Source of the DNA: Candidatus Saccharimonadia bacterium | GTDB taxonomy: Bacteria; Patescibacteriota; Saccharimonadia; UBA4664; JBBRNT01 | Assembly (NCBI GenBank): GCA_038230095.1 | Contig: JBBRNT010000004.1 | Location: forward strand, 20,448 to 84,447 | Direction: 5' to 3' | DNA length: 64,000 nt | In this document: positions 1-64,000 of the stretch, piece after piece | Numbering within the stretch: the first letter of the stretch is position 1 | Layout of the letters: every line of letters starts with the position of its first letter | Program-made: the position numbers and the translations under genes | The notes under the pieces: model-generated | Database searches by the model: none | Seen by the model: the letters and a program-made list of their open reading frames with translations, nothing else | Told to the model about the DNA's origin: nothing

Positions 1-405
1 CAGGTAGCGCTCCTCCTGGGATTAGGCGTCGCCGTTTTCCACCTCCACATGGTCGGTAGCTTTCTCCAATTTGGCATAGCCGCCACCTTTGGCGTCATCG
101 TTTTCCTGGCCTTCGGCTTTACGGTGGCTGGCTGGGCCAAGGACGAGAACCAGGCCGCCCCCATTGCCAATCTAGTGACTTTCCCCATGCTCTTCCTATC
201 CGGCGTATTCTTTCCCCGCGACAGCTTCCCCGCGGTACTCAAAACCATTACCAATTACTTCCCGCTGACGTTCCTGGCCGATGCCCTTCGCCGCATTGCC
301 AATGAGGGCGCCACGCTGGTGACCGTACGCGGCGACATGCTCGGCCTAGCCGTCTGGGGCGTGCTCATGTTTGTAGTCGCAGTCCTTGTCTTCCGGTGGG
401 AGTAG
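1..405 (+). CDS. ABC-2 family transporter permease, C-terminal fragment (gene begins upstream of window)
   Basis: ORF 49..405 runs in-frame from the window edge. Hydrophobic TM segments and a FPRDSFP/LTFLADALR region are typical of the ABC-2 permease C-terminus. Confidence 0.55.
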   Translation, partial: QVALLLGLGVAVFHLHMVGSFLQFGIAATFGVIVFLAFGFTVAGWAKDENQAAPIANLVTFPMLFLSGVFFPRDSFPAVLKTITNYFPLTFLADALRRIANEGATLVTVRGDMLGLAVWGVLMFVVAVLVFRWE

Positions 406-993
406 GTGGTGTCAGCCTACCAGCTTGCTGGCTATTTTGGCGGCATTCTTGCCACCATCCTGGTCATACCCTATATCTGGGAAATATTCTATAGACAGGT
501 TAAGCCCGAGCGGGCGAGCTGGCTTGTTTGGACCGTATTAGCGGGTATTTCGTTTTTTTCCCAGCGCTCAGCCGGCGCCGGCGCGTCGCTGTGGTTCACT
601 GCTGGCAACTGGCTGGGCGTACTTATAGTGTTTATCATCTCCATATTTAAGGGCGTGGGCGGGCTCACATGGTTTGATCTGACGGTTCTCGGTCTGGCTG
701 GCCTCGGAACAATTGGCTGGCTAACCCTGGGTAACCCGGCTCTGGCTATTACGAGTATTATCTTCGCTGACTTTGTAGGGACCCTACCCACAATTATTAA
801 GGCCTATCATCAGCCCGCTAGCGAGTCCAAGACTGCCTTCGCCATAGGCACTGTTTCAGCCGCGTTTGGAGTGTTTGCGGTCGGCAGTCTCAACCCTATT
901 CTTTTGGCCTTCCCCGGCTATCTCCTACTGGCCGATGGGGCAGTTGTAGTCGCCATCCTGCTGGGCCGCCGGGCTCATCACCATCGTGCTTGA
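406..993 (+). CDS. hypothetical integral membrane protein (about 6 TM)
   Basis: 195-aa ORF with a GTG start overlapping the upstream stop. Strongly hydrophobic, no recognisable catalytic motif. Confidence 0.45.
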   Translation: MVSAYQLAGYFGGILATILVIPYIWEIFYRQVKPERASWLVWTVLAGISFFSQRSAGAGASLWFTAGNWLGVLIVFIISIFKGVGGLTWFDLTVLGLAGLGTIGWLTLGNPALAITSIIFADFVGTLPTIIKAYHQPASESKTAFAIGTVSAAFGVFAVGSLNPILLAFPGYLLLADGAVVVAILLGRRAHHHRA

Positions 994-1018
994 CGAACGG
1001 GTGGGTCATGAGCATAAT
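990..1018 (+). promoter_or_regulatory. sigma70-like promoter TTGACG-N17-CATAAT, followed 7 nt later by AAAGCATAAGCAAAA leader motif
   Basis: -35 at 990-995, 17-nt spacer, -10 at 1013-1018. Same architecture as the promoter at 2636-2664. Confidence 0.5.
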
Positions 1019-1076
1019 GCCAAATAAAGCATAAGCAAAATCAAAACACACCAAACACCAATAGATAGGCCCACCA

Positions 1077-2624
1077 ATGCTTAAGCGCGCCCTCACAACT
1101 ACTCTGGCTAGCGCCATCCTCGCTGCAGTTATTATACCGAGCTTTGCCCTAGCCTCCAGCCCTCCTCCCACCCTCTCGCAGTGCGGCTCGGGTACCGGCG
1201 CCACTGCCATCGTCCAGCTCAATGCTGGTCAGCAGTTCACTGTCTACGTCCGCGTACCACAGGCTGCCACTAGCCACGCATTTACTCTAACCCAACAGGA
1301 CTTTACGAGCGGTGGCTGTATTGCCCAAAAGCCGCTAGCAATTATCGATACCCGCTGGCACAGGCTGGCTGGGCTTGTTACTGGTAGTGACAATGTCGTT
1401 GCTAGCCTAACGCTGGACGCACCCGGTTTTGAGGCTGCCTTTGCGAGCGACAAGCCGCAGCTCCTCCTCCTACCAGCCATCAACGCGCCATGCACGCCCG
1501 ACGCAGAGTGCACACTCAGCTACCTGGGGCACGATGCCACCCTCAACCCAAAGGTGGTTTCTCTGCCCTCGGACACCCTGGAAGTACTGCAGGCGATGCC
1601 GGTTAGCGGCGACGCAGTAAAGCAGGTGAACTACCTAGTAGACAGCCAGTTTGCCTACCAAAGTGCCGATCTAGCGTCGTTTGACACCCGCTACGTTCCG
1701 GCCGGCAGGCATGTGCTTACCCGGCAGGTGGTGTTTGCATCCGGGCAATCACTGTCCATTTCCCAGTCCGACGCCGGTGACGCCAACTGGTGGGGGAGCA
1801 TGCGCCGTGTGGCTAGTTACTACTACCTACGGTACCGACCAGAGCTTATTCTAGGGACGATTGTTCTGAGTGTCTTTTTTCTGATTATGCTCATCCGGCT
1901 CTTTGCCATTGCCTTAGAAGCCTTTGAGCTGCGCCATAAGCACAGCGCGGTGGCATACACCAGGCGGGGTGACCGCTCCAGCGCTACCACCTCGGCTGCC
2001 CAGCAGGTGGCCGCAAGCGACGCGGGCTACCGTCACTTCCTAGTCATCCATTGGCTGAGCCTGGGCATTAAGTGGCTTGTGGGCCTGGCCGTTGCTGCCG
2101 CCCTAGCTGTTGCGGTTTGGAACTACGGCATAGCCTTCTTTGCCGTCAGTGGCCTCAGCATGTTTCCCACCCTGCATGATCACGACGGCATGGTCATAAG
2201 CCGGCTCGGCCGGACCTGGGCGGACATGGGCAGTCGCCCCTTCGTCCCACATCGCTTTGCCATTATTGTCTTCAAGCGTGAGTCTAGCATTGCTGGCAGT
2301 GGGGAAGTGGAGTACATAGTAAAGCGCGTCTACGGACTGCCCGGGGAGCGGGTAGTGGTGCGTGGGGGCAAGGTGACCGTCTACAATACCGAGCACCCCA
2401 AGGGCTACAATCCTGACGACGGTCAGTACTGGCGCTACCCCGTAGACACCATTGGCTCTATCGACACGGTGGTGCAGCCCGGTGAGGTCTTTGTCATGGG
2501 GGACAACCGGCCCGAGAGTATAGACTCCCGCGTTTTTGGCGCCGTCCCATCCACCACAATTGTTGGCGAGGTTGTCGGCCGCCTCACGCCAATCAAAGAC
2601 GCCAAGCTGTTTCTAGGAGAGTAA
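1077..2624 (+). CDS. lepB: signal peptidase I (LepB) with long N-terminal secreted extension
   Basis: C-terminal third carries SPase I boxes: GLSMFPTL, KRVYGLPGE, GDNRPESIDSR. A TM anchor sits just before SMFPTL. N-terminal roughly 300 aa has its own signal peptide and another TM. Confidence 0.75.
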   Translation: MLKRALTTTLASAILAAVIIPSFALASSPPPTLSQCGSGTGATAIVQLNAGQQFTVYVRVPQAATSHAFTLTQQDFTSGGCIAQKPLAIIDTRWHRLAGLVTGSDNVVASLTLDAPGFEAAFASDKPQLLLLPAINAPCTPDAECTLSYLGHDATLNPKVVSLPSDTLEVLQAMPVSGDAVKQVNYLVDSQFAYQSADLASFDTRYVPAGRHVLTRQVVFASGQSLSISQSDAGDANWWGSMRRVASYYYLRYRPELILGTIVLSVFFLIMLIRLFAIALEAFELRHKHSAVAYTRRGDRSSATTSAAQQVAASDAGYRHFLVIHWLSLGIKWLVGLAVAAALAVAVWNYGIAFFAVSGLSMFPTLHDHDGMVISRLGRTWADMGSRPFVPHRFAIIVFKRESSIAGSGEVEYIVKRVYGLPGERVVVRGGKVTVYNTEHPKGYNPDDGQYWRYPVDTIGSIDTVVQPGEVFVMGDNRPESIDSRVFGAVPSTTIVGEVVGRLTPIKDAKLFLGE

Positions 2625-2635
2625 TTGCGTCAGAA

Positions 2636-2664
2636 TTTGACAAACACTAATTCAATCAGCATAA
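2636..2664 (+). promoter_or_regulatory. sigma70-like promoter TTGACA-N17-CATAAT, followed 7 nt later by AAAGCATAAGCAAC leader motif
   Basis: -35 at 2636-2641, 17-nt spacer, -10 at 2659-2664. Motif AAAGCATAAGCAA at 2672-2684, upstream of ATG 2708. Confidence 0.55.
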
Positions 2665-2707
2665 TCCTTATTAAAGCATAAGCAACATAAAAACAACGGA
2701 ACAATTC

Positions 2708-3196
2708 ATGCCAAAAACCACCAAGTCCACATCCAAAACAACCACCGTCAACAAGCTCAGCGTAGCCGGTCTACAGAAAATGTCCGATCGTAAGAAAACC
2801 GCTCTTATCGCCCTCATTGTCGGAGTCATCGGCGTCAGCAGCTTCTTCGGCTACTCCGCGTACCAGGATAGCCAGCTCAAGGCTCTTGCAGCCACCTACA
2901 CCCCCATGGGCTCATCACGCGGCGTAACTGCCGTTGCCTGCAAGAAGGTTTTTAGTGGTGGTGTCACCGTCGTCCAGATTATTGCCTGGGGCACACCCCC
3001 AGCAGGCTACAACTATCTCGGATCGTTCTCGGGCGGGCCGCTGCGCCTTAGCAGTGGGCCAATTTCATCACAAGGCACCTCAATCCAGTTTGTCCCCTCC
3101 ATCCAGTATATTAGCTGGGTCCTGACTCGGCCGGGGCTAGGCTACAGCTATGATGGTGGTGGCCTCCAGCTAGGGAGTATTAAAACCTGCGGCTAG
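2708..3196 (+). CDS. hypothetical membrane-anchored protein (N-terminal TM, Gly/Ser-rich exodomain)
   Basis: 162-aa ORF. Lys/Thr-rich N-terminus, one TM (LIALIVGVIGVSSFFGY). No known motif. Confidence 0.45.
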   Translation: MPKTTKSTSKTTTVNKLSVAGLQKMSDRKKTALIALIVGVIGVSSFFGYSAYQDSQLKALAATYTPMGSSRGVTAVACKKVFSGGVTVVQIIAWGTPPAGYNYLGSFSGGPLRLSSGPISSQGTSIQFVPSIQYISWVLTRPGLGYSYDGGGLQLGSIKTCG

Positions 3197-3232
3197 TCGT
3201 CCCAGACGTGCCCAGCGCGTATAATAGCTCTC

Positions 3233-4144
3233 ATGCAGCGTTTGTGGAGCTCAACCAAATCTGAAAATGTCCATTGGCGCCAGCTACTAGCCACCTCCCG
3301 GCCCCTGGCCTGGCTTAAGACAGCTGGGCCCTTCCTGGCCGGCGGCTGGCTGGCCTACGGCCACCCCACCCCCCAGCTGCTCATTGGCTTTACCTACTTT
3401 CTGTTTCCCTACAATCTAGCGCTCTACGGCGCTAGCGACGCCTACGACTTTACCGCCGATGCCCACCACTCGCGCAAGGCCGGCGCAGAGTCCATACTGC
3501 CCACCGCCAAGCGCCACCAGCTGTGGTTCTGGATTGCGGTAGTTAATCTACCATTCCTGGTTTATCTTTTTCTAAGTGGCACGCTCGGTAGCCGGCTCTG
3601 GCTGCTTTTCAGCCTGGGCATGGTTGCGCTCTACGGCCTGCAGGGTATTCGCCTGAATGAGATCCCATTCATAGACTCTATTGTCTCTAGCATCCACTTC
3701 TGGAGCCCGCTGGTCTATGGCACGCTGCTCGGCGGGGGATCCGTCACCTATCGGCCGGCCCTGGCCGCCTTCATCCTCTGGGCCATGGCCACCCAGTCCT
3801 TTGGCGCTATCCAGGATCTAGCCTATGACCGTGCCGCCGGGGTAGCATCCATTGCTACCGCCCTCCGCGAGCGAGGCACGGTCTACTTTGGGGCTATCTG
3901 TTACGCTCTGGCCGCTGGATTGGTCATACTAGGTTTTGGCCTGCCAGGCCTTGTTGTAGGCATAGCGCTACTAGGCTACGTTATAAATGTCTTGGTTGCA
4001 GGCTTCTCAGCGGGCCCACCCAGCCTACGCTACCGCCGGGGCTGGCAAGTCCTGCAGCGGCTCAATCTACTCGTCGGGCTTATCATCATCATCGGCTTGC
4101 TTGTTATCCTGAACCCGTTCGGCCACGAACTGCTGCTGCACTAG
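3233..4144 (+). CDS. UbiA-family prenyltransferase-like polytopic membrane protein
   Basis: 303 aa, roughly 8 TM. Asp-rich motifs SDAYDFTAD (DxxDxxxD) and QDLAYD (DxxxD) are spaced as in UbiA/MenA-type prenyltransferases. Confidence 0.5.
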   Translation: MQRLWSSTKSENVHWRQLLATSRPLAWLKTAGPFLAGGWLAYGHPTPQLLIGFTYFLFPYNLALYGASDAYDFTADAHHSRKAGAESILPTAKRHQLWFWIAVVNLPFLVYLFLSGTLGSRLWLLFSLGMVALYGLQGIRLNEIPFIDSIVSSIHFWSPLVYGTLLGGGSVTYRPALAAFILWAMATQSFGAIQDLAYDRAAGVASIATALRERGTVYFGAICYALAAGLVILGFGLPGLVVGIALLGYVINVLVAGFSAGPPSLRYRRGWQVLQRLNLLVGLIIIIGLLVILNPFGHELLLH

Positions 4145-5016
4145 TCGCGGAGCTTCTTTTCCATAAAGGCTCGGAGTCGGTCGCCGTACGCCTCCGTCTG
4201 GAGGGCCACATCTATTACTGATTGTAGGTAGGCCATGGGGTTGCCGGTATCGTGGTAGGCGCCGTCAATCACTCGGCCATACACTGCATCTGTCTTGGCC
4301 AGCTCATTAAATGAGTCTGCTAGCACAATCTCACCACCTGCCCCTACCTGCTCCTTGGCAATAATCGGAAGAATGTCCGGTGTCAGAATGTAGCCGCCAA
4401 TGGTTGCCAGGCGGGAGGGAGCCGCATCGGCCAGTGGCTTCTCAATTATCTCGTCCAGCTGCCAAGTATTGTGATTCAGCTGCTTTCCAGTGCGCACAAT
4501 GCCGTACTTGGACACATCGGCCTGGTCTACTTCTACCAGCGCTGTCACAGACTTACCGGTCTGCTCATAGGCCTCCAGCATTTGTACCGTGCGTGGCACC
4601 TTGCCCGTAAAGAAGTCGTCTGCAAACAGTACGAAGAACGGCTCGTCGCCCAGTAAGTGGGCAGCGTTCAGGACGGGCCGGGCATTACCTTTGGGGGAGC
4701 CTTTCTGCCGCACGTAGATGAAGTTGGCCATCTCCGCAATCTCTTGGATCTGTTGCGCCTGCGCCTCCTTGCCCTTATCCCGTAGCTCATTCTCTAGCTC
4801 CGTTGCCCGGTCAAAGTGGTCCTCAATAGCGCGCTTCGTTGAGCCGGTCACAATAATAATCTCAGTCACACCAGCAGCAATGGCTTCTTCTACCACCATC
4901 TGGATCACGGGCTTATCAATAATTGGGAGCATTTCCTTGGGCATGGCCTTGGTCTGGGGCAAGAACCGTGTGCCTAGGCCGGCGGCCGGAATGATAGCTT
5001 TGGTAATCTTTTTCAT
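4141..5016 (-). CDS. galU: UTP--glucose-1-phosphate uridylyltransferase
   Basis: N-terminus KAIIPAAGLGTRFLP...KEMLPI and full-length similarity to the GalU nucleotidyltransferase fold. 291 aa. Confidence 0.9.
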   Translation of the reverse strand: MKKITKAIIPAAGLGTRFLPQTKAMPKEMLPIIDKPVIQMVVEEAIAAGVTEIIIVTGSTKRAIEDHFDRATELENELRDKGKEAQAQQIQEIAEMANFIYVRQKGSPKGNARPVLNAAHLLGDEPFFVLFADDFFTGKVPRTVQMLEAYEQTGKSVTALVEVDQADVSKYGIVRTGKQLNHNTWQLDEIIEKPLADAAPSRLATIGGYILTPDILPIIAKEQVGAGGEIVLADSFNELAKTDAVYGRVIDGAYHDTGNPMAYLQSVIDVALQTEAYGDRLRAFMEKKLRD

Positions 5017-5064
5017 GCCCCTATTATCTGCTAGGGACTAAGCTATCTGCAACCCCGGTCTGCT

Positions 5065-6138
5065 ATGATGAAGGGCGTGAAAAACATTGTCTTTACCCGC
5101 ACATCGCCCACTGCCGGCCGGCTCGGCACTGCCCACGGCAGTGTTCCTACGCCCACGTTCATGCCGGTAGGCACGGTGGGCTCGGTCAAGAGCCTTACCT
5201 TTGACCAGGTGCGCTCCACCGGCGCCGGCATTGTTCTGGGCAATACCTACCACCTGCATCTACGGCCCGGCGAGGCCATAGTCCAAGCCGCCGGGGGGCT
5301 AGCAGAGTTTGGACAGTGGCAGGGCCCCATGCTGACAGACTCTGGCGGCTTCCAAGTATTTTCACTCGCCAAGATCCGCAAGATTACCGATGCCGGCGTT
5401 ACCTTCCGCGAGCCCAAAAGCGGCGATGAAATATTTATTTCGCCTGAAATTAGTATGCAGATCCAGTTTGCGCTGGGGGCGGACATTATTATGGCTTTTG
5501 ATGATGTTGTCAGCCTAGATGGCAGTGAGGCTGGTCGGGAGGCCGAGGCGCTGTCTCGCACGCACGCCTGGCTGGAACGCTGTGTAGCCGAGCATAGACG
5601 GCTCAGCAAGGGCATGGCCACTCCACCGGCGCTTTTTGGCATTGTGCAGGGGGGATTAGACCAATCCCTACGCCGCCGCAGCCTGGAGTTTGTCCAGTCT
5701 CAGCCAGTGGCCGGTATTGCCATAGGCGGTCTGAGTGTAGGGGAACCACGGGCCGACATGTTTGCCATGCTGGAGTACCTGGAGCCCATGTACGATGCCG
5801 CCCGCCCGCACTACCTGATGGGCGTCGGCCATCCGCTAGACCTCCGCTACGCCTTTGCCCACGGCATAGATATGGCCGATTGTGTGCTGCCCACCCGCAA
5901 TGCCCGCCACGGCCAGTGCTGGATCACCGGTGATGAGACGCTTAATCTCAAGTCCGAGCGCTACAAGGCCGACTTTGGGCCCCTAGACGCTAGCTGCGAC
6001 TGCACCACCTGCACTGGCGGCTACTCGCGGGCCTACCTGCGTCACCTGTATGCAGCTGGGGAAGTTCTGGCCGGTACCTTAGTCTCCATCCACAATCTCC
6101 GCTACTTGCAGCGCATTGCCGAAGGCTTCCAGGCCTAG
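5065..6138 (+). CDS. tgt: queuine tRNA-ribosyltransferase (tRNA-guanine transglycosylase)
   Basis: Motifs [42 protein letters not shown]...[15 protein letters not shown] and the Zn site CDCTTC...H. Confidence 0.92.
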   Translation: [357 protein letters not shown]

Positions 6139-6671
6139 TCTACGGTAATAGATTCGAGTATCTGCTTGATCACTGGGTTGCTGGGCGTTAGATCCGCCAA
6201 TACTGCATTGAACATGCTTGCCGCATGCCACGCCCCCTTGGCGTCCTGGAAGCTAACCACGTAGACAGTGTGCGCATTGCTCTTAGCCTCGCAGACTGGG
6301 AAGTCCTTGCCAGCTATGTGCGCAATCAGTACAACACTCAGCGTGCCCGCAGCCGTACATATACTCGTCTGGCTTGGGTCGGTGGCGTCCTTTGGTGCAA
6401 TAGACATGACCAGTGTGTCACTGGTTCGGCCCGGACGCGCCAGAATAGCCGTACCACCGGGTGCCACCGTGCGACCATCGGAGAAGAATAGGAGGGTATA
6501 GTGCGTGCCCTTGTTGACGTACTTGGTGGTCACCAGTGTAGCGGCGGAGTCCAGCGTAGCGTTCTGCAACATAGCCTGGTCAATCAGCGGCTTGAAGAAA
6601 ATGTAGCCGGCTACGCCCAGGCCCACTACCAACACACCAATACCAATCAACACCCATTTGAAGACTTTCAT
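6135..6671 (-). CDS. hypothetical membrane-anchored protein
   Basis: 178 aa, N-terminal TM, no recognisable domain. The 4-nt overlap with the tgt stop is convergent. Confidence 0.45.
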   Translation of the reverse strand: MKVFKWVLIGIGVLVVGLGVAGYIFFKPLIDQAMLQNATLDSAATLVTTKYVNKGTHYTLLFFSDGRTVAPGGTAILARPGRTSDTLVMSIAPKDATDPSQTSICTAAGTLSVVLIAHIAGKDFPVCEAKSNAHTVYVVSFQDAKGAWHAASMFNAVLADLTPSNPVIKQILESITVD

Positions 6672-6700
6672 ACTCTCAGCTTAGCATAAGCATAATTCAT

Positions 6701-6750
6701 AGCCCAAATGAAACACCCCCCACGGATAGACTGGTGTCTACCGTGGGGGG
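6701..6750 (-). terminator. rho-independent terminator (15-bp GC-rich hairpin + T-tract on minus strand)
   Basis: Hairpin 6716-6750 (CCCCCCACGG.TAGAC/GTCTACCGTGGGGGG). Followed on the minus strand by TGTTTCATTTGGG. Confidence 0.55.
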
Positions 6751-6780
6751 TGTGGTGTAGTCGCGTGGTACCCAGCTAGT

Positions 6781-7449
6781 TTAGCTGGCGCTGGCGGGCA
6801 CGAAGCCGCGCGGAGGGGTCTGCAGGATGCTCTCAAGGACGTCGCCGCTCACGCCCGGCTTGATCAGCCCGCGGTGGGCTTCGCAGCGCCACATCTGGTG
6901 TCCGTTGCCAACGTCTACCGCCGAGGTTGCGTGGGCGCGGCAGGTATCCGAGGCGGTGCGTACATCAGCCTTCATGGGGAAAGCGCAATCCTTGAGCAGG
7001 AGATCGATGGGCACCATTACCGCTGCGGGCTCCAGGCCCACTACCTGTGAGCGGTCGAGCTTGCTGCCATCGGGCGGGAAGAGTGTGATGATCTCGCCAC
7101 TCATGTGGGCCTCCAGGAACAACCGGGTGCCGCCACCTTCCAGACCGGGCCCCATGTCGCGCGCACTCAGGAACATGGCGTTGGCCTCGTAGAACAGATC
7201 GGCGCAGTTCACCCAGCGCTTCGGCAGTGGTGGGAAGCCTTCACCCTCGGCCATCCACTTCAGCGTGACCACCAGATCGGCCAGATCAATGCTGATCGTG
7301 GCGATCTCACCCCGGCGGAGATAGCCCTCACGAGGGTTCTGCACTTCGATTTGACCGCCAATGTAGCGGTCGAGCACTTCTTGGGTAAGTTGCATGGCTA
7401 TCTGCTTTCTGTCGAGACGGTGCGTCTTACGAATGGGCGCATAATACAA
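6781..7449 (-). CDS. hypothetical protein (Cys/His-containing C-terminus)
   Basis: 222-aa ORF followed by a terminator on its strand. No confident domain. Confidence 0.4.
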   Translation of the reverse strand: MYYAPIRKTHRLDRKQIAMQLTQEVLDRYIGGQIEVQNPREGYLRRGEIATISIDLADLVVTLKWMAEGEGFPPLPKRWVNCADLFYEANAMFLSARDMGPGLEGGGTRLFLEAHMSGEIITLFPPDGSKLDRSQVVGLEPAAVMVPIDLLLKDCAFPMKADVRTASDTCRAHATSAVDVGNGHQMWRCEAHRGLIKPGVSGDVLESILQTPPRGFVPASAS

Positions 7450-7527
7450 TATATTTGCCTAAATAGCAATGCTATAAGGATTCATCAAATTATTTGGTAT
7501 ACTTGGTGCTAGTTCGAATCTAGCCAT

Positions 7528-7604
7528 GGGGATGTAGCTCAGTTGGTTAGAGCAGGCGGCTCATAACCGCTTGGTCGCTGGTTCAAGTCCAGCCGTCCCC
7601 ACCA
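7528..7604 (+). tRNA. tRNA with CAT anticodon, ileX-like (probably tRNA-Ile2 read via lysidine; alternatively elongator Met)
   Basis: Cloverleaf GGGGATG...CGTCCCC-A-CCA with anticodon loop CTCATAA. The D-arm to T-arm body closely matches my recollection of E. coli ileX; Ile2 versus Met is less certain than the tRNA call itself (about 0.6). Confidence 0.85.
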
Positions 7605-7606
7605 AT

Positions 7607-7640
7607 AAAAGTGCCTCACGAAAGTGAGGCACTTTTATTG
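7607..7640 (+). terminator. rho-independent terminator
   Basis: AAAAGTGCCTCAC-GAAA-GTGAGGCACTTTTATTG immediately after the tRNA. Confidence 0.7.
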
Positions 7641-7830
7641 ACGAGTCAGATTGTGGATTTGGACCAGCGACACGCTGGTTCGCGTAGCGTTCCTATCCCC
7701 TACACGTGGTCTTTCTAGGGGGAGAGGGCCTCAGATGCGCTCGGATGCCCCATACGCTACAATGGCGGCCACGCGCTTCCCTAGTTCTGTGTCGAAGTTC
7801 AGCTATTTGCAGGCTGTTTAAGAGCTTGTA

Positions 7831-8223
7831 TTGTACAATATGCTTATGGAAAAAGGCTCCTTTAGCCGCGGTGCATTTATAAATGGTATTGGCCTAGTTG
7901 TGGTCATATACCTAGTGGCATTACTAGTGCAGACAGTCAAACGTAATAATGATCTCCGGGGGCAGATTAGCAGCCTCCAGGCGAGCATTACCGAGCTGGA
8001 CAATGAGCGCCAGGACCTGGCCTACAAGATTAACTACTACAATACCGATGATTTCCGCGAGAAAGAGGCACGGGCCAAACTCGGTCTGCAAATGCCCGGC
8101 GAGTCGGTTATTATCCTGCCACCGGTAAACACGAGTGCCACTGCCGGCACAGCAGCTGCCACTGCGGTCCGAAGCCAGCCGAACCCCACCCAGTGGTGGA
8201 ACTTCCTTCGAGGCCGCTCGTGA
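7831..8223 (+). CDS. ftsB: septum formation initiator (FtsB/DivIC family)
   Basis: N-terminal TM, coiled coil, and EKEARAKLGLQMPGE resembling the FtsB/DivIC signature (ERIAREQLGMVKPGE). Confidence 0.55.
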   Translation: MYNMLMEKGSFSRGAFINGIGLVVVIYLVALLVQTVKRNNDLRGQISSLQASITELDNERQDLAYKINYYNTDDFREKEARAKLGLQMPGESVIILPPVNTSATAGTAAATAVRSQPNPTQWWNFLRGRS

Positions 8224-9905
8224 AGCGCCTGCTTGCAGCCATTAGTTTTGCTCTTATTCTTGTCTCACCGGCCGTAGCTGCCGGCGAAGAGAGTATTCTC
8301 CGCTTTCACGACCAGGTATCCATCAGCCAGAACGGCGACACGGCCGTCACTGAGACCATTCTCTACAATTTCGGCACCACCACCCACCACGGCATTACCC
8401 GGTCTATCCCCACGCGTTACCAAGATAGCAATGGTAACAAGTACTATACCGACTTCACCCTAGTGAGCGTTACAGACGATAGCTTCGTCGCCATCCCGGC
8501 CACCCAGAGCCAGCAGGGCGACGGAGTAGAACTGAAGATAGGCGATACCCACACCACCGTTACCGGCCAGCACACCTACATTGTTACCTACAAGCTGTCC
8601 TCTATTATCCGTCCCGGCAATGGCATAGACCGGTTCGCCTTTAATGTCACGGGTAATAGCACCCTGGTTTCCACCGCTGAAGCCAGCGCCACGGTCACAC
8701 TGGATGGCCTCACGGTGGTGCCCTCGGCTACTCGTTGCTTTACTGGCATTGCAGGCTCTACCAGCTCCAATTGTACCGCCGGGCTCGACGGCAAGTTCGT
8801 CACCAATGCCTCCCTCAATGCCGCCGAGGGTCTGTCGATAGAGCTTGATTATCCCAAGGGTACCTTCAGCCAGTACGTTCACACTGGTGCACCGCCCACT
8901 CCCGCCTGGCAGCTCTGGCTCATCTACGCCGTCGGCGCCTACATTGTGTTTCTCACCCTGCTTCTGCTTTGGCCACTTGTGGGTGTCTACCGGACGCATC
9001 GCGAGAAGAAGGCGCAAACGGTAGTGGCACAGTACGAGGCGCCGGATGGTCTGAAGCCCGGTGAGCTTGGGATGGTAGCCGACAGCACCGTGAGCATGAG
9101 CGAGATTACCGCTACGCTACTAGACCTAGCGGTGCGTGGCTATATGAAGATAACCCAGCTCAAGGCCAAGTCACTGTTTGGGGCGGCTGAATACCGTTTT
9201 GACAAGCTGCGGGAGGGTACTGACCTGGCAGATTATGAAGCTCAGTTATTTAATACTATCTTTGTCGCTACGCCATCAGTGGAGTTGAAGAATCTAGATC
9301 GCACCGCCCTGTCCGTAGCTGTTACCGCCGTCAAAAAACAAATTCAGGCCCGCCTTGAGTCACTCGGCTACTTCCAGCAGCAGCCGATTAACTGGGTGTA
9401 TATGATTATGCTTATACTGCTCGCCCTACCGCTTTTGTTCGTTGCACCCCCCGTCGCCATTATAATTATTGTCCTCGCTTTTACCCTGGCTTCAATCGCC
9501 CGCATCTCCGACACTGGTATTGCCGAGTGGGCCAAGGTTCAGGGCTTTAAGCTATTTCTGACAGTTACGGAAGCTGATCGTCTGAAGTCTAGCGATGCGC
9601 CCAACAAAACCCCTGAGCTTTTTAATAAGCTACTACCGGCCGCCGTTGCGCTTGGCGTAGAAAAGGAGTGGGCCTCGCAGTTCGGCAATATGGATCTAGG
9701 CCAATCCACCAGCGGGTGGTACACCGGTGCCAATGGCAGCAGCTTTACCCCGGTGCTCTTCGCCTCCAGTCTATCGAGCGATTTCGGCAGCGCCGTGTCC
9801 AGTGGTTTTGCACCCGTCTCATCTGGTCGTGGCGGCGTCGGGGGCGGTGGCGGCGGAGGCTTCTCCGGGGGCGGTTTTGGCGGCGGCGGTACCGGTAGCT
9901 GGTAG
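8193..9905 (+). CDS. DUF2207-like membrane protein with Gly-rich C-terminal tail
   Basis: Signal peptide, large exodomain, TM, cytoplasmic region, two more TM, and a terminal GRGGVGGGGGGGFSGGGFGGGGTGSW tail characteristic of DUF2207/YciQ-like proteins. Start may be GTG 8220 overlapping the ftsB stop. Confidence 0.5.
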   Translation: MVELPSRPLVKRLLAAISFALILVSPAVAAGEESILRFHDQVSISQNGDTAVTETILYNFGTTTHHGITRSIPTRYQDSNGNKYYTDFTLVSVTDDSFVAIPATQSQQGDGVELKIGDTHTTVTGQHTYIVTYKLSSIIRPGNGIDRFAFNVTGNSTLVSTAEASATVTLDGLTVVPSATRCFTGIAGSTSSNCTAGLDGKFVTNASLNAAEGLSIELDYPKGTFSQYVHTGAPPTPAWQLWLIYAVGAYIVFLTLLLLWPLVGVYRTHREKKAQTVVAQYEAPDGLKPGELGMVADSTVSMSEITATLLDLAVRGYMKITQLKAKSLFGAAEYRFDKLREGTDLADYEAQLFNTIFVATPSVELKNLDRTALSVAVTAVKKQIQARLESLGYFQQQPINWVYMIMLILLALPLLFVAPPVAIIIIVLAFTLASIARISDTGIAEWAKVQGFKLFLTVTEADRLKSSDAPNKTPELFNKLLPAAVALGVEKEWASQFGNMDLGQSTSGWYTGANGSSFTPVLFASSLSSDFGSAVSSGFAPVSSGRGGVGGGGGGGFSGGGFGGGGTGSW

Positions 9906-9957
9906 TTGCGTAGGCCCCGAAGACGGTTCACAAATAAGGCTTAATTGGCGTCCCAGA

Positions 9958-9986
9958 TTGACCACAGGGCCAAAAACTGTTATATT
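9958..9986 (+). promoter_or_regulatory. sigma70-like promoter TTGACC-N17-TATATT driving tRNA-fMet
   Basis: -35 at 9958-9963, -10 at 9981-9986, 11 nt before the mature tRNA 5-prime end. Confidence 0.5.
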
Positions 9987-9997
9987 GGTTAACGCGA

Positions 9998-10074
<77 letters not shown>

Positions 10075-10113
10075 AGAAAAGTGGCTCACCATGAGGTGGG
10101 CCTTTTTTCTTGG
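10075..10113 (+). terminator. rho-independent terminator
   Basis: AAGAAAAG-TGGCTCACC-ATGA-GGTGGGCC-TTTTTTCTTGG. Confidence 0.7.
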
Positions 10114-10170
10114 CTAGATCCAGGTAGGATGCAGAACCGTAGGGAGCTGGTCGCATGCAACAAGACCACC

Positions 10171-10189
10171 AATCCTACCCCCGCTACCA
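10171..10189 (+). repeat. exact 19-nt direct repeat of the tRNA-fMet 3-prime end (AATCCTACCCCCGCTACCA), att-like scar
   Basis: Identical to 10056-10074, about 96 bp downstream of the intact tRNA. A shorter third copy AAATCCTACC lies at 10266-10275. Confidence 0.6.
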
Positions 10190-10353
10190 AAGCAATCTAG
10201 AAATCCAGCCGTACAAGCTGGTTTTTTTCGTACTGTGGACTGGCCAAGGCCACTAAAATACGCTAAAATCCTACCGTTACTGCTTATCACAGTATTTCTT
10301 GAACAGATATGCGAGCCAAACCACGCCGAAAGCTGGTTGGCGAGCTACGACGA

Positions 10354-10428
10354 GGCTGTGTAGCTCAGGGGTAGAGCAGAAGACTCATAAGCTTTTGGTC
10401 GTAGGTTCAATTCCTACCACAGCCACCA
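10354..10428 (+). tRNA. elongator tRNA-Met (CAT)
   Basis: GGCTGTGTAGCTCAGG...anticodon loop CTCATAA...CACAGCC-A-CCA. The 5-prime half resembles elongator metT (GGCTACGTAGCTCAG). Confidence 0.8.
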
Positions 10429-10465
10429 AGAAAAGAACCCGAAGCAATTCGGGTTCTTTTCTTGG
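10429..10465 (+). terminator. rho-independent terminator (GCAA tetraloop)
   Basis: AAAAGAACCCGAA-GCAA-TTCGGGTTCTTTTCTTGG. Same CCAAGAAAAG...CTTTTCTTGG frame as the tRNA-fMet terminator. Confidence 0.7.
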
Positions 10466-10579
10466 TGGTACTTGCGCTGTGAGCCTCCACCTGGCGTTTC
10501 TTAAGGTTACCCATCCTGATTATAAATTGCTCATGCTTAGCAATACTCTAATAAACCACCTCATAATTGTTCGATAAGT

Positions 10580-11158
10580 TAGCGTGTTGTCCAAAGCGGC
10601 TGCAAAATTATAGCTGTATCATAGTCATCACGTTCATGGAAACGTAAGCCCCCACGCACGTGAAACGAATGCAGTCTTCGGGCCGCAAAACGACACAGTG
10701 GTGGTCGTAAGTCTGCCACTGGCAGGGGAATAAGCGACCAGCTGACAGTGGCGCAAGCCAGGGCCAGCGAGGGTAAGTACCTTTCACAGTGTGACTCCTC
10801 CGGGTTGACGAAGGCAATACTGGGCGACGCAAGTCGCAACGTAGAGCCAGCGGACAGATCCGAAGCCAGTAGCAACTAGCGCGCAAGCGTCGGACGCCTC
10901 AGGTGAGAAGAAATGCTGTTAAAGAGCAGGAAATAACCGCCTTCGTAAGAAGGTTCTGATGCGGCCCTCGGGCTGCTAGGATACAGGGAAAAGCCTGTAA
11001 GCGCTCCTAGGGGCAACTGAAGTCGGGCGTCTCACAAGGACGACAGTCGTCAGCGGCAACAAAGATCGAAGTGCTTAGCTGGTAGAGTACCAACAATACC
11101 GGCCTACCGTTTTCTGAACTAGGGTCCCCGCGCAAGCGGGGACCCTACATCATTTTAT
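10580..11158 (+). ncRNA. candidate large structured RNA (unclassified), ORF-free with multiple GNRA hairpins and own terminator
   Basis: No ORF over 100 aa on either strand across roughly 600 bp. Plus-sense hairpins with GNRA loops: GGCGAC-GCAA-GTCGC, GCGC-GCAA-GCG, CCTTC-GTAA-GAAGG. Terminator AGGGTCCCCGC-GCAA-GCGGGGACCCT + ACATCATTTT at 11121-11158. RNase P and tmRNA consensus motifs not found. Confidence 0.3.
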
Positions 11159-11316
11159 CCACCATTTTTGCTATTGCATTACGCTTACGCTATTAACATA
11201 ATGAAGCTATGAAATGGATACAAACACCAAAGCTTGCTACCAGCAATTTGGCCTGTCTGCACCCAGCTCCGTCTCTAGTCACCACCCGGTGACTTTTTTG
11301 ATATTGAGAGGATACC

Positions 11317-11742
11317 ATGGCTCGTCGTCTGACCGATAAGGAAGTTGACGCAGCCCGCGCCGACCCCAGCTTTTGCCCTCGCCCTACCCGGGACTGGAAG
11401 TTCTCCCCCGCCGAATCCGAGGATTTTGTAGCTAGCATCCTGACCCAGCTCGGCATTGCCTACGAGCGAGAAGACTTGTTCTTCCCCACGCAGCGTGAGC
11501 AGCGACCACAGCTAGTCGAGCTGGGGTTCACTCCGGACTTTCGTTTACCGGACTATGAAGGCTGGTACATAGAGGTTACGACCCGAAAAGATCTCCAAGA
11601 AAAGAATGTGAAGGTTCACAACGCGCAGGCGATCTATGGCATTCGTATCTTACTGATCACGCGCCGGGAGCTTACACTTCTGTCCACCGATCCAGTAGCA
11701 CTCCTGTCGCTCCTACAGCTGCCTGTACCTGTGGCGGCTTAG
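11317..11742 (+). CDS. hypothetical protein
   Basis: 141-aa ORF with RBS GAGAGGA 6 nt upstream of the ATG. No recognisable motif. Confidence 0.45.
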   Translation: MARRLTDKEVDAARADPSFCPRPTRDWKFSPAESEDFVASILTQLGIAYEREDLFFPTQREQRPQLVELGFTPDFRLPDYEGWYIEVTTRKDLQEKNVKVHNAQAIYGIRILLITRRELTLLSTDPVALLSLLQLPVPVAA

Positions 11743-11770
11743 CCCCTCTTCCAAGTGAAGGGGGGTTTTC

Positions 11771-12313
11771 TTGCCTCCAATCATGCTCGCGTGGTACTCT
11801 ACTCCTCACGTTGCCGCATTGGGCGGCACGATTAGTATCGTCGAAAGGACGAGCTACATGACAAGTAGTGCTACAGAATTGGTGCTCGATGTGGGGCAAG
11901 ATATCCCGGGGGCTTTGGCCATGGCCATGGAGCTAGAGCGTCTCTACGGCAGGGGAGCCATTGAGCAGCTAGTGGGCCTTGGTCTAGTGGGACCACTGCT
12001 AGACGACTACGCGGGCCAGCTCTTCCGCTGCCCGCTGGAGGTCATGAAGGGGGTTCGAGACGGCAGCGCGGCGCAGTGGGTCATCTCTCACTACCAGACC
12101 GTCATCCGCGAGCATCACCAAGAAGCCACACTCATGACATCGCTATCCCAGCGTGAGTGGAGCATTGCCGAGGTCACGCGGCTTCTGGCCGACTTCACCG
12201 TCTGCCACCAGCAGGAGGGCACCGCACTCTGGATGGAGCTACGTCCGCCAGCAGCGCTCCACCCCAGCCGGGGCACCCACCCGCCGCACGCGTCCGAACT
12301 CCTGACGGCCTAG
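11771..12313 (+). CDS. hypothetical protein (more likely starts at ATG 11858 with RBS GAAAGGA)
   Basis: ORF 11771..12313. An internal ATG at 11858 has a much better Shine-Dalgarno. Followed by a strong terminator. Confidence 0.4.
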   Translation: MPPIMLAWYSTPHVAALGGTISIVERTSYMTSSATELVLDVGQDIPGALAMAMELERLYGRGAIEQLVGLGLVGPLLDDYAGQLFRCPLEVMKGVRDGSAAQWVISHYQTVIREHHQEATLMTSLSQREWSIAEVTRLLADFTVCHQQEGTALWMELRPPAALHPSRGTHPPHASELLTA

Positions 12314-12320
12314 CCGTCCT

Positions 12321-12357
12321 GCCCCGCTAGCACTCTGGTGCTAGCGGGGTTCTGCTT
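12321..12357 (+). terminator. rho-independent terminator (12-bp perfect stem)
   Basis: CCCCGCTAGCAC-TCTG-GTGCTAGCGGGG-TTCTGCTT. Confidence 0.6.
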
Positions 12358-12392
12358 ACCCGGCGTCAGCCAGTTTCTGCTACCATACAGCC

Positions 12393-13343
12393 ATGTCGGA
12401 ACACTCACTCACTCAGACTGTGGCCTGGCCTGGGGCCGGCCGCTACATTGTTGCTGTCTCCGGCGGCGTCGATTCAGTGTGTCTACTAGACCTGTTGGCG
12501 GCCCAGGCTAGAGCCCGGAGCTACGAGCTAATTGTGGCTCATGTTGACCATGCATTACGGCCAGACTCCGGCGATGACCAGGCGCTCGTGCGACAGGCTG
12601 CCAAGGATTACCACCTGCCCTTCATCACGACTACCTTGAGCCTGGGGGATACCAGCGAGGCTACCGCCCGTGCCGCCCGCTACAGCTTCCTCCGCCGAGT
12701 CATGGCAGAGCAGAAAGCCAGTGGCATCATTACGGCCCACACTCTAGATGACCAGCTGGAAACGCTGGTATTTGCCGCGCTCCGTACCCAGAGCGGGCGT
12801 GGGCTTCTGGGTATCCAATCAGGTGGGGAGTTGCTACGCCCATTACTAGCAGTCACGAAGGCGCAGCTAGTGGGCTACGCGCGGGAGCGCCAGCTAGTCT
12901 GGCGCGAGGACTCTACCAATGCTGAGACCCACTACGCTAGAAATGCCATCCGCCACCACTTCCTGCCCGCTGCCCTAGGGCACAATCCAGAGTTTGCCCA
13001 GACTGCGCACAGCGTCGTAGGTCAGTTGGCCACCACACGCCGGCAGCTTTGGGAGGCAGTAGGGCAGTGGCTTACGGTACATGCTACGCAGACACGCGCC
13101 GGACTGCAGCTCAATCGCCGCGCCGTACTCGCCCAGGACTTTGCCGTGGTGGCAGAGATAATTGCCCAGGCCACCGCCCGCCACTTCCCAGGCATAGAGC
13201 TAGCAGCAGAGCGCATCCAGGAAGCTGCCCGCTTTGCCAAAACTGCCCGCTCCGGTCGGGTGGAGTTGGGTCAGGCCCTGAGCCTCACTATTACCGGCCA
13301 ATTCATAACGCTTTCGATTGCCCGCCTGCCTCAGAACCGGTAG
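12393..13343 (+). CDS. tilS: tRNA(Ile)-lysidine synthetase
   Basis: PP-loop SGGVDS at the N-terminus (RYIVAVSGGVDSVCLL) and the TilS-type central and C-terminal regions. 316 aa. Confidence 0.88.
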   Translation: MSEHSLTQTVAWPGAGRYIVAVSGGVDSVCLLDLLAAQARARSYELIVAHVDHALRPDSGDDQALVRQAAKDYHLPFITTTLSLGDTSEATARAARYSFLRRVMAEQKASGIITAHTLDDQLETLVFAALRTQSGRGLLGIQSGGELLRPLLAVTKAQLVGYARERQLVWREDSTNAETHYARNAIRHHFLPAALGHNPEFAQTAHSVVGQLATTRRQLWEAVGQWLTVHATQTRAGLQLNRRAVLAQDFAVVAEIIAQATARHFPGIELAAERIQEAARFAKTARSGRVELGQALSLTITGQFITLSIARLPQNR

Positions 13344-13420
13344 AATAATCTGACTAGTTATATACGGCTCCCCAGGATAGAATTAGAAGCGAGTGCAAAC
13401 ATTGCTAGTGGAAGGTAAGT

Positions 13421-15319
13421 ATGAAGAAAACAACCCGCAAATTTTGGTTTTTAATCGGTGGTCTCCTCTTGGTGGCTGGGGCCTTAGTAGCTTTTGCTCC
13501 GCAGACCAAAACCGAGAAGGTTTCATTATCACAGGTCATTGAGGAATCAAAGAACGACAAGATCCAGCGCATAGAGGTCGACGGCCAGCAGCTGACCGTG
13601 ACCATGAAGGATCCGTCCGCTCCCAAGCAAATTGCTCAGAAGGAAGCCACGGCCAATCTGAAAGACTACGGCATTGACTATAGTAAGATCACTGTCGAGC
13701 CCAAGAGCGCCGACAGCACCAGCACCCGTATCTGGGATATGATCAGCATCTTCGGACCCATCCTGCTCATTATCGCCTTCTTCTATATTATGATGCGCCA
13801 GGCCCAGGGTTCTAGTAACCAGGCCATGAGCTTTGGTAAGTCCCGTGCCCGCCTTTTTGGCTCAGACAAGGAGCAGGTCACGTTCAAGGATGTAGCTGGT
13901 GCTGAGGAAGCCAAGCAAGAGCTAGAGGAGATTGTCGAGTTCCTGAAGTACCCAGCCAAGTTCGAGACCCTTGGCGCCAAAATTCCTAAAGGCGTTCTCC
14001 TCTTTGGCCCTCCCGGAACAGGTAAGACCCTCATGGCGCGTGCCGTGGCCGGCGAGGCTGGGGTGCCATTCTTCAGCATTTCCGGTTCAGAGTTTGTGGA
14101 AATGTTTGTCGGCGTCGGCGCTAGCCGTGTTCGCGATCTGTTCCAGAAAGCCAAAAAGAACTCCCCCTGCATTATCTTTATCGACGAGATTGATGCCGTC
14201 GGCCGCCAGCGCGGTACCGGTATGGGTGGCGGGCACGACGAGCGCGAGCAGACTCTCAACCAGATTCTGGTTGAAATGGACGGCTTTGAGCAGGGCACTA
14301 CCGTTATTGTCATGGCCGCTACCAACCGCCCAGACGTGCTCGACCCTGCACTACTCCGTCCCGGTCGTTTCGATCGTCGCGTTACCCTTGAGAACCCAGA
14401 CATGAATAACCGCAAGTCTATCCTGGAAGTGCATAGCAAGAATAAGCCGTTAGCAACCGATGTCGACTTCCTCACAATCGCCAAGAAGACGCCTGGTTTC
14501 TCCGGTGCGGACCTTCAGAATGTTATGAATGAGGCCGCCATCCTCGCCGCTCGTCTAAATCAAAAGAAAATCACCCAGAAAGACATTAGCACCTCGGTGG
14601 AGAAAGTTACGCTCGGACCGGAGCGCCGCAGCCACGTCATGAACACTGCCGAGAAGAAGATTACCGCCTATCACGAGGCCGGTCACGCCATTGTGGCTCA
14701 TCTTCTGCCCAATGCGCACCCTGTCCACAAGGTATCTATCGTGTCTCGTGGTTCCGCCGGTGGCTTCACCTGGCAACTACCTACTGAGGATCGCCATCTT
14801 AATAGCGTCTCAGAGTTCAAGGACGACATGGCCGTCATGCTCGGTGGCCGTATGGCCGAGCAGGTAGTCTTTGGCGAGATCACCACTGGTGCCTCCAATG
14901 ACCTCCAGAATGCCAACAGTCTAGCCCGCCACATGATCATGGACTATGGCATGAGCGACAAGCTGCGCAATCGTGTCTTTGGGACCCAGCACGATGCTAT
15001 CTTCCTTGGGCGCGATCTAGGCTCTGGCAAGGAGTACTCGGAAGAGGTGGCCAACACTATCGACACAGAGGTGGCCGCCCTCATCGATGAGGCTGCCGCT
15101 ACTGCTGAGCGCGTTATTACCAAAAACCGCGACAAGCTAGACAAGATTGCCAATCAGCTTATCAAGACTGAAACTCTCGAAGGCAAGGAGTTCTCAGACC
15201 TCGTTGGCCCAGGCAACAACAGCCGTGGTGGCGAAGAGGTCATCGCAGAGACCAAGGCTGCTGCCACCAAGCGCGCGGACAAGACCGGCAAAGACGCCGA
15301 AGTAACTGCCACAGCCTAA
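13421..15319 (+). CDS. ftsH: ATP-dependent zinc metalloprotease FtsH
   Basis: N-terminal TMs, Walker [20 protein letters not shown] zinc motif. Confidence 0.97.
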
Positions 15320-15353
15320 CTCTACCGCCCGAAGCGCGGTATAATACCTAGCA

Positions 15354-16949
15354 GTGGACAAACTAATAAACAAAGTAAATCGCCGTACCACCACCGGGGT
15401 TGCGGCCACGCTCATCTCTGTATCGTACCTGTTGAGCAGGGTACTTGGCCTGTTCCGTGATCGCGTTCTTGCGAGCCACTTTGGAATTGGACCACTGGCC
15501 GACGCCTATACAGCAGCCTTCCGCCTACCCGACCTGCTCTTCACCTTGCTTATTTCTGGCGCGCTGGCGGTAGCCTTTATCCCCGTCTTTGCCCACCTCG
15601 TTGAGAAGGATAAGGGCCACAGGGAGGCCTGGCAGCTAGCGAGCGATGTACTCAATCTCTGCCTTATTGCCACCGTCGTACTGGGGGTGCTCAGCGCCAT
15701 TTTCGCCTCACCCATCGTGCATTTAATCACGCCCGGCTTCGACCCAGCTCGGCATGATCTGACAGTTAAGCTCACCCGCATTATGCTGCTGACGCCAGTA
15801 ATCTTCGCGCTGTCTAGCGTATGGGGTAGCATTGCCCAGGCCTTTAACCGGTTTGTATTCTTTGCCATGGCGGGTGTTTTCTACAATGTGGGGATCATTG
15901 TAGGCATTGTTGTTTTTGGCCGCACGGGGTCCATAGAGGGCGTCGCGTGGGGTGTGGTAGTAGGCGCGCTGGCCCAGGCCACAGTTCAAGTGCTGGGCCT
16001 AGCTGGGCTTGGCTACCGCTACTCCCCGAAGCTGCACCTACGCAATCCAGAACTGTGGCGGGTAGTCGCCCTCATGATCCCTCGCTCAATCGACCAGGGT
16101 ATAGACCAGGTCAACTACACCGTCCAGACTATTGTCGGCTCTAGCCTAGCCACGGGCTCGCTCACCGCCTACTACTACGCCAATAATCTCAAGAACGTCC
16201 CGCTAGTACTCTTCGGTAGCGCTATTGCTACCGCAGTCTTTCCCACTATGGCCAAAGACGCCGCCGCAGGTCGGATAGATAAGCTCATAGAAGGCTTTGT
16301 AGCCAATATGCGTTTCGTGCTGTTTCTTATCATTCCAGCCGCCGCTGTCACCGTTATCCTCCGAGGCTACATTGTCCGACTGCTGTTTGGTTTTGGTAAT
16401 GCCATGACGGCCACGACCCTCGGCTGGTTTAGCGGCGCCATTGTCGCTACGAGCATATTCTTCCTGGTTACCAGAGTGTTCTACGCGCTCGAGGACTCCA
16501 AAACACCGCTCTATGTCAGCCTATTTGCCATCACCATCAATATTATGCTCAGCTTCGCCTTGGGCAGCCGCTACGGCGTAGCCGGTCTGGCCATGGCCCA
16601 GTCGATGGTGGCGGCTGCCGAGGTGCTCATCTTGCTGCTATTGCTGAGCCGTAAGCTACCGAGCATTGGCGGCGCCCAGATCTGGGCCGGCTTCTGGCGT
16701 ATTAGTCTAGCTACCGCCATTTCGGGGAGCGTCATGTACCTACTGGTGGTGCGCTCGCTGCCACTATACTTAAATGATCTGGGCTTTCTCAGTATTGGCC
16801 CTAAGTTTGCCCTTATTGCACTAGCGGGGTTGGTCAGTTATCTGGTACCATGCTACCTGCTACGGCTTCGTGAAGCCAAACTCTTCGTCGCCCGCTTCCA
16901 CGAACAAATACTCAAGCCTCTCAATATACTGAATCAACGAAACGACTAG
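15354..16949 (+). CDS. murJ: lipid II flippase MurJ (MviN)
   Basis: 14-TM protein, N-terminus SRVLGLFRDRVLASHFG...DAY.AAFRLP typical of MurJ. Confidence 0.9.
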   Translation: MDKLINKVNRRTTTGVAATLISVSYLLSRVLGLFRDRVLASHFGIGPLADAYTAAFRLPDLLFTLLISGALAVAFIPVFAHLVEKDKGHREAWQLASDVLNLCLIATVVLGVLSAIFASPIVHLITPGFDPARHDLTVKLTRIMLLTPVIFALSSVWGSIAQAFNRFVFFAMAGVFYNVGIIVGIVVFGRTGSIEGVAWGVVVGALAQATVQVLGLAGLGYRYSPKLHLRNPELWRVVALMIPRSIDQGIDQVNYTVQTIVGSSLATGSLTAYYYANNLKNVPLVLFGSAIATAVFPTMAKDAAAGRIDKLIEGFVANMRFVLFLIIPAAAVTVILRGYIVRLLFGFGNAMTATTLGWFSGAIVATSIFFLVTRVFYALEDSKTPLYVSLFAITINIMLSFALGSRYGVAGLAMAQSMVAAAEVLILLLLLSRKLPSIGGAQIWAGFWRISLATAISGSVMYLLVVRSLPLYLNDLGFLSIGPKFALIALAGLVSYLVPCYLLRLREAKLFVARFHEQILKPLNILNQRND

Positions 16950-16953
16950 TCTC

Positions 16954-18741
16954 ATGTCAGACCAATCCCATATCCGCAATTTCTGCATTATTGCTCATAT
17001 AGATCACGGTAAGTCTACGCTGGCTGACCGCTTGCTGGAGCTGACCGGTACCGTCGACGCGCGCCATATGAAGGCTCAGCTTTTAGACAAGATGGACCTT
17101 GAACGCGAGAAGGGTATTACCATTAAGCTGGCTCCAGTGCGCATGAACTACCAGGGCTGCCAGCTCAATCTAATCGATACACCCGGCCACGTCGACTTTA
17201 GCTATGAGGTGTCCCGGAGCCTGGAGGCCTGCGAGGGCGCTCTACTTATTGTGGACGCCAGCCAGGGCATACAGGCGCAGACCCTGGCCAATGTCTACCT
17301 GGCCCTTGGCGCCGATCTGACCATTATCCCGGTTCTCAATAAGATAGACCTACCGGCGGCAGATGTGGACCGGGTGAGCAGTGAGATTGTCGCGCTCCTA
17401 GGCTGCGATCCAGCAGATATACTCCACATTAGCGCCAAGACGGGCCAGGGCGTAGCAGAGGTACTCACCGCCGTCATAGACCGTGTCCCGGCCCCCAAGG
17501 TCTCAGATAGCGACACTACCCGCGCCCTCATATTTGATAGCTACTACGACGACTATCGCGGCGTCATCCTCTATGTGCGCGCCGTGGACGGCACCATTAA
17601 GAAGAACGATAGCCTGGTCATGATGAGCACAACCAGCCGGAGCATAGCGCTGGAGGTAGGTTGTCTCTCGCCCGAGCTATCACCGCTGCCGGTCATTAAT
17701 ACTGGCGAGATTGGCTACATTGTTACCAATCTCAAGTCCACTCGCGAGGCCAAGGTGGGGGATACCGTTACGCTAGAAAAGCACCCGGCCACCCAGGCGC
17801 TGCCGGGCTACAAGGACGTTAAGCCGTTTGTCTACGCTGGCTTCTTCCCAACGAGCAACGAGGACTACAATAGCCTCAAAGACGCCATTGATAAGCTTAG
17901 TCTCAGCGACTCTGCCCTGGTCTATGAGCCCGAGAACTCGCCGGTTCTGGGCTTCGGCTTCCGTATTGGCTTCCTCGGCCTACTCCACATGGACATTGTG
18001 AAAGAACGTCTGGAGCGAGAGTACGATCTGGATCTGATCGTTACTAACCCTAGTACGGACTATCAGGTGCAGCTAGTTGACGGCAGTGAGTTAAGCATAA
18101 AGAGCGCGAGTGACCTACCCGACGTTACCCGTATTACGGAGATCCGCGAGCCGTGGATTAAGGGCGAGGTAGTCTGCCCCAAGGAGTACGTGGGGGCCGT
18201 CATCCAGCTCATTGTCGGCAAGCGTGGCATACAGACCAATCTGGGCTTTGTCGACGCCCAGCTAGCCCTCGTCAGCTTTGAGGCGCCCTTGGCCAATCTC
18301 CTCACCGATTTCTATGACAAGCTGAAGAGCATTACGTCCGGCTATGGCTCGTTTAACTACGAGCTGCATAACTACCGTACGCAGGACCTAGTCCGCCTGG
18401 ACTTCTATGTTGCGGGCGACAGGGTCGATGCCCTCAGCCTCATGGTGCACCGCACTGAAGCCCCCTATGTGGGTCGCGATACCGTAAAGAAGCTCAAGGA
18501 AGTCATCCCACGCCAGCAGTTCTCCGTCTCTCTCCAAGCGGCTATTGGTGGCAAGTTCATTGCCCGCGAGGACGTCAGCGCCTTCCGTAAGGACGTTATT
18601 GCTGGCCTCTACGGCGGCGACGTGTCGCGTAAGAATAAGCTGCGTGACAAACAGAAAAAGGGCAAGGCTCGTATGAAGCGCTTTGGCAAAGTCGATATCC
18701 CGGCCGAGGCCTTCACTACCCTCGTACGCCGCGACGACTGA
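16954..18741 (+). CDS. lepA: elongation factor 4 (LepA)
   Basis: IRNFCIIAHIDHGKSTLADR, DTPGHVDF, and the LepA-specific C-terminal domain. Confidence 0.97.
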   Translation: MSDQSHIRNFCIIAHIDHGKSTLADRLLELTGTVDARHMKAQLLDKMDLEREKGITIKLAPVRMNYQGCQLNLIDTPGHVDFSYEVSRSLEACEGALLIVDASQGIQAQTLANVYLALGADLTIIPVLNKIDLPAADVDRVSSEIVALLGCDPADILHISAKTGQGVAEVLTAVIDRVPAPKVSDSDTTRALIFDSYYDDYRGVILYVRAVDGTIKKNDSLVMMSTTSRSIALEVGCLSPELSPLPVINTGEIGYIVTNLKSTREAKVGDTVTLEKHPATQALPGYKDVKPFVYAGFFPTSNEDYNSLKDAIDKLSLSDSALVYEPENSPVLGFGFRIGFLGLLHMDIVKERLEREYDLDLIVTNPSTDYQVQLVDGSELSIKSASDLPDVTRITEIREPWIKGEVVCPKEYVGAVIQLIVGKRGIQTNLGFVDAQLALVSFEAPLANLLTDFYDKLKSITSGYGSFNYELHNYRTQDLVRLDFYVAGDRVDALSLMVHRTEAPYVGRDTVKKLKEVIPRQQFSVSLQAAIGGKFIAREDVSAFRKDVIAGLYGGDVSRKNKLRDKQKKGKARMKRFGKVDIPAEAFTTLVRRDD

Positions 18742-18896
18742 GCATAACGATATTGACGGTAAGTCCCTAGCGTGAGCTCTAGATAATGTCCACCACCAGT
18801 GGTGAGGCCAAGAAAATTAGTGATTACCACAAGCCCAATAGCAACTTTAATGGCTAAGGGGTGGGTACGGCGGCCAATAAGCATTAGAATAATGCT

Positions 18897-19835
18897 ATGA
18901 CTCTTATAAAACACAAACTATCTCCTCTGGCCCTGGCGCCGGCTGCGCTGCTTATGGTCGTACAGCTACTCTTGCCTCTAGCCGCCCACGGCGAGGACAC
19001 GCCCATCCGGGGCCACCTGCCCGTGCAGTTTGGCGAGTTCCTACCTGCCATTACTGATCCAATGGCAGGGGAGTCGGTCATTACCGACAGCGAGGCCAAG
19101 TGGCAGAGGCCTATAGACATGGTCATGTACTACCAGGCCTGGGGCGATCACCAGAGCGACTGGCGCACCCCACGAGTAGACATACTACAGAAGATTGCCC
19201 CTCGGACTGCCCTTATTACCTGGGAGCCGTGGGACCCCAGCGCTGGCCCTTGGCAGACGCAGTATGCGCCGTCGGCCATTGCCCGCGGAAACTATGACGA
19301 CTACATTACCACCTGGGCCAAGGCGCTGGCAGACTTCGGCCAGCCGGTTTATCTGCGCCCGATGCACGAAATGAATGGTGGCTGGTACCCGTGGGGTGGC
19401 GCCTTGTGGGGCAATCCTGCACTAGACTATGTCGCTGCCTGGCACCATATGCACGACATATTCATGGCCGCTGGTGCCACCAATGTCCGCTGGGTCTGGG
19501 CCGCCAATGCCCAAGACGTGCCCGAGTCAAACCACTTTGAGCAGTACTACCCTGGCAGCGCCTACGTGGACGTACTGGGTCTGGATGGCTACAACTGGGG
19601 GAACACGCAGTGGTGGAGCCATTGGCAGTCATTTGACGACATTTTCCATAAGCCCTACGACCGCATTACTCAGCTGGGGGACCAGCCTATCTGGGTGGCA
19701 GAGACGGCCAGTACCAGCCGGTCTGGCGACCGCCCGGCCTGGATCCGCGACATGTGGACCACCGCCCAGACCCTCGATAGACTCACTACTATCATCTGGT
19801 TTTCCGGCGACAAAGAGACCGACTGGTCCATCTAG
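18897..19835 (+). CDS. secreted glycoside hydrolase, GH26-like (mannanase-type fold)
   Basis: Signal peptide, then LRPMHEMNGGWYPWGG resembling the GH26 R-x-x-HEMNG-W-(F/Y)-W-G block. Other (beta/alpha)8 hydrolase features follow. Confidence 0.45.
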   Translation: MTLIKHKLSPLALAPAALLMVVQLLLPLAAHGEDTPIRGHLPVQFGEFLPAITDPMAGESVITDSEAKWQRPIDMVMYYQAWGDHQSDWRTPRVDILQKIAPRTALITWEPWDPSAGPWQTQYAPSAIARGNYDDYITTWAKALADFGQPVYLRPMHEMNGGWYPWGGALWGNPALDYVAAWHHMHDIFMAAGATNVRWVWAANAQDVPESNHFEQYYPGSAYVDVLGLDGYNWGNTQWWSHWQSFDDIFHKPYDRITQLGDQPIWVAETASTSRSGDRPAWIRDMWTTAQTLDRLTTIIWFSGDKETDWSI

Positions 19836-20002
19836 TATTTTCATTTGTCAGGCATAGAATACGGCCATTGTTGAATAGCAAGTACAGCAAGCTCTGCGTC
19901 AATCGGTCGACAGAACCTTTGCAGGTCACCTACCGACACATTTGGGCGACGTTGCTCTTGGTGTTACCTCGGCTCCATCATCGCTCAGGGCAAATAATGT
20001 CC

Positions 20003-20032
20003 TAAAAAAAGCCCTCGTCAGATAGACGAGGG
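20003..20032 (-). terminator. rho-independent terminator (minus strand)
   Basis: GCCCTCGTC-AGATA-GACGAGGGC preceded on the plus strand by A7, i.e. T7 after the hairpin on the minus strand. Confidence 0.6.
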
Positions 20033-20118
20033 CAGGGAAGGCGTTGGCGCTAGGTTTGGGGTACAAGCTTGCTATATAGGCGCCTGTTGCCAGCCATGAG
20101 GCGTACATATTGGTTTGG

Positions 20119-20430
20119 CTATGGCTTCTTTCGCCGGATAAGGAGCTTGGCGCCCAAGACGGCCACTACCAGCGTACTAGCCGCTATGAGTACGACGCGG
20201 CCACTTTTCAACGTCACCCGGGCGTGGCGATCGTCTTCGGCTGCCCAGACGGAATCTATTTCATCTACCGCCACCAGCTCATCGCCGAGTTCAATGTGGG
20301 CGGCGTACAAAGAGTCGTGGCCGTAGTCAAAGCGCTGGTTCAGCCGAGCTAGAAGCTTGCGGACGTGGAGTATGCGGGCATGGATTGGTCGCAGATTGCG
20401 CGGGCTGCCGTCGGCGTTGCGCAGTACCAT
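20119..20430 (-). CDS. hypothetical protein with C-terminal TM anchor
   Basis: 103 aa, RBS AAAGGA 7 nt upstream, own terminator downstream. No recognisable domain. Confidence 0.4.
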   Translation of the reverse strand: MVLRNADGSPRNLRPIHARILHVRKLLARLNQRFDYGHDSLYAAHIELGDELVAVDEIDSVWAAEDDRHARVTLKSGRVVLIAASTLVVAVLGAKLLIRRKKP

Positions 20431-20491
20431 AGCTAGTCCTTTCGAAGGTGCGTTCGTGGAGGAAATGCCTGGCTAGTATAGCAAAACGCCT

Positions 20492-20524
20492 CCAAATGAA
20501 AACCACCCCGCGGGATCGGGGTGG
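20492..20524 (-). terminator. rho-independent terminator for bcp (minus strand)
   Basis: CCACCCCG-CGGGAT-CGGGGTGG with TTTTCATTTGG on the minus strand. Confidence 0.55.
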
Positions 20525-20632
20525 GTTTCGTACGGGGTGGCCCGCTCAACAAAGGTCAGTAGCGGTTAACCGGGAGACGGACAAACGAATCGATTAGTAT
20601 GGCACATATTTACAACTGGCGGTTAGGCACAT

Positions 20633-21088
20633 TTATGCTGCACTGAGCGCCTCGAAGTCGCGGAGGATCTGTATGGCATGCTCCTTGGGCGTTACTTTCG
20701 GGTACTCCTTGGCAATCTGGCCAGCGGGATCTATCAGGAAGGTCTTACGCATTATCCCTTGGTACTCCCGTCCCATGAACTTCTTCAGGCCAAATGCTCC
20801 GTAGGCTGTGGTCACCTTCTTGTCCTCATCGGCCAGTAGCGGGAAGTTCAGCTGGTACTTGTCGGCAAACTTCTTGTGGCTAGCCACGGAGTCGCCAGAA
20901 ACGCCTAGTATATATAGACCTTTTTCCTTTAGATAACTGTACTCGTCACGGAAGCTACAGGCCTCGGTCGTACAGCCTGGGGTGTCATCCTTGGGGTAGA
21001 AGTACAGCACTACCCACTTACCGGCGTAGTCTGCCAGGCAGTGGATGGTGCTGTCTTGGTCTTGGAGTGAGAAGCTGGGGGCTTTCAT
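20633..21088 (-). CDS. bcp: thiol peroxidase / peroxiredoxin Bcp (AhpC/TSA family)
   Basis: YFYPKDDTPGCTTEACSFRD peroxidatic Cys motif. 151 aa. Confidence 0.88.
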   Translation of the reverse strand: MKAPSFSLQDQDSTIHCLADYAGKWVVLYFYPKDDTPGCTTEACSFRDEYSYLKEKGLYILGVSGDSVASHKKFADKYQLNFPLLADEDKKVTTAYGAFGLKKFMGREYQGIMRKTFLIDPAGQIAKEYPKVTPKEHAIQILRDFEALSAA

Positions 21089-21136
21089 GGGCGTACCTCA
21101 TTACACTCGCTCTATCTTACCAGAAAAGCGCTATCC

Positions 21137-22375
21137 CTAGCGGTCAAATAGCGCCGTCTGGGCGTCCATACCGAAGCTAGCCAGGTTCTGTTTCAGGTAG
21201 TCTATCTTTTTCTGCAGCACCGAATCGCCCGCAGCCCACTGCAGTACCAGAGTCTTTTTCTCAGCCATCAGGTATGAGAAGGTCTCGGCGCGGTCCTCAA
21301 AGTCGTCGCGCCTGGCGTAGCCGGTCACAAACCCTGCCTTTGGGTGCTCGTCGTAGTCAGACCCGCGGCTGTCAGAGTAGGTGGATTTGGTGTAGGCTTT
21401 GGCGCCGGCTGGGTTCAGGGCAATCCAGGGGTCAGATAGCTGGGCAAGCATGGCGGGGCCAATAGTATTGGCTTCCAGCTTCTTGCCATCGTCGGCAAAT
21501 GCCGCCTGGTAAATGCTATCAAATAGTTGCTGGAAGTCGTGAGCGTGCCAGGCTTCATGGTTAACGTCGCGGTGAGCGTACAGTACCGTGGCATCAGATG
21601 CTGAATTGCCAAGCGTATCAATGCTGTAGAGAATGTCGCGCTTAGCCTCCCCGCCAATCTTCTGGCTGTCCACGCCAGCGTCTATCCGCGTATTTACACC
21701 AAACAGCAGGCTACCAAAGAAGCCTATAGATATTTGTAGCGGGTAGCGGGTGTATTCGGCCACAAAGACATGAAGAGCGGCCTTGGTCTGAGCCAGCTGG
21801 ACGGCTGTCGGAAAGCTGTATTGCCCCACGTACTTATAGCCAGGGTTGGCAGTCTTTAGCCCTGCTGCTGTCAGGATTACAGTTGGCGCGCGGTTGCCCA
21901 GTGGGCCGTCATCGGTGGGTTCTTTCGACATGAGCATATTTAGACTTGTCTCAAGCTGGGCGGGACTGTTCGCCGTATCTATAGCTGTGTTCAGGGCCAC
22001 AATTTCCGCCGGGCTGTAGTAGGTAGGCTTTTGCTGGTGAACCGCCGTGGTCCCAGTTCCGCCTACGCTACCAGGCTTGGTCGTAAGGTACTTACTGGCG
22101 ACCATAGTAGCTACCACGGCTGCCAGGACAATAGACATGGTCAGTGCCAGTGTGGCCGGGGATTTTCTAGTCTCGGGCGGTGGGGGAGCCAGCGGTGCCG
22201 CGGGGAAAGGCTCCATCTGCGGAGGGATACCGGGAGGTGCCGGCGGGGATGGTTCGACTATGGGTGCCATTTGTGGAGTATTTTCCATCTTGCTCAAAGC
22301 ATAGTCTAGACCGCCTTCAACCACAAGCATGATCAGCTCCTCCCGACAGATAGAAACTGCCCGGTTCAACCACAC
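21137..22375 (-). CDS. membrane-anchored Pro-rich protein with HExxH (HEAWH) zincin-like motif
   Basis: Pro-rich N-terminus, one TM (LALTMSIVLAAVVATMVA), large exodomain containing VNHEAWHAHDF. Putative metallopeptidase. Confidence 0.45.
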   Translation of the reverse strand: MWLNRAVSICREELIMLVVEGGLDYALSKMENTPQMAPIVEPSPPAPPGIPPQMEPFPAAPLAPPPPETRKSPATLALTMSIVLAAVVATMVASKYLTTKPGSVGGTGTTAVHQQKPTYYSPAEIVALNTAIDTANSPAQLETSLNMLMSKEPTDDGPLGNRAPTVILTAAGLKTANPGYKYVGQYSFPTAVQLAQTKAALHVFVAEYTRYPLQISIGFFGSLLFGVNTRIDAGVDSQKIGGEAKRDILYSIDTLGNSASDATVLYAHRDVNHEAWHAHDFQQLFDSIYQAAFADDGKKLEANTIGPAMLAQLSDPWIALNPAGAKAYTKSTYSDSRGSDYDEHPKAGFVTGYARRDDFEDRAETFSYLMAEKKTLVLQWAAGDSVLQKKIDYLKQNLASFGMDAQTALFDR

Positions 22376-22401
22376 AATGTGCAGCGAACCGGGCAGGGCA
22401 G

Positions 22402-22839
22402 TTACTTACCAATGTAGAGCCAGGCCGGAGTAATGCGGACGGTGTGCACACCGTATCGTGGGTTCTCGTAGTCCGAGACGTAACGAATGCAGAACCCCCA
22501 GGCATTGTTGCGCTCTTGCGGCCCAGCCCAGCGTTCTCGCGCAGCTTGGTCCAGACCGTTCAGCCACCGCTCGGCCAAGGTGGGCGCAATGTCGTATCCG
22601 CTCACCGCCAGGAAGCTGGAGACAATGGGCGCATCCGGGTGGCGGCGGTTCTCGGGGCCCTCGAAGGTAATTACAAAGCCCAGCTCATTGTCACACACCC
22701 AGCCCCAGGGCTTGTCATATGGGACGCTGGTATAGGCCGCCAGTAGCCCTGCTCTGAGTGCGGGCAGCCCCCTACCCACCATGTAGAAGAATGGGCTTCC
22801 CAGGTAGCGGGTAATTGTCTCAGCGGCCATCGCTACCAC
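22402..22839 (-). CDS. hypothetical protein (possibly 3-prime part of a frameshifted gene with 22820..23224)
   Basis: 145-aa ORF whose start overlaps the end of the upstream ORF in a +1 frame. An A6 run lies at 22885-22890. Confidence 0.35.
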   Translation of the reverse strand: MVAMAAETITRYLGSPFFYMVGRGLPALRAGLLAAYTSVPYDKPWGWVCDNELGFVITFEGPENRRHPDAPIVSSFLAVSGYDIAPTLAERWLNGLDQAARERWAGPQERNNAWGFCIRYVSDYENPRYGVHTVRITPAWLYIGK

Positions 22840-23224
22840 TCGTGGCAGACCACCCGTGGCGTCCCAGCGACCATAATGGGTGCTTTTTTCTGAGAGCAGA
22901 CGAGCTCATGAAGCCCAGCTTTTTCAGCGCCTCCGCGCTCTGCGGGCCATCCAGCAAATCCAGCTCAATGATGGCAGGCGTCAGCGTGCTGAGGAGCACC
23001 GATCTGACTTGGCCGATCAGGGGCTCGTTGATGCCGCTTCCCAGTCCGTCCAGCTGCAGCAGATCGCGCGGTACTGGCTCGCGCTTAGCTAGCAGGTCAT
23101 GGCACGCAAAATGCATGTGGCCAGTCTTGTCCATGAGCTGCAGAATAACAGTGATGTGTACAGGCATAGGTACTCTCCTAGGTCGAGATGGGGTTAAGTA
23201 TGCCAGAACCCGGCAGCTTTGCAA
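22820..23224 (-). CDS. hypothetical protein (probable start MPVHITV at about 23167)
   Basis: ORF with no recognisable domain. Upstream GGCGTTTTGCTTATGAT promoter-like element shared with the 20119..20430 gene. Confidence 0.35.
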   Translation of the reverse strand: MQSCRVLAYLTPSRPRRVPMPVHITVILQLMDKTGHMHFACHDLLAKREPVPRDLLQLDGLGSGINEPLIGQVRSVLLSTLTPAIIELDLLDGPQSAEALKKLGFMSSSALRKKHPLWSLGRHGWSATSGSDGR

Positions 23225-23270
23225 TCATAAGCAAAACGCCTGACTCAACACTGGGTCGAGTCGGGCAGGG

Positions 23271-23747
23271 TTATGATTCAGCCAGGTATGACTGGCCGGT
23301 GCTCGTTATCCGCCAACTCCGGTTGGTCGTGGGGGTTGCTAGGTCTAGGCAGTCAAGCCGCCCTAGCGCTGCGCGCAGGTTGTCCGGCGTGTCCTCCGTC
23401 GCTAGCTCCACTACCGGCACTACTTCTTGAGACACTAGCCGCAGGAGAATACGACGCTCAAGCTCGGTCAGGGTCGGACCCCTTCGCACAGTTTTGCGCA
23501 CACCTGGTGGGCTCTTGGGCCCCCTTGGGTAGTACGGCTGACGCGGCTGGTCACCTCTTTCGGCGTTCATTGCCTCTATCTCGTCACGGAAGACCATACG
23601 CTTACCATTAACCGTCTCGGCGCGAAGCCGCCCCTGCTTTACCCAGCCGGATATGCACGCTCGCGAGACCCGCAAGTAGTCTGCGGCACTGCTCTGCCGC
23701 ATTAGTTCACCAGCGAGGGCCAGTGTTTCCGCTTCCGTTGTAGGCAT
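23271..23747 (-). CDS. excisionase/MerR-type HTH DNA-binding protein
   Basis: Start ATG at 23747 with RBS AGGAGG. N-terminal ADYLRVSRACISGWVKQGRLRA matches the excisionase-family helix-turn-helix. Confidence 0.5.
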   Translation of the reverse strand: MPTTEAETLALAGELMRQSSAADYLRVSRACISGWVKQGRLRAETVNGKRMVFRDEIEAMNAERGDQPRQPYYPRGPKSPPGVRKTVRRGPTLTELERRILLRLVSQEVVPVVELATEDTPDNLRAALGRLDCLDLATPTTNRSWRITSTGQSYLAES

Positions 23748-23864
23748 ACAACCTCCTAGGTCGGTCCCCTCTATCATAGTGTGACGCCGTCGCGAAGCAA
23801 GCATAACTACATTGTGTGCTGGCACTCTTGACACGTGAGTGCTAGCTCTACTACAATGGTGTTA

Positions 23865-23891
23865 TTGGCACTCACAGCCAAACAGTGCTAA
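23865..23891 (+). promoter_or_regulatory. CIRCE operator (HrcA binding site) TTGGCACTC-N9-CAGTGCTAA
   Basis: Matches CIRCE consensus TTAGCACTC-N9-GAGTGCTAA with 2 mismatches, 80 nt upstream of hrcA. An additional half-site GAGTGCTAG lies at 23838-23846. Confidence 0.65.
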
Positions 23892-23971
23892 TATTATCCC
23901 AGATACTCCTAATACTTCGAGGTAGAACACGCGGAAATGAACTACCAATCGCTGCACTATAAGGACACCTT

Positions 23972-24667
23972 ATGACTACCCGCCAGACCGAAATCCTAGC
24001 CGCCATTGTGGAGACCTACGCTCAGACGGCCGAGCCTGTCGGTTCCGGTGCTCTGACTGAGCTATTTGACTGCTCTAGCGCCACCATCCGCGCGGAAATG
24101 GTCGCTCTGGAGCAAGAGCAGTACATTATGCAGCCGCACATTTCCGCCGGCCGCGTCCCCACCGACAAGGGCTACCGCGCCTACGTCAACGCTATTACCC
24201 CAGAAGAGAGCGCCCCACGCCACTCCCAGGTGCTCGAGCGCCGCCTCCAGACCCTAGAGGCCGACTCAGACCGTGCGATCAAGCTAGCCACAGCCACCCT
24301 GGCCGACATGACTGGCAATATGGGCATAGCTACCTTGAGCGACAATGTCTACTTCTACGGCTATGGCAATCTGTTCCGCCAGCCAGAGTTCTACGCCACT
24401 GCCATGAGCTTCGAAGTAGCCCGCTTCCTAGACTCCGTAGAGAGCTGGCTATTCGAGGCCAGTCCCACCGAGCCGGTCAGCGTCTATATTGGTCGGGAAA
24501 ATCCTGTCGGTGGCACCAGCGGCTTGTCCATGATCATCGCCCGGTTCAAGTCCCCCGTATCCGACGGCAGCTACATTGGCCTCGTCGGCTCCACCCGCCA
24601 GAACTATGAACGAACAATAAACTTAGTCGCCCGAGCTGGCCAAGTATTAGAGGAGAGTTTCTCATGA
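23972..24667 (+). CDS. hrcA: heat-inducible transcription repressor HrcA (short form)
   Basis: N-terminal winged helix (TRQTEILAAIVETYAQTAEPVGSGAL) plus the HrcA core. 231 aa, shorter than the roughly 340-aa classical proteins. Confidence 0.82.
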   Translation: MTTRQTEILAAIVETYAQTAEPVGSGALTELFDCSSATIRAEMVALEQEQYIMQPHISAGRVPTDKGYRAYVNAITPEESAPRHSQVLERRLQTLEADSDRAIKLATATLADMTGNMGIATLSDNVYFYGYGNLFRQPEFYATAMSFEVARFLDSVESWLFEASPTEPVSVYIGRENPVGGTSGLSMIIARFKSPVSDGSYIGLVGSTRQNYERTINLVARAGQVLEESFS

Positions 24668-25188
24668 CAGATGAACACAAGAAGTCGCCAAAGAAAGCTA
24701 CCCGCCAGGAGTCTCACGCAGAGATCCACGTAGAGCAACACGTCGAAATGACGTCAAGTAGTGACGGCCTGGAGGAGCTAGAGCAGGACTTGAAGCGTGT
24801 CCAAGCCGAGTTCCAGAACTACAAGCGCCGCGTCGAGAGCGAGCGCGCCGAGTACCTGGCTCTGGGCCGCAGCGAGGCCGTCATGCTGCTCCTGCCCTTG
24901 CTCGACAATATTCACCGCGCCCTGGCCTACCTGCCAGATGATCTAAGCGGCCACGCCTGGGCCGGCGGCGTGCAGCAGGTAGGTAAGCAGGCGGACGACG
25001 TCCTGGCCAAGATGGGTGTAGAGAAGATCCCTACCGTCGGCCAGCCGTTTGACCCCAATCTGCACGAGGCCGTCGTCATGGAAGAGGGCGAGGGGGACCA
25101 CGAAGTGGTGGTTGAGGAGCTCCAGCCCGGCTACCGTCTGGGGGAGCGCGTCCTGCGTCACGCCATGGTCAAGGTAGGGCGAAGGTGA
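24664..25188 (+). CDS. grpE: nucleotide exchange factor GrpE
   Basis: Coiled-coil N-terminus, [13 protein letters not shown]-terminal beta domain. Overlaps the hrcA stop (ATGA). Confidence 0.85.
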
Positions 25189-25240
25189 TCGAAAGCAATT
25201 ATCAGATTACAAATCACACAAGTATTTAAGGAGAACAATA

Positions 25241-27187
25241 ATGGGTAAAATAATCGGAATCGACCTAGGTACAACTAATAGCGCTATGGCGGTCATGGAG
25301 GGCGGCACGCCCACTATCATTGCCAATGCCGAGGGCGGTCGCACCACGCCATCTATTGTCGCCGCCAACAAGAACGGTGAGCGTCTTATTGGCCAGGTAG
25401 CCAAGCGCCAGGCCGTTATTAATAGTGAGAACACCGTCTACTCGGTAAAGCGTCTTATTGGCCGCCACTTTAGCGACGTCGAAGTGCAGCGTGATCTCAA
25501 GCTTATGCCCTACAAGATTGTTAAGGCCGGCGACGGCGTCAAAGTGACCATCGGTGGTAAAGACTACACCCCAGAAGAGGTCAGTTCACAGATCCTCGCC
25601 AAGCTGAAGGCCGACGCCGAGGCTTTCCTGGGTGGTCCTGTTACCGAGGCGGTCATTACCGTCCCAGCTTACTTCAATGACGCCCAGCGCCAGGCTACCA
25701 AGGACGCAGGTAAGATTGCTGGCCTAGAGGTAAAACGCATTATTAATGAGCCCACCGCCGCCGCTCTCGCCTATGGCCTAGACAAGAAGAAGGAAGAGAA
25801 GATTGTGGTCTACGACCTAGGTGGCGGTACCTTCGACGTCTCAGTCCTGGAGCTAGGCGACGGCGTCTTCGAAGTGAAGAGCACTAATGGCGACACGCAC
25901 CTAGGTGGTGATGACTTCGATCTAGTCATTATGAACTACCTTGTGGATGAGTTTAAGAAGGACCAAGGCATTGATCTGAAGGAAGACAAGGCTGCCATCC
26001 AGCGCCTCAAGGAAGCCGCCGAGAAGGCCAAGATTGAGCTGTCCACTACCAACGAGAGCGAGGTCAATCTACCCTTTATCACCGCCGACGCCTCTGGCCC
26101 CAAGCACTTCACCCTTACCCTTACCCGTGCCAAGCTAGAGCAGCTAGTGGGCGACCTTATTGCGAAAACTGCCGCCCCGTGCAAAGCTGCACTCAAGGAT
26201 GCTGGCCTAGAGGCGAAGGACATTAATGAGATCATCCTTGTGGGTGGTATGACGCGCATGCCAGCCGTCCAGAAGATGGTCGAAGAGCTATTTGGCAAGA
26301 AGCCTATGGCCGGCGTAAACCCCGACGAAGTAGTAGCCATTGGTGCCGCCGTCCAGGGTGGTGTGCTGGCTGGTGACGTCAAGGACGTCCTACTGCTAGA
26401 CGTAACCCCGCTATCGCTGTCTATTGAAACCATGGGTGGCGTAGCTACCAAAATGATCGAGCGCAACACCACCATCCCTACAAGCAAGAGCCAGGTCTAC
26501 TCCACGGCTGCCGATGGCCAGACGTCGGTTGAGATTAATGTGCTGCAAGGCGAGCGCGAGTTTGCCGCGGACAACAAGTCCCTCGGTAGCTTCCTGCTAG
26601 ACGGCATTGCTCCAGCTCCCCGTGGCGTGCCGCAGGTAGAAGTTACCTTCAATATTGATGCCAATGGTATCGTCAATGTGACCGCCAAGGACAAGGGGAC
26701 TGGCAAGGAACAGCACATTACCATCCAGAACTCTGGCAATCTGAGCGAGGACGAGGTGAAGCGCATGCAGGCCGAAGCCGAGGCCAACGCTGATACGGAC
26801 AAGAAGCGGAAGGACCTCATAGAGGCCCGCAACCACCTAGACGGTCTCGTTTACACCGCTGAGAAGACTATCAAAGACGCCGGTGACAAGGCCAGCGATG
26901 AGGACAAGAAAACCGCCCAGGATGCTATTGATGAAGCCAAGAAGGCACTAGCAGCTGAAGACTCTACAGCTGAAGACTTCGAAAAAGTCGCTATGGACCT
27001 GAGCGAGAAAATCCAGAAGGTCGGCGCCGCCATGTACGCGGATGCTCCTGGCACCGATGGCGCACCAGAGGAAGTTGAAGCCAGCGAAAAAGACGGCAAG
27101 ACTGAGCCCACCGAGGGCGAGGTGGTCGAAGGCGCCAAGGCCGAGGCCGATAAGGCCGCCGAAGACAAGCCAGAAGGCGATAAGTAG
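25241..27187 (+). CDS. dnaK: molecular chaperone DnaK (Hsp70)
   Basis: [17 protein letters not shown], and full Hsp70 architecture. RBS AAGGAG. Confidence 0.98.
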
Positions 27188-27517
27188 TTGTTTGCCAGCT
27201 ACCAGTTGCGGGCGCGTACCACCAAGGTATTTGTCGGTGTACTCCTTGTGCTAGCGCTGCTCCACAATGCCTACCCGCACTGGTCCTGGCTAACGTTTGT
27301 CCTCGACTACATCTGGGTGCTTATCCTAGCCGTCGCTGTCTATGGCCTAGTTCGGCTTATCATTACCGGCCGCCGCGCCTACCGCGCCCTGACCAGTATG
27401 GATAAGAGCGCCCGCCAGCGGTTTGACCAAGCCAACCACCTTAGCCACAAGACTCCTAGGGCCAGCGAGGCCGTGGTCGAGGGTGAGGTTGTTATGGAAT
27501 CTAAGGCCGCCAAATAG
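27188..27517 (+). CDS. small membrane protein (2 TM), TTG start
   Basis: 109-aa ORF between dnaK and the nudix gene, abutting both. Confidence 0.35.
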   Translation: MFASYQLRARTTKVFVGVLLVLALLHNAYPHWSWLTFVLDYIWVLILAVAVYGLVRLIITGRRAYRALTSMDKSARQRFDQANHLSHKTPRASEAVVEGEVVMESKAAK

Positions 27518-27921
27518 TGAACGAATTTACCCCACCTATCTCTGCTAAGGGCATTCTCATTGAAGATGGCCTGGTCTGGTTACGCCAAAATGAGTTTGGT
27601 AAGTGGGAACTCCCGGGTGGGCGCGTTGAGGCAGGTGAACAGCCAGAGGACACAGTCGTACGCGAATTGCGCGAGGAACTGGGTCTGGAGTGCAGCGTAA
27701 CCCGGCTCGTCGATGTCCGCATGCTAGAACAGACCTGGAGCACCCGCAACCCGTTTGCCCTAATTATTAGTTTCGCCTGCCGGGCTGGGGAGAATGTGGG
27801 GGATTTTGAACACATTGGAGAGGCTGGCCCAGCACAGTTTAAGCAGCACAAGCTAAGCGAGCTTGATAAACTTGATCTGCCCAGTGTCTACCACCAAGCA
27901 ATTATGAAAGCGAGCAAGTAG
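27517..27921 (+). CDS. Nudix hydrolase
   Basis: Nudix box [23 protein letters not shown]. 134 aa, GTG start overlapping the upstream stop. Confidence 0.75.
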
Positions 27922-29051
27922 TGGCCACCAAGCGTGATTATTACGAAATACTAGGAGTCTCCAAGACTGCCTCCGCCGAGGAGATTAAGCGCGCCTATCG
28001 CAAGCTAGCCTTGCAGCACCACCCCGATAAGACGGGCGGGGACGACACTCGGTTCAAGGAACTGGGCGAGGCCTACGAGGTGTTGAGTGACACCGGCAAG
28101 AAGCAGCAGTACGACCAGTATGGCCACAATGGCCCGTTTGGCCCGGGTGGCAACGGCGGCGGTGCCGGTAGTGCTGGGTTTGGCGGCTTTAGTTCCGACG
28201 AGTTCGACTTTAGTGGTGCCGCCGGTGGCTTTGGCGACATATTCGAAATGTTCATGGGCGGCCAGAACGGTGGGCGACGCAGTGGCCCTACCCGCGGCCG
28301 TGACCTGGAGACCAATGTCTCCTTGGACTTCAAGCAAGCTGTCTTTGGCACCGAGCAGACTATCACCCTAGATCTAGAAGACACCTGCGACCGTTGCAAG
28401 GGCTCTACCGCCGAGCCCGGGAGCAAGGTGAATACGTGCAAGACCTGCGACGGCGCTGGCCAAGTGACGCGTGTACAGAACACCATTCTAGGCGCCATTC
28501 GCCAGAACCAGACCTGTGGCACCTGCGGCGGCCGCGGCCAGATCCCCGAGCAGACCTGCACCAAGTGTGCCGGGCGTGGAGTGGTCCGCACCACCAAGAG
28601 CCTTACCGTCAAGGTCCCCGCTGGTGTCGACAATGGCTCTACCATCCGCGTCACCGGTGCTGGTGGTGCCCCGGTAGGTGCTCCTGCTGGCGGCCAGAAG
28701 GGCGATCTATATGTACACATTCGTGTGCGCTACCAAGCCAAGTACACCCGCGAGGGACAGGACATTATTACCAATATCACGCTCGCCATGGCCAGTGCCG
28801 CTCTTGGTACCGAAGTGCCTATTGAGACCGTCGATGGGGTTGTTACGCTGAAGATCCCGGCCGGCACGCAGTCTGGTAAGACTTTTAAGCTCAGCGGTAA
28901 GGGTGTGCCCTATATTGGCGTGAGCCGCCGTGGCGACCACCTGGTGAACGTTACCGTAGACATCCCCACCAAGCTCTCGGCTAAGCAGCGTGAGCTCCTG
29001 GAAGAGTTTGCCGCAAGCGACGGTCCAAAGAAAAATTTCTGGAGCAAGTAG
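27921..29051 (+). CDS. dnaJ: molecular chaperone DnaJ
   Basis: J domain with HPD (YYEILGV...HPDK), Gly-rich linker, four CxxCxGxG zinc-finger repeats. Confidence 0.96.
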
Positions 29052-29055
29052 TTAC

Positions 29056-29934
29056 CTACTTCGGCTTATCTGTACTAGTTACGGACTGGATGAATTCTGG
29101 CAGCATTGTGCGGTACTCTTCTTCTAGAATTGCTCGGGACTCAGCTAGGTCCGCTCCACGGTAGATGCCACCGCGACCAATAGTGACATGCCAGGCGCGG
29201 TGATGCGGGTTGAACAGCAGGGTATAGCCACTGCGTGCCAGCCTGGCGGTAAAGTCCACCTCCTCGTGCGCCGAGGTCCGAGAATTTAGTCGGGGGTTAT
29301 AGCCCCCAATCCGCGCGGCCGCATCGGCCCGAAACATATATGAGTTTACAAAGTAGTCCATGTTATAGCGAGTATCTTGGCTGAGCAGACTGTTCACCCC
29401 TGACCAATCCATAACCTGCTCCTTACGCCCAAATGCCGCCCTCCAGTCTCCGCCTACCTGGCTCAGTTCGAGCCGCTGCAGGTGGTGACTATGGGGCAGC
29501 GCCGTCACGGCGTCGGACGGCTGGGTGTGAGATATGGCTGGCACAGAACTGGTAATGTACCCAGACACGGCCCCAATTGTTGTCTTACTCACTAGATCAT
29601 CGTAGAGCGCCTGTATATATCCGGGGCCGAGTAGTAGGTCATCATCGAGCATCATAATAGCCTCTCCCAGCGCCATGTTGAGGGCCGCGTTCTTCGCCTC
29701 CACCAAGCCAGTCGTTGCGTTTGAGCACATATGCAGGGCCACCTCTGGGCGCAGTATTGCCGCAATCGGCACCAACTGCGCGAGCATAGCATGGTATGTC
29801 GCACGCTGCGGGTCGTCCTCATCAACCGAGACAATAATCTCCATGGGTACGCGAGTCGTCTGACTGAGTACATTGATGAGGAGCCCATAGAGCACGTAGG
29901 GCCTGTCGCGGCTCACAATGATGGTACTAATCAT
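29056..29934 (-). CDS. family 2 glycosyltransferase (GT-A fold)
   Basis: IIVSRD...EIIVSVDEDDP...LDDD (DxD) layout typical of GT2. Last gene of the five-gene operon. Confidence 0.72.
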   Translation of the reverse strand: MISTIIVSRDRPYVLYGLLINVLSQTTRVPMEIIVSVDEDDPQRATYHAMLAQLVPIAAILRPEVALHMCSNATTGLVEAKNAALNMALGEAIMMLDDDLLLGPGYIQALYDDLVSKTTIGAVSGYITSSVPAISHTQPSDAVTALPHSHHLQRLELSQVGGDWRAAFGRKEQVMDWSGVNSLLSQDTRYNMDYFVNSYMFRADAAARIGGYNPRLNSRTSAHEEVDFTARLARSGYTLLFNPHHRAWHVTIGRGGIYRGADLAESRAILEEEYRTMLPEFIQSVTSTDKPK

Positions 29935-30844
29935 GGAGCTGCTCCAGGTGGGCTATGAATGCCTGCATCTCGGCAGTACGGCTTGCCGGATAGTGGCCAC
30001 CTTCAGCAATCTTCTCGCGGTAGTACAACACAATCTCCGCCAGTCCCACGCCGTCGGTGGGCACACCAGAGTCCTCTAGCCTGCCCACAGCATGGAAAGC
30101 CACGGCCCGGGTAAAACAGGCTTGGCAGGTACCGCAGTGGCCACTGCTACCGAAGCAGGACAGCGTTTGTCGCAAGACAGCGTAACGGGCAGGGGAAAGC
30201 GTACCCCAGCCGACCAGATCGCTTTTGCTGAGCCCCACTAGGGGGAGGAACAGCGCTAGGCCAGCCTCGGAAGCGAGTCCCTGCATGTGCCGCACGAACA
30301 CCAGGCTCTTGTCTCCGCCAGAGTAAGGCATCTCACCCTTCACAGGGCAGAACCACAGCTCGCTGTCACCGTCATTCTGCGCCATAGTTTCTGTCAGAAT
30401 CAAATAATTACGAAGCGGGAATAAGTGGCGCCACTCTCCCCCCATGCGAGACAGGCCCTCCGCTGCCACATCACCTAGATTGAGCTGCATGTGCTCCAGC
30501 CATAGCCGGGCAGCCTCTGGGTAGCTTTCCAGGATAGTCTTCTGGAGCCGGGCCACACTGGTCTGCTCACCGGTGTCATAGGGGTGTCCATAGCTGGTGT
30601 ACACCGTTCGCACCGGTAGGCCACCCTCTAGCGCCATCAGTAATGCCGATGTGGAGTCAAGACCGCCGCTCCAGGGTAAGAGTATTGTGCGTTGCCCAGG
30701 CAGCGGATCAATCTGGGCAGAGTACTCCTTGGCCCGAGTTTGTTCTAGGTAGACGAGGCTATCGGGGCTGTTCAGTGCCTCGGTAAATGTTACCGGCAGC
30801 CGATCATAATGTAGGGTTGTGTGTTTCACGGAGAGGCTCCTCAA
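29927..30844 (-). CDS. queC: 7-cyano-7-deazaguanine synthase (QueC) homolog with about 55-aa N-terminal extension
   Basis: PP-loop LLPWSGGLDSTS, FPLRN, GEMPYSGGD (compare ETDFSGYPD), PLVGLSKSDL, and C-terminal zinc motif C-x7-C-x2-C-x2-C (SCFGSSGHCGTCQAC). Blocks are collinear with QueC as I recall the sequence. TTG/GTG start. Confidence 0.8.
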   Translation of the reverse strand: MRSLSVKHTTLHYDRLPVTFTEALNSPDSLVYLEQTRAKEYSAQIDPLPGQRTILLPWSGGLDSTSALLMALEGGLPVRTVYTSYGHPYDTGEQTSVARLQKTILESYPEAARLWLEHMQLNLGDVAAEGLSRMGGEWRHLFPLRNYLILTETMAQNDGDSELWFCPVKGEMPYSGGDKSLVFVRHMQGLASEAGLALFLPLVGLSKSDLVGWGTLSPARYAVLRQTLSCFGSSGHCGTCQACFTRAVAFHAVGRLEDSGVPTDGVGLAEIVLYYREKIAEGGHYPASRTAEMQAFIAHLEQLHD

Positions 30845-31310
30845 AGTCTATTTCAAGCCGTACTGGGTCATCCTGGCCTGGTATGAACTGCAGACTTATC
30901 ATACTTGGTCGTCTACCAATTGCAATCTGGAACCAGAGCTGGTCGCCGGGCCACATGTCTGCTATCGGCACCTGTGCTAGGTCATACCACTCCACAGTCA
31001 TCTCATTGGTCTCCTCTGGGTGGCCATCCCATTGGCTCGCCGTGTAGCAGTACAGGACAATGTCGGGCTCAGTTGCTGGCGCGTAGGTGAAGTACACAAT
31101 GGCGTTCAGCTTAGGATCGAGCAGCCTGGCGTGGGTCTCTTCCTCAAACTCGCGTAGCATCGCTGCTCGGATGTTCTCATCGGTCTCCTCCAGCTTCCCT
31201 CCAAAGCCATTGAGCTTGCCTGCCGCCCCGCCAAATTTCTTTCTACCAAGCAGTATGCGCCCCCGCTCTCGGTCTATAAGGTAGCCAAGTGTGACTATCC
31301 GGCCAGTCAT
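30804..31310 (-). CDS. Nudix hydrolase (MutT-like)
   Basis: Nudix box G(x5)E(x7)REFEEETH: GFGGKLEETDENIRAAMLREFEEETHA. 168 aa, overlaps both neighbours. Confidence 0.7.
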   Translation of the reverse strand: MTGRIVTLGYLIDRERGRILLGRKKFGGAAGKLNGFGGKLEETDENIRAAMLREFEEETHARLLDPKLNAIVYFTYAPATEPDIVLYCYTASQWDGHPEETNEMTVEWYDLAQVPIADMWPGDQLWFQIAIGRRPSMISLQFIPGQDDPVRLEIDFEEPLRETHNPTL

Positions 31311-33049
31311 GACTGCGCTCCAAGCCAGTTGCTAAGCGTAGTTTGCTGTGACTCGCTCAGGAATGGCCTTGCCTGCTCAACTTCAGCTGGCACTGGCATA
31401 GGATTGGGTGCTAGCTCGCCGGCAGCAGCGTACACCCCTGAGTAGTAGTCCATGAACGACCGGGCTGCAGTCCAGGTACTAAGCCAGCCCACCGCGTCGT
31501 GCTCGGCTAGCTGCTGCTGGGCCAGCTGACGCCGCCGTTCGACCGACGCCTCCAGCTGGACACGGGCTTGTAGTAGGTGGTCCGCAGCTGACTCCACCGC
31601 CAGCCCCGCCATGGCCAAGCGGGCTAGCTCGCGGGAGACGATGAGATTTGTCGGGTAGCTACGCATGAGTTCCGTCGCGGTAGCCGCTACCTCGGCCGTA
31701 GCCTCTGCCGTCTCGAGAGCCCGGATGAGTCGAATGCCGAGAAATACTTGCTGGCTCTCCCCCTGGGCTAGCCTGCTGAGCTCCCGTGCCTCCGCCAGGG
31801 TGTCGGGCTGGTGCTGGGCCGTATGGTAGGCTAGCTGCATCAGACGTTTCGCCATCGCCGGGTCCTCTGGTAGGACTCGGCTATACACTACGGCACCTCC
31901 GCGCTCGGCCACGAGAGTCAGGCTACCATCTGGCTCATCCCTTAGGCTTGCTGTCTCGCCAAAACGCTGCCCGACATTACCAAACGGTGTGGCATCAATA
32001 ATTCGCCCCCGCCCCTCGCCTTGTCGCTCGAGCGCCACCCAGTGTACTGGGCAGCTCTCCGTCAGCGGGTCCATGAGAACCTGGGCAAACTCGACTTGTC
32101 CCAGTCCCAGCTCCGAGGCCCAGGCGGCCAGGCTAGTATTGCTATAGACGCAGTTTGAGAAGCCCTGGCCCACTTCGTGTTCAGCTGGAAAGGCCGCTCC
32201 CGACGAGCTATTGACTAACAGCGCAGTGAGCTCGTCGATGGTTGCCGGCATCTGCTGGCCCGGTCGCAGCCGTAGGGGGAGGATACTTGGGTCATGGCTT
32301 GGGTGTTCGATTGGCTCGGTTGTGAGTGCTAGCTCCACTACCCTGGCTACTTCACCTGCGTGCTTACCATCTACGCTCACATCTATCAGCTGGCCACTCG
32401 TTTCTTGTTGCTGGCGGTAGCCAAATGAAAGAGGGAACAGGTCCATGATGAGTGCTTGGGCTTCTATCTGCAGGCCGGTCATAGCATACTTTTCATCTGT
32501 AGCAGTTTTGCTAGCATGGCTCCGCTCCAGGGTAGCCTGTGCGTCTTCAGAGTGGAAGTAGAAAGTCTTGTCGGGTTGCTGACCGGTCGAGCTCGCCATG
32601 CTCCAGAGCGAGGCCAGTAGACTCGTACGCTGCTCTGTAGCCGCGTAGCGCGCCGGATCTGCCAGGATTATTTTGGCAGCCGAGTAGACCACAGTGGTAT
32701 CAATGTCTCGGTCACAGAGTAGAAATTGCTTGCCTTCGATCTGTCCGGGTACTACGCTGGCTTCCCAGAGCTGTCCAGCGACTATCTCGTGGTAGCGGTC
32801 GTAGGCGGTGGCCGTGGCGCGCTCAGCGTCTAGGCAGACCAGGCCATCTGCCGTGTCCTGAAACAGGCTTTGCCACTGCTCATAGAGGGCTACCGAGCGC
32901 TCGTGGTGGGGGCTATCCGTCTTGTCCTGAAGGATGTCACGGTTTTTTACGACCTCCAGACCCTGCGCCTCTAGATAGTTGCGCACCCCTTCCACTACTG
33001 TAGACTTCCCACTTCCGCGCTCGCCCTCAAAAGATACCCGTTCCGTCAT
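31307..33049 (-). CDS. fusion protein: thymidylate-kinase-like P-loop dNMP kinase domain + transglutaminase-like Cys/His/Asp domain + helical C-terminal region
   Basis: N-terminus FEGERGSGKST (Walker A), LLCDRDIDTTVVYSA (compare TMK VIGDRHDLSTQAYQG), lid region. Mid-protein GQGFSNCVY...HWVALERQGEGRGRIIDATPFG matches the transglutaminase-like core (C...H-W-E...D). Confidence 0.55.
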   Translation of the reverse strand: MTERVSFEGERGSGKSTVVEGVRNYLEAQGLEVVKNRDILQDKTDSPHHERSVALYEQWQSLFQDTADGLVCLDAERATATAYDRYHEIVAGQLWEASVVPGQIEGKQFLLCDRDIDTTVVYSAAKIILADPARYAATEQRTSLLASLWSMASSTGQQPDKTFYFHSEDAQATLERSHASKTATDEKYAMTGLQIEAQALIMDLFPLSFGYRQQQETSGQLIDVSVDGKHAGEVARVVELALTTEPIEHPSHDPSILPLRLRPGQQMPATIDELTALLVNSSSGAAFPAEHEVGQGFSNCVYSNTSLAAWASELGLGQVEFAQVLMDPLTESCPVHWVALERQGEGRGRIIDATPFGNVGQRFGETASLRDEPDGSLTLVAERGGAVVYSRVLPEDPAMAKRLMQLAYHTAQHQPDTLAEARELSRLAQGESQQVFLGIRLIRALETAEATAEVAATATELMRSYPTNLIVSRELARLAMAGLAVESAADHLLQARVQLEASVERRRQLAQQQLAEHDAVGWLSTWTAARSFMDYYSGVYAAAGELAPNPMPVPAEVEQARPFLSESQQTTLSNWLGAQS

Positions 33050-33834
33050 ACCTTGATCCCCGCTGCTCGTCTCATAATATCAATATTATACATGCAGTCT
33101 TCCAGCTGATCTGGGCTCAGCTGGGCACTCATAGGTAGGTGCGTAGCCAGCTTGCGGTAGGCCGTACCTTCCTCAAATCGTATTCCGCTTGCACCATGCA
33201 CCACTGGCGCACTGGTGTCCAGTCCAGTCACAAAGCCAAACTGGCGGAGCTGGGCCAGTTCCAGGTGTACGGCGTCGGCTGAGCCGAGCACGTGTACGGT
33301 CATGTGCTCTGGCAGTAGCCCCTTGCTCACCAGGTGTTCAAGTGCAGCGATGCGAGCATAGTCCGGACGGGCGTCCGGAAAGGCGGGCGCCGTCTTGCCA
33401 ATTGCCATTGCACCTACCTGAGGCAGGCTCGTCAGCTGCCGCCAGCTACTGAGCCAGTCGGTATAGTCTCGGCCGTGCGCCACGGCAGTCAGGCGGGTGC
33501 CACCTAGCTGAGTCGCGTACTTGGCCAGAAATGCTCGCACCAGCTCGTATGTGCCTGCACCATCATCAATCTTATCTGGCAGTATTAGTTGTTGCGGTCG
33601 GACGAGACGGAAGGCCTCTAGGAGTGGCTCTCCGTCCACCGACTCGCCAAGCTCACAGGCTCCGTTGTCCAGGATGACCCACTGCCCGGCCTCAGAGCGC
33701 TCGCGGAAGAACCGCGCATACTCTGCATCAAGCAAGACTTCCTGGGCGAGCGCCATGAAATAGGCAGTATCGCCATACCCCGAGAGGGTAGTCAGGTGTG
33801 CAGTAGGAGCAATAATAGCAATCTGTATACTCAT
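33046..33834 (-). CDS. TGT-like (DpdA-like) TIM-barrel protein lacking the zinc subdomain
   Basis: 262 aa. Blocks align to Tgt: WVILDNGACE (~LTDSGGFQ), LTAVAHGR (~LFGIVQGG), VGAMAIGK (~GIAIGGLS), VHVLGSADAVHLELAQLRQFGFVTGLDTSAPV (~[28 protein letters not shown]). No Cys cluster, so it is a paralog of the canonical tgt at 5065. Confidence 0.4.
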   Translation of the reverse strand: MSIQIAIIAPTAHLTTLSGYGDTAYFMALAQEVLLDAEYARFFRERSEAGQWVILDNGACELGESVDGEPLLEAFRLVRPQQLILPDKIDDGAGTYELVRAFLAKYATQLGGTRLTAVAHGRDYTDWLSSWRQLTSLPQVGAMAIGKTAPAFPDARPDYARIAALEHLVSKGLLPEHMTVHVLGSADAVHLELAQLRQFGFVTGLDTSAPVVHGASGIRFEEGTAYRKLATHLPMSAQLSPDQLEDCMYNIDIMRRAAGIKV

Positions 33835-33882
33835 GGCCGTATCATACCCGCTTCGGTCATACCACGCGAGCTGCCATAGGGC

Positions 33883-34095
33883 CTATCCGTGGCGCTTTGG
33901 GTCCACCTGCATCCAGAGCCCAGCCATGACCAGTGCTATGAACACAATAGGCACACCAGGAATTAGTAGGTTGAGTACCCACTGGGGGAGTGTAGTGCCA
34001 CCGAGAAATAGTGTAACCAGCCCCACCAGCAAAACGCCGAAAGCAGAGTAGATAAGTTTACGGGCGGTAGCTTTGGCGGCGCGACGAGTTTTCAT
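33883..34095 (-). CDS. small membrane protein (70 aa, 2 TM), possible first gene of the operon
   Basis: ATG at 34095 (MKTRRAAKATARK...). Sits upstream of the TGT-like gene on the same strand. Confidence 0.3.
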   Translation of the reverse strand: MKTRRAAKATARKLIYSAFGVLLVGLVTLFLGGTTLPQWVLNLLIPGVPIVFIALVMAGLWMQVDPKRHG

Positions 34096-34193
34096 ACTGG
34101 TATTATAGCCCTCATGCTCGGTGGCTCCAAGGGCGGGGAGTGGAAATATTGCCTTGCTACAGCTATACTGGCGACAGATAAGCATAAGTAATT

Positions 34194-34682
34194 ATGAACT
34201 TGCCCGTAATTGGAACGCTTAGTGTAGATCTGGTGATCATTGCTACCGTGGTCGCCGTGGTCTTGTTTATGATCGTGCTCGGCCACGGCAAGCTGCGCAA
34301 TCTGGCGCTGGCTAGCTTTGTTGGCTGGGTACTGGCAGCCGAGTTTGCGACTACCGTACACGGCGTAGCAGGCTCATTGAGCCTAGGCACAACCCGCCTT
34401 GTGCTCTACATTGCGCCCATCGTCCTTCTGGAGTTCGGACGCCGCCACCAGGACGCTGGCCCGCGCCAAGGGCTGGTCTTCGGCCTGGTCATGGCTGTGG
34501 CAACCGCTGCACTTATTATCAGTGGCGTCCTTACCCAGTTTGATCAAGGCACCCGTGAGTCTATCACCGGTAGCTCCCAGATAGCCTTCCTCATCTACAA
34601 TTTGCGGCTCATCTGGCTGGGCCTGGTTCCCGTTCTGGCCATGCTCGAGGGCTTCATTAAGCCCAAAGACAAGCACCACTAG
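34194..34682 (+). CDS. CvpA-like small integral membrane protein
   Basis: 162 aa, 4-5 TM. Size and topology resemble colicin V production protein family. Weak. Confidence 0.3.
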   Translation: MNLPVIGTLSVDLVIIATVVAVVLFMIVLGHGKLRNLALASFVGWVLAAEFATTVHGVAGSLSLGTTRLVLYIAPIVLLEFGRRHQDAGPRQGLVFGLVMAVATAALIISGVLTQFDQGTRESITGSSQIAFLIYNLRLIWLGLVPVLAMLEGFIKPKDKHH

Positions 34683-34709
34683 GCGCTTTTGGTCTACGGC
34701 ACTGCGCGT

Positions 34710-35003
34710 CTACTTGCCTGGCTTTTTCTGTAGGTGGAGTAGCAATAGTCCAGCTAGCACAATCACTGCACCGCCAATTACCAGCGCCTGGCTCACCGAG
34801 TACACCAGGTGCAGGCTGGTAAACGCCCCACAGCCCTTGCTCGTATTGGTGTTTGCGCACACACCGCCCACCAGGTCATACAGGCTAAACAATGAGTATA
34901 CACAGCCCATAAAGCCCACCACGCTCAGTACCGCTCCAGCAATAATGTAGTTTTTTAGGTATTTCACTAGCCACATTGTAGCAAATATGCGCCTATCAGA
35001 CAT
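34710..35003 (-). CDS. small membrane protein
   Basis: 97 aa, 3 TM. Terminator of the upstream gene lies just upstream. Confidence 0.35.
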   Translation of the reverse strand: MSDRRIFATMWLVKYLKNYIIAGAVLSVVGFMGCVYSLFSLYDLVGGVCANTNTSKGCGAFTSLHLVYSVSQALVIGGAVIVLAGLLLLHLQKKPGK

Positions 35004-35046
35004 GAAAACCCCGCCCTAGAGCGAGGGTTCTCGCCCCAGAGCGGGG
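35004..35046 (-). terminator. rho-independent terminator (minus strand)
   Basis: CCCCGCTCTGGGGCGAGAACCCTCGCTCTAGGGCGGGG followed by TTTTCATG on the minus strand. Confidence 0.5.
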
Positions 35047-35051
35047 AGTGG

Positions 35052-35555
35052 TCAGGCGTCCTCGAAGTAGCTACGCGCCAGTGCTACCGGGTTGGTGGTA
35101 CGTGGTCTCATCAGAGATGCCCAAGACAACCAGTCCCGGCTCTGCTCGCGGAAGACCGCCAACTCGACTTCATTTGGGTTGTGCCACGCACCGAAGAGGT
35201 CGATACGCACAAGTACTACATCAAAATCCGACATAGATCCCAGCCCGGCCAATCGGCATGCCTGCTCTTCTGGGCAGAGCGATAGCACCAGGTAGGTCTG
35301 GGTTTGGTCGGCCGCGTAGCCCGTTACCCCAACCCCGGTCAGAGTCAGGTCTGCCATAGGGCGGAGGGTGTCCTGGTACCAGGCCGGCTGGTTAGCTATG
35401 ATCCTTGCCCAGGCCGCCAGGTCTTTGTCTAGCTCGCGCAAGGCATCTAGCTCAGCTGAGGCCAGCGTCAGTGTGGTGCGGGTGATAGTCATGGCTACAT
35501 CCTTGTTGTGGGGTACGGGAGAATTGCTGGCATAATAGCATACCGCCAGATTCAA
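35052..35555 (-). CDS. hypothetical protein (likely start MTITRTT at 35492)
   Basis: ORF with an internal ATG preceded by AAGGA and a TATTAT -10. No recognisable domain. Confidence 0.4.
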   Translation of the reverse strand: MNLAVCYYASNSPVPHNKDVAMTITRTTLTLASAELDALRELDKDLAAWARIIANQPAWYQDTLRPMADLTLTGVGVTGYAADQTQTYLVLSLCPEEQACRLAGLGSMSDFDVVLVRIDLFGAWHNPNEVELAVFREQSRDWLSWASLMRPRTTNPVALARSYFEDA

Positions 35556-36454
35556 ACAAGCTGAATTTCATTTGCAAGCTCGCTAGGCATGCGCAGCGGT
35601 ATTTGGTGGTCACAATCATAAAAAAGCAACTGGTAATTTTTTGGTAGAATACCAAGTTTCGTGCGCACATCGTCTGTAATGCTATCTTTTACCCCAAATA
35701 TTAGTACGGTTTGATGCGAATTTGCGGCAATATCTTCCTCTGGTTTGTACGTAAGCATTGACCGTATTGACCGCATTAATGCCCAAGGGGTTGTCCTGGT
35801 CGTGTCTTTTATGACATGCGCAGGCATGTCTTTGAAAAGTTTGTGAATAAATAGCCTCACAACGGGTCCAGTTAACCATATGCCGTAGGCGTTTACCCAC
35901 CCCGCTGGTCCTTGAATGATAGCTTCAGGGCATCGTGCGATTTCTGCAAGCTGTTTTGGCCCGGTAATGGTATTTATTAGTGGCAGCCCACTTAAAACAA
36001 CTTTGCTATAAGTGTTTGTGTGTGTTGCCGCCAAACGAAGCGCAATCATTGCCCCAAATGAATGTCCAGCAAGTATATACCCATCAGGCAAATGCAAAGA
36101 TTGTATAGCACTATCTACTTCTTCAACCTGCATGTCTAAACTGTAGTCTTGACTACGTGGCTTGTGTGACTTTCCAAACCCAAGCAAATCAAAGCTGATA
36201 ATTCTGCTATTTTTATCTAATTGCGCAATAACATCACGCCAATAATCATGCGTTGATATAATGCCCGGAATAAGAACAATGACATGTTTAGAGGTACTGT
36301 TTCCATATTCGTGAACATGAATCATTTTATAACGAATCGTTTGACGACAAATTTCCAGACCACATAAACCAAGCACATAAATACCACCACCGACAACGTA
36401 TCCCACAAAAAGTTGCCATAGTGTATACACAAAGTGCCGTTTCGTATGCTCCAA
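35552..36454 (-). CDS. alpha/beta hydrolase (esterase/lipase-type), on low-GC island
   Basis: Nucleophile elbow GHSFG, oxyanion region VLIPGIISTHDYW, N-terminal TM. The gene looks far AT-richer than its flanks. Confidence 0.7.
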   Translation of the reverse strand: MEHTKRHFVYTLWQLFVGYVVGGGIYVLGLCGLEICRQTIRYKMIHVHEYGNSTSKHVIVLIPGIISTHDYWRDVIAQLDKNSRIISFDLLGFGKSHKPRSQDYSLDMQVEEVDSAIQSLHLPDGYILAGHSFGAMIALRLAATHTNTYSKVVLSGLPLINTITGPKQLAEIARCPEAIIQGPAGWVNAYGIWLTGPVVRLFIHKLFKDMPAHVIKDTTRTTPWALMRSIRSMLTYKPEEDIAANSHQTVLIFGVKDSITDDVRTKLGILPKNYQLLFYDCDHQIPLRMPSELANEIQLV

Positions 36455-36633
36455 GAACGCACAGTTGATTCTTTTAAGAGATTAGAAACTGTTGGCATAA
36501 TGAGGTTTAATTTAAATGAATTAACAAAATGAAACATCTCAGTGCCTACAACAACGCACAATACGAATTTAGCAAAACTAGCGTATTCTTTTGGTGCCCG
36601 TAGCACAGAGTTTACAAATTTATTCATATGCAA
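36322..36633 (-). CDS. small hydrophobic ORF on low-GC island (may be a frameshifted N-terminal part of the hydrolase)
   Basis: 103-aa ORF overlapping the hydrolase N-terminus in another frame. AT-rich. Confidence 0.2.
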   Translation of the reverse strand: MHMNKFVNSVLRAPKEYASFAKFVLCVVVGTEMFHFVNSFKLNLIMPTVSNLLKESTVRSWSIRNGTLCIHYGNFLWDTLSVVVFMCLVYVVWKFVVKRFVIK

Positions 36634-36790
36634 CTTCCTTATTTAAGGTCATGGTACATATAAGTATAGTACACGAATCCAGGTTATTACCTGCAGTAGT
36701 CTAGTTGGGTTTACAAAATTCGTGCCTTCCCAAATTAGCAACCGCTCATAGATCGCTTTTACAAAGCAAAACTGTTAAGCGTGTTTCACC

Positions 36791-36816
36791 AAACAAAAAC
36801 CCGACTCTGAGGTCGG
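36791..36816 (-). terminator. rho-independent terminator for tRNA-Lys (minus strand)
   Basis: CCGAC-CTCAGA-GTCGG followed by TTTTTGTTTGG on the minus strand. Confidence 0.4.
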
Positions 36817-36825
36817 ATTCTAGTA

Positions 36826-36901
36826 TGGTGGGCCCAGTGAGACTCGAACTCACGACACAAGGCTTAAAAGGCCTCTGCTCTACCAACTGAGCTATGGGCC
36901 C
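36826..36901 (-). tRNA. tRNA-Lys (TTT)
   Basis: Reverse complement GGGCCCATAGCTCAGTTGGTAGAGCAGAGGCCTTTTAAGCCTTGTGTCGTGAGTTCGAGTCTCACTGGGCCCACCA. Anticodon loop CTTTTAA. Confidence 0.92.
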
Positions 36902-36927
36902 TCAAGGCTAATTTTGAGGGGTTTTTA
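36899..36927 (+). terminator. terminator-like hairpin + T5 on plus strand, overlapping tRNA-Lys 5-prime end
   Basis: CCCTCAA-GGCTAATT-TTGAGGG-GTTTTT. Confidence 0.3.
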
Positions 36928-37124
36928 ACTGCCCAACTATACCTGTAATCAGGCTTTTGGTCAATCAGGGCGTATCCGTTGGACAGATTCGGCATACTAC
37001 ACTGGGACCATCCCAGCCGTCACCACACATTCCGTGCTAGCCCAGAGGCGTAAGCGCTCATGCTTGCACCCCCGTTCACGTCTCGCTAGACTAGGAGGAA
37101 TATTGAGGGTAGAAAGCGACCGCT

Positions 37125-38528
37125 GTGCCCCACACCACACCCCTCCGCCGCACGACACTCATCATTGCCACCCTGTTAGCGTTCGTCGTGGGCTTGGGCC
37201 TGGGTCAGACAGACATCCACTTCTGGTGGGTCTGGCTGTTCCCACTTGGTGTTGTGACCCTCCTCGCACGTCGTAGCCGCGTCTTTGTGGTGGGGCTGTG
37301 TGCTATAGGGCTTTGCCTGGGCCTGTGGCGCGGCCATGCCAGTCTGCGCCAGTTTGACGCGCTTACCCGCCATATTGGGCAGACGGTAAGCCTTACCGGT
37401 ACCATTTCCGATGACCCAGCCACCGCCAAGCAGACCAACTTCATCCTTACCAGCGTTTCGCTTGGTGGCCGGCAGGTGGCGGGGGACGTTCGCGTTACCA
37501 GCTACCCACAGCGCCAGCTGAAGCGTGGCTACGTAGTGCGGATCACCGGTAAGCTAAAAGCCGGCTTCAGCTCCCAGCCGGCTAGTCTAGGCTACGGCCA
37601 GCTCCAGGTTCTGAGCACCAAGCAGAGCTGGCTAGAGCAGGCCCGCCAGGCCTTCTTTGCCGGTATGCACACCGCCATGCCCGATCCCAACGCCGGCTTT
37701 GCACTTGGGCTCCTCATTGGCGTGCGCTCCATGATCCCGGTCTGGCTACAAAACCAGCTAAATGACGTTGGCTTGTCACACCTGGTGGCTGTTTCTGGTT
37801 ATAACCTCACTATCATCGCCGCCGCCTTCTACACCGTTCTCCGGCCCCGCTCGCGCTACCTAGCCACCGCCGTTTCGGTCTGGCTCATTAGCTTCTTCAT
37901 TATTGTCGCCGGAGCCTCCGCCTCGGTGGTCCGTGCGGCCGTCGTAGCGCTACTGGTACTAGCCGCCAAGTACTATGGCCGCAGTATTCGACCCGGTCTT
38001 CTACTGGCCCTAGCTGCAGCCGCCACTGCTGCCTGGAACCCCTGGCTGCTTACCCGCGATCTGGGCTGGCAGCTATCCTTCCTCGCCTTTGCCGGCATTG
38101 CCGTGGTTGCGCCGGTGCTGGAAACACGCCTCTTCAGGAACCCGGGCTCCATTAAGAAAGTCGCGATAGAGTCTTTCTCAGCTCAGCTCATTACCTTCCC
38201 GCTGATCATGCTAGTATTCGGCCGCTTCTCGGTCATCGCGCCACTGGCCAATATGCTGGTTCTCCCCCTAGTTCCGGCCGCCATGGGCTTGTCGCTGGTG
38301 GCTGGTCTCAGCGGCTGGCTCTGGCCTGTATCGGCCACCGTTCTGGCCTGGCCCGCCTGGTTTATCACCCAGCTCATGCTCGCGATTATTACTCGCCTGG
38401 ACACCCTGCCCATTGTGAGTCTCACGGCTGCACTTACCTGGACACGGCTTGTCATTATCTATGCCCTTGGCACGCTGCTCATCTGGCTGCTGGCGCGACG
38501 GGCCGTGACCGAACCCCACGCCCAGTGA
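37125..38528 (+). CDS. comEC: DNA internalization competence protein ComEC/Rec2 (DUF4131 + competence domain, no MBL domain)
   Basis: 467-aa polytopic membrane protein. GLSHLVAVSGYNLTII and the ComEC topology. Confidence 0.75.
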   Translation: MPHTTPLRRTTLIIATLLAFVVGLGLGQTDIHFWWVWLFPLGVVTLLARRSRVFVVGLCAIGLCLGLWRGHASLRQFDALTRHIGQTVSLTGTISDDPATAKQTNFILTSVSLGGRQVAGDVRVTSYPQRQLKRGYVVRITGKLKAGFSSQPASLGYGQLQVLSTKQSWLEQARQAFFAGMHTAMPDPNAGFALGLLIGVRSMIPVWLQNQLNDVGLSHLVAVSGYNLTIIAAAFYTVLRPRSRYLATAVSVWLISFFIIVAGASASVVRAAVVALLVLAAKYYGRSIRPGLLLALAAAATAAWNPWLLTRDLGWQLSFLAFAGIAVVAPVLETRLFRNPGSIKKVAIESFSAQLITFPLIMLVFGRFSVIAPLANMLVLPLVPAAMGLSLVAGLSGWLWPVSATVLAWPAWFITQLMLAIITRLDTLPIVSLTAALTWTRLVIIYALGTLLIWLLARRAVTEPHAQ

Positions 38529-38600
38529 TATAATTAGATCAAGCAGTACCCTACGGTATAGCAATTAACGCCGTAGCGTGCAAAATAGGGAGATTGCTAC

Positions 38601-39338
38601 ATGTCAGGACATTCGAAGTGGGCCTCAATCAAACACCAGAAAGGCATTGCGGACGCCCGGCGCGGCGCGGCCTTTACCAAGATTGCTACTCTTATCGCCC
38701 TAGCGGCCAAGAAGGGCGCCGATCCCGAGATGAATTTCTCGCTGCGTCTGGCCATCCAAAAGGCTAAGGCCGCTAATATGCCCGCCGCTGGCATTGAGCG
38801 CGCTATCAAGCGGGGTGCGGGTACCGATGGTGGCGTGGCCATGGAAGAAATACGCTATGAGGCCTATGGCCCAGCCAGCGTGGCCATCATTATTGAGTGT
38901 GCTACGGACAATCGTAATCGTACCGCCTCGGACGTCCGCCTAGCCGTTACCAAGCACGGTGGCCGCATGGCCGAGCTGGGTGCGGTAGCTTACCAGTTTA
39001 CCAACCGCGGCGTCATTGAGATTGTCACTGGTGATCACGAGGAGGCTGAGCTGGCTGCCATCGAGGCCGGCGCCGAGGACTTTGTGACCGAAGGGGACAC
39101 GCTGACTGTCTACACTGCCCCGACCGACCTAGACGCGGTGCGCAAGGCCTTAGTAGCAAGCGGCTATGAGGTAGCGCGCGCAGAGCTCAGTTTTGAGCCC
39201 AATACATCTGTTACTGTCTCCGACCAGCACGCCGCCGAGACCCTCCTGCGCCTTATGGATGCAGTCGAGGACCTGGACGACGTCACCGGTACCTATACCA
39301 ATTTTGAAATTGACGACGCTATTGCGGACAAGCTGTAG
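38601..39338 (+). CDS. yebC: YebC/PmpR family DNA-binding transcriptional regulator
   Basis: MSGHSKWASIKHQKG N-terminus and full-length YebC similarity. 245 aa. Confidence 0.92.
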   Translation: MSGHSKWASIKHQKGIADARRGAAFTKIATLIALAAKKGADPEMNFSLRLAIQKAKAANMPAAGIERAIKRGAGTDGGVAMEEIRYEAYGPASVAIIIECATDNRNRTASDVRLAVTKHGGRMAELGAVAYQFTNRGVIEIVTGDHEEAELAAIEAGAEDFVTEGDTLTVYTAPTDLDAVRKALVASGYEVARAELSFEPNTSVTVSDQHAAETLLRLMDAVEDLDDVTGTYTNFEIDDAIADKL

Positions 39339-39633
39339 CCCCGCCGCCGCGAGTTGTATACCTTGTCCTAGCGTACTTTTGCCTTCCCTCACTCTCTTGC
39401 CCCAGCATTCCTTGAACTTCTATAAAATACAGCTTCAGCGAGCATGAGTACGGTGGGACAAAGCGAGTGAGTCGAGCTTTGTCGCTCGTTGTCTCGCATG
39501 GTTTTGGGTACTTTTGCCGTAACAAAAGTACCAAGAGAGAAGAAAAAGGAATTCTCGGACTAGCAGAATAGGCCATAGCTGCTAAGTAGCGTATTGGGGT
39601 AAAAGCCTTCCCAGCGCATGCTAGACTACCTAT

Positions 39634-40107
39634 ATGCGTATCCTTGGAATAGATCCCGGTACCGCCATCACGGGCTTCGGCGTCATAGATAAAGTCGGCG
39701 ATAAGCTTATTTTTGTCGACGCAGGGGTTATCCGCACTCCCAAAGAAGACCCTATGTCGGCTCGCTTGGTCACCATTTTTGACGAGCTCACCCAGCTCAT
39801 ATCAGAGGTGCGCCCCGACCAGGCCGCCATCGAGCAACTGTTCTTCGCTCGCAATGTTACTACCGCGCTCACGGTCGGCCAGGCTCGCGGTGTGGCGCTT
39901 CTGGCGCTGCAGAAGGCCGGGCTCCCGGTCGGCGAGTACACACCGCTTCAGGTGAAGCAGGCAGTTACCAGCTACGGCAAGGCCGATAAGGCCCAGGTGC
40001 AGCAGATGGTCAAAACCATTCTGCGCCTCAACGACATACCCAAGCCAGATGATGCCGCCGACGGTCTCGCCATTGCTATCACTCACGCCAGCCAGATTAT
40101 TGGCTAG
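39634..40107 (+). CDS. ruvC: crossover junction endodeoxyribonuclease RuvC
   Basis: MRILGIDPGTAITGFGV RNase-H-like N-terminus. 157 aa. Confidence 0.9.
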   Translation: MRILGIDPGTAITGFGVIDKVGDKLIFVDAGVIRTPKEDPMSARLVTIFDELTQLISEVRPDQAAIEQLFFARNVTTALTVGQARGVALLALQKAGLPVGEYTPLQVKQAVTSYGKADKAQVQQMVKTILRLNDIPKPDDAADGLAIAITHASQIIG

Positions 40108-41090
40108 ACGGTAGCTCTGTGGGCTATGGTCCAGCGGGAGAGCAGGTAGCATAGGTTGCTCTCGGCACCACTCTCGGTGCTAACGCCCGTGGGGTCAATA
40201 CCGTCTAAGCATTGGTTATTGGCTGGGTTTATTAGCGATTTCTTCGCAATATTGTCACCGTCAAACCAAGCCATCCAGCGCTGCGCTTTCTGCAAGTGGT
40301 GCTTATCCTGGGTAGTCTGGTAGGCGGCGGTGTGCGCCCAAACCATGTAGGCGGCGTCTATCGGCTGCTGTGAGTAGTTCGGAGCCGTAGCCTGGCCTTG
40401 GGCATGCCACCCATCATTACCTACTGGCCCAAGTGGGCGATTGTGCGTCGACACGTACTCGATAAATTCTAGGACCCGGAGTGCTAGCCCGTGGTACTGG
40501 CTATCACCGCAGACCAGCTCGTAGCGCAGTAGGCAATAGGGGAGTATGCCGAGCGCGTAGGTCATGGGCGTTTCCGGCCAGAACCAGCTATCTGCCAGGC
40601 CACTAAAGCGGCCCGCAACCGTAGCCGCCAGCTCTGCCGCCCAGATTGGGTCCAGATACACGGCGCCCAGCAGTGCATAGGCCGGGCCACGGAGCGTGGA
40701 CATTCTTGCAATACTAGCTCGGAATGAAGCCATCTCGGCCTGCGCCTCATCTACCCGGAAGCCCTGGTGCACCGCATACCCGTAGGCCCAGACCACCTGT
40801 GCTTTGGCGTCATCCGAGGCGGGACCAGCAAAAAACTCACGATTATCGTGAGCAAATCCATGGAATTCTGTGTCTATACGTGACTGCTTAAGGTAGTTAA
40901 ACAGTACGTTTGCTTGGTCCGGTTTCCCCAGCGCCAGGCAGGTTACAAGCCCTCTAGCCGCGTCATCCAGTGAGTAGCCGTGGTGCAGATGGGGTGTTAA
41001 CCCATCTGAGTGCTGCCAGATGCCAAAGTCGTCGATTATGGAATCAAAATAGATTGTATTCATGGTATGGCTAGGTGGTAATAGCGGCAA
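40104..41090 (-). CDS. hypothetical protein, possibly an (alpha/alpha)-toroid glycoside hydrolase-like enzyme
   Basis: 328-aa ORF (probable start MNTIYF at 41063) overlapping the GT4 gene. Trp/Tyr-rich helical repeats. Weak assignment. Confidence 0.3.
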   Translation of the reverse strand: MPLLPPSHTMNTIYFDSIIDDFGIWQHSDGLTPHLHHGYSLDDAARGLVTCLALGKPDQANVLFNYLKQSRIDTEFHGFAHDNREFFAGPASDDAKAQVVWAYGYAVHQGFRVDEAQAEMASFRASIARMSTLRGPAYALLGAVYLDPIWAAELAATVAGRFSGLADSWFWPETPMTYALGILPYCLLRYELVCGDSQYHGLALRVLEFIEYVSTHNRPLGPVGNDGWHAQGQATAPNYSQQPIDAAYMVWAHTAAYQTTQDKHHLQKAQRWMAWFDGDNIAKKSLINPANNQCLDGIDPTGVSTESGAESNLCYLLSRWTIAHRATV

Positions 41091-42306
41091 TTTCGTCTAG
41101 GTAGCGCGCGCCTACCAGCGGCCAGCTCATCTGGCGGCCAATGGCATAGGCCTTGGCTCGAATATCATTATACAGCTCGGTGTTGCCAAGTACTTCATTC
41201 ACGGCTTGCGCAAGCCCTGCTGCATCATCAAAGTCCACTAGGCGACCGCGACCGTCTGCAAGGACTTCCTTGGCGTAGCGGTAGGGTGTAGAGAACGCCA
41301 CCAGGCCTGCACCTAGGGCGTAAGCCAGCGTACCAGAGGCGGCTTGTTCAGGATCCTTGTGCAGAGTCAGGTATATGTCGGCCGTCTGTAGGTACTCCAG
41401 TAGTTCCGGTAGGTCCAGGTACTTGTTGACGAGTACTAGGTGGTCGCTTACGCCCAGCTCGTCTGCCAGGGCAATGAGCGACTCACGGTAGGCCTCACCC
41501 TTGTGGGCAATAATATTGGGGTGGGTTTGCCCTACCACATAGAGCTTGGCCTGCGGGTTGGCGGTAATAATAGCAGGGAGCGCCTTAATAGCGACGTCGA
41601 TCGACTTGTTCTCTCCGATCAGGCCGGAGATCATGAGCACAGCGTCATCAGGATCAATACCCAGCCGGGGCTTTGCCACATAGGTATCAATCTGTTCTAC
41701 TAGCGTCACCCCGTGGTGGATCATCACAATCTTACTAGCGTCTACGTCATAGTCACGTACCAGGATATCGCACGAGTCCTGGGTCATAGCTACCACTTTC
41801 AGACTCATTTCTGCAATCCGGTGGATCACGTCGCGCCGCGCCTCATCGGGGGTAGGCAGAACAGTATGCAGCGTGGTTATGAACGGCATTTCCAGGTTAT
41901 CGAGCAGATCGAAAATGTAGTCCCCGGTGGGGTCGCTGTGCATACGGCCGTTGCGCTCAAACTTGGTAAATGAACCGCCGTAGAGGCCAAACTCGTGCTG
42001 TAGCAGGACTACGTCTGGCTTGGCTTGGTTTATAACCGTTGCCGCAGCAGCGTAGGTCTCGCGCTTGTCGGTGTGGACTGTAGCCACTACATTTAGCTCA
42101 TAGTCGAAGTGCTCATCGGCTGTTTCAGCCGCCACCGCGATCACTTCAACGCCTGGAACATTGCTGCGGATACCTTCTAGAAGGTCACGGCTAAATGTTG
42201 CTATCCCGCAGCGCTTGGGTATGATCGAGCTAATAATGGCAATCTTCAGATTGTGGGCAGAACCATTAAGGGAGTGCTCCGACTGGGGTGTCGTAGTCGT
42301 GTTCAT
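41071..42306 (-). CDS. family 4 glycosyltransferase (GT-B, glycosyl transferase group 1)
   Basis: C-terminal GT4 domain. EX7E-type region and TADIYLTLHKDPEQAASGTLAYALGAGLVAFST. Confidence 0.8.
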   Translation of the reverse strand: MNTTTTPQSEHSLNGSAHNLKIAIISSIIPKRCGIATFSRDLLEGIRSNVPGVEVIAVAAETADEHFDYELNVVATVHTDKRETYAAAATVINQAKPDVVLLQHEFGLYGGSFTKFERNGRMHSDPTGDYIFDLLDNLEMPFITTLHTVLPTPDEARRDVIHRIAEMSLKVVAMTQDSCDILVRDYDVDASKIVMIHHGVTLVEQIDTYVAKPRLGIDPDDAVLMISGLIGENKSIDVAIKALPAIITANPQAKLYVVGQTHPNIIAHKGEAYRESLIALADELGVSDHLVLVNKYLDLPELLEYLQTADIYLTLHKDPEQAASGTLAYALGAGLVAFSTPYRYAKEVLADGRGRLVDFDDAAGLAQAVNEVLGNTELYNDIRAKAYAIGRQMSWPLVGARYLDEIAAITT

Positions 42307-42350
42307 GATTTCCTCGTTATTTCTCCACCTAGAAAAGAACCCAATGTACG

Positions 42351-42379
42351 TTGGTAATTTGCAACTATATTGCTATGAT
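42351..42379 (+). promoter_or_regulatory. sigma70-like promoter TTGGTA-N17-TATGAT
   Basis: Upstream of the GH130 gene. -35 at 42351-42356, -10 at 42374-42379. Confidence 0.4.
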
Positions 42380-42405
42380 AATACCAGAAAAATAGGGAAA
42401 ACACA

Positions 42406-43371
42406 ATCGCTACCTCACCCAAACCCAGCTCGCAGGTCCAATTCAAACGGCTCTCTGCCGAGCCCATCATAGACCGTTCGATACAGAAGTATTGGGAGGC
42501 CGTTGGGGTCTTCGCTCCCGCCGTTGTCCGGGAGGGTAATACCTTTCACATGCTCTATCGGGCCTTTGGCAACGACCATGTTTCTCGCATGGGCTATGCT
42601 GAGAGCCAGGATGGGCTGAACTGGATGAAGGATCCCGATCCGCGTGTTACCCCGCTGCCGCACGATAGCTCAGAGAAAGACGGTGTGGAGGACGCTCGTA
42701 TGGTGAAGATCGGCGAGCACTACTACATCACCTACACCGCAGTGCGGGGCAAGCTCCACAATGGCAATATGGACTGGCAGGCCCAGGTCCGGTTCTTGGT
42801 CAGTAGGGATCTGAAGCATTTCCGCCGCGTCCGCCCCAATCTGCCCAAGGGCTTCGACAAGGACGGCGTGCTCTTCCCAACCAAGCTGGGAAATGAGTTC
42901 TGGTTACTACACCGCTATATACCTAATATTTGGCTTAGCCACGGGCCATCGTTGCGCCGTTTTGACCACCACCAGCCCATCATGGGACCGACCCATCTAG
43001 AGTGGGAGTCGCTTCGTATTGGAGCTGGCGCCCCACCGATCCTTACCGATCTAGGCTGGTTACTGTTCTACCACGGCGTCAGTAATGCCATTCAGTACAG
43101 TATGGGTGCGGCTATTCTCGACGCTGCCGACCCCACCAAGGTCCTGTACCGCTTACCATACCCGGTTTTGTCGCCGACCGAGCCCTACGAACGTTATGGC
43201 ATTATCCCCAACGTTGTTTTTGGTACCAGCGCAATCGACATGGGCAAGGAATGGTGGCTGTACTATGGCGCCGCCGATACCAGTATTTCTGCTGCCGCAA
43301 TTAATAAGGCCGATCTACTTGCCGAGCTGCAACGCCACCCCAACACCCAGTCGGTTGCAGATGCTAGCTAG
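42406..43371 (+). CDS. GH130 family glycoside phosphorylase/hydrolase; conserved N-terminus lacks a canonical start (first ATG at 42550)
   Basis: GH130 signature KRLSAEPIIDRS...WEAVGVFAPAVVREGNTFHMLYRA is encoded in-frame from 42382. No ATG/GTG/TTG before 42550. RBS AGGGA sits 8 nt before ATC 42406. Confidence 0.55.
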   Translation: MATSPKPSSQVQFKRLSAEPIIDRSIQKYWEAVGVFAPAVVREGNTFHMLYRAFGNDHVSRMGYAESQDGLNWMKDPDPRVTPLPHDSSEKDGVEDARMVKIGEHYYITYTAVRGKLHNGNMDWQAQVRFLVSRDLKHFRRVRPNLPKGFDKDGVLFPTKLGNEFWLLHRYIPNIWLSHGPSLRRFDHHQPIMGPTHLEWESLRIGAGAPPILTDLGWLLFYHGVSNAIQYSMGAAILDAADPTKVLYRLPYPVLSPTEPYERYGIIPNVVFGTSAIDMGKEWWLYYGAADTSISAAAINKADLLAELQRHPNTQSVADAS

Positions 43372-44275
43372 CTCGGCCAAGTCCGCCGCCCGGCTTATCA
43401 CCCTGGCAGTCCCCACCGGCAAGATAGCCTACAACCCAACGCTCATTGTTACTGGCGGCGAGCATGTACTGGCGGTGCGCGTGGAGTCACGTGATAGCCA
43501 CTGGCTAGACGAGGCCACCTGGGACCCAGAGGTCTGGTTCTACCGGCAGACCGCTGAGGACCAGTGGGAGCGGGCACTTGACGCGCCCCGATTTACTGCC
43601 GCAGAGGACCCATTTGCCACCTGGGTAACCAATAGCGGCGGCCAGCGGGTGCTGGTATTTGGCCATGTCACTCTCGATCGCACCACCGGGCCGCGTCCCA
43701 CCGGGCTTACACGCTTCTACCAGGCAGCGTCTTGGGACAGGCTAGACCCTAGCGCTCCCTTTGCAGAGGTTCGGGACATGAAGGACATCCGCCTCTGCCA
43801 GCTAGCGGACGGGAGTATTGCTGTTTGTGGTCGGCCCCGGGGTGGCCAGGCCGGTCGGGGAAAAGTGACATACTCTCGCTTAACTAGCCTTTCCGAACTC
43901 ACACACGATGCTGTTTGGTCGGCAGCCATTCTGCCCGGTATGATCCCGGAAGACCGCAAGATCGGCAATAATGAACTACACCTATTACCCGACGGCTCTA
44001 TCGGGGTGCTCGGCCACATTGCCCTTGGCGAAGAAGAGCACGACATGCGCTACACGGTAGCAACCTGGTCTATCAATCCCGACACCGGCGTAGCCACCAA
44101 GCCGCAAGAGCTGGTTGAGCGCTCCGACTTCCCGCCGACTGAGCCCAAGCTCCCGCGCCTGGCAGATGTGGTCTTTCCCGGCTCGCTTGAGCGCCTAGGC
44201 GGTGACACCTGGCGCCTGTACGCCGGCCTGGGCGATAGCGGCGTAGGTGCCATCGACCTTACCCACCCATTCTAA
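43361..44275 (+). CDS. GH130/DUF1861-like beta-propeller protein
   Basis: ATG 43361 overlaps the upstream stop. Sequence HVLAVRVESRD...WFYRQ suggests a 5-bladed propeller glycosidase-like fold. Weak. Confidence 0.35.
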   Translation: MLASSAKSAARLITLAVPTGKIAYNPTLIVTGGEHVLAVRVESRDSHWLDEATWDPEVWFYRQTAEDQWERALDAPRFTAAEDPFATWVTNSGGQRVLVFGHVTLDRTTGPRPTGLTRFYQAASWDRLDPSAPFAEVRDMKDIRLCQLADGSIAVCGRPRGGQAGRGKVTYSRLTSLSELTHDAVWSAAILPGMIPEDRKIGNNELHLLPDGSIGVLGHIALGEEEHDMRYTVATWSINPDTGVATKPQELVERSDFPPTEPKLPRLADVVFPGSLERLGGDTWRLYAGLGDSGVGAIDLTHPF

Positions 44276-44291
44276 GCGCTAGCAATGCAAA

Positions 44292-44317
44292 GAGCCCCCA
44301 GAAATATCTGGGGGCTC
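44292..44317. terminator. bidirectional terminator hairpin between convergent genes
   Basis: GAGCCCCCAG-AAATAT-CTGGGGGCTC. Confidence 0.5.
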
Positions 44318-44322
44318 GTCGT

Positions 44323-45267
44323 TCAGGACCAGTCGATTAGCTGCCGGGCGCAGCGGTTGTCATTAATGTGGTAGAGCACTTCGGCCCTAGTACCACCCTG
44401 GTAGGTCACGCATGACCCGAAGGCAATCAGCTGGTCGTCTGGCCCACGGTCAGCCACATGGGCCCGGATTAGCCAATCCGGCGACACCTCGCAGACCTCT
44501 GGCCATTCCCTGGACAGATCGATCGTCATGTAGGCCACGCCCCATTCATTATTCCGCCTGCGGTTATATAGCAGCAGGTAGAGGCTGTCACTGAGACGGA
44601 TCGGGCCGCCGGCGGTGGAGACGTGCTCGCTGCCGTCGGCCTCGGCGGTCCAAAAGCCGCTTATATTGGCAACACCACCATTGTCAATGTAGGCCGCTCC
44701 CAGATGGCTCGCTACCCCATCACCGTACTCGAATAGGATCCAGCGTCGCCCGTAGGCGCGTGCCAGTTCGCCTTCTTTCACCATGTCGCAGTACCCGCAC
44801 AACCCAGCCCGCATGACATCGGTCGGTGTGAGTACGGCCCGCATTTCTTTTGTCAGCAGGTTGCAGTACCACAGTTCAGCGGTCACGCCTTCGGCATCTG
44901 GCTTGGCAAACGTAGCCGTTAGCAGCATACCTTGCTCATCGCGCCTACCGAATGGATTGAAGCCAAACAGGGCGGCCAGGTTGGTGGGGTCTTCGAAGCC
45001 TACGGCTCCGTTGCAGCCAGTGGTTTTCTGGGGGTCAAGAAACACTTTCAAATGGGTCAAGACGCCCGCATCACTCAGCCTTGCACTGAAAATCTGATTG
45101 TCGGGGACCGTTCGGCCCAGGACCACGCCTTCGGTACCCCGGCTGAGCGCCATGAGGCCGCCGTGGAACCTGCGCTGGTCGTCCACGGCCAGACCAATGG
45201 TAGTGGGGTGGGGTATAAGGGTGCGTACGGCGAGGCTCATAGCCAACTCGTTTCTGCTAGATTTCAA
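44323..45267 (-). CDS. GH130/DUF1861-like beta-propeller protein
   Basis: 314-aa ORF (probable start MSLAVRT at about 45240). Third member of the local propeller-glycosidase-like trio. Confidence 0.35.
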   Translation of the reverse strand: MKSSRNELAMSLAVRTLIPHPTTIGLAVDDQRRFHGGLMALSRGTEGVVLGRTVPDNQIFSARLSDAGVLTHLKVFLDPQKTTGCNGAVGFEDPTNLAALFGFNPFGRRDEQGMLLTATFAKPDAEGVTAELWYCNLLTKEMRAVLTPTDVMRAGLCGYCDMVKEGELARAYGRRWILFEYGDGVASHLGAAYIDNGGVANISGFWTAEADGSEHVSTAGGPIRLSDSLYLLLYNRRRNNEWGVAYMTIDLSREWPEVCEVSPDWLIRAHVADRGPDDQLIAFGSCVTYQGGTRAEVLYHINDNRCARQLIDWS

Positions 45268-45434
45268 CGAACTGCCGCATTATGGCATTTTAGTCCATAA
45301 AACACAATCATTAACAGATCATTTTACCGTAGATAAGCAAAAGGGTATTGAATTATCTGCAGTAATATGCTTTAATATAGGTATACGCGGCCGCCCTTGG
45401 CCATTATCGAAACAAACTAAAGCTGGAGAAGACC

Positions 45435-46112
45435 ATGAAGCGCATTGCTATCACTGGTTCGCGTGGCGTTATTGGCTCCATTCTCGTGGAGGGGCTCACT
45501 GACTTCACCATTACGGGCCTAGACCTACCAGAGACCGATATCTGCGACTACCCTGTGCTGCTCGAGCGTTTGCGTGGACACGACGCGTTGATCCACCTAG
45601 CCTGGGTCTCAGAGTCTGCTCCCCAGATGAAGGCTCTCCACCACGACAATTTCACCATGATCCAGCAGGTGTACCGTGGGGCGGTAGACGCTGGCGTAGG
45701 CCGGGTCATTATGGCTAGCTCTGTGCATGCCGCCGACGTCCGTGGGCTCGACCCAGCTACCGTAAGCCGCCTGTCCGAGACTGGTACGCCAAATGGCGCC
45801 TACGGTGCTGCTAAGCAGTTCGGCGAGTCCCTCGGCCGCTACTATGCCGGTAAGGGGCTGGACGTTACTTGTGTGCGCTTTGGTGCCGTCAACCAGCAAG
45901 ACACCATGCCTACCCAGAACGAGTTTGAGCGAGTTGTCTGGCTACGCCACGTCGACCTGCTTCGGCTCATGTCGGACCTACTCACGGCGCCGGTGGCTCC
46001 GGGCAGTTTCCAGATGGCCATTGCTGTCTCCGGACAGCCGCTGGTTACTGACCAGCAGGGCAGCTTCCCCTTGTTTGATACTGATGCCGAGAGGGCACCT
46101 GCTCTAGCCTAG
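45435..46112 (+). CDS. NAD(P)-dependent epimerase/dehydratase family protein (short)
   Basis: Rossmann ITGSRGVIGS. 225 aa. RBS GGAGAAG. Confidence 0.6.
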   Translation: MKRIAITGSRGVIGSILVEGLTDFTITGLDLPETDICDYPVLLERLRGHDALIHLAWVSESAPQMKALHHDNFTMIQQVYRGAVDAGVGRVIMASSVHAADVRGLDPATVSRLSETGTPNGAYGAAKQFGESLGRYYAGKGLDVTCVRFGAVNQQDTMPTQNEFERVVWLRHVDLLRLMSDLLTAPVAPGSFQMAIAVSGQPLVTDQQGSFPLFDTDAERAPALA

Positions 46113-46143
46113 CTTTATCGGACCGCCTAGCCCTGGTACAATA

Positions 46144-46893
46144 ATGCTAATGGCAAAACTTTCATCGCTTTTTCAGGATGCTGGCCTGACGGGTAAGCTC
46201 AAACACAACAGTCCGCTGATCAACGCCAAGGCCATCCAAGAGTGCCTCGATGGCACAAGCTACTGGACATTTGGTATTAAGGCTCTAGACTTCCTGGGGT
46301 ACGACTTACCCAAAGCCACCGAGGTTGTGGCGTCCTCACTTGGTCTGTCGCTGCGCGAGTTCCAGCACGGCAAGCATGCCATGATCAATCCCGATACTAC
46401 TATGCGTGCCCTCGGGGCCGCGCTGAGCTACTTGCGCTGGGCATCCGAAAACCACAAGACCGTGCTCTTTGCCACCGGCCACCCTGGCTCCATGCTGGGT
46501 GCCTACCAGCTCCTAGCCGACCAGACTGCCCGCTGGGGTGGCCGAGTCTACCGGCTGCCAGACAATCCGTCGATCGAGCCAGGTCTATGGCTAGACAGCG
46601 TGGGCGACTGCATTGTGACCAGCGACGAAGGCACGCTGCACCACACCCATGATGGGCGAGTACTAGAGGACATTCTCCAACACCATCGGATAGATCTGGT
46701 TGTGGCAGACCACGGCTTTGCCGGAGCGGCCATTAATGCGGGTAAGACAGTCATAGCCATATTCGATACGGATGATCCCGCTATTCCGCTCATGGCTTCT
46801 GCGCAAAAGGATGGTATTATCGCCGTACCCCTCAACGATAATCAAAAAAATCTAACCACTGCAGCTGCCTTTGCAGCCCTGCTTAAGCCATAA
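46144..46893 (+). CDS. hypothetical protein
   Basis: 249-aa ORF with no recognisable motif. Sits inside the epimerase/kinase/HAD cluster. Confidence 0.4.
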   Translation: MLMAKLSSLFQDAGLTGKLKHNSPLINAKAIQECLDGTSYWTFGIKALDFLGYDLPKATEVVASSLGLSLREFQHGKHAMINPDTTMRALGAALSYLRWASENHKTVLFATGHPGSMLGAYQLLADQTARWGGRVYRLPDNPSIEPGLWLDSVGDCIVTSDEGTLHHTHDGRVLEDILQHHRIDLVVADHGFAGAAINAGKTVIAIFDTDDPAIPLMASAQKDGIIAVPLNDNQKNLTTAAAFAALLKP

Positions 46894-46896
46894 TTT

Positions 46897-47889
46897 ATGA
46901 TAAAAACTGATCTATTTACAAAGGATGAGCTAATTGAGCTCCAGGCCGATCTACTGGTGGCACTTGGCCGCCAGGGCTTCGACATTGAGGAGATCCGTCT
47001 CATTGGTGTGAAGGGCCATGGCTACCATGCTACCGTCTTTTCGGTCATGATCGACGACAATCACCATGTACTGAAGGTCTACCGTGAGGCTCAGGCCTTT
47101 GAGCGTGAAGTCAAGCACCTGTATCAGGTAATCCCTAAGGATCGTTTCTTGTTCGTCTGGCGGGCCGAAGAGAACCGCTTTGATTACAATATTGTTATTG
47201 TCGAGGTGCCAGATGGCCAGGAACTACGTCCCAAGACGCTTACCGCCCAGTCGTCAGAGCGGCTCACCGAGCAGCTCATTGCCCTCCACAGCCTACGCTC
47301 CCGTCGGCGCGTCTCAGCCAAGAGTCTTAAGCTCCGTATCGAAGAAATGCGCCCACTAGCCCTGGAGCACGCCAAGGAGTTTGCCGACTACATTACTCCC
47401 GAGCAAGTCGCCGCCGACATTGAAGAGGTAAAGCAGTACCTACGTGATAACCGGGATAAGTTCCGGGTGCGTAAGTCGCGCACTCATGGTGATCTGTGGT
47501 GGTCGAACATTATTGTTGCCGAGGAAGCCGTCTATATGATTGACTGGGAGCGGCTACGGTTTGCCGACTACTTGGAAGACCTGGCCAAGATGCGCGTGCT
47601 TTTCCACTTTGTGCGCCGCTCAGATCCCACCACCTTCTTTGGGCGCAAAGGTGTGTCGCAGGACAAGGTAGACGCCTTCATGTCACCCATTTTACGTGCC
47701 TATCGGCATAGCTTTTCCGACCCCATGCTGCTTGGACGCTATGGGTTTTACTGCTTCCTATATGGACTCACCTTCTTCGGTAACTATGTCTACGCCGACA
47801 AGAAGGGCACGCTTGAGGCTATCAACATGTACCTCGAAGGCCGCGCCCAATTCCATAAGCATAACGAGCGCCGGTCTACTTCAGAGTAG
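46897..47889 (+). CDS. phosphotransferase (APH/choline-kinase-like protein kinase fold)
   Basis: Catalytic loop HGDLWWSNI and IDWERL (D of the DFG-equivalent). 330 aa. Confidence 0.65.
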   Translation: MIKTDLFTKDELIELQADLLVALGRQGFDIEEIRLIGVKGHGYHATVFSVMIDDNHHVLKVYREAQAFEREVKHLYQVIPKDRFLFVWRAEENRFDYNIVIVEVPDGQELRPKTLTAQSSERLTEQLIALHSLRSRRRVSAKSLKLRIEEMRPLALEHAKEFADYITPEQVAADIEEVKQYLRDNRDKFRVRKSRTHGDLWWSNIIVAEEAVYMIDWERLRFADYLEDLAKMRVLFHFVRRSDPTTFFGRKGVSQDKVDAFMSPILRAYRHSFSDPMLLGRYGFYCFLYGLTFFGNYVYADKKGTLEAINMYLEGRAQFHKHNERRSTSE

Positions 47890-47905
47890 CTGCCAAGAAA
47901 GCTGA

Positions 47906-47946
47906 ACGGCTCACCAGAGAAGTCTTTGGTGAGCCGTTGTATTTGG
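47906..47946. terminator. bidirectional rho-independent terminator
   Basis: ACGGCTCACC-(12-nt loop)-GGTGAGCCGT-TGTATTTGG. Confidence 0.5.
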
Positions 47947-47951
47947 GCCGC

Positions 47952-48668
47952 TTAGGCGGCTTGGTCGAGCAGGATCAGGAGATCCCGTAGGTCGTGGATG
48001 ACTGGTCCCGTGAAGCCCTCGATGAGATCGGGCCGCTGCGCGCCTGACGCTTCCGGGTGCTCGTAGTAGATAGCAGTGAGGCCAGCCTCGGTGGCACCCT
48101 GGAGCGAGCCATCCCCGCCGTCATCGATGAACCACAGCTGGCTCAGGTCGGTGAAGCCCAGCAACGCAGCAGCGCGTTGGTACGCTTCCGGATCGGGCTT
48201 CTTCACTCGCAGGTGATGGCTGTAGCCACTTTCGGGGAGATAGGTGTGAAGACCCAGGAGGGCATCACCACCTTCTTCGTTCGGGCTGGCATTGCTGCAT
48301 AGGCCCACAGCCAGACCGCGCTGCTTGAGCAGTCGGACGGTGTCAATTCCGCTGTCCAGCCGACATACCGTGTAGTACGCGTTGTACTCGGCCCTGATGA
48401 TCCGTGGCACTTCCTTGTCTGGCAGCTCCCACCCGTAGGCTGCAGCTATCCGTTGCAGGCGCTCCGTTGCGGTCAGCCGGCCCAGATCGTAGCCTTGGTT
48501 GGGGCCTTGCATGGCAGTAATCCATTTGCTCGAGTCAATGCCATAGGTCGCACCCAGCCAGTCCGCAAAGCGGACAAAAGGAGGGCGCAGATCTTTGGAA
48601 GGGCGGGACTGCACGAGCACGCCACCACGGTCGAACAAGATGCCTCGCGGCTTGGGAAGGGCAGTCAT
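47952..48668 (-). CDS. HAD-superfamily hydrolase
   Basis: Motif I ILFDRGGVL (DxG-type). Downstream HAD motifs II-IV. 238 aa. Confidence 0.7.
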   Translation of the reverse strand: MTALPKPRGILFDRGGVLVQSRPSKDLRPPFVRFADWLGATYGIDSSKWITAMQGPNQGYDLGRLTATERLQRIAAAYGWELPDKEVPRIIRAEYNAYYTVCRLDSGIDTVRLLKQRGLAVGLCSNASPNEEGGDALLGLHTYLPESGYSHHLRVKKPDPEAYQRAAALLGFTDLSQLWFIDDGGDGSLQGATEAGLTAIYYEHPEASGAQRPDLIEGFTGPVIHDLRDLLILLDQAA

Positions 48669-48808
48669 GGTCTCTCATTTCGGTCGGGTACAATGAACCG
48701 ATACACTATAGAACAATAGCTAGAAAACATCAATCATTTATCAGATATAAAACCCTGCAGAATAGTCTATGTAGGGGTATACTAGCATTAGTAATACGGA
48801 GTTACTTC

Positions 48809-49027
48809 ATGCCAGAACAAGAACTCACTCAGGCCGAACAAGACGCCCTCCAGCGCGCTGAAGCGCCCGCGCTCAATCCTGGGTTGCAAGAGGAGCTACC
48901 CGCCGACCAAGCCGAAAAAGCTGTTCGAAAGTCCGAGTCGAGCTACAGCCAACGCCGCGGCCTTGTTGGCCGAGCCGTACAGACCATTGGCCGCGCTTTT
49001 CGCGGCAACAACAAAGGCTCAAACTAG
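48809..49027 (+). CDS. small hypothetical protein
   Basis: 72-aa ORF with RBS GGAG 7 nt upstream. Acidic/basic, no TM. Confidence 0.3.
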   Translation: MPEQELTQAEQDALQRAEAPALNPGLQEELPADQAEKAVRKSESSYSQRRGLVGRAVQTIGRAFRGNNKGSN

Positions 49028-49068
49028 CCCAGACACCAGATCTGACTACAATCAGCTATAATAGACTC

Positions 49069-49632
49069 ATGATTGCAAAGATTACCGGTATTGTTAGCGA
49101 AAAGGTCCACGACGCGCTCATCGTTGAGATTGCCGGCTTGGGCTATGAGCTATTTGTAGCGACTACCGATTGGGGTAGTGCCACGCAGGGCGTGGTGCAA
49201 GCCTTCTATATCCATGAGCATATCCGCGAGGATGCACACGTACTCTACGGCTTTTCTGAGCTGGCCGATAAGCTTCTTTTTGAGCAGCTCATTAGCATCT
49301 CAGGCATTGGCCCCAAGGTGGGCATGGCCGTACTGTCTTCGGCCAGTCGAAGCCGGCTCCAGCAGGCTATTGCCGCCGGGGATCCTGAGCTCTTGCGCGG
49401 TGTATCCGGTGTGGGCAAGAAGACTGCCGAACGCATTATTGTTGAGCTACGTGGCAAGATGGATGGTCTAGCGGGTGCCGCCAGCATGTCTACCGGCGAT
49501 GCTACCTACCAGGCCCTGCTTGGCCTCGGCTACGCGCCCGCTCAGGCCAGCGAGGCTGTTGCTGCCATCCCCGCCGAAGTTACTGGCGAACAGGCACGCA
49601 TTAAGGCCGCCCTTAAGGTGCTAGCCAGATGA
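49069..49632 (+). CDS. ruvA: Holliday junction branch migration protein RuvA
   Basis: [10 protein letters not shown]-terminal OB domain, HhH motifs ([20 protein letters not shown]), C-terminal domain III. Confidence 0.92.
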
Positions 49633-50663
49633 TTGAGCGCGTTACAGCTGCCACTGCAGAAGAGGAAAGCCCAGAAGAGCTGCAGATCGAGGAAACGCTT
49701 CGGCCCCGCACCTTTGGCGAGTATATTGGCCAAGAGGCCATTAAGGATAATCTCGGCCTGGCTATTTCTGCTGCTAAGGGACGCGGTGAGCCCATTGACC
49801 ATGTTTTACTCTACGGCCCACCCGGGCTCGGTAAAACCACTCTTGCTAGCGTCATAGCTTCTGAAATGAGTGCCGGTATTAAGGTCACTTCTGGGCCTGC
49901 CATCGAGCGAGCAGGGGACTTAGCATCCCTACTAACCAATCTGAACGAGCACGACATTCTCTTTATTGATGAGATCCACCGGCTACCCAAGACGGTTGAG
50001 GAAGTGCTGTATCCTGCTATGGAGGACTTTGGCTTGGACATTATGCTTGGCAAGGGCCCCTCAGCCAAGTCCATCCGCCTGGATCTACCCAAGTTCACTA
50101 TTATTGGCGCTACCACTCGTGTTGGCGCCCTGTCGGCACCGTTCCGTGACCGCTTTGGCCTGGTACACCGCCTAGACTACTACACACCAGAAGAAATGGT
50201 GAGGATCCTGAGTCGCTCTGCACGTATTCTGGGCGTCACGCTGGACACAGCTGCTGCCGTCGAGATTGGCACCCGCTCGCGCCTGACTCCACGTATTGCC
50301 AATCGGTTACTCAAGCGCGTACGCGACTATGCCGAGGTGAAGGCCGACGGCCTTGTTAACCAGAGCTTAGCTGCGGAGGCCTTGGCGCTTCTGGAGATTG
50401 ATGAGCTGGGCCTAGACGCTAGCGACCGGCGTCTGCTTATGGCTATCATTGACCACTATGCTGGCGGCCCCGTAGGGGTAGAGACGCTCGCAGCACTTAT
50501 CAGCGAAGAGCGCGCTACCATTGAGGACGTCTACGAGCCGTTTCTCATGCAGATCGGCCTGCTCGAGCGCACTCCTCGCGGTCGGCGTGTGACGCCCCGG
50601 GCGTATCGCCATGTGGGACGCGTCCCCGCCGTAGACTCTCTGTCCCAGGACCCGCTGCTGTAA
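49629..50663 (+). CDS. ruvB: Holliday junction DNA helicase RuvB
   Basis: [13 protein letters not shown], Walker [18 protein letters not shown], winged-helix C-terminus. Confidence 0.97.
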
Positions 50664-51295
50664 TGCCGCGGCAATTAGCGGGGGAGCTAGCCAATGGCCA
50701 CGGGGCAACACTACTCTGGCCAGTCCGTGCTATAACGCAGCAACCAGGAAGCGACCAGTCGGTACTCTTCCAGGCATCTGTGGCGCCGCACGCACTGCTG
50801 CCGTGGCCAGCTTGGAGCTATGAGGAGCCACTACGTCTAGACTTGCACGACCTGTCGCAGAGCCGCCGGCCCCGACGCAGCGCCGGGTGGCAGCGGATAG
50901 CTAGCCGACCTCAAGCCATTGTCTCGGAGTCGACCCCGGCGGAGTGGCGGCTACGCTGTGGGTGGCTGACCGCGCGCGGCTGGCAATGGGTAGTTTTGAG
51001 CTACCCTAGGCTGTCGGGCGACCACCTGGCTATTCGGCCAGAAGGACTGCGGATTAGGGGCACTACTCCAGGTTCCCGGCTTGCCCAGCTCGCCGTTCCG
51101 ACGGCCGTGCTAGACCTGCCCCGGGCCATTCCCGAAGTATTGGGCTTGTTGCCCTTGCCCGCAGGGAGCTCATTGCCTGGCCTTGTAGCTAGCACTCGCG
51201 CCGCGGAGGCTCAGCTGGTGGGCTTAGTGCGGCAAGCTGAGCAGGACTACCTGGCTAGTGGTCAGGCTCGCCAGGCAGCCGAGTCCGAGCTATAA
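50663..51295 (+). CDS. hypothetical protein
   Basis: 210-aa ORF abutting ruvB. Arg/Trp-rich, no known motif. Confidence 0.4.
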   Translation: MPRQLAGELANGHGATLLWPVRAITQQPGSDQSVLFQASVAPHALLPWPAWSYEEPLRLDLHDLSQSRRPRRSAGWQRIASRPQAIVSESTPAEWRLRCGWLTARGWQWVVLSYPRLSGDHLAIRPEGLRIRGTTPGSRLAQLAVPTAVLDLPRAIPEVLGLLPLPAGSSLPGLVASTRAAEAQLVGLVRQAEQDYLASGQARQAAESEL

Positions 51296-51302
51296 TGCAG
51301 CT

Positions 51303-52019
51303 ATGAATCCAGAAATCACCCCCAACCTAGTCCCAGAACCGGCCCCAGAACCGGCCCCTACACCAGCGGCCCAGCCTCCGGTAGCTGCTACGCCGACAGC
51401 TCCCGCCACAGTCGCCCCAGCCGCATTTAATCCGGGCCCTTTTGCCCCGCACTATACCGAGGAACTGGATCGTTGCTCGCCCGTCCCTATGAACCCAGAC
51501 GAGCACGTGCTCCAGGTGGTCTACCGTCACCCCATCAATCTATTGCCCGTGGCTGTTAGCACTGGCCTCATTCTAGTTCTTGTCGCCATGGCCAGCTATG
51601 GCACTGGGCGTTACGCCGATGCCATAGCAAAGTATCTGCCACTCGCTACCGTCATGATCGTCCTTTGGTCGGTTGGGCTACTGGTCTTGGTTATTTTGCT
51701 CATCGCTTACTTTATTTATCGCCAAAACCGGGTTGTACTTACTACTCAGAATCTCATGCAGGTTGAGCAGTATGGCTTGTTTAACCGAGTAGTTTCCAAG
51801 CTAAGCTTGGCCAATATTGAAGACGTTACCGGCGAACGCAAGGGTCTGTTCGCTACCATTCTCAACTACGGCAATCTTATTGTAGAGACAGCAGGGGAGC
51901 AGGAGAACTTTGTCTTTGAGCAGGCCCCCTATCCGGCGGTACTGGTACAGGCTATCAACAAAGCCCACGAGGACGTTCTACAGGACCGCCGCACCAACCG
52001 TGAGCAACGCCCCGAGTAG
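51303..52019 (+). CDS. membrane protein with bacterial PH (bPH_2/DUF304-like) domain and Pro/Ala-rich N-terminus
   Basis: Two adjacent TM helices followed by a YdbT-like PH fold region. ORF track start 51258 overlaps the upstream gene; ATG 51303 preferred. Confidence 0.4.
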   Translation: MNPEITPNLVPEPAPEPAPTPAAQPPVAATPTAPATVAPAAFNPGPFAPHYTEELDRCSPVPMNPDEHVLQVVYRHPINLLPVAVSTGLILVLVAMASYGTGRYADAIAKYLPLATVMIVLWSVGLLVLVILLIAYFIYRQNRVVLTTQNLMQVEQYGLFNRVVSKLSLANIEDVTGERKGLFATILNYGNLIVETAGEQENFVFEQAPYPAVLVQAINKAHEDVLQDRRTNREQRPE

Positions 52020-52031
52020 CTCACTGGTTTA

Positions 52032-52328
52032 TCAGGGGGCAAATGGGTTTGTTTTGCCTACAGTACTGGTGTCTATGGTGGTAGGTACGTCTACAAGGGT
52101 ATTTACTGAGTTGATCACCTTCGTATCGAACTTAGTCTTAGCTACGGACTGAGCGCTCCGAGCGGCCTCAATTGCTTCATTGGACGGCAGAACATTCAGC
52201 GATTGGCTAGCACGCCAGCCGCAGAAGCCGATTGCCCCAATCATCACTAGTAGTGCCAAGAAGGGCCCTAGTCCGGCTAGGGTCTTCAGTAGCTTTTTCA
52301 GGGTGTCGGTGCTTATTTCTAGCTTCAT
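52032..52328 (-). CDS. small membrane-anchored protein, last gene of the type IV pilus operon (PilP-like?)
   Basis: 98 aa, one TM. Follows pilO with a 4-nt overlap. Confidence 0.3.
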   Translation of the reverse strand: MKLEISTDTLKKLLKTLAGLGPFLALLVMIGAIGFCGWRASQSLNVLPSNEAIEAARSAQSVAKTKFDTKVINSVNTLVDVPTTIDTSTVGKTNPFAP

Positions 52329-52891
52329 GGTTTTATATACACACTCATGTTTATGGTATAGGAAGTAGACGGCTTACCATCGGCTCCCACGGTACTGGTT
52401 ACGCTAATGGAGGTTACGTTGGAGTAGCGGTTCAGGCTCTCTAACTGCTTCAGGAAGTTCAGGAAGTTCAGGTAGGTGGCTTTAGCCGTAAAGCTGATCG
52501 GCAGCGCAATAGCATCGCCCGCTGGCACGGTCTGGCTCGTGGTATTGGGCAGTGTACTACCGGCGGAGCCAGTAAAGCTGGTAGAGTCTATGACTACACT
52601 ATTCTGGTCGGCCAGTTTCTGCACCTGCAAGACTATCTCCGATTGCTTCTTAGCGCGGGGTAGGGATAGCTCTAGCTTGGCAAACTTGGGCTGCAAGGCC
52701 AGGTACTGGCTCTTTAGGCTGGCCAGATCCTGTGCGTGGTCGCCTGCTACTGTTGCCTGCACTAGCGTGTCGCTGAGCTCTCGGGTGCGCGCTACGAGCA
52801 GGCCATTGGCAAAGTAGATGCCCACGGCCACGCCGCCAAGCAGGAGTACAAGAACTATAAGCATTACAAAGTAGAGCTGCTTCGGTTTCAT
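52325..52891 (-). CDS. pilO: type IV pilus assembly protein PilO
   Basis: N-terminal TM, coiled-coil, C-terminal ferredoxin-like region. Position after pilN. Confidence 0.55.
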   Translation of the reverse strand: MKPKQLYFVMLIVLVLLLGGVAVGIYFANGLLVARTRELSDTLVQATVAGDHAQDLASLKSQYLALQPKFAKLELSLPRAKKQSEIVLQVQKLADQNSVVIDSTSFTGSAGSTLPNTTSQTVPAGDAIALPISFTAKATYLNFLNFLKQLESLNRYSNVTSISVTSTVGADGKPSTSYTINMSVYIKP

Positions 52892-53433
52892 CGTGCTTGC
52901 CCCGGCCTAAAGCCGATCGTGATACCAAAGTTGTAGTTGCCCTTTTCATCGCGGCCAATGTTCTCAATGTCGGCTCCACTTACCCGCGGTGATTTCTGCT
53001 CCAGCGCATCTCGAAACGACGCAATAGCCGATAGGCTGGTGGTAGTGCCGGCAATGCGTACTGGCTTTTTGTCGTCACCAGTCAGGGAAATACTGCTGAT
53101 AACTACATTCGTGGGCGTCACCTTGGCCAGGTCTTCCAGGAGGAGTGAGAAGTGTGATTGGTTGGCCTGAATAGCCTTAATAGCAGAAACGCGCGCATTT
53201 ACTGACTTAGCATCCTTCTCTAGGCTCTTATACTTGGACACCTCAGTCTGCTGGGTCGCCAGCAGAGCCCTGGCAGACGCTGTTTGATTGCGCACCGACA
53301 AATAGGCGTAGCCGAGCAGTCCGCCGCAGATAATAATAGTCATGGCCGTAAGCCAGACATAGCTGACCAGCGCTTGGTTGCGCTTGGAGTAGTTAACCTG
53401 CTCTTTGACGTCACCCGGCAGCAGATTAATCAT
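52888..53433 (-). CDS. pilN: type IV pilus assembly protein PilN
   Basis: Hallmark MINLLP N-terminus and TM. Fimbrial assembly family. Confidence 0.65.
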   Translation of the reverse strand: MINLLPGDVKEQVNYSKRNQALVSYVWLTAMTIIICGGLLGYAYLSVRNQTASARALLATQQTEVSKYKSLEKDAKSVNARVSAIKAIQANQSHFSLLLEDLAKVTPTNVVISSISLTGDDKKPVRIAGTTTSLSAIASFRDALEQKSPRVSGADIENIGRDEKGNYNFGITIGFRPGQAR

Positions 53434-54499
53434 GCTGCACCTCGCGTAGGGCTAGACCAAGGGCCGTGGTGTACATGGGCATTTCTAGCGCCTTGGGTGC
53501 GCCTACGTGCTTTGCTTCCAGGTGCTCCCAGGTATTACCCACCTGGATTGGCAGCCCCAGCTGGCTACTCAGGTACTCACCCAGGCCTGGCATGCTGGCG
53601 CTACCGCCGGACAGAATAATCGTACTGATAGGGGGTTTCTTATCGTTGCGATCCGCGTAGAACTTAATTACTTTCTTCATTTCTGAGGTAATCTGCTGTA
53701 GCTGCGGTGTAAGGGCCTCGGTTATCTTCGCCTGCAGGCCACTCTTACCAATGCCGAACTTGTACTTCATCTCATTGGCTTGGTCCAGGGTAATGCCTAG
53801 GTTCTTGCTCATGGTCGCCGTCAGGTCGTCGCCGCCCACGGTAATGCTACCCGTCAACCGCACCACGCGGTCGTAGATAGCCAGGTCGGCGGAGCGCGAG
53901 CCGAAGTCTATGACCAGCGTTGCCTTGTCACTGGCCCCACCCAGCAGCATTGCGCGGGTGATAGACGTAAGACTAGCCTCAATTGAGTCAATCTCTAGGC
54001 CCAAAATATCGAATAGCTGTATGTAGGAGTTTACGATTGCCCGCGGCGCCGCCACCATGAGCACGCTCAGCTGCGCTTCCTTGCCCTCAGCCCCCGGTAC
54101 TTGTTCTATCACTTCAAAGTCTAGATACAGGTCGGTAGCGGGTATGGGTATGTATTGTTCGGCCTCCAACCGCACTGCTTGGTCCAGGTCTGCCTCACTC
54201 ATCATTGGCAGTTGGAGGGTACGAATAAATACCTTGGCCGTCGGGAGGGCTACTGCCACTTTCTTGCCAGTTATGCGGCCCGCGGTGGGGTGGGCCAGCA
54301 GTGGCTTTATGGCCTGCGCCATCACCTCGGGGTCGGCAATAATGCCTTCAATTATGGTGTCGGGCGGGAAGTTGGTGGAGCCATAGCCGAGTACTCGGAC
54401 GTTTTTGCCGCGCCGTTCAACCTGTGCCACCTTGACGGTACGACTGCCAATGTCGAAACCGAAAAGAGAGCCCTTATGATAGATTAACGGAACGCGCAC
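53426..54499 (-). CDS. pilM: type IV pilus assembly protein PilM (actin-like ATPase fold)
   Basis: LFGFDIGSRTVKVAQV...actin/FtsA-like fold. 357 aa. Confidence 0.8.
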   Translation of the reverse strand: MRVPLIYHKGSLFGFDIGSRTVKVAQVERRGKNVRVLGYGSTNFPPDTIIEGIIADPEVMAQAIKPLLAHPTAGRITGKKVAVALPTAKVFIRTLQLPMMSEADLDQAVRLEAEQYIPIPATDLYLDFEVIEQVPGAEGKEAQLSVLMVAAPRAIVNSYIQLFDILGLEIDSIEASLTSITRAMLLGGASDKATLVIDFGSRSADLAIYDRVVRLTGSITVGGDDLTATMSKNLGITLDQANEMKYKFGIGKSGLQAKITEALTPQLQQITSEMKKVIKFYADRNDKKPPISTIILSGGSASMPGLGEYLSSQLGLPIQVGNTWEHLEAKHVGAPKALEMPMYTTALGLALREVQHD

Positions 54500-54562
54500 G
54501 TGCTCACCTAGTTACTCATTCATTATACCAAAGCATAAGCTGAATACTATGACCTAGGGCAA

Positions 54563-54584
54563 CAAAAAAACGGCCCGAAGGCCG
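54563..54584 (-). terminator. rho-independent terminator after the pilin gene (minus strand)
   Basis: CGGCC-TTCG-GGCCG followed by T7 on the minus strand. Confidence 0.55.
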
Positions 54585-54603
54585 CTTTCTTGGTGTGACC
54601 GGT

Positions 54604-55098
54604 CTAGTTCACGCTGGTGACAGCGTAGCCCTGAGGGTAGGTCGCAGGTGTACTGTAGGTACCATTGTACCCAGCAGCACCGTTCTTGTCGTTAATCTGC
54701 GAGTCAGTTGTGCTCTCGAGATTAGTTTCAATGACATACTTGGTTGGTGTCACTGTGCTGTTTACGCCGTAGACGTAGCCAGTTGCAACACCAGACTTTG
54801 GATCTGCAGGAACGGATGGCAGATAGTCTGGTACCAGGACAGTCGACAGGTTCGCGAAGTAGGTCGTAGACCCGTTCGTACCGCTGGCTGGCGCTGGATA
54901 GACATTCTTGTCATTGTAGTAGGTCTCAAGCGCATTCTTGACTGCGCGCATATCCGACTTACGTTGGGCGTCACGAGCACGCTTTGGACCGCTTGCCAGA
55001 CCTGGAACAATGATCAAGGCCAAGATGCCAATGATGACGATTACGATCAGAAGTTCGAGTAGGGTAAACCCGCTCTGCTTCTTTAGGAATTTTTTCAT
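54604..55098 (-). CDS. pilA: type IV major pilin (prepilin-type N-terminal cleavage/methylation domain)
   Basis: ATG 55098 with RBS AAGGAGGTG. MKKFLKKQSGFTLLELLIVIVIIGILA class III signal. ORF-track start 55158 is probably too long. Confidence 0.82.
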   Translation of the reverse strand: MKKFLKKQSGFTLLELLIVIVIIGILALIIVPGLASGPKRARDAQRKSDMRAVKNALETYYNDKNVYPAPASGTNGSTTYFANLSTVLVPDYLPSVPADPKSGVATGYVYGVNSTVTPTKYVIETNLESTTDSQINDKNGAAGYNGTYSTPATYPQGYAVTSVN

Positions 55099-55203
55099 GT
55101 GTGTTCTCACCTCCTTGTTATGGATTAGGTAAAGCTGTGCTTTAACTAGAGTAATCATAAAGTGCTTATGGCTGTGCCGTCAATGGGCAGACGCCAGGTG
55201 GTG

Positions 55204-56421
55204 CTAGATGGTATTGGACAGGGCGGAAATAGGCCCAAATACCGAGATGACGATAAAGCCTACCATGCCCCCTAGCGCGATGATAAGGATAGGCTCAATG
55301 ATCGAGGTAATGCTAGCAATAACCGTATCCACCTCGCGCTCATAGAAGCCAGCCAGCTTCACCAGGATGGTATCCATCTGGCCAGTTTCCTCACCGACGG
55401 CCACCATCTGGGACACAATCGGTGGAAAGGCTTTCAGCGCCTTGAGCGGTTCTGACACAGACTTACCATTCTTGACCTCGCTCGCTACCCTGATAAGGCC
55501 ATCCGAATAGACGGTGTTCGTCAGTGCCGACGACGTTACGTTGAGCGCATCCAGCACCGAGATGCCAGAGCTCATAAGCGACCCAAAGGTACGTGCAAAC
55601 CTGGCAACGTTCACCTTCTCTAGGATGGCGCCGATCACAGGCATATGGAGCAGAAACCGGTCCCAAACCCGCCTACCCTTATAGGTGTGAATAAATCGGT
55701 TCAATACGGCTGCCAGCGCGACCAGAACAGCCCCAATGTACAGCCCATAGTGCGTTAGGCCATGGCTGATAGCTAGCATGACTAGGGTGTAGACCGGTAG
55801 CTTAGCGCCCTGCCCAGCAAATATGCCTGCCAGGCCTGGGACAATCGCTGTCATTAAGAATACAAATGCGCCAATGGTTACCGAGAAGATAACGGCGGGA
55901 TAGGTCATGGCGCCCTTTACCTTACTTACAATCTCGGCATCTTTCTCCTGTTGGGTGGCCAGTCTGTCCAGTACCTCGTCGAGAATACCGCCCGTCTCAC
56001 CAGCCTTTACCATATTAATGTAGACACTAGAAAACACCGTCGGGTGCTCCGCTAGAGCGCTAGATAGTGTGGAGCCGCCCTCTACTTTCTTACTGCACTC
56101 GGCAATCACTTTCTGGAAAAAGCTCGAGGTAGCCTGCTCGCGCAGGATGGCCAGTGATTGCACAATCGGTACACCAGCGTTAATCATGGTCGAGAATTGG
56201 CGAGAGAAGATCACCTTGTCATTCAACGAAACTTTCTTCTTCAGGAAGGGAATTGATAGCTCTTTTTTAACACCAGTCCCACCGACAGTTTCTTTGACCA
56301 GGAGCGGGGTTATGCCCTTCTCCATCAGGCTAGCAGTGGCTGCCTGCCGGTCGGAGGCGGACATAGTACCTTTCTCGATTGCGCCGGATTTGTCACGCGC
56401 GGTGTAGCTAAACTGTGGCAT
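55204..56421 (-). CDS. pilC: type IV pilus inner-membrane platform protein PilC (GspF family)
   Basis: Duplicated T2SSF domains. 405 aa. Confidence 0.9.
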   Translation of the reverse strand: MPQFSYTARDKSGAIEKGTMSASDRQAATASLMEKGITPLLVKETVGGTGVKKELSIPFLKKKVSLNDKVIFSRQFSTMINAGVPIVQSLAILREQATSSFFQKVIAECSKKVEGGSTLSSALAEHPTVFSSVYINMVKAGETGGILDEVLDRLATQQEKDAEIVSKVKGAMTYPAVIFSVTIGAFVFLMTAIVPGLAGIFAGQGAKLPVYTLVMLAISHGLTHYGLYIGAVLVALAAVLNRFIHTYKGRRVWDRFLLHMPVIGAILEKVNVARFARTFGSLMSSGISVLDALNVTSSALTNTVYSDGLIRVASEVKNGKSVSEPLKALKAFPPIVSQMVAVGEETGQMDTILVKLAGFYEREVDTVIASITSIIEPILIIALGGMVGFIVISVFGPISALSNTI

Positions 56422-56429
56422 AGGTATCC

Positions 56430-58553
56430 TTACTCACGGGTTACCCGCATGATTTCTTCAATTGTTGTCATACCCATGAGGGCCTTCACAAACCCATCCT
56501 GCTGCATGGTGAGCATGCCATCTTTAATTGCCGCCACCTGTAGGTCTTCACTCGTAGAGTGGTTTACGATCATCTTAGATATTTCCGTATTTACCTCTAG
56601 TACCTCGTAGATGCCCATGCGTCCCTGGTAGCCTGTGGTGCCGCAGTTGTCGCAGCCTGGACCTGGCCGGTGTAAGAGGAACTGGCCTGGCTTCAGGTTC
56701 TTGGGATCAGCCGGCGTTGCAGCCGGCGTAGCACCTGCGGGGGCGGTTATTATTTCCGCAGCGACCTTCGCCTTACTAGCTTCAGCTGCCGTGCGGTTAA
56801 TAATGTTGGGATCAGACGCAATCTTATCCAAAATAGACTTCGGGCTGGACAGGTCGTCACTGATCGGCAGAACCACTTTTTCCTTCTTGGCTGCTGGTTT
56901 CTTATCCTTGTCATCGCTTGGCGCGGTATCGGCCACCGCCGCCGGCACTGCTGCCACTACTGGGGCCACCGGCGCTACACCCGAACCATTATCTTTCATT
57001 TCATGGAAGTGCTTCAGTGCTACGTCCAGCTGGAAGTCCTTGCGTATTCCGTCCAGCTCTTTGCCCTCAGGCACGTACGGTACGCGGCAGATTGGGCACA
57101 GCCGCCGAACCAGCCGCTGGCCAATAACGGTATTGACCGTAGAGGCTATCAGGAAGGGCTCAATCCCCATGTCCAGCAGACGGGGCAGAGTAGTGGCGGC
57201 ATTACTGGTATGGAGTGTCGAAAGCACCACGTGCCCAGTCAGGGCTGCCTGGACTGCCAGATCGGCGGTCTCACCGTCGCGGACTTCCCCCACCATGATC
57301 ACATTTGGGTCCTGGCGCAGAAGCGCCCGGAGCCCGGAGGCAAATGTCATACCAGCTTTCGGATTTACCTGGGTCTGGTTTACGCCAGTAATACGGTACT
57401 CTACCGGGTCTTCAATGGTGGAAATATTCACCCCCGGCGTATTCATAGTCGAGAGCACGGAGTACAGTGTCGTGGACTTACCCGAGCCAGTCGGCCCGGT
57501 CACCAGTGTCATGCCATGGGGCTTGTGCAGATTATTATTAATTACCTCCAGGCTGCGGCCTTCAAAGCCCAGCTCTTCCAGCGTGAGGGCGCGGCTTGAT
57601 TCGTCGAGGAGCCGCATAACCACCTTTTCCCCGTCCATCACCGGGAGCGTCGACACGCGTAGGGCTACCGTCTTGGAGCCCATGGCGAACTTGAACCGGC
57701 CGTCCTGAGGCACGCGGTGCTCGTCAATCTTCAGGTTGGAAAGGATCTTGATGCGGCTTACCACAGCCGCCAGGATTGGCTTGGGCAGTGTCATTGTCTC
57801 GCGTAAGACGCCGTCTATGCGGTAGCGGACCTGCACAATGGTCTCTCGCGGCTCAATATGTATATCTGATGCCCGCGACTTTATGGCAAATTCCAGAATA
57901 ATATTAACCGTCTTGGCAATGGGCGCGTCTTCCGTCAGGTCCTTGGCACTAACTTCCTGTTTCTGCTCTTCCTCGGCGCTCGAGTCGCGGATAGCCTTGG
58001 TAATCTCATTATCTATATTGCCTTTGTACTGGTCGATCACCGCCAGAATATCGGCCGGAGCTGCCGCATAGATTACTAGCTCACCGCCGACCTGCTTCTC
58101 AATAAAGTCGGCTGCCTGCAAGTCTTCCGGGTCAGCCATGGCCAGGAGTAGCTTATTGTTCTCGGCGCCAAACAGTACCGCCTGGTACTTCCGGGCAATG
58201 CGCTCCGGGATCTGCACAAGAATTTCGTGGGGGATCTTCATCTCACCCAGCTCCACGTAGGGTATGCCCGCGTCTTTGGCGTAGAGCTTAATCAGGTCCT
58301 TCTCGGAAATTACTTTGCGCTTAATAATAATGGACTGTAGTGACTCACCCGTCTGTTCGTGCTGTTTTTCGGCTTCGTCAAAAGCCCCTGGCTTTAGCTT
58401 GTCCCAGCCGGATAATAGTTTCTTCAGCTCACTGTCGTTTAGGCGCATATTATTGGAAATTATACCATAAGCAGGATCGCTCAAGTGGGTGAGGTGGCGT
58501 AGCGCTACCAAAGCCGTTACTATGGAGTCATGGCAGTTGAACAGCTCATCCAC
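56430..58553 (-). CDS. pilB: type IV pilus assembly ATPase PilB (GspE family) with about 120-aa low-complexity insertion inside the C-terminal tetracysteine zinc motif
   Basis: T2SSE_N domain, Walker A GPTGSGKST, Asp/His boxes. CPICR...(Ala/Pro/Lys-rich insert)...CDNCG. Confidence 0.9.
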   Translation of the reverse strand: MDELFNCHDSIVTALVALRHLTHLSDPAYGIISNNMRLNDSELKKLLSGWDKLKPGAFDEAEKQHEQTGESLQSIIIKRKVISEKDLIKLYAKDAGIPYVELGEMKIPHEILVQIPERIARKYQAVLFGAENNKLLLAMADPEDLQAADFIEKQVGGELVIYAAAPADILAVIDQYKGNIDNEITKAIRDSSAEEEQKQEVSAKDLTEDAPIAKTVNIILEFAIKSRASDIHIEPRETIVQVRYRIDGVLRETMTLPKPILAAVVSRIKILSNLKIDEHRVPQDGRFKFAMGSKTVALRVSTLPVMDGEKVVMRLLDESSRALTLEELGFEGRSLEVINNNLHKPHGMTLVTGPTGSGKSTTLYSVLSTMNTPGVNISTIEDPVEYRITGVNQTQVNPKAGMTFASGLRALLRQDPNVIMVGEVRDGETADLAVQAALTGHVVLSTLHTSNAATTLPRLLDMGIEPFLIASTVNTVIGQRLVRRLCPICRVPYVPEGKELDGIRKDFQLDVALKHFHEMKDNGSGVAPVAPVVAAVPAAVADTAPSDDKDKKPAAKKEKVVLPISDDLSSPKSILDKIASDPNIINRTAAEASKAKVAAEIITAPAGATPAATPADPKNLKPGQFLLHRPGPGCDNCGTTGYQGRMGIYEVLEVNTEISKMIVNHSTSEDLQVAAIKDGMLTMQQDGFVKALMGMTTIEEIMRVTRE

Positions 58554-59165
58554 AGTGTTGGTTACATCGGAATCTTTGCAATTATATTTGCCGAGTCAGG
58601 GCTCCTTGTTGGCTTCTTTCTCCCCGGCGACAGCCTGCTCTTCGCTGCCGGCCTCCTAGCAGCCAAAGGTATCCTTAATATTTGGCTAGTTACGCCAGTC
58701 ATGTTCGTGGCAGCCGTGCTTGGTGTGAATGCCGGCTACTACCTAGGTGCTCACTTCGGTGAGCGCATGTTCGCTAAGCACGACGCCCTCATCTTCAACC
58801 CCAAGCACCTCGAAACGTCTCGCAAGTTCTACGAGAAGCATGGTGGTAAGACCGTTATTCTAGCCCGGTTTACACCCGTGGTTCGCAGTATGGCACCCTT
58901 GCTTGCTGGTATTGGCAATATGCGCTTCCGTCGTTTCATGATATTCAATATTATTGGCGCTGCACTCTGGGTTTCTAGCGTCACTCTGGTTGGCTATTTT
59001 TTCGGTAATGCCGTGCCCAATGTAGAGCGGTATCTGGTGCTTTTCATCCTTATCGTCATGCTCGCCTCATTTGTCCCACCCCTCCTACATATCTGGCGTG
59101 ATGAGGCTCAGCGGGCCGCGCTCATGCAGCGCCTCCGCCGCCTCCGCCGCAAGAAACAGGCTTAG
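58530..59165 (+). CDS. DedA/VTT-domain family membrane protein
   Basis: GIFAIIFAESGLLVGFFLPGDSLLFAAG signature. 211 aa. Confidence 0.8.
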   Translation: MAVEQLIHSVGYIGIFAIIFAESGLLVGFFLPGDSLLFAAGLLAAKGILNIWLVTPVMFVAAVLGVNAGYYLGAHFGERMFAKHDALIFNPKHLETSRKFYEKHGGKTVILARFTPVVRSMAPLLAGIGNMRFRRFMIFNIIGAALWVSSVTLVGYFFGNAVPNVERYLVLFILIVMLASFVPPLLHIWRDEAQRAALMQRLRRLRRKKQA

Positions 59166-59596
59166 TGGCCAACCAGCGTCATCTGTAGCTGGAGTAGTGT
59201 TGCTGTAGCTACCCAGAGCAGGTAGGGTGTCTGCGCAATGCCCACCCACCGGTGCTTAGGCCAGATCATGGCAATGCTCCAGATAAGCGTGCCTAGAGTA
59301 AGCACCATCGCAATACTCGATAGGATAAAGCTGTCACCATCATTCTGCATCTGCGTAAACAGGGCGTTGCAGGCTAGGTTAAGGATGAAGGGGAGTGCCA
59401 CCCACCAGGAGAACCGGCCGCGAGCTGCCCTGTAGATGACAAAGCCATTGCTCGCCACAATGAGCATATAGAGTACCAGCCACGCAACCGCAATCGCGCT
59501 CGTATCAGGGGTAAATATGCTACTAAGCCAGTAGTTCATGCCCGTATTCTGTATCCGTTGTGATCTGGATGCAAGCATAAGCGTCAGAATTCCCAT
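59162..59596 (-). CDS. TspO/MBR-like tryptophan-rich membrane protein (start probably MNYW at 59538)
   Basis: 5 TM. ALPFILNLACNALFTQ resembles the TspO L-x-LN-x-x-W-s-x-x-F block. Weak. Confidence 0.35.
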   Translation of the reverse strand: MGILTLMLASRSQRIQNTGMNYWLSSIFTPDTSAIAVAWLVLYMLIVASNGFVIYRAARGRFSWWVALPFILNLACNALFTQMQNDGDSFILSSIAMVLTLGTLIWSIAMIWPKHRWVGIAQTPYLLWVATATLLQLQMTLVGH

Positions 59597-59663
59597 TCCG
59601 CTGTTGCTTGCATTATGGTTTTTGTTCGGGTAGCATCATCGCTAGAGAAATAAAGGAACTCGT

Positions 59664-61037
59664 ATGCTATCAAAAGTCACGAGGTGGATTTCAGTTTGTT
59701 TAGTGGTAATTAGTACCACTGGGGCTTGGGCACATCCCGCCCTTGCCAGTACTAGTCATGTCGTTATTAGTGAGCTGTCTACCGGCAGCGTTTCGGCTGC
59801 TAGCCAGGAATTTATAGAGCTCTACAATCCCACGGCTAGTGTGGTGAGCCTAAGCAGTTGGCAGCTAGAGTACAAGTCCGCCACCGCCACTAGTGCCGCT
59901 TGGTCTAAGCGCGCTACACTGAGCGGGTCTATAGCCAGTTTCGGGTTCTATTTAGTAGCCACCAAGGGCTTTGTACCGAGCGGGGATAGTCTGCTGACAG
60001 ATGGTATGGCTGAGTCGGCGGGACACGTCCGCCTGCTTGACCAAGCTAGCCAGGTAGTGGATCTGGTGGGCTATGGCGCTACAGCCAATGCCAGCGAGAC
60101 TAGCCCAGCGCCGGCAGCCGGGGACGGCCACAGCCTCGAGCGGCTTCCAGGGGCTAGCAATGCGCTGGCCGGGAATAGTCAAGACACCGGCAACAACAGC
60201 CAGGACTTCACGGTTCGTATTACCCCCGAGCCACAGACTACCGCGAGCCCTACTGAAGACCCAGCCACCCCGGCGCCGGCCGACACTCCCATTCCAGGTG
60301 GTAATGTAGATTACTCCCCATTGCGCATTAATGAGCTCCTGCCTAACCCCGCTAGCCCAGCCACAGATGCCAAAGATGAGTATATTGAGCTGTACAATGA
60401 CGGCGACCAGCCGCTTAGCCTGAGCGGCCTTGTGCTAGCCTGCGGCTCGAGCTTTCACGCCAAGTTCACCTTACCGTCGGGCACTATACCGGCCCACGGC
60501 TATGCTACCTACTTCTCTTTACAGTCAAAGCTAGCCCTCACCAACAGTGGTGGAGCTGCGCGGCTGCAAACAGCGTTGGGCACTGTGCTAGATGAGACCC
60601 CTAGCTATGGCAGTGCTGCCGATGGCCAGGCTTGGGCCTACTTCTCCGACGGCTGGGACTGGACTACGACCCCCACGCCGGGTTCTATAAATGTCGCAAC
60701 GGATGCCCCTGCAAAGGTCGCAGCCAGCAGGTCATCTGCAAGTTCTAGCTCTGGTACTTCCTCGGCTAGTAAGGTCCAATCAGCTAAGGCGGGTAGCAGC
60801 GCCAAGGTCAAGGCTGCCAAAGCCCCCTCCAAAAGGTCTAGTGCTGGCCAGTCCGCCGATGGCAGTAGCCCCCTGCAGACCGATACCTTGAGCTTCTGGT
60901 TGATAATTGGCCTAGCAAGCCTTACTATTGGCTATGCCATTTATGAATACCGAGCACGTCTACTCAATCTCTACCGAGTCGCCCGAAGCCACCTCACGGC
61001 TCGGCGTGCGCTTGGGTCGTCTTCTAAGGGGCGGTGA
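59664..61037 (+). CDS. surface-anchored protein with two lamin-tail (LTD) domains and C-terminal TM
   Basis: Signal peptide. VVISELSTGS...QEFIELYNPT and LRINELLPNPA...DEYIELYNDGDQPLSLSGLVL LTD signatures. Ser/Ala-rich linker, C-terminal TM. Confidence 0.55.
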   Translation: MLSKVTRWISVCLVVISTTGAWAHPALASTSHVVISELSTGSVSAASQEFIELYNPTASVVSLSSWQLEYKSATATSAAWSKRATLSGSIASFGFYLVATKGFVPSGDSLLTDGMAESAGHVRLLDQASQVVDLVGYGATANASETSPAPAAGDGHSLERLPGASNALAGNSQDTGNNSQDFTVRITPEPQTTASPTEDPATPAPADTPIPGGNVDYSPLRINELLPNPASPATDAKDEYIELYNDGDQPLSLSGLVLACGSSFHAKFTLPSGTIPAHGYATYFSLQSKLALTNSGGAARLQTALGTVLDETPSYGSAADGQAWAYFSDGWDWTTTPTPGSINVATDAPAKVAASRSSASSSSGTSSASKVQSAKAGSSAKVKAAKAPSKRSSAGQSADGSSPLQTDTLSFWLIIGLASLTIGYAIYEYRARLLNLYRVARSHLTARRALGSSSKGR

Positions 61038-61419
61038 GGTCATTGAGCTGTCTAGCGATCTAGGCGGTGGCAAGACGGTACTGGCTAAGGCTATCGCCGT
61101 TGGCCTGGACTACCCCGGGGAGGTCGTGAGCCCTACATTTACGGTCAGCAAGGTTTATCAATTACCCAGTGGCCTCGAGCTCGATCACTTCGACTTCTAC
61201 CGCATTGGCTCTGGCGATGTCGTCGCTACCGAGCTGGCCGAGACTGTTGGCCAGCCGGGCATTATTACCATCATAGAGTGGGCCGAGGCTGCCGGTAGCT
61301 CCCTGCCATCCGACCGCCTCAAAGTCACCATCACTCCCACCGGCGAGGCCAGCAGAATGCTAGCATTCGAAGCCATGGGACCAGAGCATGAGCACTTAAT
61401 ACACGGGCTACAATCATGA
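60943..61419 (+). CDS. tsaE: tRNA threonylcarbamoyladenosine biosynthesis protein TsaE
   Basis: P-loop GEVIELSSDLGGGKTVLAK, SPTFT. Overlaps the upstream LTD gene by about 95 nt. Confidence 0.75.
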   Translation: MNTEHVYSISTESPEATSRLGVRLGRLLRGGEVIELSSDLGGGKTVLAKAIAVGLDYPGEVVSPTFTVSKVYQLPSGLELDHFDFYRIGSGDVVATELAETVGQPGIITIIEWAEAAGSSLPSDRLKVTITPTGEASRMLAFEAMGPEHEHLIHGLQS

Positions 61420-61811
61420 TTCTGGCTATTCGAACAGACAAATCGCAAGCTGAGCTGTACCTAGTCAGGTCCAACGGAGATGTTGTGGACGCTCACCTGT
61501 GGGAGGCAGGCCGACAGCTCTCCAGCCAGTTACTACACGAGATTACGGCCCTGCTCGAAGGCCACCACCACACCCTTACCGATCTTACTGGCCTTATTGT
61601 CTGGCAGGGCCCGGGCTCGTTTACCGGCCTGCGTATTGGTATTACAACCGCCAATGCCCTTGGCTATGGGCTGAGTATCGGCGTTGTAGGTACCACAGGG
61701 GACGGCTGGATTGCGCGTGGTGCAAGCCACCTGGACAAGTCAAATGCCGAGTTGGCTCTGGTGCTGCCAGAGTACGGTAGTGAGGCTCATATAACTGCCC
61801 AAAAGAAATAG
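61416..61811 (+). CDS. tsaB: tRNA threonylcarbamoyladenosine biosynthesis protein TsaB (minimal 131-aa form)
   Basis: ILAIRTD...GLIVWQGPGSFTGLRIGITTANAL. Matches the N-terminal half of YeaZ. Confidence 0.75.
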   Translation: MILAIRTDKSQAELYLVRSNGDVVDAHLWEAGRQLSSQLLHEITALLEGHHHTLTDLTGLIVWQGPGSFTGLRIGITTANALGYGLSIGVVGTTGDGWIARGASHLDKSNAELALVLPEYGSEAHITAQKK

Positions 61812-61829
61812 CTCATATTAAAAGCACTT

Positions 61830-61870
61830 GCCCCGATCCTCTTTGTAGAAGATCGGGGCGGTTTGCTTCT
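61830..61870 (+). terminator. rho-independent terminator
   Basis: GCCCCGATC-(12-nt loop)-GATCGGGGC-GGTTTGCTTCT. Confidence 0.5.
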
Positions 61871-62113
61871 GGGCTAGGGGATCACACTGGTGATCCAGGA
61901 CGAGCGTTGGAAATGTGTCGTGTCCGACTGGCCTGCTGCTCGAGGCGCATGGCGGCGGCATGAGCAGCCAGTCGTGCAGCAGCGGTGGTGTGTCGTCGAG
62001 CAGTGGGCACTGGCAGCCGCGTGGCCAGATCGATCACCTGGGCAGTGGGCGGGGCCGACAGACGGGGAATATACAGGACTCGAGCCATGTCGGCTCCTTT
62101 CGTATAGGAGGGG

Positions 62114-62263
62114 TCAGTCGCCGTTGGAACGCTGGAGGTCGCGGGCAGCCTTCTCGGCATTCCGCTTGGCATCGCCTGTGAGGCCCTTGGCTGCTTGCTT
62201 AAGGCTCTCCACTGTTCGGTTGTTCTCGTGCCACTTGTCGTCGTGATTGACCAGTTTGGCCAT
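62114..62263 (-). CDS. CsbD-like small stress protein (49 aa; below ORF-track length cutoff)
   Basis: My translation of the minus strand: MAKLVNHDDKWHENNRTVESLKQAAKGLTGDAKRNAEKAARDLQRSNGD. RBS GGAGAGTG. Matches the CsbD KEAAGKLTGD.KL.AEGK pattern. Confidence 0.45.
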   Translation of the reverse strand: MAKLVNHDDKWHENNRTVESLKQAAKGLTGDAKRNAEKAARDLQRSNGD

Positions 62264-62591
62264 TTCTCACTCTCCTGCGTCCTCGGGTGCCACCGCGGGT
62301 TTGCGGTAAATGCTTGAAGATTATCGCACCACAGAGCCATTATGTCAATGACTATAGTTACAAATAGACGTCTAGAGATAGTCCTTAACGTTGACGTTAT
62401 GCCTACAATCCGTTTAAATTAAGGTACTTCACATTTTTAACGTTTTTGCTAGATTACGCACACGTGAAGCTGCTAAATCCAGATACACCCGGCGTGGCCA
62501 CTATTGTTTCTCTCTAAACACCTTCCTCTTTTTCCGACCACAATTTAGTAGTTCTTCCGTGTCAATACAGCTCCACTAGAAAGAAGGCACT

Positions 62592-64000
62592 ATGCTACCT
62601 GTACTATTAATTGGCCTTGTCGGCCTCGGAGCCGGCGGTGCTTCCGGATACGCCTACAACTCCTACCAGACTAAACAAAAGACCGATTCTGCTGAGGCCA
62701 AGGCCAAAAAGATTCTTGAAGAAGCGGAGGGCAAGTCCCGCCAGATCACGCTTGATGCCAAGAGCGAAGCTATCAAGACACTGGATGGCTCTAAGAAAGA
62801 GGAGTCTGAGCGGCGCAAGCAGCTGACGGACATTGAGAACCGTCTCAGTTCTCGCGAGGGCCAGCTCGACCGCAAGTTTGAAGACCTAGAAAAGCGCAGC
62901 GATGGCCTGCGGAAGTCGGAGGCCGAGCTCGAGGACATTAAGAACGAGGTCCGGGCTATTCGCGGTAAGCAGCAGGACAATCTCGAGCGCGTGGCCAAAC
63001 TCACCAAGGATGAGGCCCGCGACAAGCTTATGCAGATGACAGAGCGAGACATCCGAGCAGATTTGGTTGGGCTGGTTGGTAAGCTCCAGAACGACGCTAA
63101 GGAAGAGGCAGAGGACCGCGCCAGGGAGATTATTACCTCCGCGATGGAGCGTATGGCGAGCGACTCTACCAGCGAGCGTACCGTTACCACCGTGCCCCTC
63201 CCTAGTGATGAGCTGAAAGGCCGGGTTATTGGCAAGGAGGGTCGCAATATTCAGGCTCTAGAGCGTGCCACTGGCGTCGACGTGCTTATTGATGAGACAC
63301 CTGGCGTTATTGTGCTATCTAGCTTTGATCCAGTGCGCCGCCAGGTTGCACGTATTGCCCTCGAGAAATTACTAGAAGATGGTCGTATTCATCCGGCTCG
63401 TATCGAAGAAGTAGTAGAGAAGGCCGAAAAGGACGTGGAGAAGATGGTAAAAGACGCCGGTGAGGCCGCTGTGAAGGAAGTCGGTGTTGTCGGTATTCCT
63501 AGCGAGCTTGTCGTGGTGCTTGGCCAGCTCAAATTCCGTACCTCCTTCTCTCAGAACGTTCTCAAGCACTCTATAGAAATGGGCCACCTTGCCGGCATGA
63601 TTGCCACCGAGGTTGGTGCCGACGTGCGCATAACAAAGACCGCCGCCCTCCTGCATGACCTGGGCAAGGCCATGACTCACGAGATTGAAATGCCCCACCA
63701 TCACATTTCCGGCATGCTTATTCGCAAGGCCGGTATGGATGAGCGCATTGCTCACGCCGCCGAGGCCCACCACGAGGACATTGAGGCCACCACTCCAGAG
63801 GCCACCATCGTTCGCGTGGTTGATGCCTTGTCGGCTGGTCGCCCCGGCGCCCGCGGCGATACACTCGAGAACTACGCCAAGCGTATGACCGAGCTCGAGA
63901 ACATTGCCAACACCTTCCCTGGTATCTCCAAGAGCTATGCCATCTCGGCTGGTCGAGAGATCCGCATTATGGTCACCCCAGAAGAGGTGGATGATCTGAG
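62592..64000 (+). CDS. rny: ribonuclease Y (partial, continues past window end)
   Basis: N-terminal TM, coiled-coil, KH domain (GRVIGKEGRNIQALE), HD domain (HDLGKA...H). RBS GAAGG. Not in the ORF track because there is no stop inside the window. Confidence 0.9.
   Translation, partial: MLPVLLIGLVGLGAGGASGYAYNSYQTKQKTDSAEAKAKKILEEAEGKSRQITLDAKSEAIKTLDGSKKEESERRKQLTDIENRLSSREGQLDRKFEDLEKRSDGLRKSEAELEDIKNEVRAIRGKQQDNLERVAKLTKDEARDKLMQMTERDIRADLVGLVGKLQNDAKEEAEDRAREIITSAMERMASDSTSERTVTTVPLPSDELKGRVIGKEGRNIQALERATGVDVLIDETPGVIVLSSFDPVRRQVARIALEKLLEDGRIHPARIEEVVEKAEKDVEKMVKDAGEAAVKEVGVVGIPSELVVVLGQLKFRTSFSQNVLKHSIEMGHLAGMIATEVGADVRITKTAALLHDLGKAMTHEIEMPHHHISGMLIRKAGMDERIAHAAEAHHEDIEATTPEATIVRVVDALSAGRPGARGDTLENYAKRMTELENIANTFPGISKSYAISAGREIRIMVTPEEVDDL

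Follow-up and report, generated by a model that had tools for sequence, protein, structure and literature searches.

The window, the whole 64-kb stretch of DNA that was analysed, very probably encodes a real, strongly conserved and highly folded RNA of ~600 nt that lies outside the catalogued families. Very few bacterial non-coding RNAs are both longer than ~400 nt and folded in a complex, conserved way; those that are understood proved to be ribozymes, cores of ribonucleoproteins or, in recent work, cages built of RNA only. The original prediction of a large structured non-coding RNA, its class left open, has held up: the region is non-coding and under purifying selection, its substitutions keep the predicted structure, and it is enriched in tetraloop hairpins. 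A module of large RNA, terminated leader and gene for a protein with a nuclease fold recurs in distant lineages and in differing genomic contexts, and we think it rather probable that the RNA represents a family of large RNAs, apparently undescribed, that is genetically coupled to this gene. [quoted passage not shown]

Non-coding status, selection and predicted fold

Between 10560 and 11160, the + strand is rich in purines, poor in T (15.5-17.7%) and, as had been predicted, free of any credible ORF, the longest ORFs of the interval being 98 and 92 aa, both on the - strand. Once every stop-to-stop frame of 90 aa or more is marked on the window, 10899-11307 is the one stretch of 350 nt or longer that stays uncovered. 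A pseudogenised protein gene, raised as a possible objection to the original prediction, was sought by joining the six-frame open stretches of at least 35 aa into one query, which gave 0 matches among 5.8 billion proteins; the query could equally have picked up spurious ORFs annotated on homologous RNAs, and returned none. The sole close relative that can be aligned with the RNA of the window is a 1.7-kb ENA contig (L002), found via the neighbouring protein. The core of the RNA (10632-11119) is 89% identical in this one relative, and the 3′ half of the core reaches 93%; identity is 65% in the 5′ leader of the RNA and 41% in the spacer past the tRNA. The substitutions in the RNA are spread flatly over codon phases (15/15/11), and a 1-nt indel at 10659 disrupts both long - strand ORFs. 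Because no protein matches any frame, the codon phases are flat and this indel is present, the region is not coding. The adjacent 141-aa ORF is 78% identical to L002 at the DNA level, with substitutions by codon position of 14/11/68, such that 68 of 142 third positions (48%) have changed; measured against synonymous sites, the divergence of the core is about four times slower.

The stems with GNRA loops named in the original prediction were all located, as GCGAC-GCAA-GTCGC (loop at 10829), GCGC-GCAA-GCGT (loop at 10883) and GCCTTC-GTAA-GAAGGT (loop at 10945), and a further hairpin, GCGGCC-CTCG-GGCTGC, has its loop at 10967. Stems of at least 4 bp capped by GNRA or YNCG loops number six on the + strand of 10632-11158 and zero on the - strand, against an expectation of 0.45 ± 0.67 from dinucleotide shuffles, where six was reached in 0 of 2000. 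This tile is the richest in tetraloop stems across the window, for which the tile mean is 0.47. The fold z-score is -4.35 for the + strand versus -2.87 for the - strand, and that of the core alone is -4.0.

Whether substitutions respect the fold was evaluated by placing the 51 substitutions relative to L002 on an MFE structure computed from the window sequence only. Twenty fall in paired positions (null 29.7 ± 3.0, P = 0.0012), and nine pairs are broken (null 18.2 ± 2.6, P = 0.0006). The predicted parts of the RNA and the features around it are collected in Table 1. The closing helix P1 is no more stable in the window than with a shuffled 3′ strand (P = 0.28), and the second long-range helix, P2, is unchanged between the window and L002 and thus gives no covariation signal. 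The hairpin within 10703-10739 exchanges its loop from ACU to UCC in L002 with its stems kept, and in the arm at 10813-10848 the flanking 4-bp helix is re-formed in L002 despite seven substitutions, its register shifted by 1 nt. The helix at 10864-10920 has a low thermodynamic probability (0.2-0.3) and is supported by substitutions: from the window to L002, the outer helix changes A-U to G-C, U-G to U-A and G-U to G-C, and its inner hairpin changes U-A to C-G. Two of these are double compensatory changes, at 10871/10914 (A-U to G-C) and 10890/10894 (U-A to C-G); drawn from two sequences, this pattern is suggestive structural support and not proof. The multi-stem domain at 10924-11006 is the best-conserved portion of the RNA in the comparison with L002, and the three 3′ hairpins at 11017-11103 show four substitutions, with an identical 13-nt loop. 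Internal repeats are absent from the RNA of the window, and across the two alignable sequences the search for a helix of 5 bp or longer linking the unpaired conserved segments gave none.

Table 1. Features of the RNA locus and its neighbours, in window coordinates.
Feature	Position	Strand	Basis or remark
tRNA(CAU) with own terminator (to 10468)	10354..10428	+	ARAGORN; L043 homologue 13 nt from TilS
RNA promoter-like block: TTGCTC (10527-10532), 16 nt with GCTTA, TAATAA (10549-10554)	10527..10554	+	~90% identical in L002
Putative primary transcript, ~600 nt	10561..11158	+	5′ end placed from promoter, 3′ end from terminator
Core, 488 nt, closed by P1	10632-11119	+	12-bp long-range closing helix
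P1 5′ strand GUUCA-U-GGAAACG	10632..10644	+	Pairs with 11108-11119; RNAalifold mean probability 0.97
P1 3′ strand CGUUUUCUGAAC	11108..11119	+	Abuts terminator
P2 long-range helix GCCCC/GGGGC	10648..10652 with 11010-11014	+	Mean pair probability 0.93
Helix GGUCGU/GCGACC around hairpin UCUGCC-ACU-GGCAGG, with internal loop GGAAUAA	10703..10739	+	Probability 0.99
Hairpin UGGC-GCAA-GCCA, loop at 10753	10749..10760	+	Pair probability 1.00
Arm tipped by CGAC-GCAA-GUCG	10813..10848	+	RNAalifold and L002 comparison
Helix AGCCAGUA/UGCUGUU with inner hairpin GCGU-CGG-ACGC (10887-10897)	10864..10920	+	Substitutions
Multi-stem domain: closing helix GAGC/GCUC, GGAAAUAACC junction; hairpins GCCUUC-GUAA-GAAGGU, GCGGCC-CUCG-GGCUGC and CAGG-GAAAAG-CCUG	10924..11006	+	93% identical in L002
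Three 3′ hairpins, including GGCA-(13-nt loop ACAAAGAUCGAAG)-UGCU and GCUGGUA...UACCGGC	11017..11103	+	RNAalifold
Intrinsic terminator: 12-bp stem (11120-11147), GCAA loop, interrupted U-tract	11120..11158	+	95% identical in L002
Nuclease-gene promoter: TTGCAT, 17 nt with CGCTTACGCT, CATAAT	11174..11202	+	Conserved in window, L002 and L003
Leader, ~90 nt; terminator hairpin 11277-11294 and U-tract, directly 5′ of ribosome-binding site	11209..11300	+	
Gene for 141-aa T7-endonuclease-I-like protein (PD-(D/E)XK fold)	11317..11742	+	PHROG 9019 and structure-profile matches
Second orphan ORF, 180 aa; gene call of 151 aa in L001	11771..12313	+	No family match

The putative transcript would have its ends set by signals of its own. 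The strong terminator with a GCAA loop that had been predicted is present as a capped stem followed by CATCATTTTA. The CATAAT that had been read as a -10 element sits at 10562-10567 and more likely marks the transcription start, the promoter-like block being TTGCTC-16-TAATAA, which we infer to be the promoter of the RNA and which a strict consensus scan misses since its final -10 base is A. The locus would thereby constitute a stand-alone RNA gene of ~0.6 kb. Further downstream, a second conserved promoter precedes a leader that is probably a cis-regulatory attenuator. It ends in a hairpin and U-tract, and in L003 the stem of this terminator carries a compensatory exchange of U-A for C-G. In the promoter-like block and the nuclease-gene promoter alike, a GCTTA motif lies 9 nt from the -10 box. 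Given their separate promoters and terminators and this common motif, the RNA and the gene would be transcribed as separate units, and a regulator may be common to both.

None of the classes first suggested for the RNA (ROOL/GOLLD-type, RNase P, tmRNA or group II intron) was borne out, as none of their Rfam models gives a match even at E ≤ 10. At gathering scores, Rfam 15 returned tRNAs only, and at E ≤ 10 on 10400-11350 (951 nt) it returned terminator-like noise only, with no match to ROOL, GOLLD, HEARO, OLE, raiA, RNase P, tmRNA, SRP, 6S or introns; the models for ROOL (RF03087) and GOLLD (RF01998) match neither at gathering score nor at E ≤ 10, and the seven related loci that were searched likewise gave no gathering-score match. 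The RNase P models (RF00010/RF00011) have no match, and the P4 strands (GAGGAAAGUCCGGGC; ACAGAANNCGGCUUA), already reported as missing, are absent from 10560-11160 with up to three mismatches allowed. The stated failure to find tmRNA termini is matched by negative results for tmRNA from ARAGORN in the window and from Rfam. Group I and group II introns have no match at E ≤ 10, and the adjoining 141- and 180-aa ORFs are without RT domains. Sequence searches beyond Rfam were also negative: a first RNA pattern scanned against metagenome contigs gave 0 matches, a looser pattern, which proved too loose, gave 120 chance matches with 0 confirmed by nhmmer, scans of IMG/VR gave one chance match, and blastn of the RNA against GenBank phages and plasmids returned nothing. 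Rfam 15 and a limited literature search contain no published description of the RNA, and the family thus appears to have gone undescribed so far.

The partner gene and the recurring module

Two orphan hypothetical genes had been noted downstream of the RNA. The second is indeed without a family match, while the first encodes a T7-endonuclease-I-like protein. This 141-aa protein matches PHROG 9019, 'Holliday junction resolvase' (E 5e-7), and its family profile matches the T7 endonuclease I structures 3cae, 2pfj and 1m0d (E 1.4e-5 to 3e-4); it matches no Pfam family and is negative in PADLOC. An exhaustive profile search among 1.84 billion representatives recovered only 45 relatives, and a protein-profile scan of IMG/VR recovered 0. 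The idea of a phage-derived island finds support in the remote PHROG similarity alone, the scan of IMG/VR having yielded no relatives. As in T7 endonuclease I, the Glu of a YE motif, the PD and the E of the family align with catalytic positions, and P73, D74 and E86 are invariant across the family, with K96 and K99 conserved. In place of the catalytic Lys67 of T7 endonuclease I, the protein has Thr88; this exchange of the E-x-K lysine for Thr is found in at least 90% of the family, where conserved lysines lie 8 and 11 residues further on. The family also differs from T7 endonuclease I in carrying RRLT..E..AAR.DP.F.PRP as an additional segment at the N-terminus. AlphaFold models the 141-aa protein with low confidence (pLDDT 47).

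Upstream of the RNA, three tRNAs had been predicted, of which two are tRNA-Met(CAU) genes by ARAGORN (9998-10074 and 10354-10428) and the supposed third is a tRNA-like remnant, whose end (10171-10190) exactly duplicates the 3′-terminal 20 nt of the first tRNA. The syntenic site in another member of the Saccharimonadia (L043) reads DUF2207, DivIC, tRNA-Met, tRNA(CAU), TilS, FtsH and is without the RNA; since the second tRNA there lies 13 nt from TilS, the segment 10429-12392 of the window, comprising the RNA and two ORFs, is extra. At the same site, L017 carries unrelated genes, including a 141-aa ORF that was tried as a counterpart of the nuclease gene and found to be unrelated. TilS-anchored loci of other Saccharibacteria, drawn from species-representative genomes, yielded no homologue, either by nhmmer over 80 loci or with a covariance model of the multi-stem domain (model R1) over 70. 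On the strength of its absence from the L043 site and from these loci, the RNA is regarded as accessory and rare. By its TilS homologues, the window is assigned to the Saccharimonadia (Patescibacteria/CPR). The host lineage is sparsely sampled, the closest TilS in species-representative genomes being ~40% identical. Around the RNA island, no att-like repeats or transposon ends were seen, and no prophage genes were identified.

We surveyed the contigs of the relatives of the 141-aa protein for the same arrangement, counting the window and L002 as two lineages. An ORF-poor, purine-rich RNA region lies upstream on the same strand in 7/8 lineages with enough upstream sequence (window, L002, L209/L213, L206, L208, L212 and L214), each with its own terminator. 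The locus of a Saccharibacteria MAG (L209) reads DivIC, tRNA-Met, tRNA(CAU), then a ~530-nt region with one dubious 82-aa ORF only, which ends in a terminator and is followed by promoter, leader, terminator, nuclease-like gene, TilS and FtsH. The second orphan ORF is missing from this locus, with TilS directly following the nuclease gene, and this ORF is therefore outside the conserved module. Region, terminator, promoter, leader and gene are found in this arrangement in five further loci, namely L213, L206/L207, L208 (partial), L212 (partial) and L214. The genomic surroundings are not alike: in the window and L209 the module lies between tRNA-Met and TilS, L206/L207 have opposite-strand neighbours downstream that include a Pyr_redox gene, and L214 adjoins cytochrome oxidase genes and therefore probably does not come from a CPR organism. 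The nearness to tRNAs, to which the original prediction had given weight, is not a trait of the family, as in L206 and L214 the related RNA is not accompanied by a tRNA.

The RNA cores of these lineages are 330-490 nt long and differ in their domains. The five complete cores tested have A at 0.26-0.28, G at 0.30-0.31 and U at 0.16-0.20, give fold z-scores of -3.5 to -6.0 and contain 2-6 tetraloop hairpins where ~0.3-0.5 are expected. In the complete RNAs of L209, L213, L206 and L214, the core is closed by a long-range helix in its own MFE structure. The ends of this helix, (G)UUCAG...CUGAA(C), are kept in 5/6 complete RNAs and partly in L214, while the inner pairs differ (GGAAACG/CGUUUUC in the window, GAAGGAG/CUCCUUC in L209 and GGGGGAG/CUCCUCUC in L206). 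Between L209 and L213, the closing helix comprises 18 pairs with 4 double compensatory changes and is more stable than every shuffle (0/60); by energy alone it is unexceptional in the window, L002, L206 and L214. An RRAUAAC junction motif beside a tetraloop hairpin is present in each complete RNA. Model R1, built on the GGAAAUAACC domain of the window, finds a counterpart within the RNA of L208 (22.5 bits, E ~0.001), with a covarying closing helix. Across lineages, nhmmer detects no sequence similarity between the RNAs, and as the MAFFT alignment is unreliable, no family-wide consensus structure is claimed. On the grounds of synteny, architecture, P1 ends and one weak model match, the RNAs are likely, but not proven, to be one family.

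The nuclease-gene promoter is recognisable in L206, L208 (two copies), L209, L212, L213, L214 and L215, and the leader is conserved in every lineage, usually starting with (C/U)AUGAGGUG and bearing a terminator at its end. The proposed module runs in the order large RNA, terminator, promoter with a GCTTAYG spacer, ~90-nt leader with a second terminator, and nuclease-like gene. Some members vary this order. L208 has two tandem copies of the nuclease gene for a single RNA, a domain of which is duplicated, and its first gene copy keeps promoter and leader without a large RNA; the RNA of L212 contains three hairpin units in tandem; and in L215 the promoter, leader and nuclease gene are present, with a LigD_N gene replacing the large RNA upstream.

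Possible functions and alternative explanations

The shared synteny in several distant bacteria suggests an undescribed RNA-protein pair. In such a pair, the RNA would act in trans with the nuclease-fold protein as a ribonucleoprotein, where it could bind and restrain the protein in the manner of an RNA antitoxin, provide a scaffold, or be the targeting subunit, and the two serial terminators would hold expression of the protein low. Antitoxin-like inhibition would fit because the order is RNA, terminator and small nuclease gene and because the gene is gated by two terminators. A broader proposal is that of a new RNA-protein system, in which an RNA of 0.4-0.6 kb inhibits, scaffolds or targets a nuclease of DNA branches or nucleic acids, and whose module has passed from one phylum to another, being present in Saccharibacteria and in one or more organisms that encode cytochrome oxidase; we offer this as a tentative possibility, itself somewhat doubtful. 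Should the genetic coupling be true, it would define a new class of RNA-protein module, as well as a new T7-endonuclease-I-like family with another residue in place of the canonical catalytic lysine.

Alternatively, the RNA could be an independent, tRNA-adjacent RNA of the ROOL/GOLLD type, associated with mobile elements and forming, for example, an RNA-only assembly, with the nuclease-like gene merely a frequent neighbour. ROOL averages 581 nt, and both ROOL and GOLLD are often located near tRNAs and in prophages (PMC5737381). At ~580-600 nt, the RNA of the window is of similar size, the related RNAs measuring 330-390 nt, and it has two tRNA-Met genes as neighbours, in a place that varies between genomes (empty in L043, occupied by other genes in L017), and L215 demonstrates that the protein gene can occur without the RNA. 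We nevertheless find this explanation unlikely, given that neither covariance model scores even at E ≤ 10, that searches of IMG/VR and of GenBank phages and plasmids brought up nothing alike, that tRNAs are missing from the vicinity of the L206 and L214 RNAs, and that the gene order is repeated in three unrelated contexts.

The RNA could also be a very long cis-acting 5′ leader, similar to a riboswitch or attenuator, that controls the nuclease operon by way of read-through at the RNA's terminator. Its position directly upstream on the same strand, the constant order of RNA and then gene, and the interrupted U-tract of its terminator, which could leak, are all compatible with this role. In every lineage, however, a conserved promoter (TTGCAT-17-CATAAT) and a separately terminated leader stand between RNA and gene; promoter and leader occur without the large RNA in L215 and at the first of the two L208 gene copies; and a 490-nt core with its own closing helix is typical of a discrete RNA, such that we consider cis-acting control quite improbable.

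A non-functional remnant, be it a gene or intron in decay or a GC-rich spacer that arose by chance, is disfavoured and very unlikely: while the narrow distribution, including absence from the syntenic site in L043, and the nearby tRNA-like remnant as a sign of rearrangement could point to one, the core diverges ~4x more slowly than synonymous sites, its substitutions preserve pairs, and neither a protein in any frame nor an intron model matches it. Finally, a highly divergent housekeeping RNA (RNase P, tmRNA, SRP or 6S RNA) of this deep Saccharimonadia lineage is highly improbable, since large size, many GNRA loops, tRNA adjacency and a deep branch (closest TilS ~40% identical) are outweighed by the empty Rfam search at E ≤ 10, the negative ARAGORN result, the absent P4 motifs, the absence from the same locus in L043, which marks the RNA as accessory and so argues against a housekeeping function, and the 330-490-nt range with differing domains between lineages.

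Comparison with known systems

The coupled RNA and nuclease-like gene show partial likenesses to three groups of known systems. Because their defining features were tested for and are lacking, the module is not classified as type III toxin-antitoxin, HEARO, ROOL or GOLLD. With ROOL and GOLLD (RF03087, RF01998), the RNA of the window shares a length of ~0.6 kb, an ornate, multi-junction and stand-alone character, and a tRNA-adjacent, variable site. It differs in having no covariance-model match and nothing similar in phage collections, and the tRNA adjacency is lost in other lineages. No constant protein-gene partner is known for ROOL or GOLLD, unlike the situation for this RNA.

With type III toxin-antitoxin systems (ToxI/ToxN), the module shares an RNA gene, an intrinsic terminator (11120-11158) and a small nuclease gene (from 11317) in succession on the same strand, terminators that gate expression of the protein, and, in some members, tandem RNA units as in ToxI (the three hairpin units of L212 and the duplicated domain of L208). 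Unlike ToxI, the RNA of the window is predicted to be a single large fold without short tandem direct repeats, and, unlike ToxN, AbiQ or CptN, the partner has a T7-endonuclease-I-like PD-(D/E)XK fold and is negative in PADLOC. The extra promoter, leader and terminator between RNA and gene are a further departure from the type III arrangement.

In the case of HEARO/IscB omega-RNA and TnpB omega-RNA, the differences are that Rfam returns no HEARO match, that the partner is only 141 aa and without RuvC or HNH, and that the RNA of the window lies upstream with its own terminator, with no transposon ends or flanking repeats seen. What the module has in common with these systems is a large structured RNA beside a nuclease gene, the two travelling together.

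Promoter and leader of the nuclease-like gene

Ahead of the nuclease-like gene, the window shares two conserved elements with L002, L003, L205, L206, L208, L209, L212, L213, L214 and L215: a promoter whose spacer reads CGCTTAYGCT, and a ~90-nt leader. The leader usually starts at its 5′ end with (C/U)AUGAGGUG, while its 3′ end is a terminator followed by UUUUGAYA, just upstream of the ribosome-binding site of the gene. By itself the leader resembles an attenuator or other cis-regulatory RNA of a kind not yet characterised. At L208, promoter, leader and nuclease gene are present in two tandem copies.

Coordinates of features in the window and related loci
Feature	Locus	Position
tRNA-Met	Window	9998-10074
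tRNA-like remnant	Window	10113-10229
Copy of tRNA-Met 3′ end	Window	10171-10190
Terminator of remnant	Window	10205-10221 + T-tract
Second tRNA(CAU)	Window	10354-10428
Second tRNA(CAU)	L043	9902-9976
Tetraloop hairpins	Window	10671-10687; 10960-10976
GAGGG	Window	10769-10773
ACUCCUC	Window	10794-10800
Promoter and leader	Window	11174-11300
Nuclease-like gene	Window	11317-11742 (+)
Perfect hairpin	Window	12322-12349
RNA tandem duplications	L208	1-330
RNA tandem duplications	L212	100-260
Second gene-free stretch	L214	2870-3280
LigD 3′-phosphoesterase domain	L215	1-402 (-)

Internal features of the large RNA

The large RNA contains a conserved pyrimidine stretch, ACUCCUC, that is predicted to be unpaired and resembles an anti-Shine-Dalgarno sequence; it could pair with GAGGG in place of the predicted GGGU/ACCU hairpin. 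Two separate tetraloop hairpins form an inverted repeat, and because they are mutually 76% complementary, an alternative duplex is possible, either long-range or intermolecular. Substitutions in L002, a close relative, show a slight preference for the local hairpins over this duplex. Related RNAs carry internal tandem duplications: in L208, a domain consisting of AAAUAACC, a GNRA hairpin and AACGGAAAAA occurs twice, with AAAAGUCAAAGU after each copy, and in L212 there are three CAAAGAC-UUCG-GUC hairpin units.

Flanking genes and neighbourhoods

Upstream of the large RNA lies a tRNA-like remnant with its own terminator 3′ of it, the remnant end being an exact 20-nt copy of the tRNA-Met 3′ end; this remnant may have been left behind by an ancient integration or duplication event at that tRNA. 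The second tRNA(CAU) is probably tRNA-Ile2, the TilS substrate, rather than a methionine tRNA, because only 13 nt separate its counterpart in L043 (a syntenic site lacking the large RNA) from the TilS gene downstream. In the window, the gap between TilS and the second orphan ORF holds a perfect 12-bp hairpin (CCCCGCTAGCAC / GTGCTAGCGGGG) with no T-tract.

The L214 locus adjoins cytochrome oxidase genes; directly upstream of its large RNA is a second stretch of ~400 nt without a called gene, with its own terminator and no Rfam match at gathering scores. L215 is the only lineage without a large RNA upstream of the nuclease-like gene, and the divergent neighbour of that gene encodes a LigD 3′-phosphoesterase domain (E 2e-38), which may hint at a DNA-repair context.

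The nuclease-like protein family

The nuclease-like protein matches no Pfam family, and a set of 1.84 billion representative proteins contains just 45 relatives. Its family is T7-endonuclease-I-like but differs from T7 endonuclease I in the E-x-K motif, where the position of the catalytic lysine is taken in the alignment by a Thr (conservation at least 90%); further along, 8 and 11 residues past it, are two conserved lysines.

What the first reader, a model, noticed from the sequence alone, without database searches (positions are those of the whole stretch)
29056..34095. QueC homolog + zinc-less TGT/DpdA-like barrel + dNMP-kinase/transglutaminase fusion + Nudix + GT2: candidate 7-deazaguanine nucleic-acid modification operon
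Five minus-strand genes overlap by 4-41 nt, which is classic translational coupling.

- **29927-30844:** an unambiguous QueC homolog. It has the PP-loop SGGLDS and the C-x7-C-x2-C-x2-C zinc site, with conserved blocks collinear to QueC. It carries an unusual 55-aa N-terminal extension.
- **33046-33834:** a 262-aa protein that aligns block-by-block with tRNA-guanine transglycosylase: DNGA ~ DSGG, VHGR ~ VQGG, GAMAIG ~ GIAIGG, and VLGSA...GLDTSAPV ~ LMGVG...[10 protein letters not shown]. It has no zinc subdomain, and a canonical tgt already exists at 5065. A second, minimal TGT paralog next to a QueC is the hallmark of DpdA-type 7-deazaguanine DNA-insertion systems.
- **31307-33049:** a TMK-like P-loop kinase domain fused to a transglutaminase-like Cys/His/Asp domain.
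- **30804-31310 and 29056-29934:** a MutT-like Nudix and a GT2 complete the set. That suggests nucleotide-level activation, sanitation or glycosylation chemistry.

No folE, queD or queE is visible in this window, so the CDG or preQ0 precursor would have to be made elsewhere or salvaged. I know of no described Dpd system with a kinase-TGase fusion plus GT2.
Basis: partly seen in the sequence, partly recalled or inferred. Interest (0 to 1): 0.85.

Follow-up and report, generated by a model that had tools for sequence, protein, structure and literature searches.

The report
Cellular DpdA3-type 7-deazaguanine modification cassette
Five tightly coupled genes, conserved in at least seven lineages of tiny-genome bacteria, pair a guanine-swapping enzyme known so far only from viruses with nucleotide-handling and sugar-adding enzymes, which points to an undescribed way for a cell to put 7-deazaguanine into its nucleic acid.

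Summary
The five overlapping minus-strand genes are real. The same gene order recurs in at least seven divergent lineages at 28-53% amino-acid identity; the one reliably named genome is a Patescibacteria bacterium.

- **QueC-like gene:** a PF06508 member but not an orthodox QueC.
- **Nudix:** MTH1/NUDT1-like rather than MutT-like.
- **580-aa protein:** the N-terminus is thymidylate-kinase-like. Its Cys/His/Asp domain is conserved, but the transglutaminase fold could not be verified.
- **GT2:** confirmed.
- **Neighbour:** in six other lineages a YhhQ/Vut_1-family gene (7-deazaguanine precursor importer) lies divergently upstream, which suggests salvage.

My preferred model is a route through free nucleotides, analogous to T4 hydroxymethylcytosine glucosylation: pyrophosphatase, base swap on dGMP, dNMP kinase, then glycosylation. 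Direct exchange in DNA is nearly as likely. I found no published description of this cassette. Nothing here was tested biochemically.

The parts
33046..33834 (-). DpdA3-type, zinc-less, minimal guanine transglycosylase (262 aa). Proposed active site: D56 in the DNGACE motif, D87 in LPD, Q120-G121, H181/L183/G184, and D206 in DTSAP as the nucleophile equivalent.
32360..33049 (-). N-terminal thymidylate-kinase-like P-loop domain of the 580-aa protein (about aa 1-230). Motifs: FEGERGSGKS, N36-R37, D113-R114-D115-x-D117-T118, and PDxTF...L174-x-R176.
   Evidence: hhalign of the ortholog alignment A2 against a genuine tmk (L018) gives probability 96.5%, E 1e-9, spanning the P-loop through the DR motif. 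TMK structures are the best PDB matches, E about 0.01, with three collinear motifs. Pfam Thymidylate_kin scores 22.7 bits, below its cut-off.
31850..32317 (-). Middle domain of the 580-aa protein (about aa 245-400) with invariant C300 (SNCVYSN), H336-W337 (PVHW) and D352 (IIDxTPF). A Cys-His-Asp catalytic triad is likely; the fold is unverified.
   Evidence: These residues are invariant in five orthologs. No Pfam hit and no PDB profile hit. The AF2 single-sequence model is unusable. The transglutaminase or papain-like assignment is inference from motif spacing only.
31307..31849 (-). C-terminal alpha-helical region of the 580-aa protein (about aa 401-580), possibly TPR-like.
   Evidence: Weak TPR Pfam hits in one of five orthologs. 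The low-confidence model is helical throughout this region.
30804..31310 (-). MTH1/NUDT1-like Nudix, a predicted purine (d)NTP pyrophosphohydrolase (168 aa).
   Evidence: Pfam NUDIX 46.4 bits. phmmer against PDB gives vertebrate MTH1 at E 1.5e-21 over the full length. N34, W120 and D123 are invariant in six orthologs, while the position aligned to hMTH1 Asp119 is G, S or N.
29927..30829 (-). Non-canonical QueC-family (PF06508) PP-loop ATP-dependent enzyme, 300 aa from GTG 30829 (305 aa from TTG 30844).
   Evidence: Pfam QueC 51.4 bits but NCBIfam QueC equivalog only 35 of the 150 bits required. Closest annotated relatives are phage QueC and Gat-QueC at about 25% identity.
29056..29934 (-). GT2 (GT-A) glycosyltransferase with a DDD (DxD-type) motif, 292 aa. 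It is the most conserved gene of the cassette.
   Evidence: Pfam Glycos_transf_2 30.6 bits against a cut-off of 23.3. 49-53% identity to orthologs. No PDB sequence relative.
33883..34185 (-). Small two-transmembrane ORF on the same strand, 48 nt upstream of the transglycosylase gene (100 aa, or 70 aa from ATG 34095). It may be the first gene of the operon.
   Evidence: ORF list. Called as a 100-aa gene in L014. Only sub-threshold Pfam hits, the best being PrgI at 17.9 bits against a cut-off of 27. No ortholog examined, so membership is weak.
5065..6138 (+). Canonical bacterial tRNA-guanine transglycosylase. This is context, not part of the cassette.
   Evidence: Pfam TGT 415.7 bits.

Best explanation
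This is a chromosomal five-gene cassette that installs a salvaged 7-deazaguanine base in place of guanine. It is conserved as a unit in the relatives I could examine, one of which is a named Patescibacteria genome.

**Shown by computation**
- The first gene encodes a DpdA3-type transglycosylase with the TGT/DpdA catalytic aspartates and no zinc subdomain.
- The other products are a thymidylate-kinase-like domain fused to a conserved Cys-His-Asp domain, an MTH1-like Nudix, a non-canonical QueC-family enzyme and a GT2.
- All five genes are translationally coupled and co-conserved.
- In relatives, a YhhQ/Vut_1-family importer gene is divergently adjacent.

**Inferred mechanism (my preferred route, about 0.4)**
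The pathway runs through the deoxynucleotide pool, with the same logic as T4 hydroxymethylcytosine glucosylation (gp56, gp42, gp1, then alpha/beta-glucosyltransferase).
1. The importer brings in a 7-deazaguanine base such as CDG or preQ0.
2. The QueC-family enzyme adenylates and amidates its 7-carboxyl group.
3. The Nudix converts dGTP to dGMP. That supplies the acceptor and lowers the competing dGTP.
4. The DpdA3 enzyme swaps guanine for the deazaguanine on the mononucleotide.
5. The dedicated kinase rephosphorylates the product so the polymerase can use it.
6. The GT2 adds a sugar to the modified base, probably once it is in DNA.

The Cys-His-Asp domain has no assigned step.
For: **Fold and family of the transglycosylase:**. 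The DpdA3 definition, its complete replacement of G in phages and the failed reconstitution in E. coli come from PMC10516641.

**Synteny:** all five genes are kept in order with overlaps in L001, L002/L013, L003, L012, L021 and L014. L005 and L006 are partial because the contigs end.

**Salvage:** Vut_1 is adjacent in six lineages.

**Enzymes that act on mononucleotides**
- TMK-like domain.
- MTH1-like Nudix with an altered base-recognition position.
- SurE nucleotidase next to the cassette in L021.

**Independent links between DpdA3 and such enzymes**
- A dNK/TMK::DpdA3 fusion protein lies between MazG and QueD-QueE-FolE (P0152, L016).
- P-loop kinase-like genes lie next to or near DpdA3 in CP21, immuto and phiST. 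The latter two are fully substituted phages, and CP21 is a relative of the fully substituted CP220. MazG or PRA-PH pyrophosphatases lie next to DpdA3 in phiST and immuto.
- A dGTP diphosphohydrolase and a DCD-like gene follow DpdA3 in L009/L010.

**Structure:** the enzyme lacks the insertions and the zinc site that bacterial DpdA and TGT use, as described in PMC10164549.
Against: - No biochemical or DNA-composition data exist for this cassette.
- Every characterised TGT-superfamily enzyme acts on a polynucleotide, or on a protein in the case of Cap10. None is known to act on a free nucleotide.
- Hutinet et al. 2023 propose post-replicative insertion for DpdA3.
- Kinase adjacency is not general. 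In 78 dereplicated IMG/VR DpdA3 loci, only one small P-loop protein lies within three genes. No Pfam kinase family appears among the 25 families listed for the 146 immediate neighbours. The commonest neighbour is a DNA polymerase (30 of 146).
- P-loop kinases of DNA hypermodification pathways can act on bases already in DNA (my own knowledge: 5-hmU DNA kinase).
- Genome-wide incorporation in a cell would be drastic.
- The window lineage lacks the Vut_1 neighbour.
- The substrates of the QueC-like enzyme and the GT2 are guesses.
Confidence: 0.4

Rival explanations
1. The end point is the same, 7-deazaguanine in the cell's DNA, but the base is exchanged after replication. The DpdA3 enzyme swaps guanine directly in duplex DNA, as proposed for phage DpdA3 and shown for bacterial DpdA. 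The P-loop domain then acts either as a DpdB-like ATPase partner or as a kinase that activates a group on the DNA-borne base for the fused Cys-His-Asp domain. The QueC-like enzyme and the GT2 tailor the base before or after insertion. The Nudix only keeps 7-deaza-(d)GTP out of the nucleotide pool.
For: - DpdA is the best structural and the only significant sequence match in PDB, with the nucleophile aligned.
- Bacterial DpdA needs an ATPase, DpdB (PMC10164549).
- Hutinet 2023 argue that all known deazaguanine DNA modifications are post-replicative.
- DNA polymerase is the commonest direct neighbour of DpdA3 in viral contigs.
- No Pfam kinase family is listed among the immediate neighbours of viral DpdA3 genes.
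Against: - The enzyme lacks the zinc site and all DpdA insertions implicated in DNA handling (the sequence has no CxCxxC).
- Two of the five genes encode enzymes whose characterised relatives act on free nucleotides.
- There is a kinase::DpdA3 fusion, and MazG or dGTPase genes lie next to DpdA3 elsewhere.
- DpdA3 alone did not modify DNA in E. coli.
Confidence: 0.32
2. The cassette makes or recycles a small molecule rather than modifying nucleic acid. One version is a glycosylated 7-deazapurine nucleoside or nucleotide, comparable to huimycin, tubercidin, toyocamycin or roseomycin-type chemistry. The other is a detoxification or recycling route for 7-deazaguanine nucleotides scavenged from a host. 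The transglycosylase would move the base on or off a ribose phosphate, and the kinase, Nudix, QueC-like amide synthetase and GT2 would act as tailoring enzymes.
For: - Divergent QueC homologues act as CDG amide-bond synthetases (RoyL). A PF00293 (Nudix) tailoring enzyme occurs in the tubercidin pathway and a glycosyltransferase in the huimycin pathway (bioRxiv 10.64898/2026.04.15.718813).
- The substrate-pocket motifs of the QueC-like enzyme are altered.
- A SurE nucleotidase lies nearby in L021.
- DpdA3 is fused to a PNP_UDP_1-like nucleoside phosphorylase domain in P0145 and P0062.
Against: - Known 7-deazapurine natural-product clusters lack TGT/DpdA-type enzymes and encode the full FolE-QueD-QueE set. 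This cassette has neither property.
- Its closest relatives are phage DNA-modification genes.
- The cassette sits among housekeeping genes, including in a roughly 1-Mb genome.
Confidence: 0.14
3. The cassette is a protein deazaguanylation system of the Cap9-Cap10 (type IV CBASS) or QatC kind. The QueC-family enzyme would conjugate CDG to a protein N-terminus and the TGT-like barrel would bind or process the conjugate, as part of anti-phage defence.
For: - The cassette QueC-likes carry the YxQ(x)5E variant that is also described for Cap9.
- Cap9 is a weak PDB sequence hit, E 0.12.
Against: - No CD-NTase, effector, or QatA, QatB or QatD gene is visible in any locus.
- PADLOC gives only a generic QueC hit and a generic Nudix hit. 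NCBIfam QatC scores E 0.055.
- Cap10 ranks below DpdA, TGT, ArcTGT, QTRT2 and two aldolases.
- The phage relatives of the 262-aa protein are DNA-modification enzymes.
- The setting is housekeeping, not a defence island.
Confidence: 0.04
4. The cassette is ordinary queuosine or preQ salvage for tRNA. The QueC-like gene would be the housekeeping queC and the barrel an accessory to the canonical TGT.
For: A YhhQ/Vut_1-family gene is adjacent in relatives, and the genome has a canonical tgt.
Against: - The QueC-like protein is far below the QueC equivalog cut-off and has altered signature motifs: H39 to Y, YPDC lost, Y189 to F.
- The canonical tgt is elsewhere and complete.
- A kinase, an MTH1-like Nudix and a GT2 have no role in bacterial queuosine synthesis.
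- The barrel's relatives are the DpdA3 genes of phages whose DNA carries 7-deazaguanine.
Confidence: 0.05

Closest known systems
Phage DpdA3 7-deazaguanine DNA modification systems (Hutinet et al. 2023, PMC10516641): Cellulophaga phiST, Flavobacterium immuto 2-6A, Campylobacter CP220 group
   Same: The transglycosylase subfamily is the same: 25-28% identity by tblastn, TM 0.84 to phiST CGPG_00065, the same length of about 260 aa and no zinc site. A QueC-family gene is co-located. A P-loop kinase-like gene lies near DpdA3 in all three phage groups, and an NTP pyrophosphatase gene lies near it in phiST and immuto.
   Different: This cassette is cellular and chromosomal, not viral. No FolE, QueD or QueE gene is adjacent, and a YhhQ-family importer is linked instead. 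The kinase is fused to a Cys-His-Asp domain plus a helical domain that has no phage homologue. The pyrophosphatase is a Nudix of MTH1 type rather than MazG. A GT2 is present. The QueC is non-canonical.
Bacterial Dpd restriction-modification system (DpdA/DpdB/DpdC plus DpdD-K; PMC10164549)
   Same: It is a cellular system that places a 7-deazaguanine (preQ0, then ADG) in the organism's own DNA using a TGT-fold enzyme with the same catalytic aspartates and an ATP-using partner.
   Different: The barrel lacks the CxCx2Cx22H zinc site and the insertions Ins1, Ins2, Ins3 and Ins8, which are conserved in bacterial DpdA. There is no DpdB (ParB-like), no DpdC and no DpdD-K restriction genes. The kinase, Nudix, GT2 and QueC-like genes do not belong to Dpd.
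T4 hydroxymethylcytosine-glucose pathway (gp56 dCTPase, gp42 dCMP hydroxymethylase, gp1 dNMP kinase, alpha/beta-glucosyltransferases); from my own knowledge
   Same: The enzymatic logic is the same if the nucleotide-pool model is right: a dNTP pyrophosphatase, modification of the base at the dNMP level, a dedicated dNMP kinase, and a glycosyltransferase that decorates the modified base.
   Different: The protein families are unrelated except for the kinase class. The chemistry is base exchange rather than hydroxymethylation. The base is G rather than C. The setting is a cell, not a phage. The analogy is an inference, not a tested similarity.
Type IV CBASS Cap9-Cap10 and QatABCD QatC (protein deazaguanylation)
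   Same: A QueC-family enzyme is paired with a remodelled TGT-fold protein outside tRNA metabolism.
   Different: There are no CD-NTase, effector or Qat partners. The barrel is closer to DpdA and DpdA3 than to Cap10. The neighbouring genes handle nucleotides.
7-deazapurine natural-product clusters (toyocamycin, tubercidin, huimycin, roseomycin)
   Same: These clusters also use a divergent QueC as an amide synthetase, a Nudix-family tailoring enzyme and a glycosyltransferase acting on a deazapurine.
   Different: Those clusters carry the full de novo CDG or preQ0 genes and no TGT/DpdA enzyme. Their taxa (actinomycetes) and the glycosyltransferase family named for huimycin (PF13439) also differ.

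Membership tests
DpdA3 subfamily of DNA guanine transglycosylases | Significant sequence similarity to the founding members (phiST CGPG_00065, immuto DpdA, the CP220-group protein) | tested here: met
   tblastn gives 2e-17 to immuto, 1e-10 to phiST and 1e-6 to CP21. The phiST hit is CGPG_00065. PHROG 20335 matches at 6e-10.
DpdA3 subfamily of DNA guanine transglycosylases | TGT-like TIM-barrel fold of about 260 aa without the zinc subdomain | tested here: met
DpdA3 subfamily of DNA guanine transglycosylases | Conserved catalytic aspartates of the TGT/DpdA mechanism (general acid/base, base-binding, nucleophile) | tested here: inconclusive
   D206 aligns with the DpdA Asp256 nucleophile, and Q120-G121 and HxLG align with H181-G182 and L236. 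D56 and D87 are near-invariant in 140 family members, but their equivalence to Asp95 and Asp130 is inferred from position only.
DpdA3 subfamily of DNA guanine transglycosylases | Encoded by a virus alongside 7-deazaguanine synthesis genes (FolE, QueD, QueE) | tested here: not met
   The setting is chromosomal and housekeeping (dnaK/dnaJ in the window; uvrA, uvrC and uvrB in relatives). No FolE, QueD or QueE gene is adjacent in any cassette locus. Only a QueC-family gene is present.
DpdA3 subfamily of DNA guanine transglycosylases | Inserts a 7-deazaguanine into DNA | not testable with these tools
   This needs LC-MS/MS of DNA or an in vitro exchange assay. It has not been shown biochemically for any DpdA3 either.
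Bacterial DpdA (Dpd system) | Structural zinc site CxCx2Cx22H and the insertions Ins1, Ins2, Ins3 and Ins8, conserved across the family | tested here: not met
   The family description is in PMC10164549. The 262-aa protein ends about 55 residues after the nucleophile and has no such motif.
Bacterial DpdA (Dpd system) | Co-occurrence with dpdB, dpdC and the dpdD-K restriction genes | tested here: not met
   No such genes appear among the neighbours of any of the cassette loci. PADLOC reports no Dpd hits.
Canonical QueC (7-cyano-7-deazaguanine synthase) | Score above the equivalog cut-off (TIGR00364, 150.3 bits) | tested here: not met
   35.3 bits. phmmer to B. subtilis QueC 3bl5 gives only E 0.0036.
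Canonical QueC (7-cyano-7-deazaguanine synthase) | Catalytic signature SGGxDS, YxQxHxxE, VPxRN, YPDC, K165, C(x)8CxxCxxC and Y189 (PMC13082051) | tested here: not met
   SGGLDS, PxRN, the lysine and the four cysteines are kept. YxQxHxxE becomes YGQxYxxKE (the window has H in place of Q), YPDC is lost (SGGDKS), and Y189 is F in all five orthologs.
QueC superfamily PF06508 | Pfam gathering score, PP-loop and Cys4 zinc motif | tested here: met
   51.4 bits against a cut-off of 22. Motifs are confirmed.
Thymidylate/dNMP kinase family | P-loop, NMP-binding Arg (TREP position), DR(Y/H) motif and LID-region Arg, in collinear order | tested here: met
   hhalign probability 96.5% to a genuine tmk across the P-loop, R37 and D113-R114. 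Three collinear motif matches to TMK structures. Pfam and NCBIfam scores stay below their cut-offs, so this is a divergent member. Kinase activity was not tested.
Transglutaminase-like / papain-like cysteine enzymes | Recognisable fold or profile match with Cys at a helix N-terminus and His and Asp on following strands | tested here: inconclusive
   C300, H336 and D352 are invariant with spacings of 36 and 16 residues. There is no Pfam hit and no PDB hit, and the model has pLDDT 37.
MTH1/NUDT1-type Nudix | Full-length similarity, Nudix box, and the base-pocket residues Asn33, Trp117, Asp119 and Asp120 (human numbering, from my own knowledge) | tested here: inconclusive
   E 1.5e-21 over residues 2-155. 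The Asn, Trp and Asp120 equivalents are invariant, but the Asp119 position is G, S or N in all six orthologs. The fold and pocket are kept and the specificity is probably altered.
Type IV CBASS (Cap9/Cap10) or QatABCD | Presence of a CD-NTase plus effector, or of QatA, QatB and QatD | tested here: not met
   None is found in the window or in the related loci.

The most novel reading that the evidence does not exclude
A free-living-cell lineage (Patescibacteria) replaces guanine in its own DNA with a glycosylated 7-deazaguanine, partly or wholly. The modified base would be made from a salvaged precursor through the nucleotide pool. In that route a DpdA3 transglycosylase exchanges the base on dGMP rather than on DNA. 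This would be the first cellular DpdA3 system, the first TGT-family enzyme acting on a mononucleotide and the first sugar-bearing deazaguanine in DNA. It would also explain how DpdA3 phages reach 100% replacement of G.
Probability: 0.12. Interest if true: 0.92.

Novelty: new variant of a known kind. Interest (0 to 1): 0.72.

Why it matters
- **Scope of DpdA3.** DpdA3 is the least understood DNA transglycosylase subfamily. Its substrate is unknown, it has never been reconstituted, and it is tied to complete replacement of G in phages (PMC10516641). A conserved cellular cassette with a fixed set of partners (kinase, MTH1-like Nudix, QueC-like enzyme, GT2, importer) is a defined five-gene set to express and assay together.
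- **A testable question.** The partner set raises a concrete question: does the exchange occur on a nucleotide or on DNA?
- **Biology of Patescibacteria.** If the cell's own DNA is modified, 7-deazaguanine DNA modification would extend to these organisms without a visible restriction module. That bears on their epibiotic lifestyle, their nucleotide scavenging and how they are sequenced.
- **Possible new chemistry.** The GT2 hints at a sugar-bearing deazaguanine, which has not been reported in DNA.

Tried and rejected
1. **Sequence alignment to the window's own TGT.** Profile alignment of the 262-aa family gave probability 0.3%. Homology therefore rests on structure and on the wider family profile.
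2. **PDB profile search with the 8-sequence alignment.** No TGT or DpdA appeared. Only the 140-sequence profile reached DpdA.
3. **Homologue searches for the 580-aa protein.** Two searches returned only the query, because P-loop words saturated the candidate list.
4. **The Cys-His-Asp domain.** Pfam and PDB profile searches found nothing.
5. **The 580-aa family elsewhere.** It is absent from phage genomes, from IMG/VR and essentially from JGI metagenomes. The only hit was an ordinary tmk.
6. **Riboswitch search.** No preQ1 or other riboswitch was found in the window or in six cassette loci.
7. **Promoter and terminator scans.** They were at background level.
8. **Isoelectric point of family members as a proxy for DNA binding.** Uninformative, ranging from 5 to 9.5.
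9. **General DpdA3-kinase adjacency.** The test came out negative in 78 viral loci, so I lowered the weight of the nucleotide-pool model.
10. **Direct kinase comparisons.** The phage kinases next to DpdA3 are not specifically related to the cassette kinase beyond the P-loop.
11. **Defence-system reading.** Rejected for lack of partner genes.
12. **Organism name.** It could not be obtained. The Patescibacteria assignment rests on the relative BroJett019, and one related MAG is labelled Gammaproteobacteria.

Full report
**1. What is in the sequence**

Five ORFs lie head to tail on the minus strand:
- GT2, 29056-29934
- QueC-like, 29927-30844
- Nudix, 30804-31310
- a 580-aa protein, 31307-33049
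- a 262-aa protein, 33046-33834

Their overlaps are 8, 41, 4 and 4 nt. The QueC-like gene more probably starts at GTG 30829. That codon has a GAGGAG Shine-Dalgarno 7 nt upstream, matches the MKxxTK N-termini of the orthologs and agrees with the 300-aa gene call on an identical contig. With that start the overlap with the Nudix gene is 26 nt.

G+C in the cassette is 58-59%. The window ranges from 50 to 60%, so composition gives no sign of recent acquisition. The flanks are housekeeping. On one side hrcA-grpE-dnaK, a 109-aa ORF, a Nudix gene and dnaJ converge on the cassette. On the other side are small membrane ORFs, an alpha/beta hydrolase, tRNA-Lys and a large membrane protein. Promoter and terminator scans were at background. 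No Rfam family other than tRNA is present.

**2. The 262-aa protein is a DpdA3-type transglycosylase**

It has no Pfam, NCBIfam or PADLOC hit. The word-indexed search of 5.8 billion proteins found only eight relatives. A full HMM search of 1.84 billion cluster representatives found 5125, of which 563 score below 1e-30. The family is large but divergent.

An AlphaFold model built on the eight-sequence alignment is confident (pLDDT 91.5, pTM 0.90) and is a beta/alpha barrel. Three structure searches agree:
- **Foldseek against PDB:** the top 50 hits are all bacterial tRNA-guanine transglycosylase, best E 4e-7, probability 1.0.
- **Foldseek against BFVD:** the best viral match is the 259-aa protein M4SLA5 of Cellulophaga phage phiST, TM 0.84/0.85, E 1.4e-17.

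Sequence evidence agrees. tblastn against phage genomes finds the gene annotated "DNA guanine transglycosylase" in Flavobacterium phage immuto 2-6A (2e-17). It also finds phiST CGPG_00065 (1e-10) and the corresponding gene of CP21/CPt10-type Campylobacter phages. These phage groups are the ones in which Hutinet et al. 2023 defined DpdA3. That subfamily was described in viruses and is credited with complete replacement of G. Its substrate is unknown, and it was not reconstituted in E. coli (PMC10516641).

A profile of 140 family members has DpdA as its only significant PDB sequence hit (E 4.7e-4). That alignment places window D206 (DTSAP) on DpdA Asp256. It also places Q120-G121 on His181-Gly182, and H181-x-L183-G184 on the strand carrying Leu236. 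In DpdA, Asp256 is the nucleophile, His181 contacts the base and Leu236 stacks on it. Asp95 is the general acid/base and Asp130 binds the base (PMC10164549). I checked the numbering offset of 20 using Phe265.

D56 (DNGACE) and D87 (LPD) are near-invariant in the family. They sit where Asp95 and Asp130 would be expected, but that equivalence is an inference from position. The zinc site and the insertions that are conserved in bacterial DpdA are absent.

It is not significant against the window's own TGT, where hhalign gives probability 0.3%.

**3. The other four genes**

*QueC-like.* The protein passes the Pfam threshold (51.4 bits against 22) but is far below the NCBIfam equivalog cut-off (35 against 150 bits). 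Its nearest annotated relatives are phage QueC (phiSM) and the Gat-QueC of 9g-type phages, at about 25% identity.

I compared it with the canonical signature defined by Libby et al. 2026 (PMC13082051). The cassette proteins keep SGGLDS, PxRN, the conserved lysine and the Cys4 zinc motif. That motif is C-x8-C in the orthologs and C-x6-C in the window. Three features differ. They have YGQxYxxKE, the YxQ(x)5E form also seen in Cap9, and the window carries H in place of Q. They have lost YPDC. They carry Phe where the essential Tyr189 sits. They also share conserved extensions of about 50 aa at the N-terminus and 55 aa at the C-terminus. No cluster with this gene context is described among those the paper characterises. 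The paper left clusters 7, 8 and 10 unanalysed, and I did not place the cassette protein in its similarity network. I read this gene as a QueC-family ATP-dependent carboxyl-activating enzyme of uncertain substrate and nucleophile.

*Nudix.* The protein is clearly of the MTH1/NUDT1 type, E 1.5e-21 across its full length. In six orthologs the equivalents of human Asn33, Trp117 and Asp120 are invariant. The Asp119 position is always G, S or N. The roles of these residues in MTH1 come from my own knowledge. This suggests a purine (d)NTP pyrophosphohydrolase with changed base specificity.

*580-aa protein.* The N-terminal part, about 230 aa, is thymidylate-kinase-like. hhalign against a genuine tmk gives probability 96.5% from the P-loop through the DR motif. 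P-loop, DR-x-D and PDxTF motifs match TMK structures in collinear order. A domain follows with invariant Cys300, His336-Trp337 and Asp352. For that domain I obtained no profile or structural support. "Transglutaminase-like" therefore remains a plausible guess from motif shape. The C-terminus is helical, with weak TPR signals in one ortholog. This protein has no homologue in phage genomes or IMG/VR. In JGI metagenomes it has practically none.

*GT2.* The protein passes the Pfam threshold and has a DDD motif. It is the most conserved gene of the set, at 49-53% identity.

**4. Conservation and context elsewhere**

The same five genes, in the same order and with similar overlaps, occur on contigs from at least seven lineages:
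- the window, which is identical to L014
- L001
- L002, which is identical to L013
- L003/L004
- L005, cut by the contig end
- L012
- L021

L006 is a further partial copy. L013 comes from the 1.05-Mb genome of "Patescibacteria group bacterium BroJett019". L012 is labelled an uncultured gammaproteobacterial MAG. The window's organism could not be named.

Identities to the window proteins are 35-37% for the transglycosylase, 28-35% for the kinase fusion, 33-44% for the Nudix, 38-43% for the QueC-like protein and 49-53% for the GT2. This is deep divergence with the full set retained.

In all lineages except the window's, a Vut_1 (PF02592) gene lies divergently just upstream. By my own knowledge of Zallot et al. 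2017, this is the family of the preQ0/preQ1 importer YhhQ. In L021 a SurE nucleotidase gene sits between the Vut_1 gene and the cassette. The window has no Vut_1 gene. Two small membrane ORFs occupy that position instead. No folE, queD or queE gene is adjacent in any cassette locus. No defence or restriction genes are visible either.

**5. What the wider DpdA3 family tells us**

More distant members sit in typical phage deazaguanine clusters:
- **L009/L010:** QueD, QueE, a phosphoribosyltransferase and FolE precede DpdA3. A DCD-like gene and a dGTP diphosphohydrolase follow it.
- **L019:** Q_salvage, QueD, QueE, FolE, then DpdA3.
- **P0152:** a dNK/TMK-family kinase fused to the N-terminus of DpdA3 (Pfam dNK 35.9 bits). 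It is encoded between a MazG gene and QueD-QueE-FolE.
- **Characterised DpdA3 phages:** a small P-loop kinase-like gene lies immediately downstream of DpdA3 in CP21 (annotated thymidylate kinase; Pfam AAA_28). One lies two genes downstream in immuto (AAA_28, with weak TMK and dNK hits). One lies immediately upstream in phiST (AAA_18). MazG or PRA-PH type pyrophosphatases are close by in phiST and immuto. The word "kinase" does not occur in the 2023 paper.

I then tested whether this link is general, and it is not. In 78 dereplicated DpdA3 loci from IMG/VR, only one small P-loop protein lies within three genes. A Pfam scan of the 146 immediate neighbours listed the following:

| Neighbour family | Count |
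|---|---|
| Family A DNA polymerase (22 with UDG-like and exonuclease domains) | 26 |
| GTP cyclohydrolase I | 7 |
| Family B DNA polymerase | 4 |
| MazG | 4 |
| dGTP diphosphohydrolase | 1 |
| QueC | 1 |
| Vut_1 | 1 |
| Kinase families | 0 |

The phage kinases are not specifically related to the cassette kinase beyond the P-loop.

**6. Mechanism**

*Firm.* This is a co-inherited module with two parts. One is a DpdA3 transglycosylase and a QueC-family enzyme, both hallmarks of 7-deazaguanine chemistry. The other is two enzymes whose characterised relatives act on purine or deoxy mononucleotides, plus a glycosyltransferase. In most lineages the module is linked to a gene of the 7-deazaguanine precursor importer family.

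*Preferred reading (about 0.4).* A pool-level pathway with the same logic as T4 hydroxymethylcytosine glucosylation:
1. The Nudix converts dGTP to dGMP.
2. DpdA3 swaps guanine for the imported base, which the QueC-like enzyme has tailored.
3. The dedicated kinase restores the diphosphate.
4. The polymerase incorporates the nucleotide.
5. The GT2 decorates the base.

This gives every catalytic domain but one a role. It fits the loss of all nucleic-acid-binding additions from the barrel. It would also explain complete G replacement in DpdA3 phages, and why DpdA3 alone failed in E. coli.

*Main rival (about 0.32).* Post-replicative exchange in DNA, as published for DpdA and proposed for DpdA3. 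The P-loop domain would then serve as a DpdB-like ATPase or as a kinase acting on the DNA-borne base. The polymerase adjacency, the lack of a general kinase link and the precedent of the whole superfamily all favour this reading.

*Minor rivals.* A small-molecule or recycling role (0.14), ordinary tRNA salvage (0.05) and protein deazaguanylation (0.04). The reasons against each are given in the rival entries.

**7. Novelty**

Full-text searches found no paper that combines Patescibacteria with DpdA. Only the 2023 study, held also as its preprint, mentions DpdA3. Two recent surveys do not describe this cassette. One covers the QueC family. The other covers 7-deazapurine pathways and was anchored on QueE, so it would not have captured a cassette without QueE.

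I classify the finding as a new variant of a known kind, a 7-deazaguanine modification system. It has an unreported partner set and an unreported cellular host for DpdA3. All functional statements are inferences from homology, structure prediction and gene context. No experiment bears on them.

Noticed in passing
window 33046-33834 (motif at aa 56-66); PDB 22yz_A and 22za_A: Two PDB chains named 'Type III effector protein' share the motif NGACEKGESI with the cassette clade's invariant DNGACELGESI. The match is 25 aa long with E 0.44. It may be chance or a remote relative.
   Followed up: no
L022 10001-11794 and L023 394-2187 (P0062); P0145: Here a DpdA3 domain is fused to a C-terminal domain of about 340 aa with weak PNP_UDP_1 (nucleoside phosphorylase) similarity. 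The contig looks archaeal (PAC2, PolX, SerRS), and a CYTH triphosphatase-family gene follows directly. This is another non-viral DpdA3 with a partner that acts on nucleosides or nucleotides.
   Followed up: partly
IMG/VR loci L026-L145: In 78 dereplicated viral DpdA3 loci the commonest immediate neighbour is a family A DNA polymerase carrying UDG-like and 3'-5' exonuclease domains. It accounts for 26 of 146 neighbours, and four more are family B polymerases.
   Followed up: partly
L025 7801-8343 (CP21_068), L024 8478-9002 (immuto gp203), L015 7526-8005 (phiST CGPG_00066): Small P-loop kinase-like genes lie next to or near DpdA3 in phiST and immuto, which are fully G-substituted, and in CP21, a relative of the fully substituted CP220. 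The paper that defined DpdA3 does not mention kinases. One could be the missing activity for CDG amidation or for dNMP phosphorylation.
   Followed up: partly
window 30804-31310 and orthologs (alignment A8): In all six cassette lineages the Nudix has G, S or N at the position aligned to human MTH1 Asp119. The Asn33, Trp117 and Asp120 equivalents are invariant. This suggests a pocket reshaped around the N7/C8 edge of the purine.
   Followed up: partly
L001, L002, L003, L013 (about 3000-20700): In this lineage group the cassette lies between uvrC-uvrA on one side and uvrB on the other, with a tRNA-synt_1b-family aminoacyl-tRNA synthetase gene and, in L002, L003 and L013, an ABC transporter in between. 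A link to nucleotide excision repair may be coincidental.
   Followed up: no
window 34194-34682 (+) and 33883-34185 (-): Two small predicted membrane proteins (162 aa with no Pfam hit; 100 aa with only sub-threshold hits) occupy the position where the relatives carry the Vut_1 importer gene. The 162-aa protein could be a replacement transporter.
   Followed up: no
window 27517-27921 (+): A second, unrelated Nudix gene (134 aa) sits between dnaK and dnaJ, just before the cassette's convergent end.
   Followed up: no
L019 1637-2599: A phage-like DpdA3 locus also encodes a Q_salvage (PF10343) protein upstream of QueD-QueE-FolE-DpdA3. In my understanding this family releases queuine from queuosine nucleoside or nucleotide.
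   Followed up: no
window 7528-10428: Three tRNA-Met (CAT) genes lie within 3 kb.
   Followed up: no
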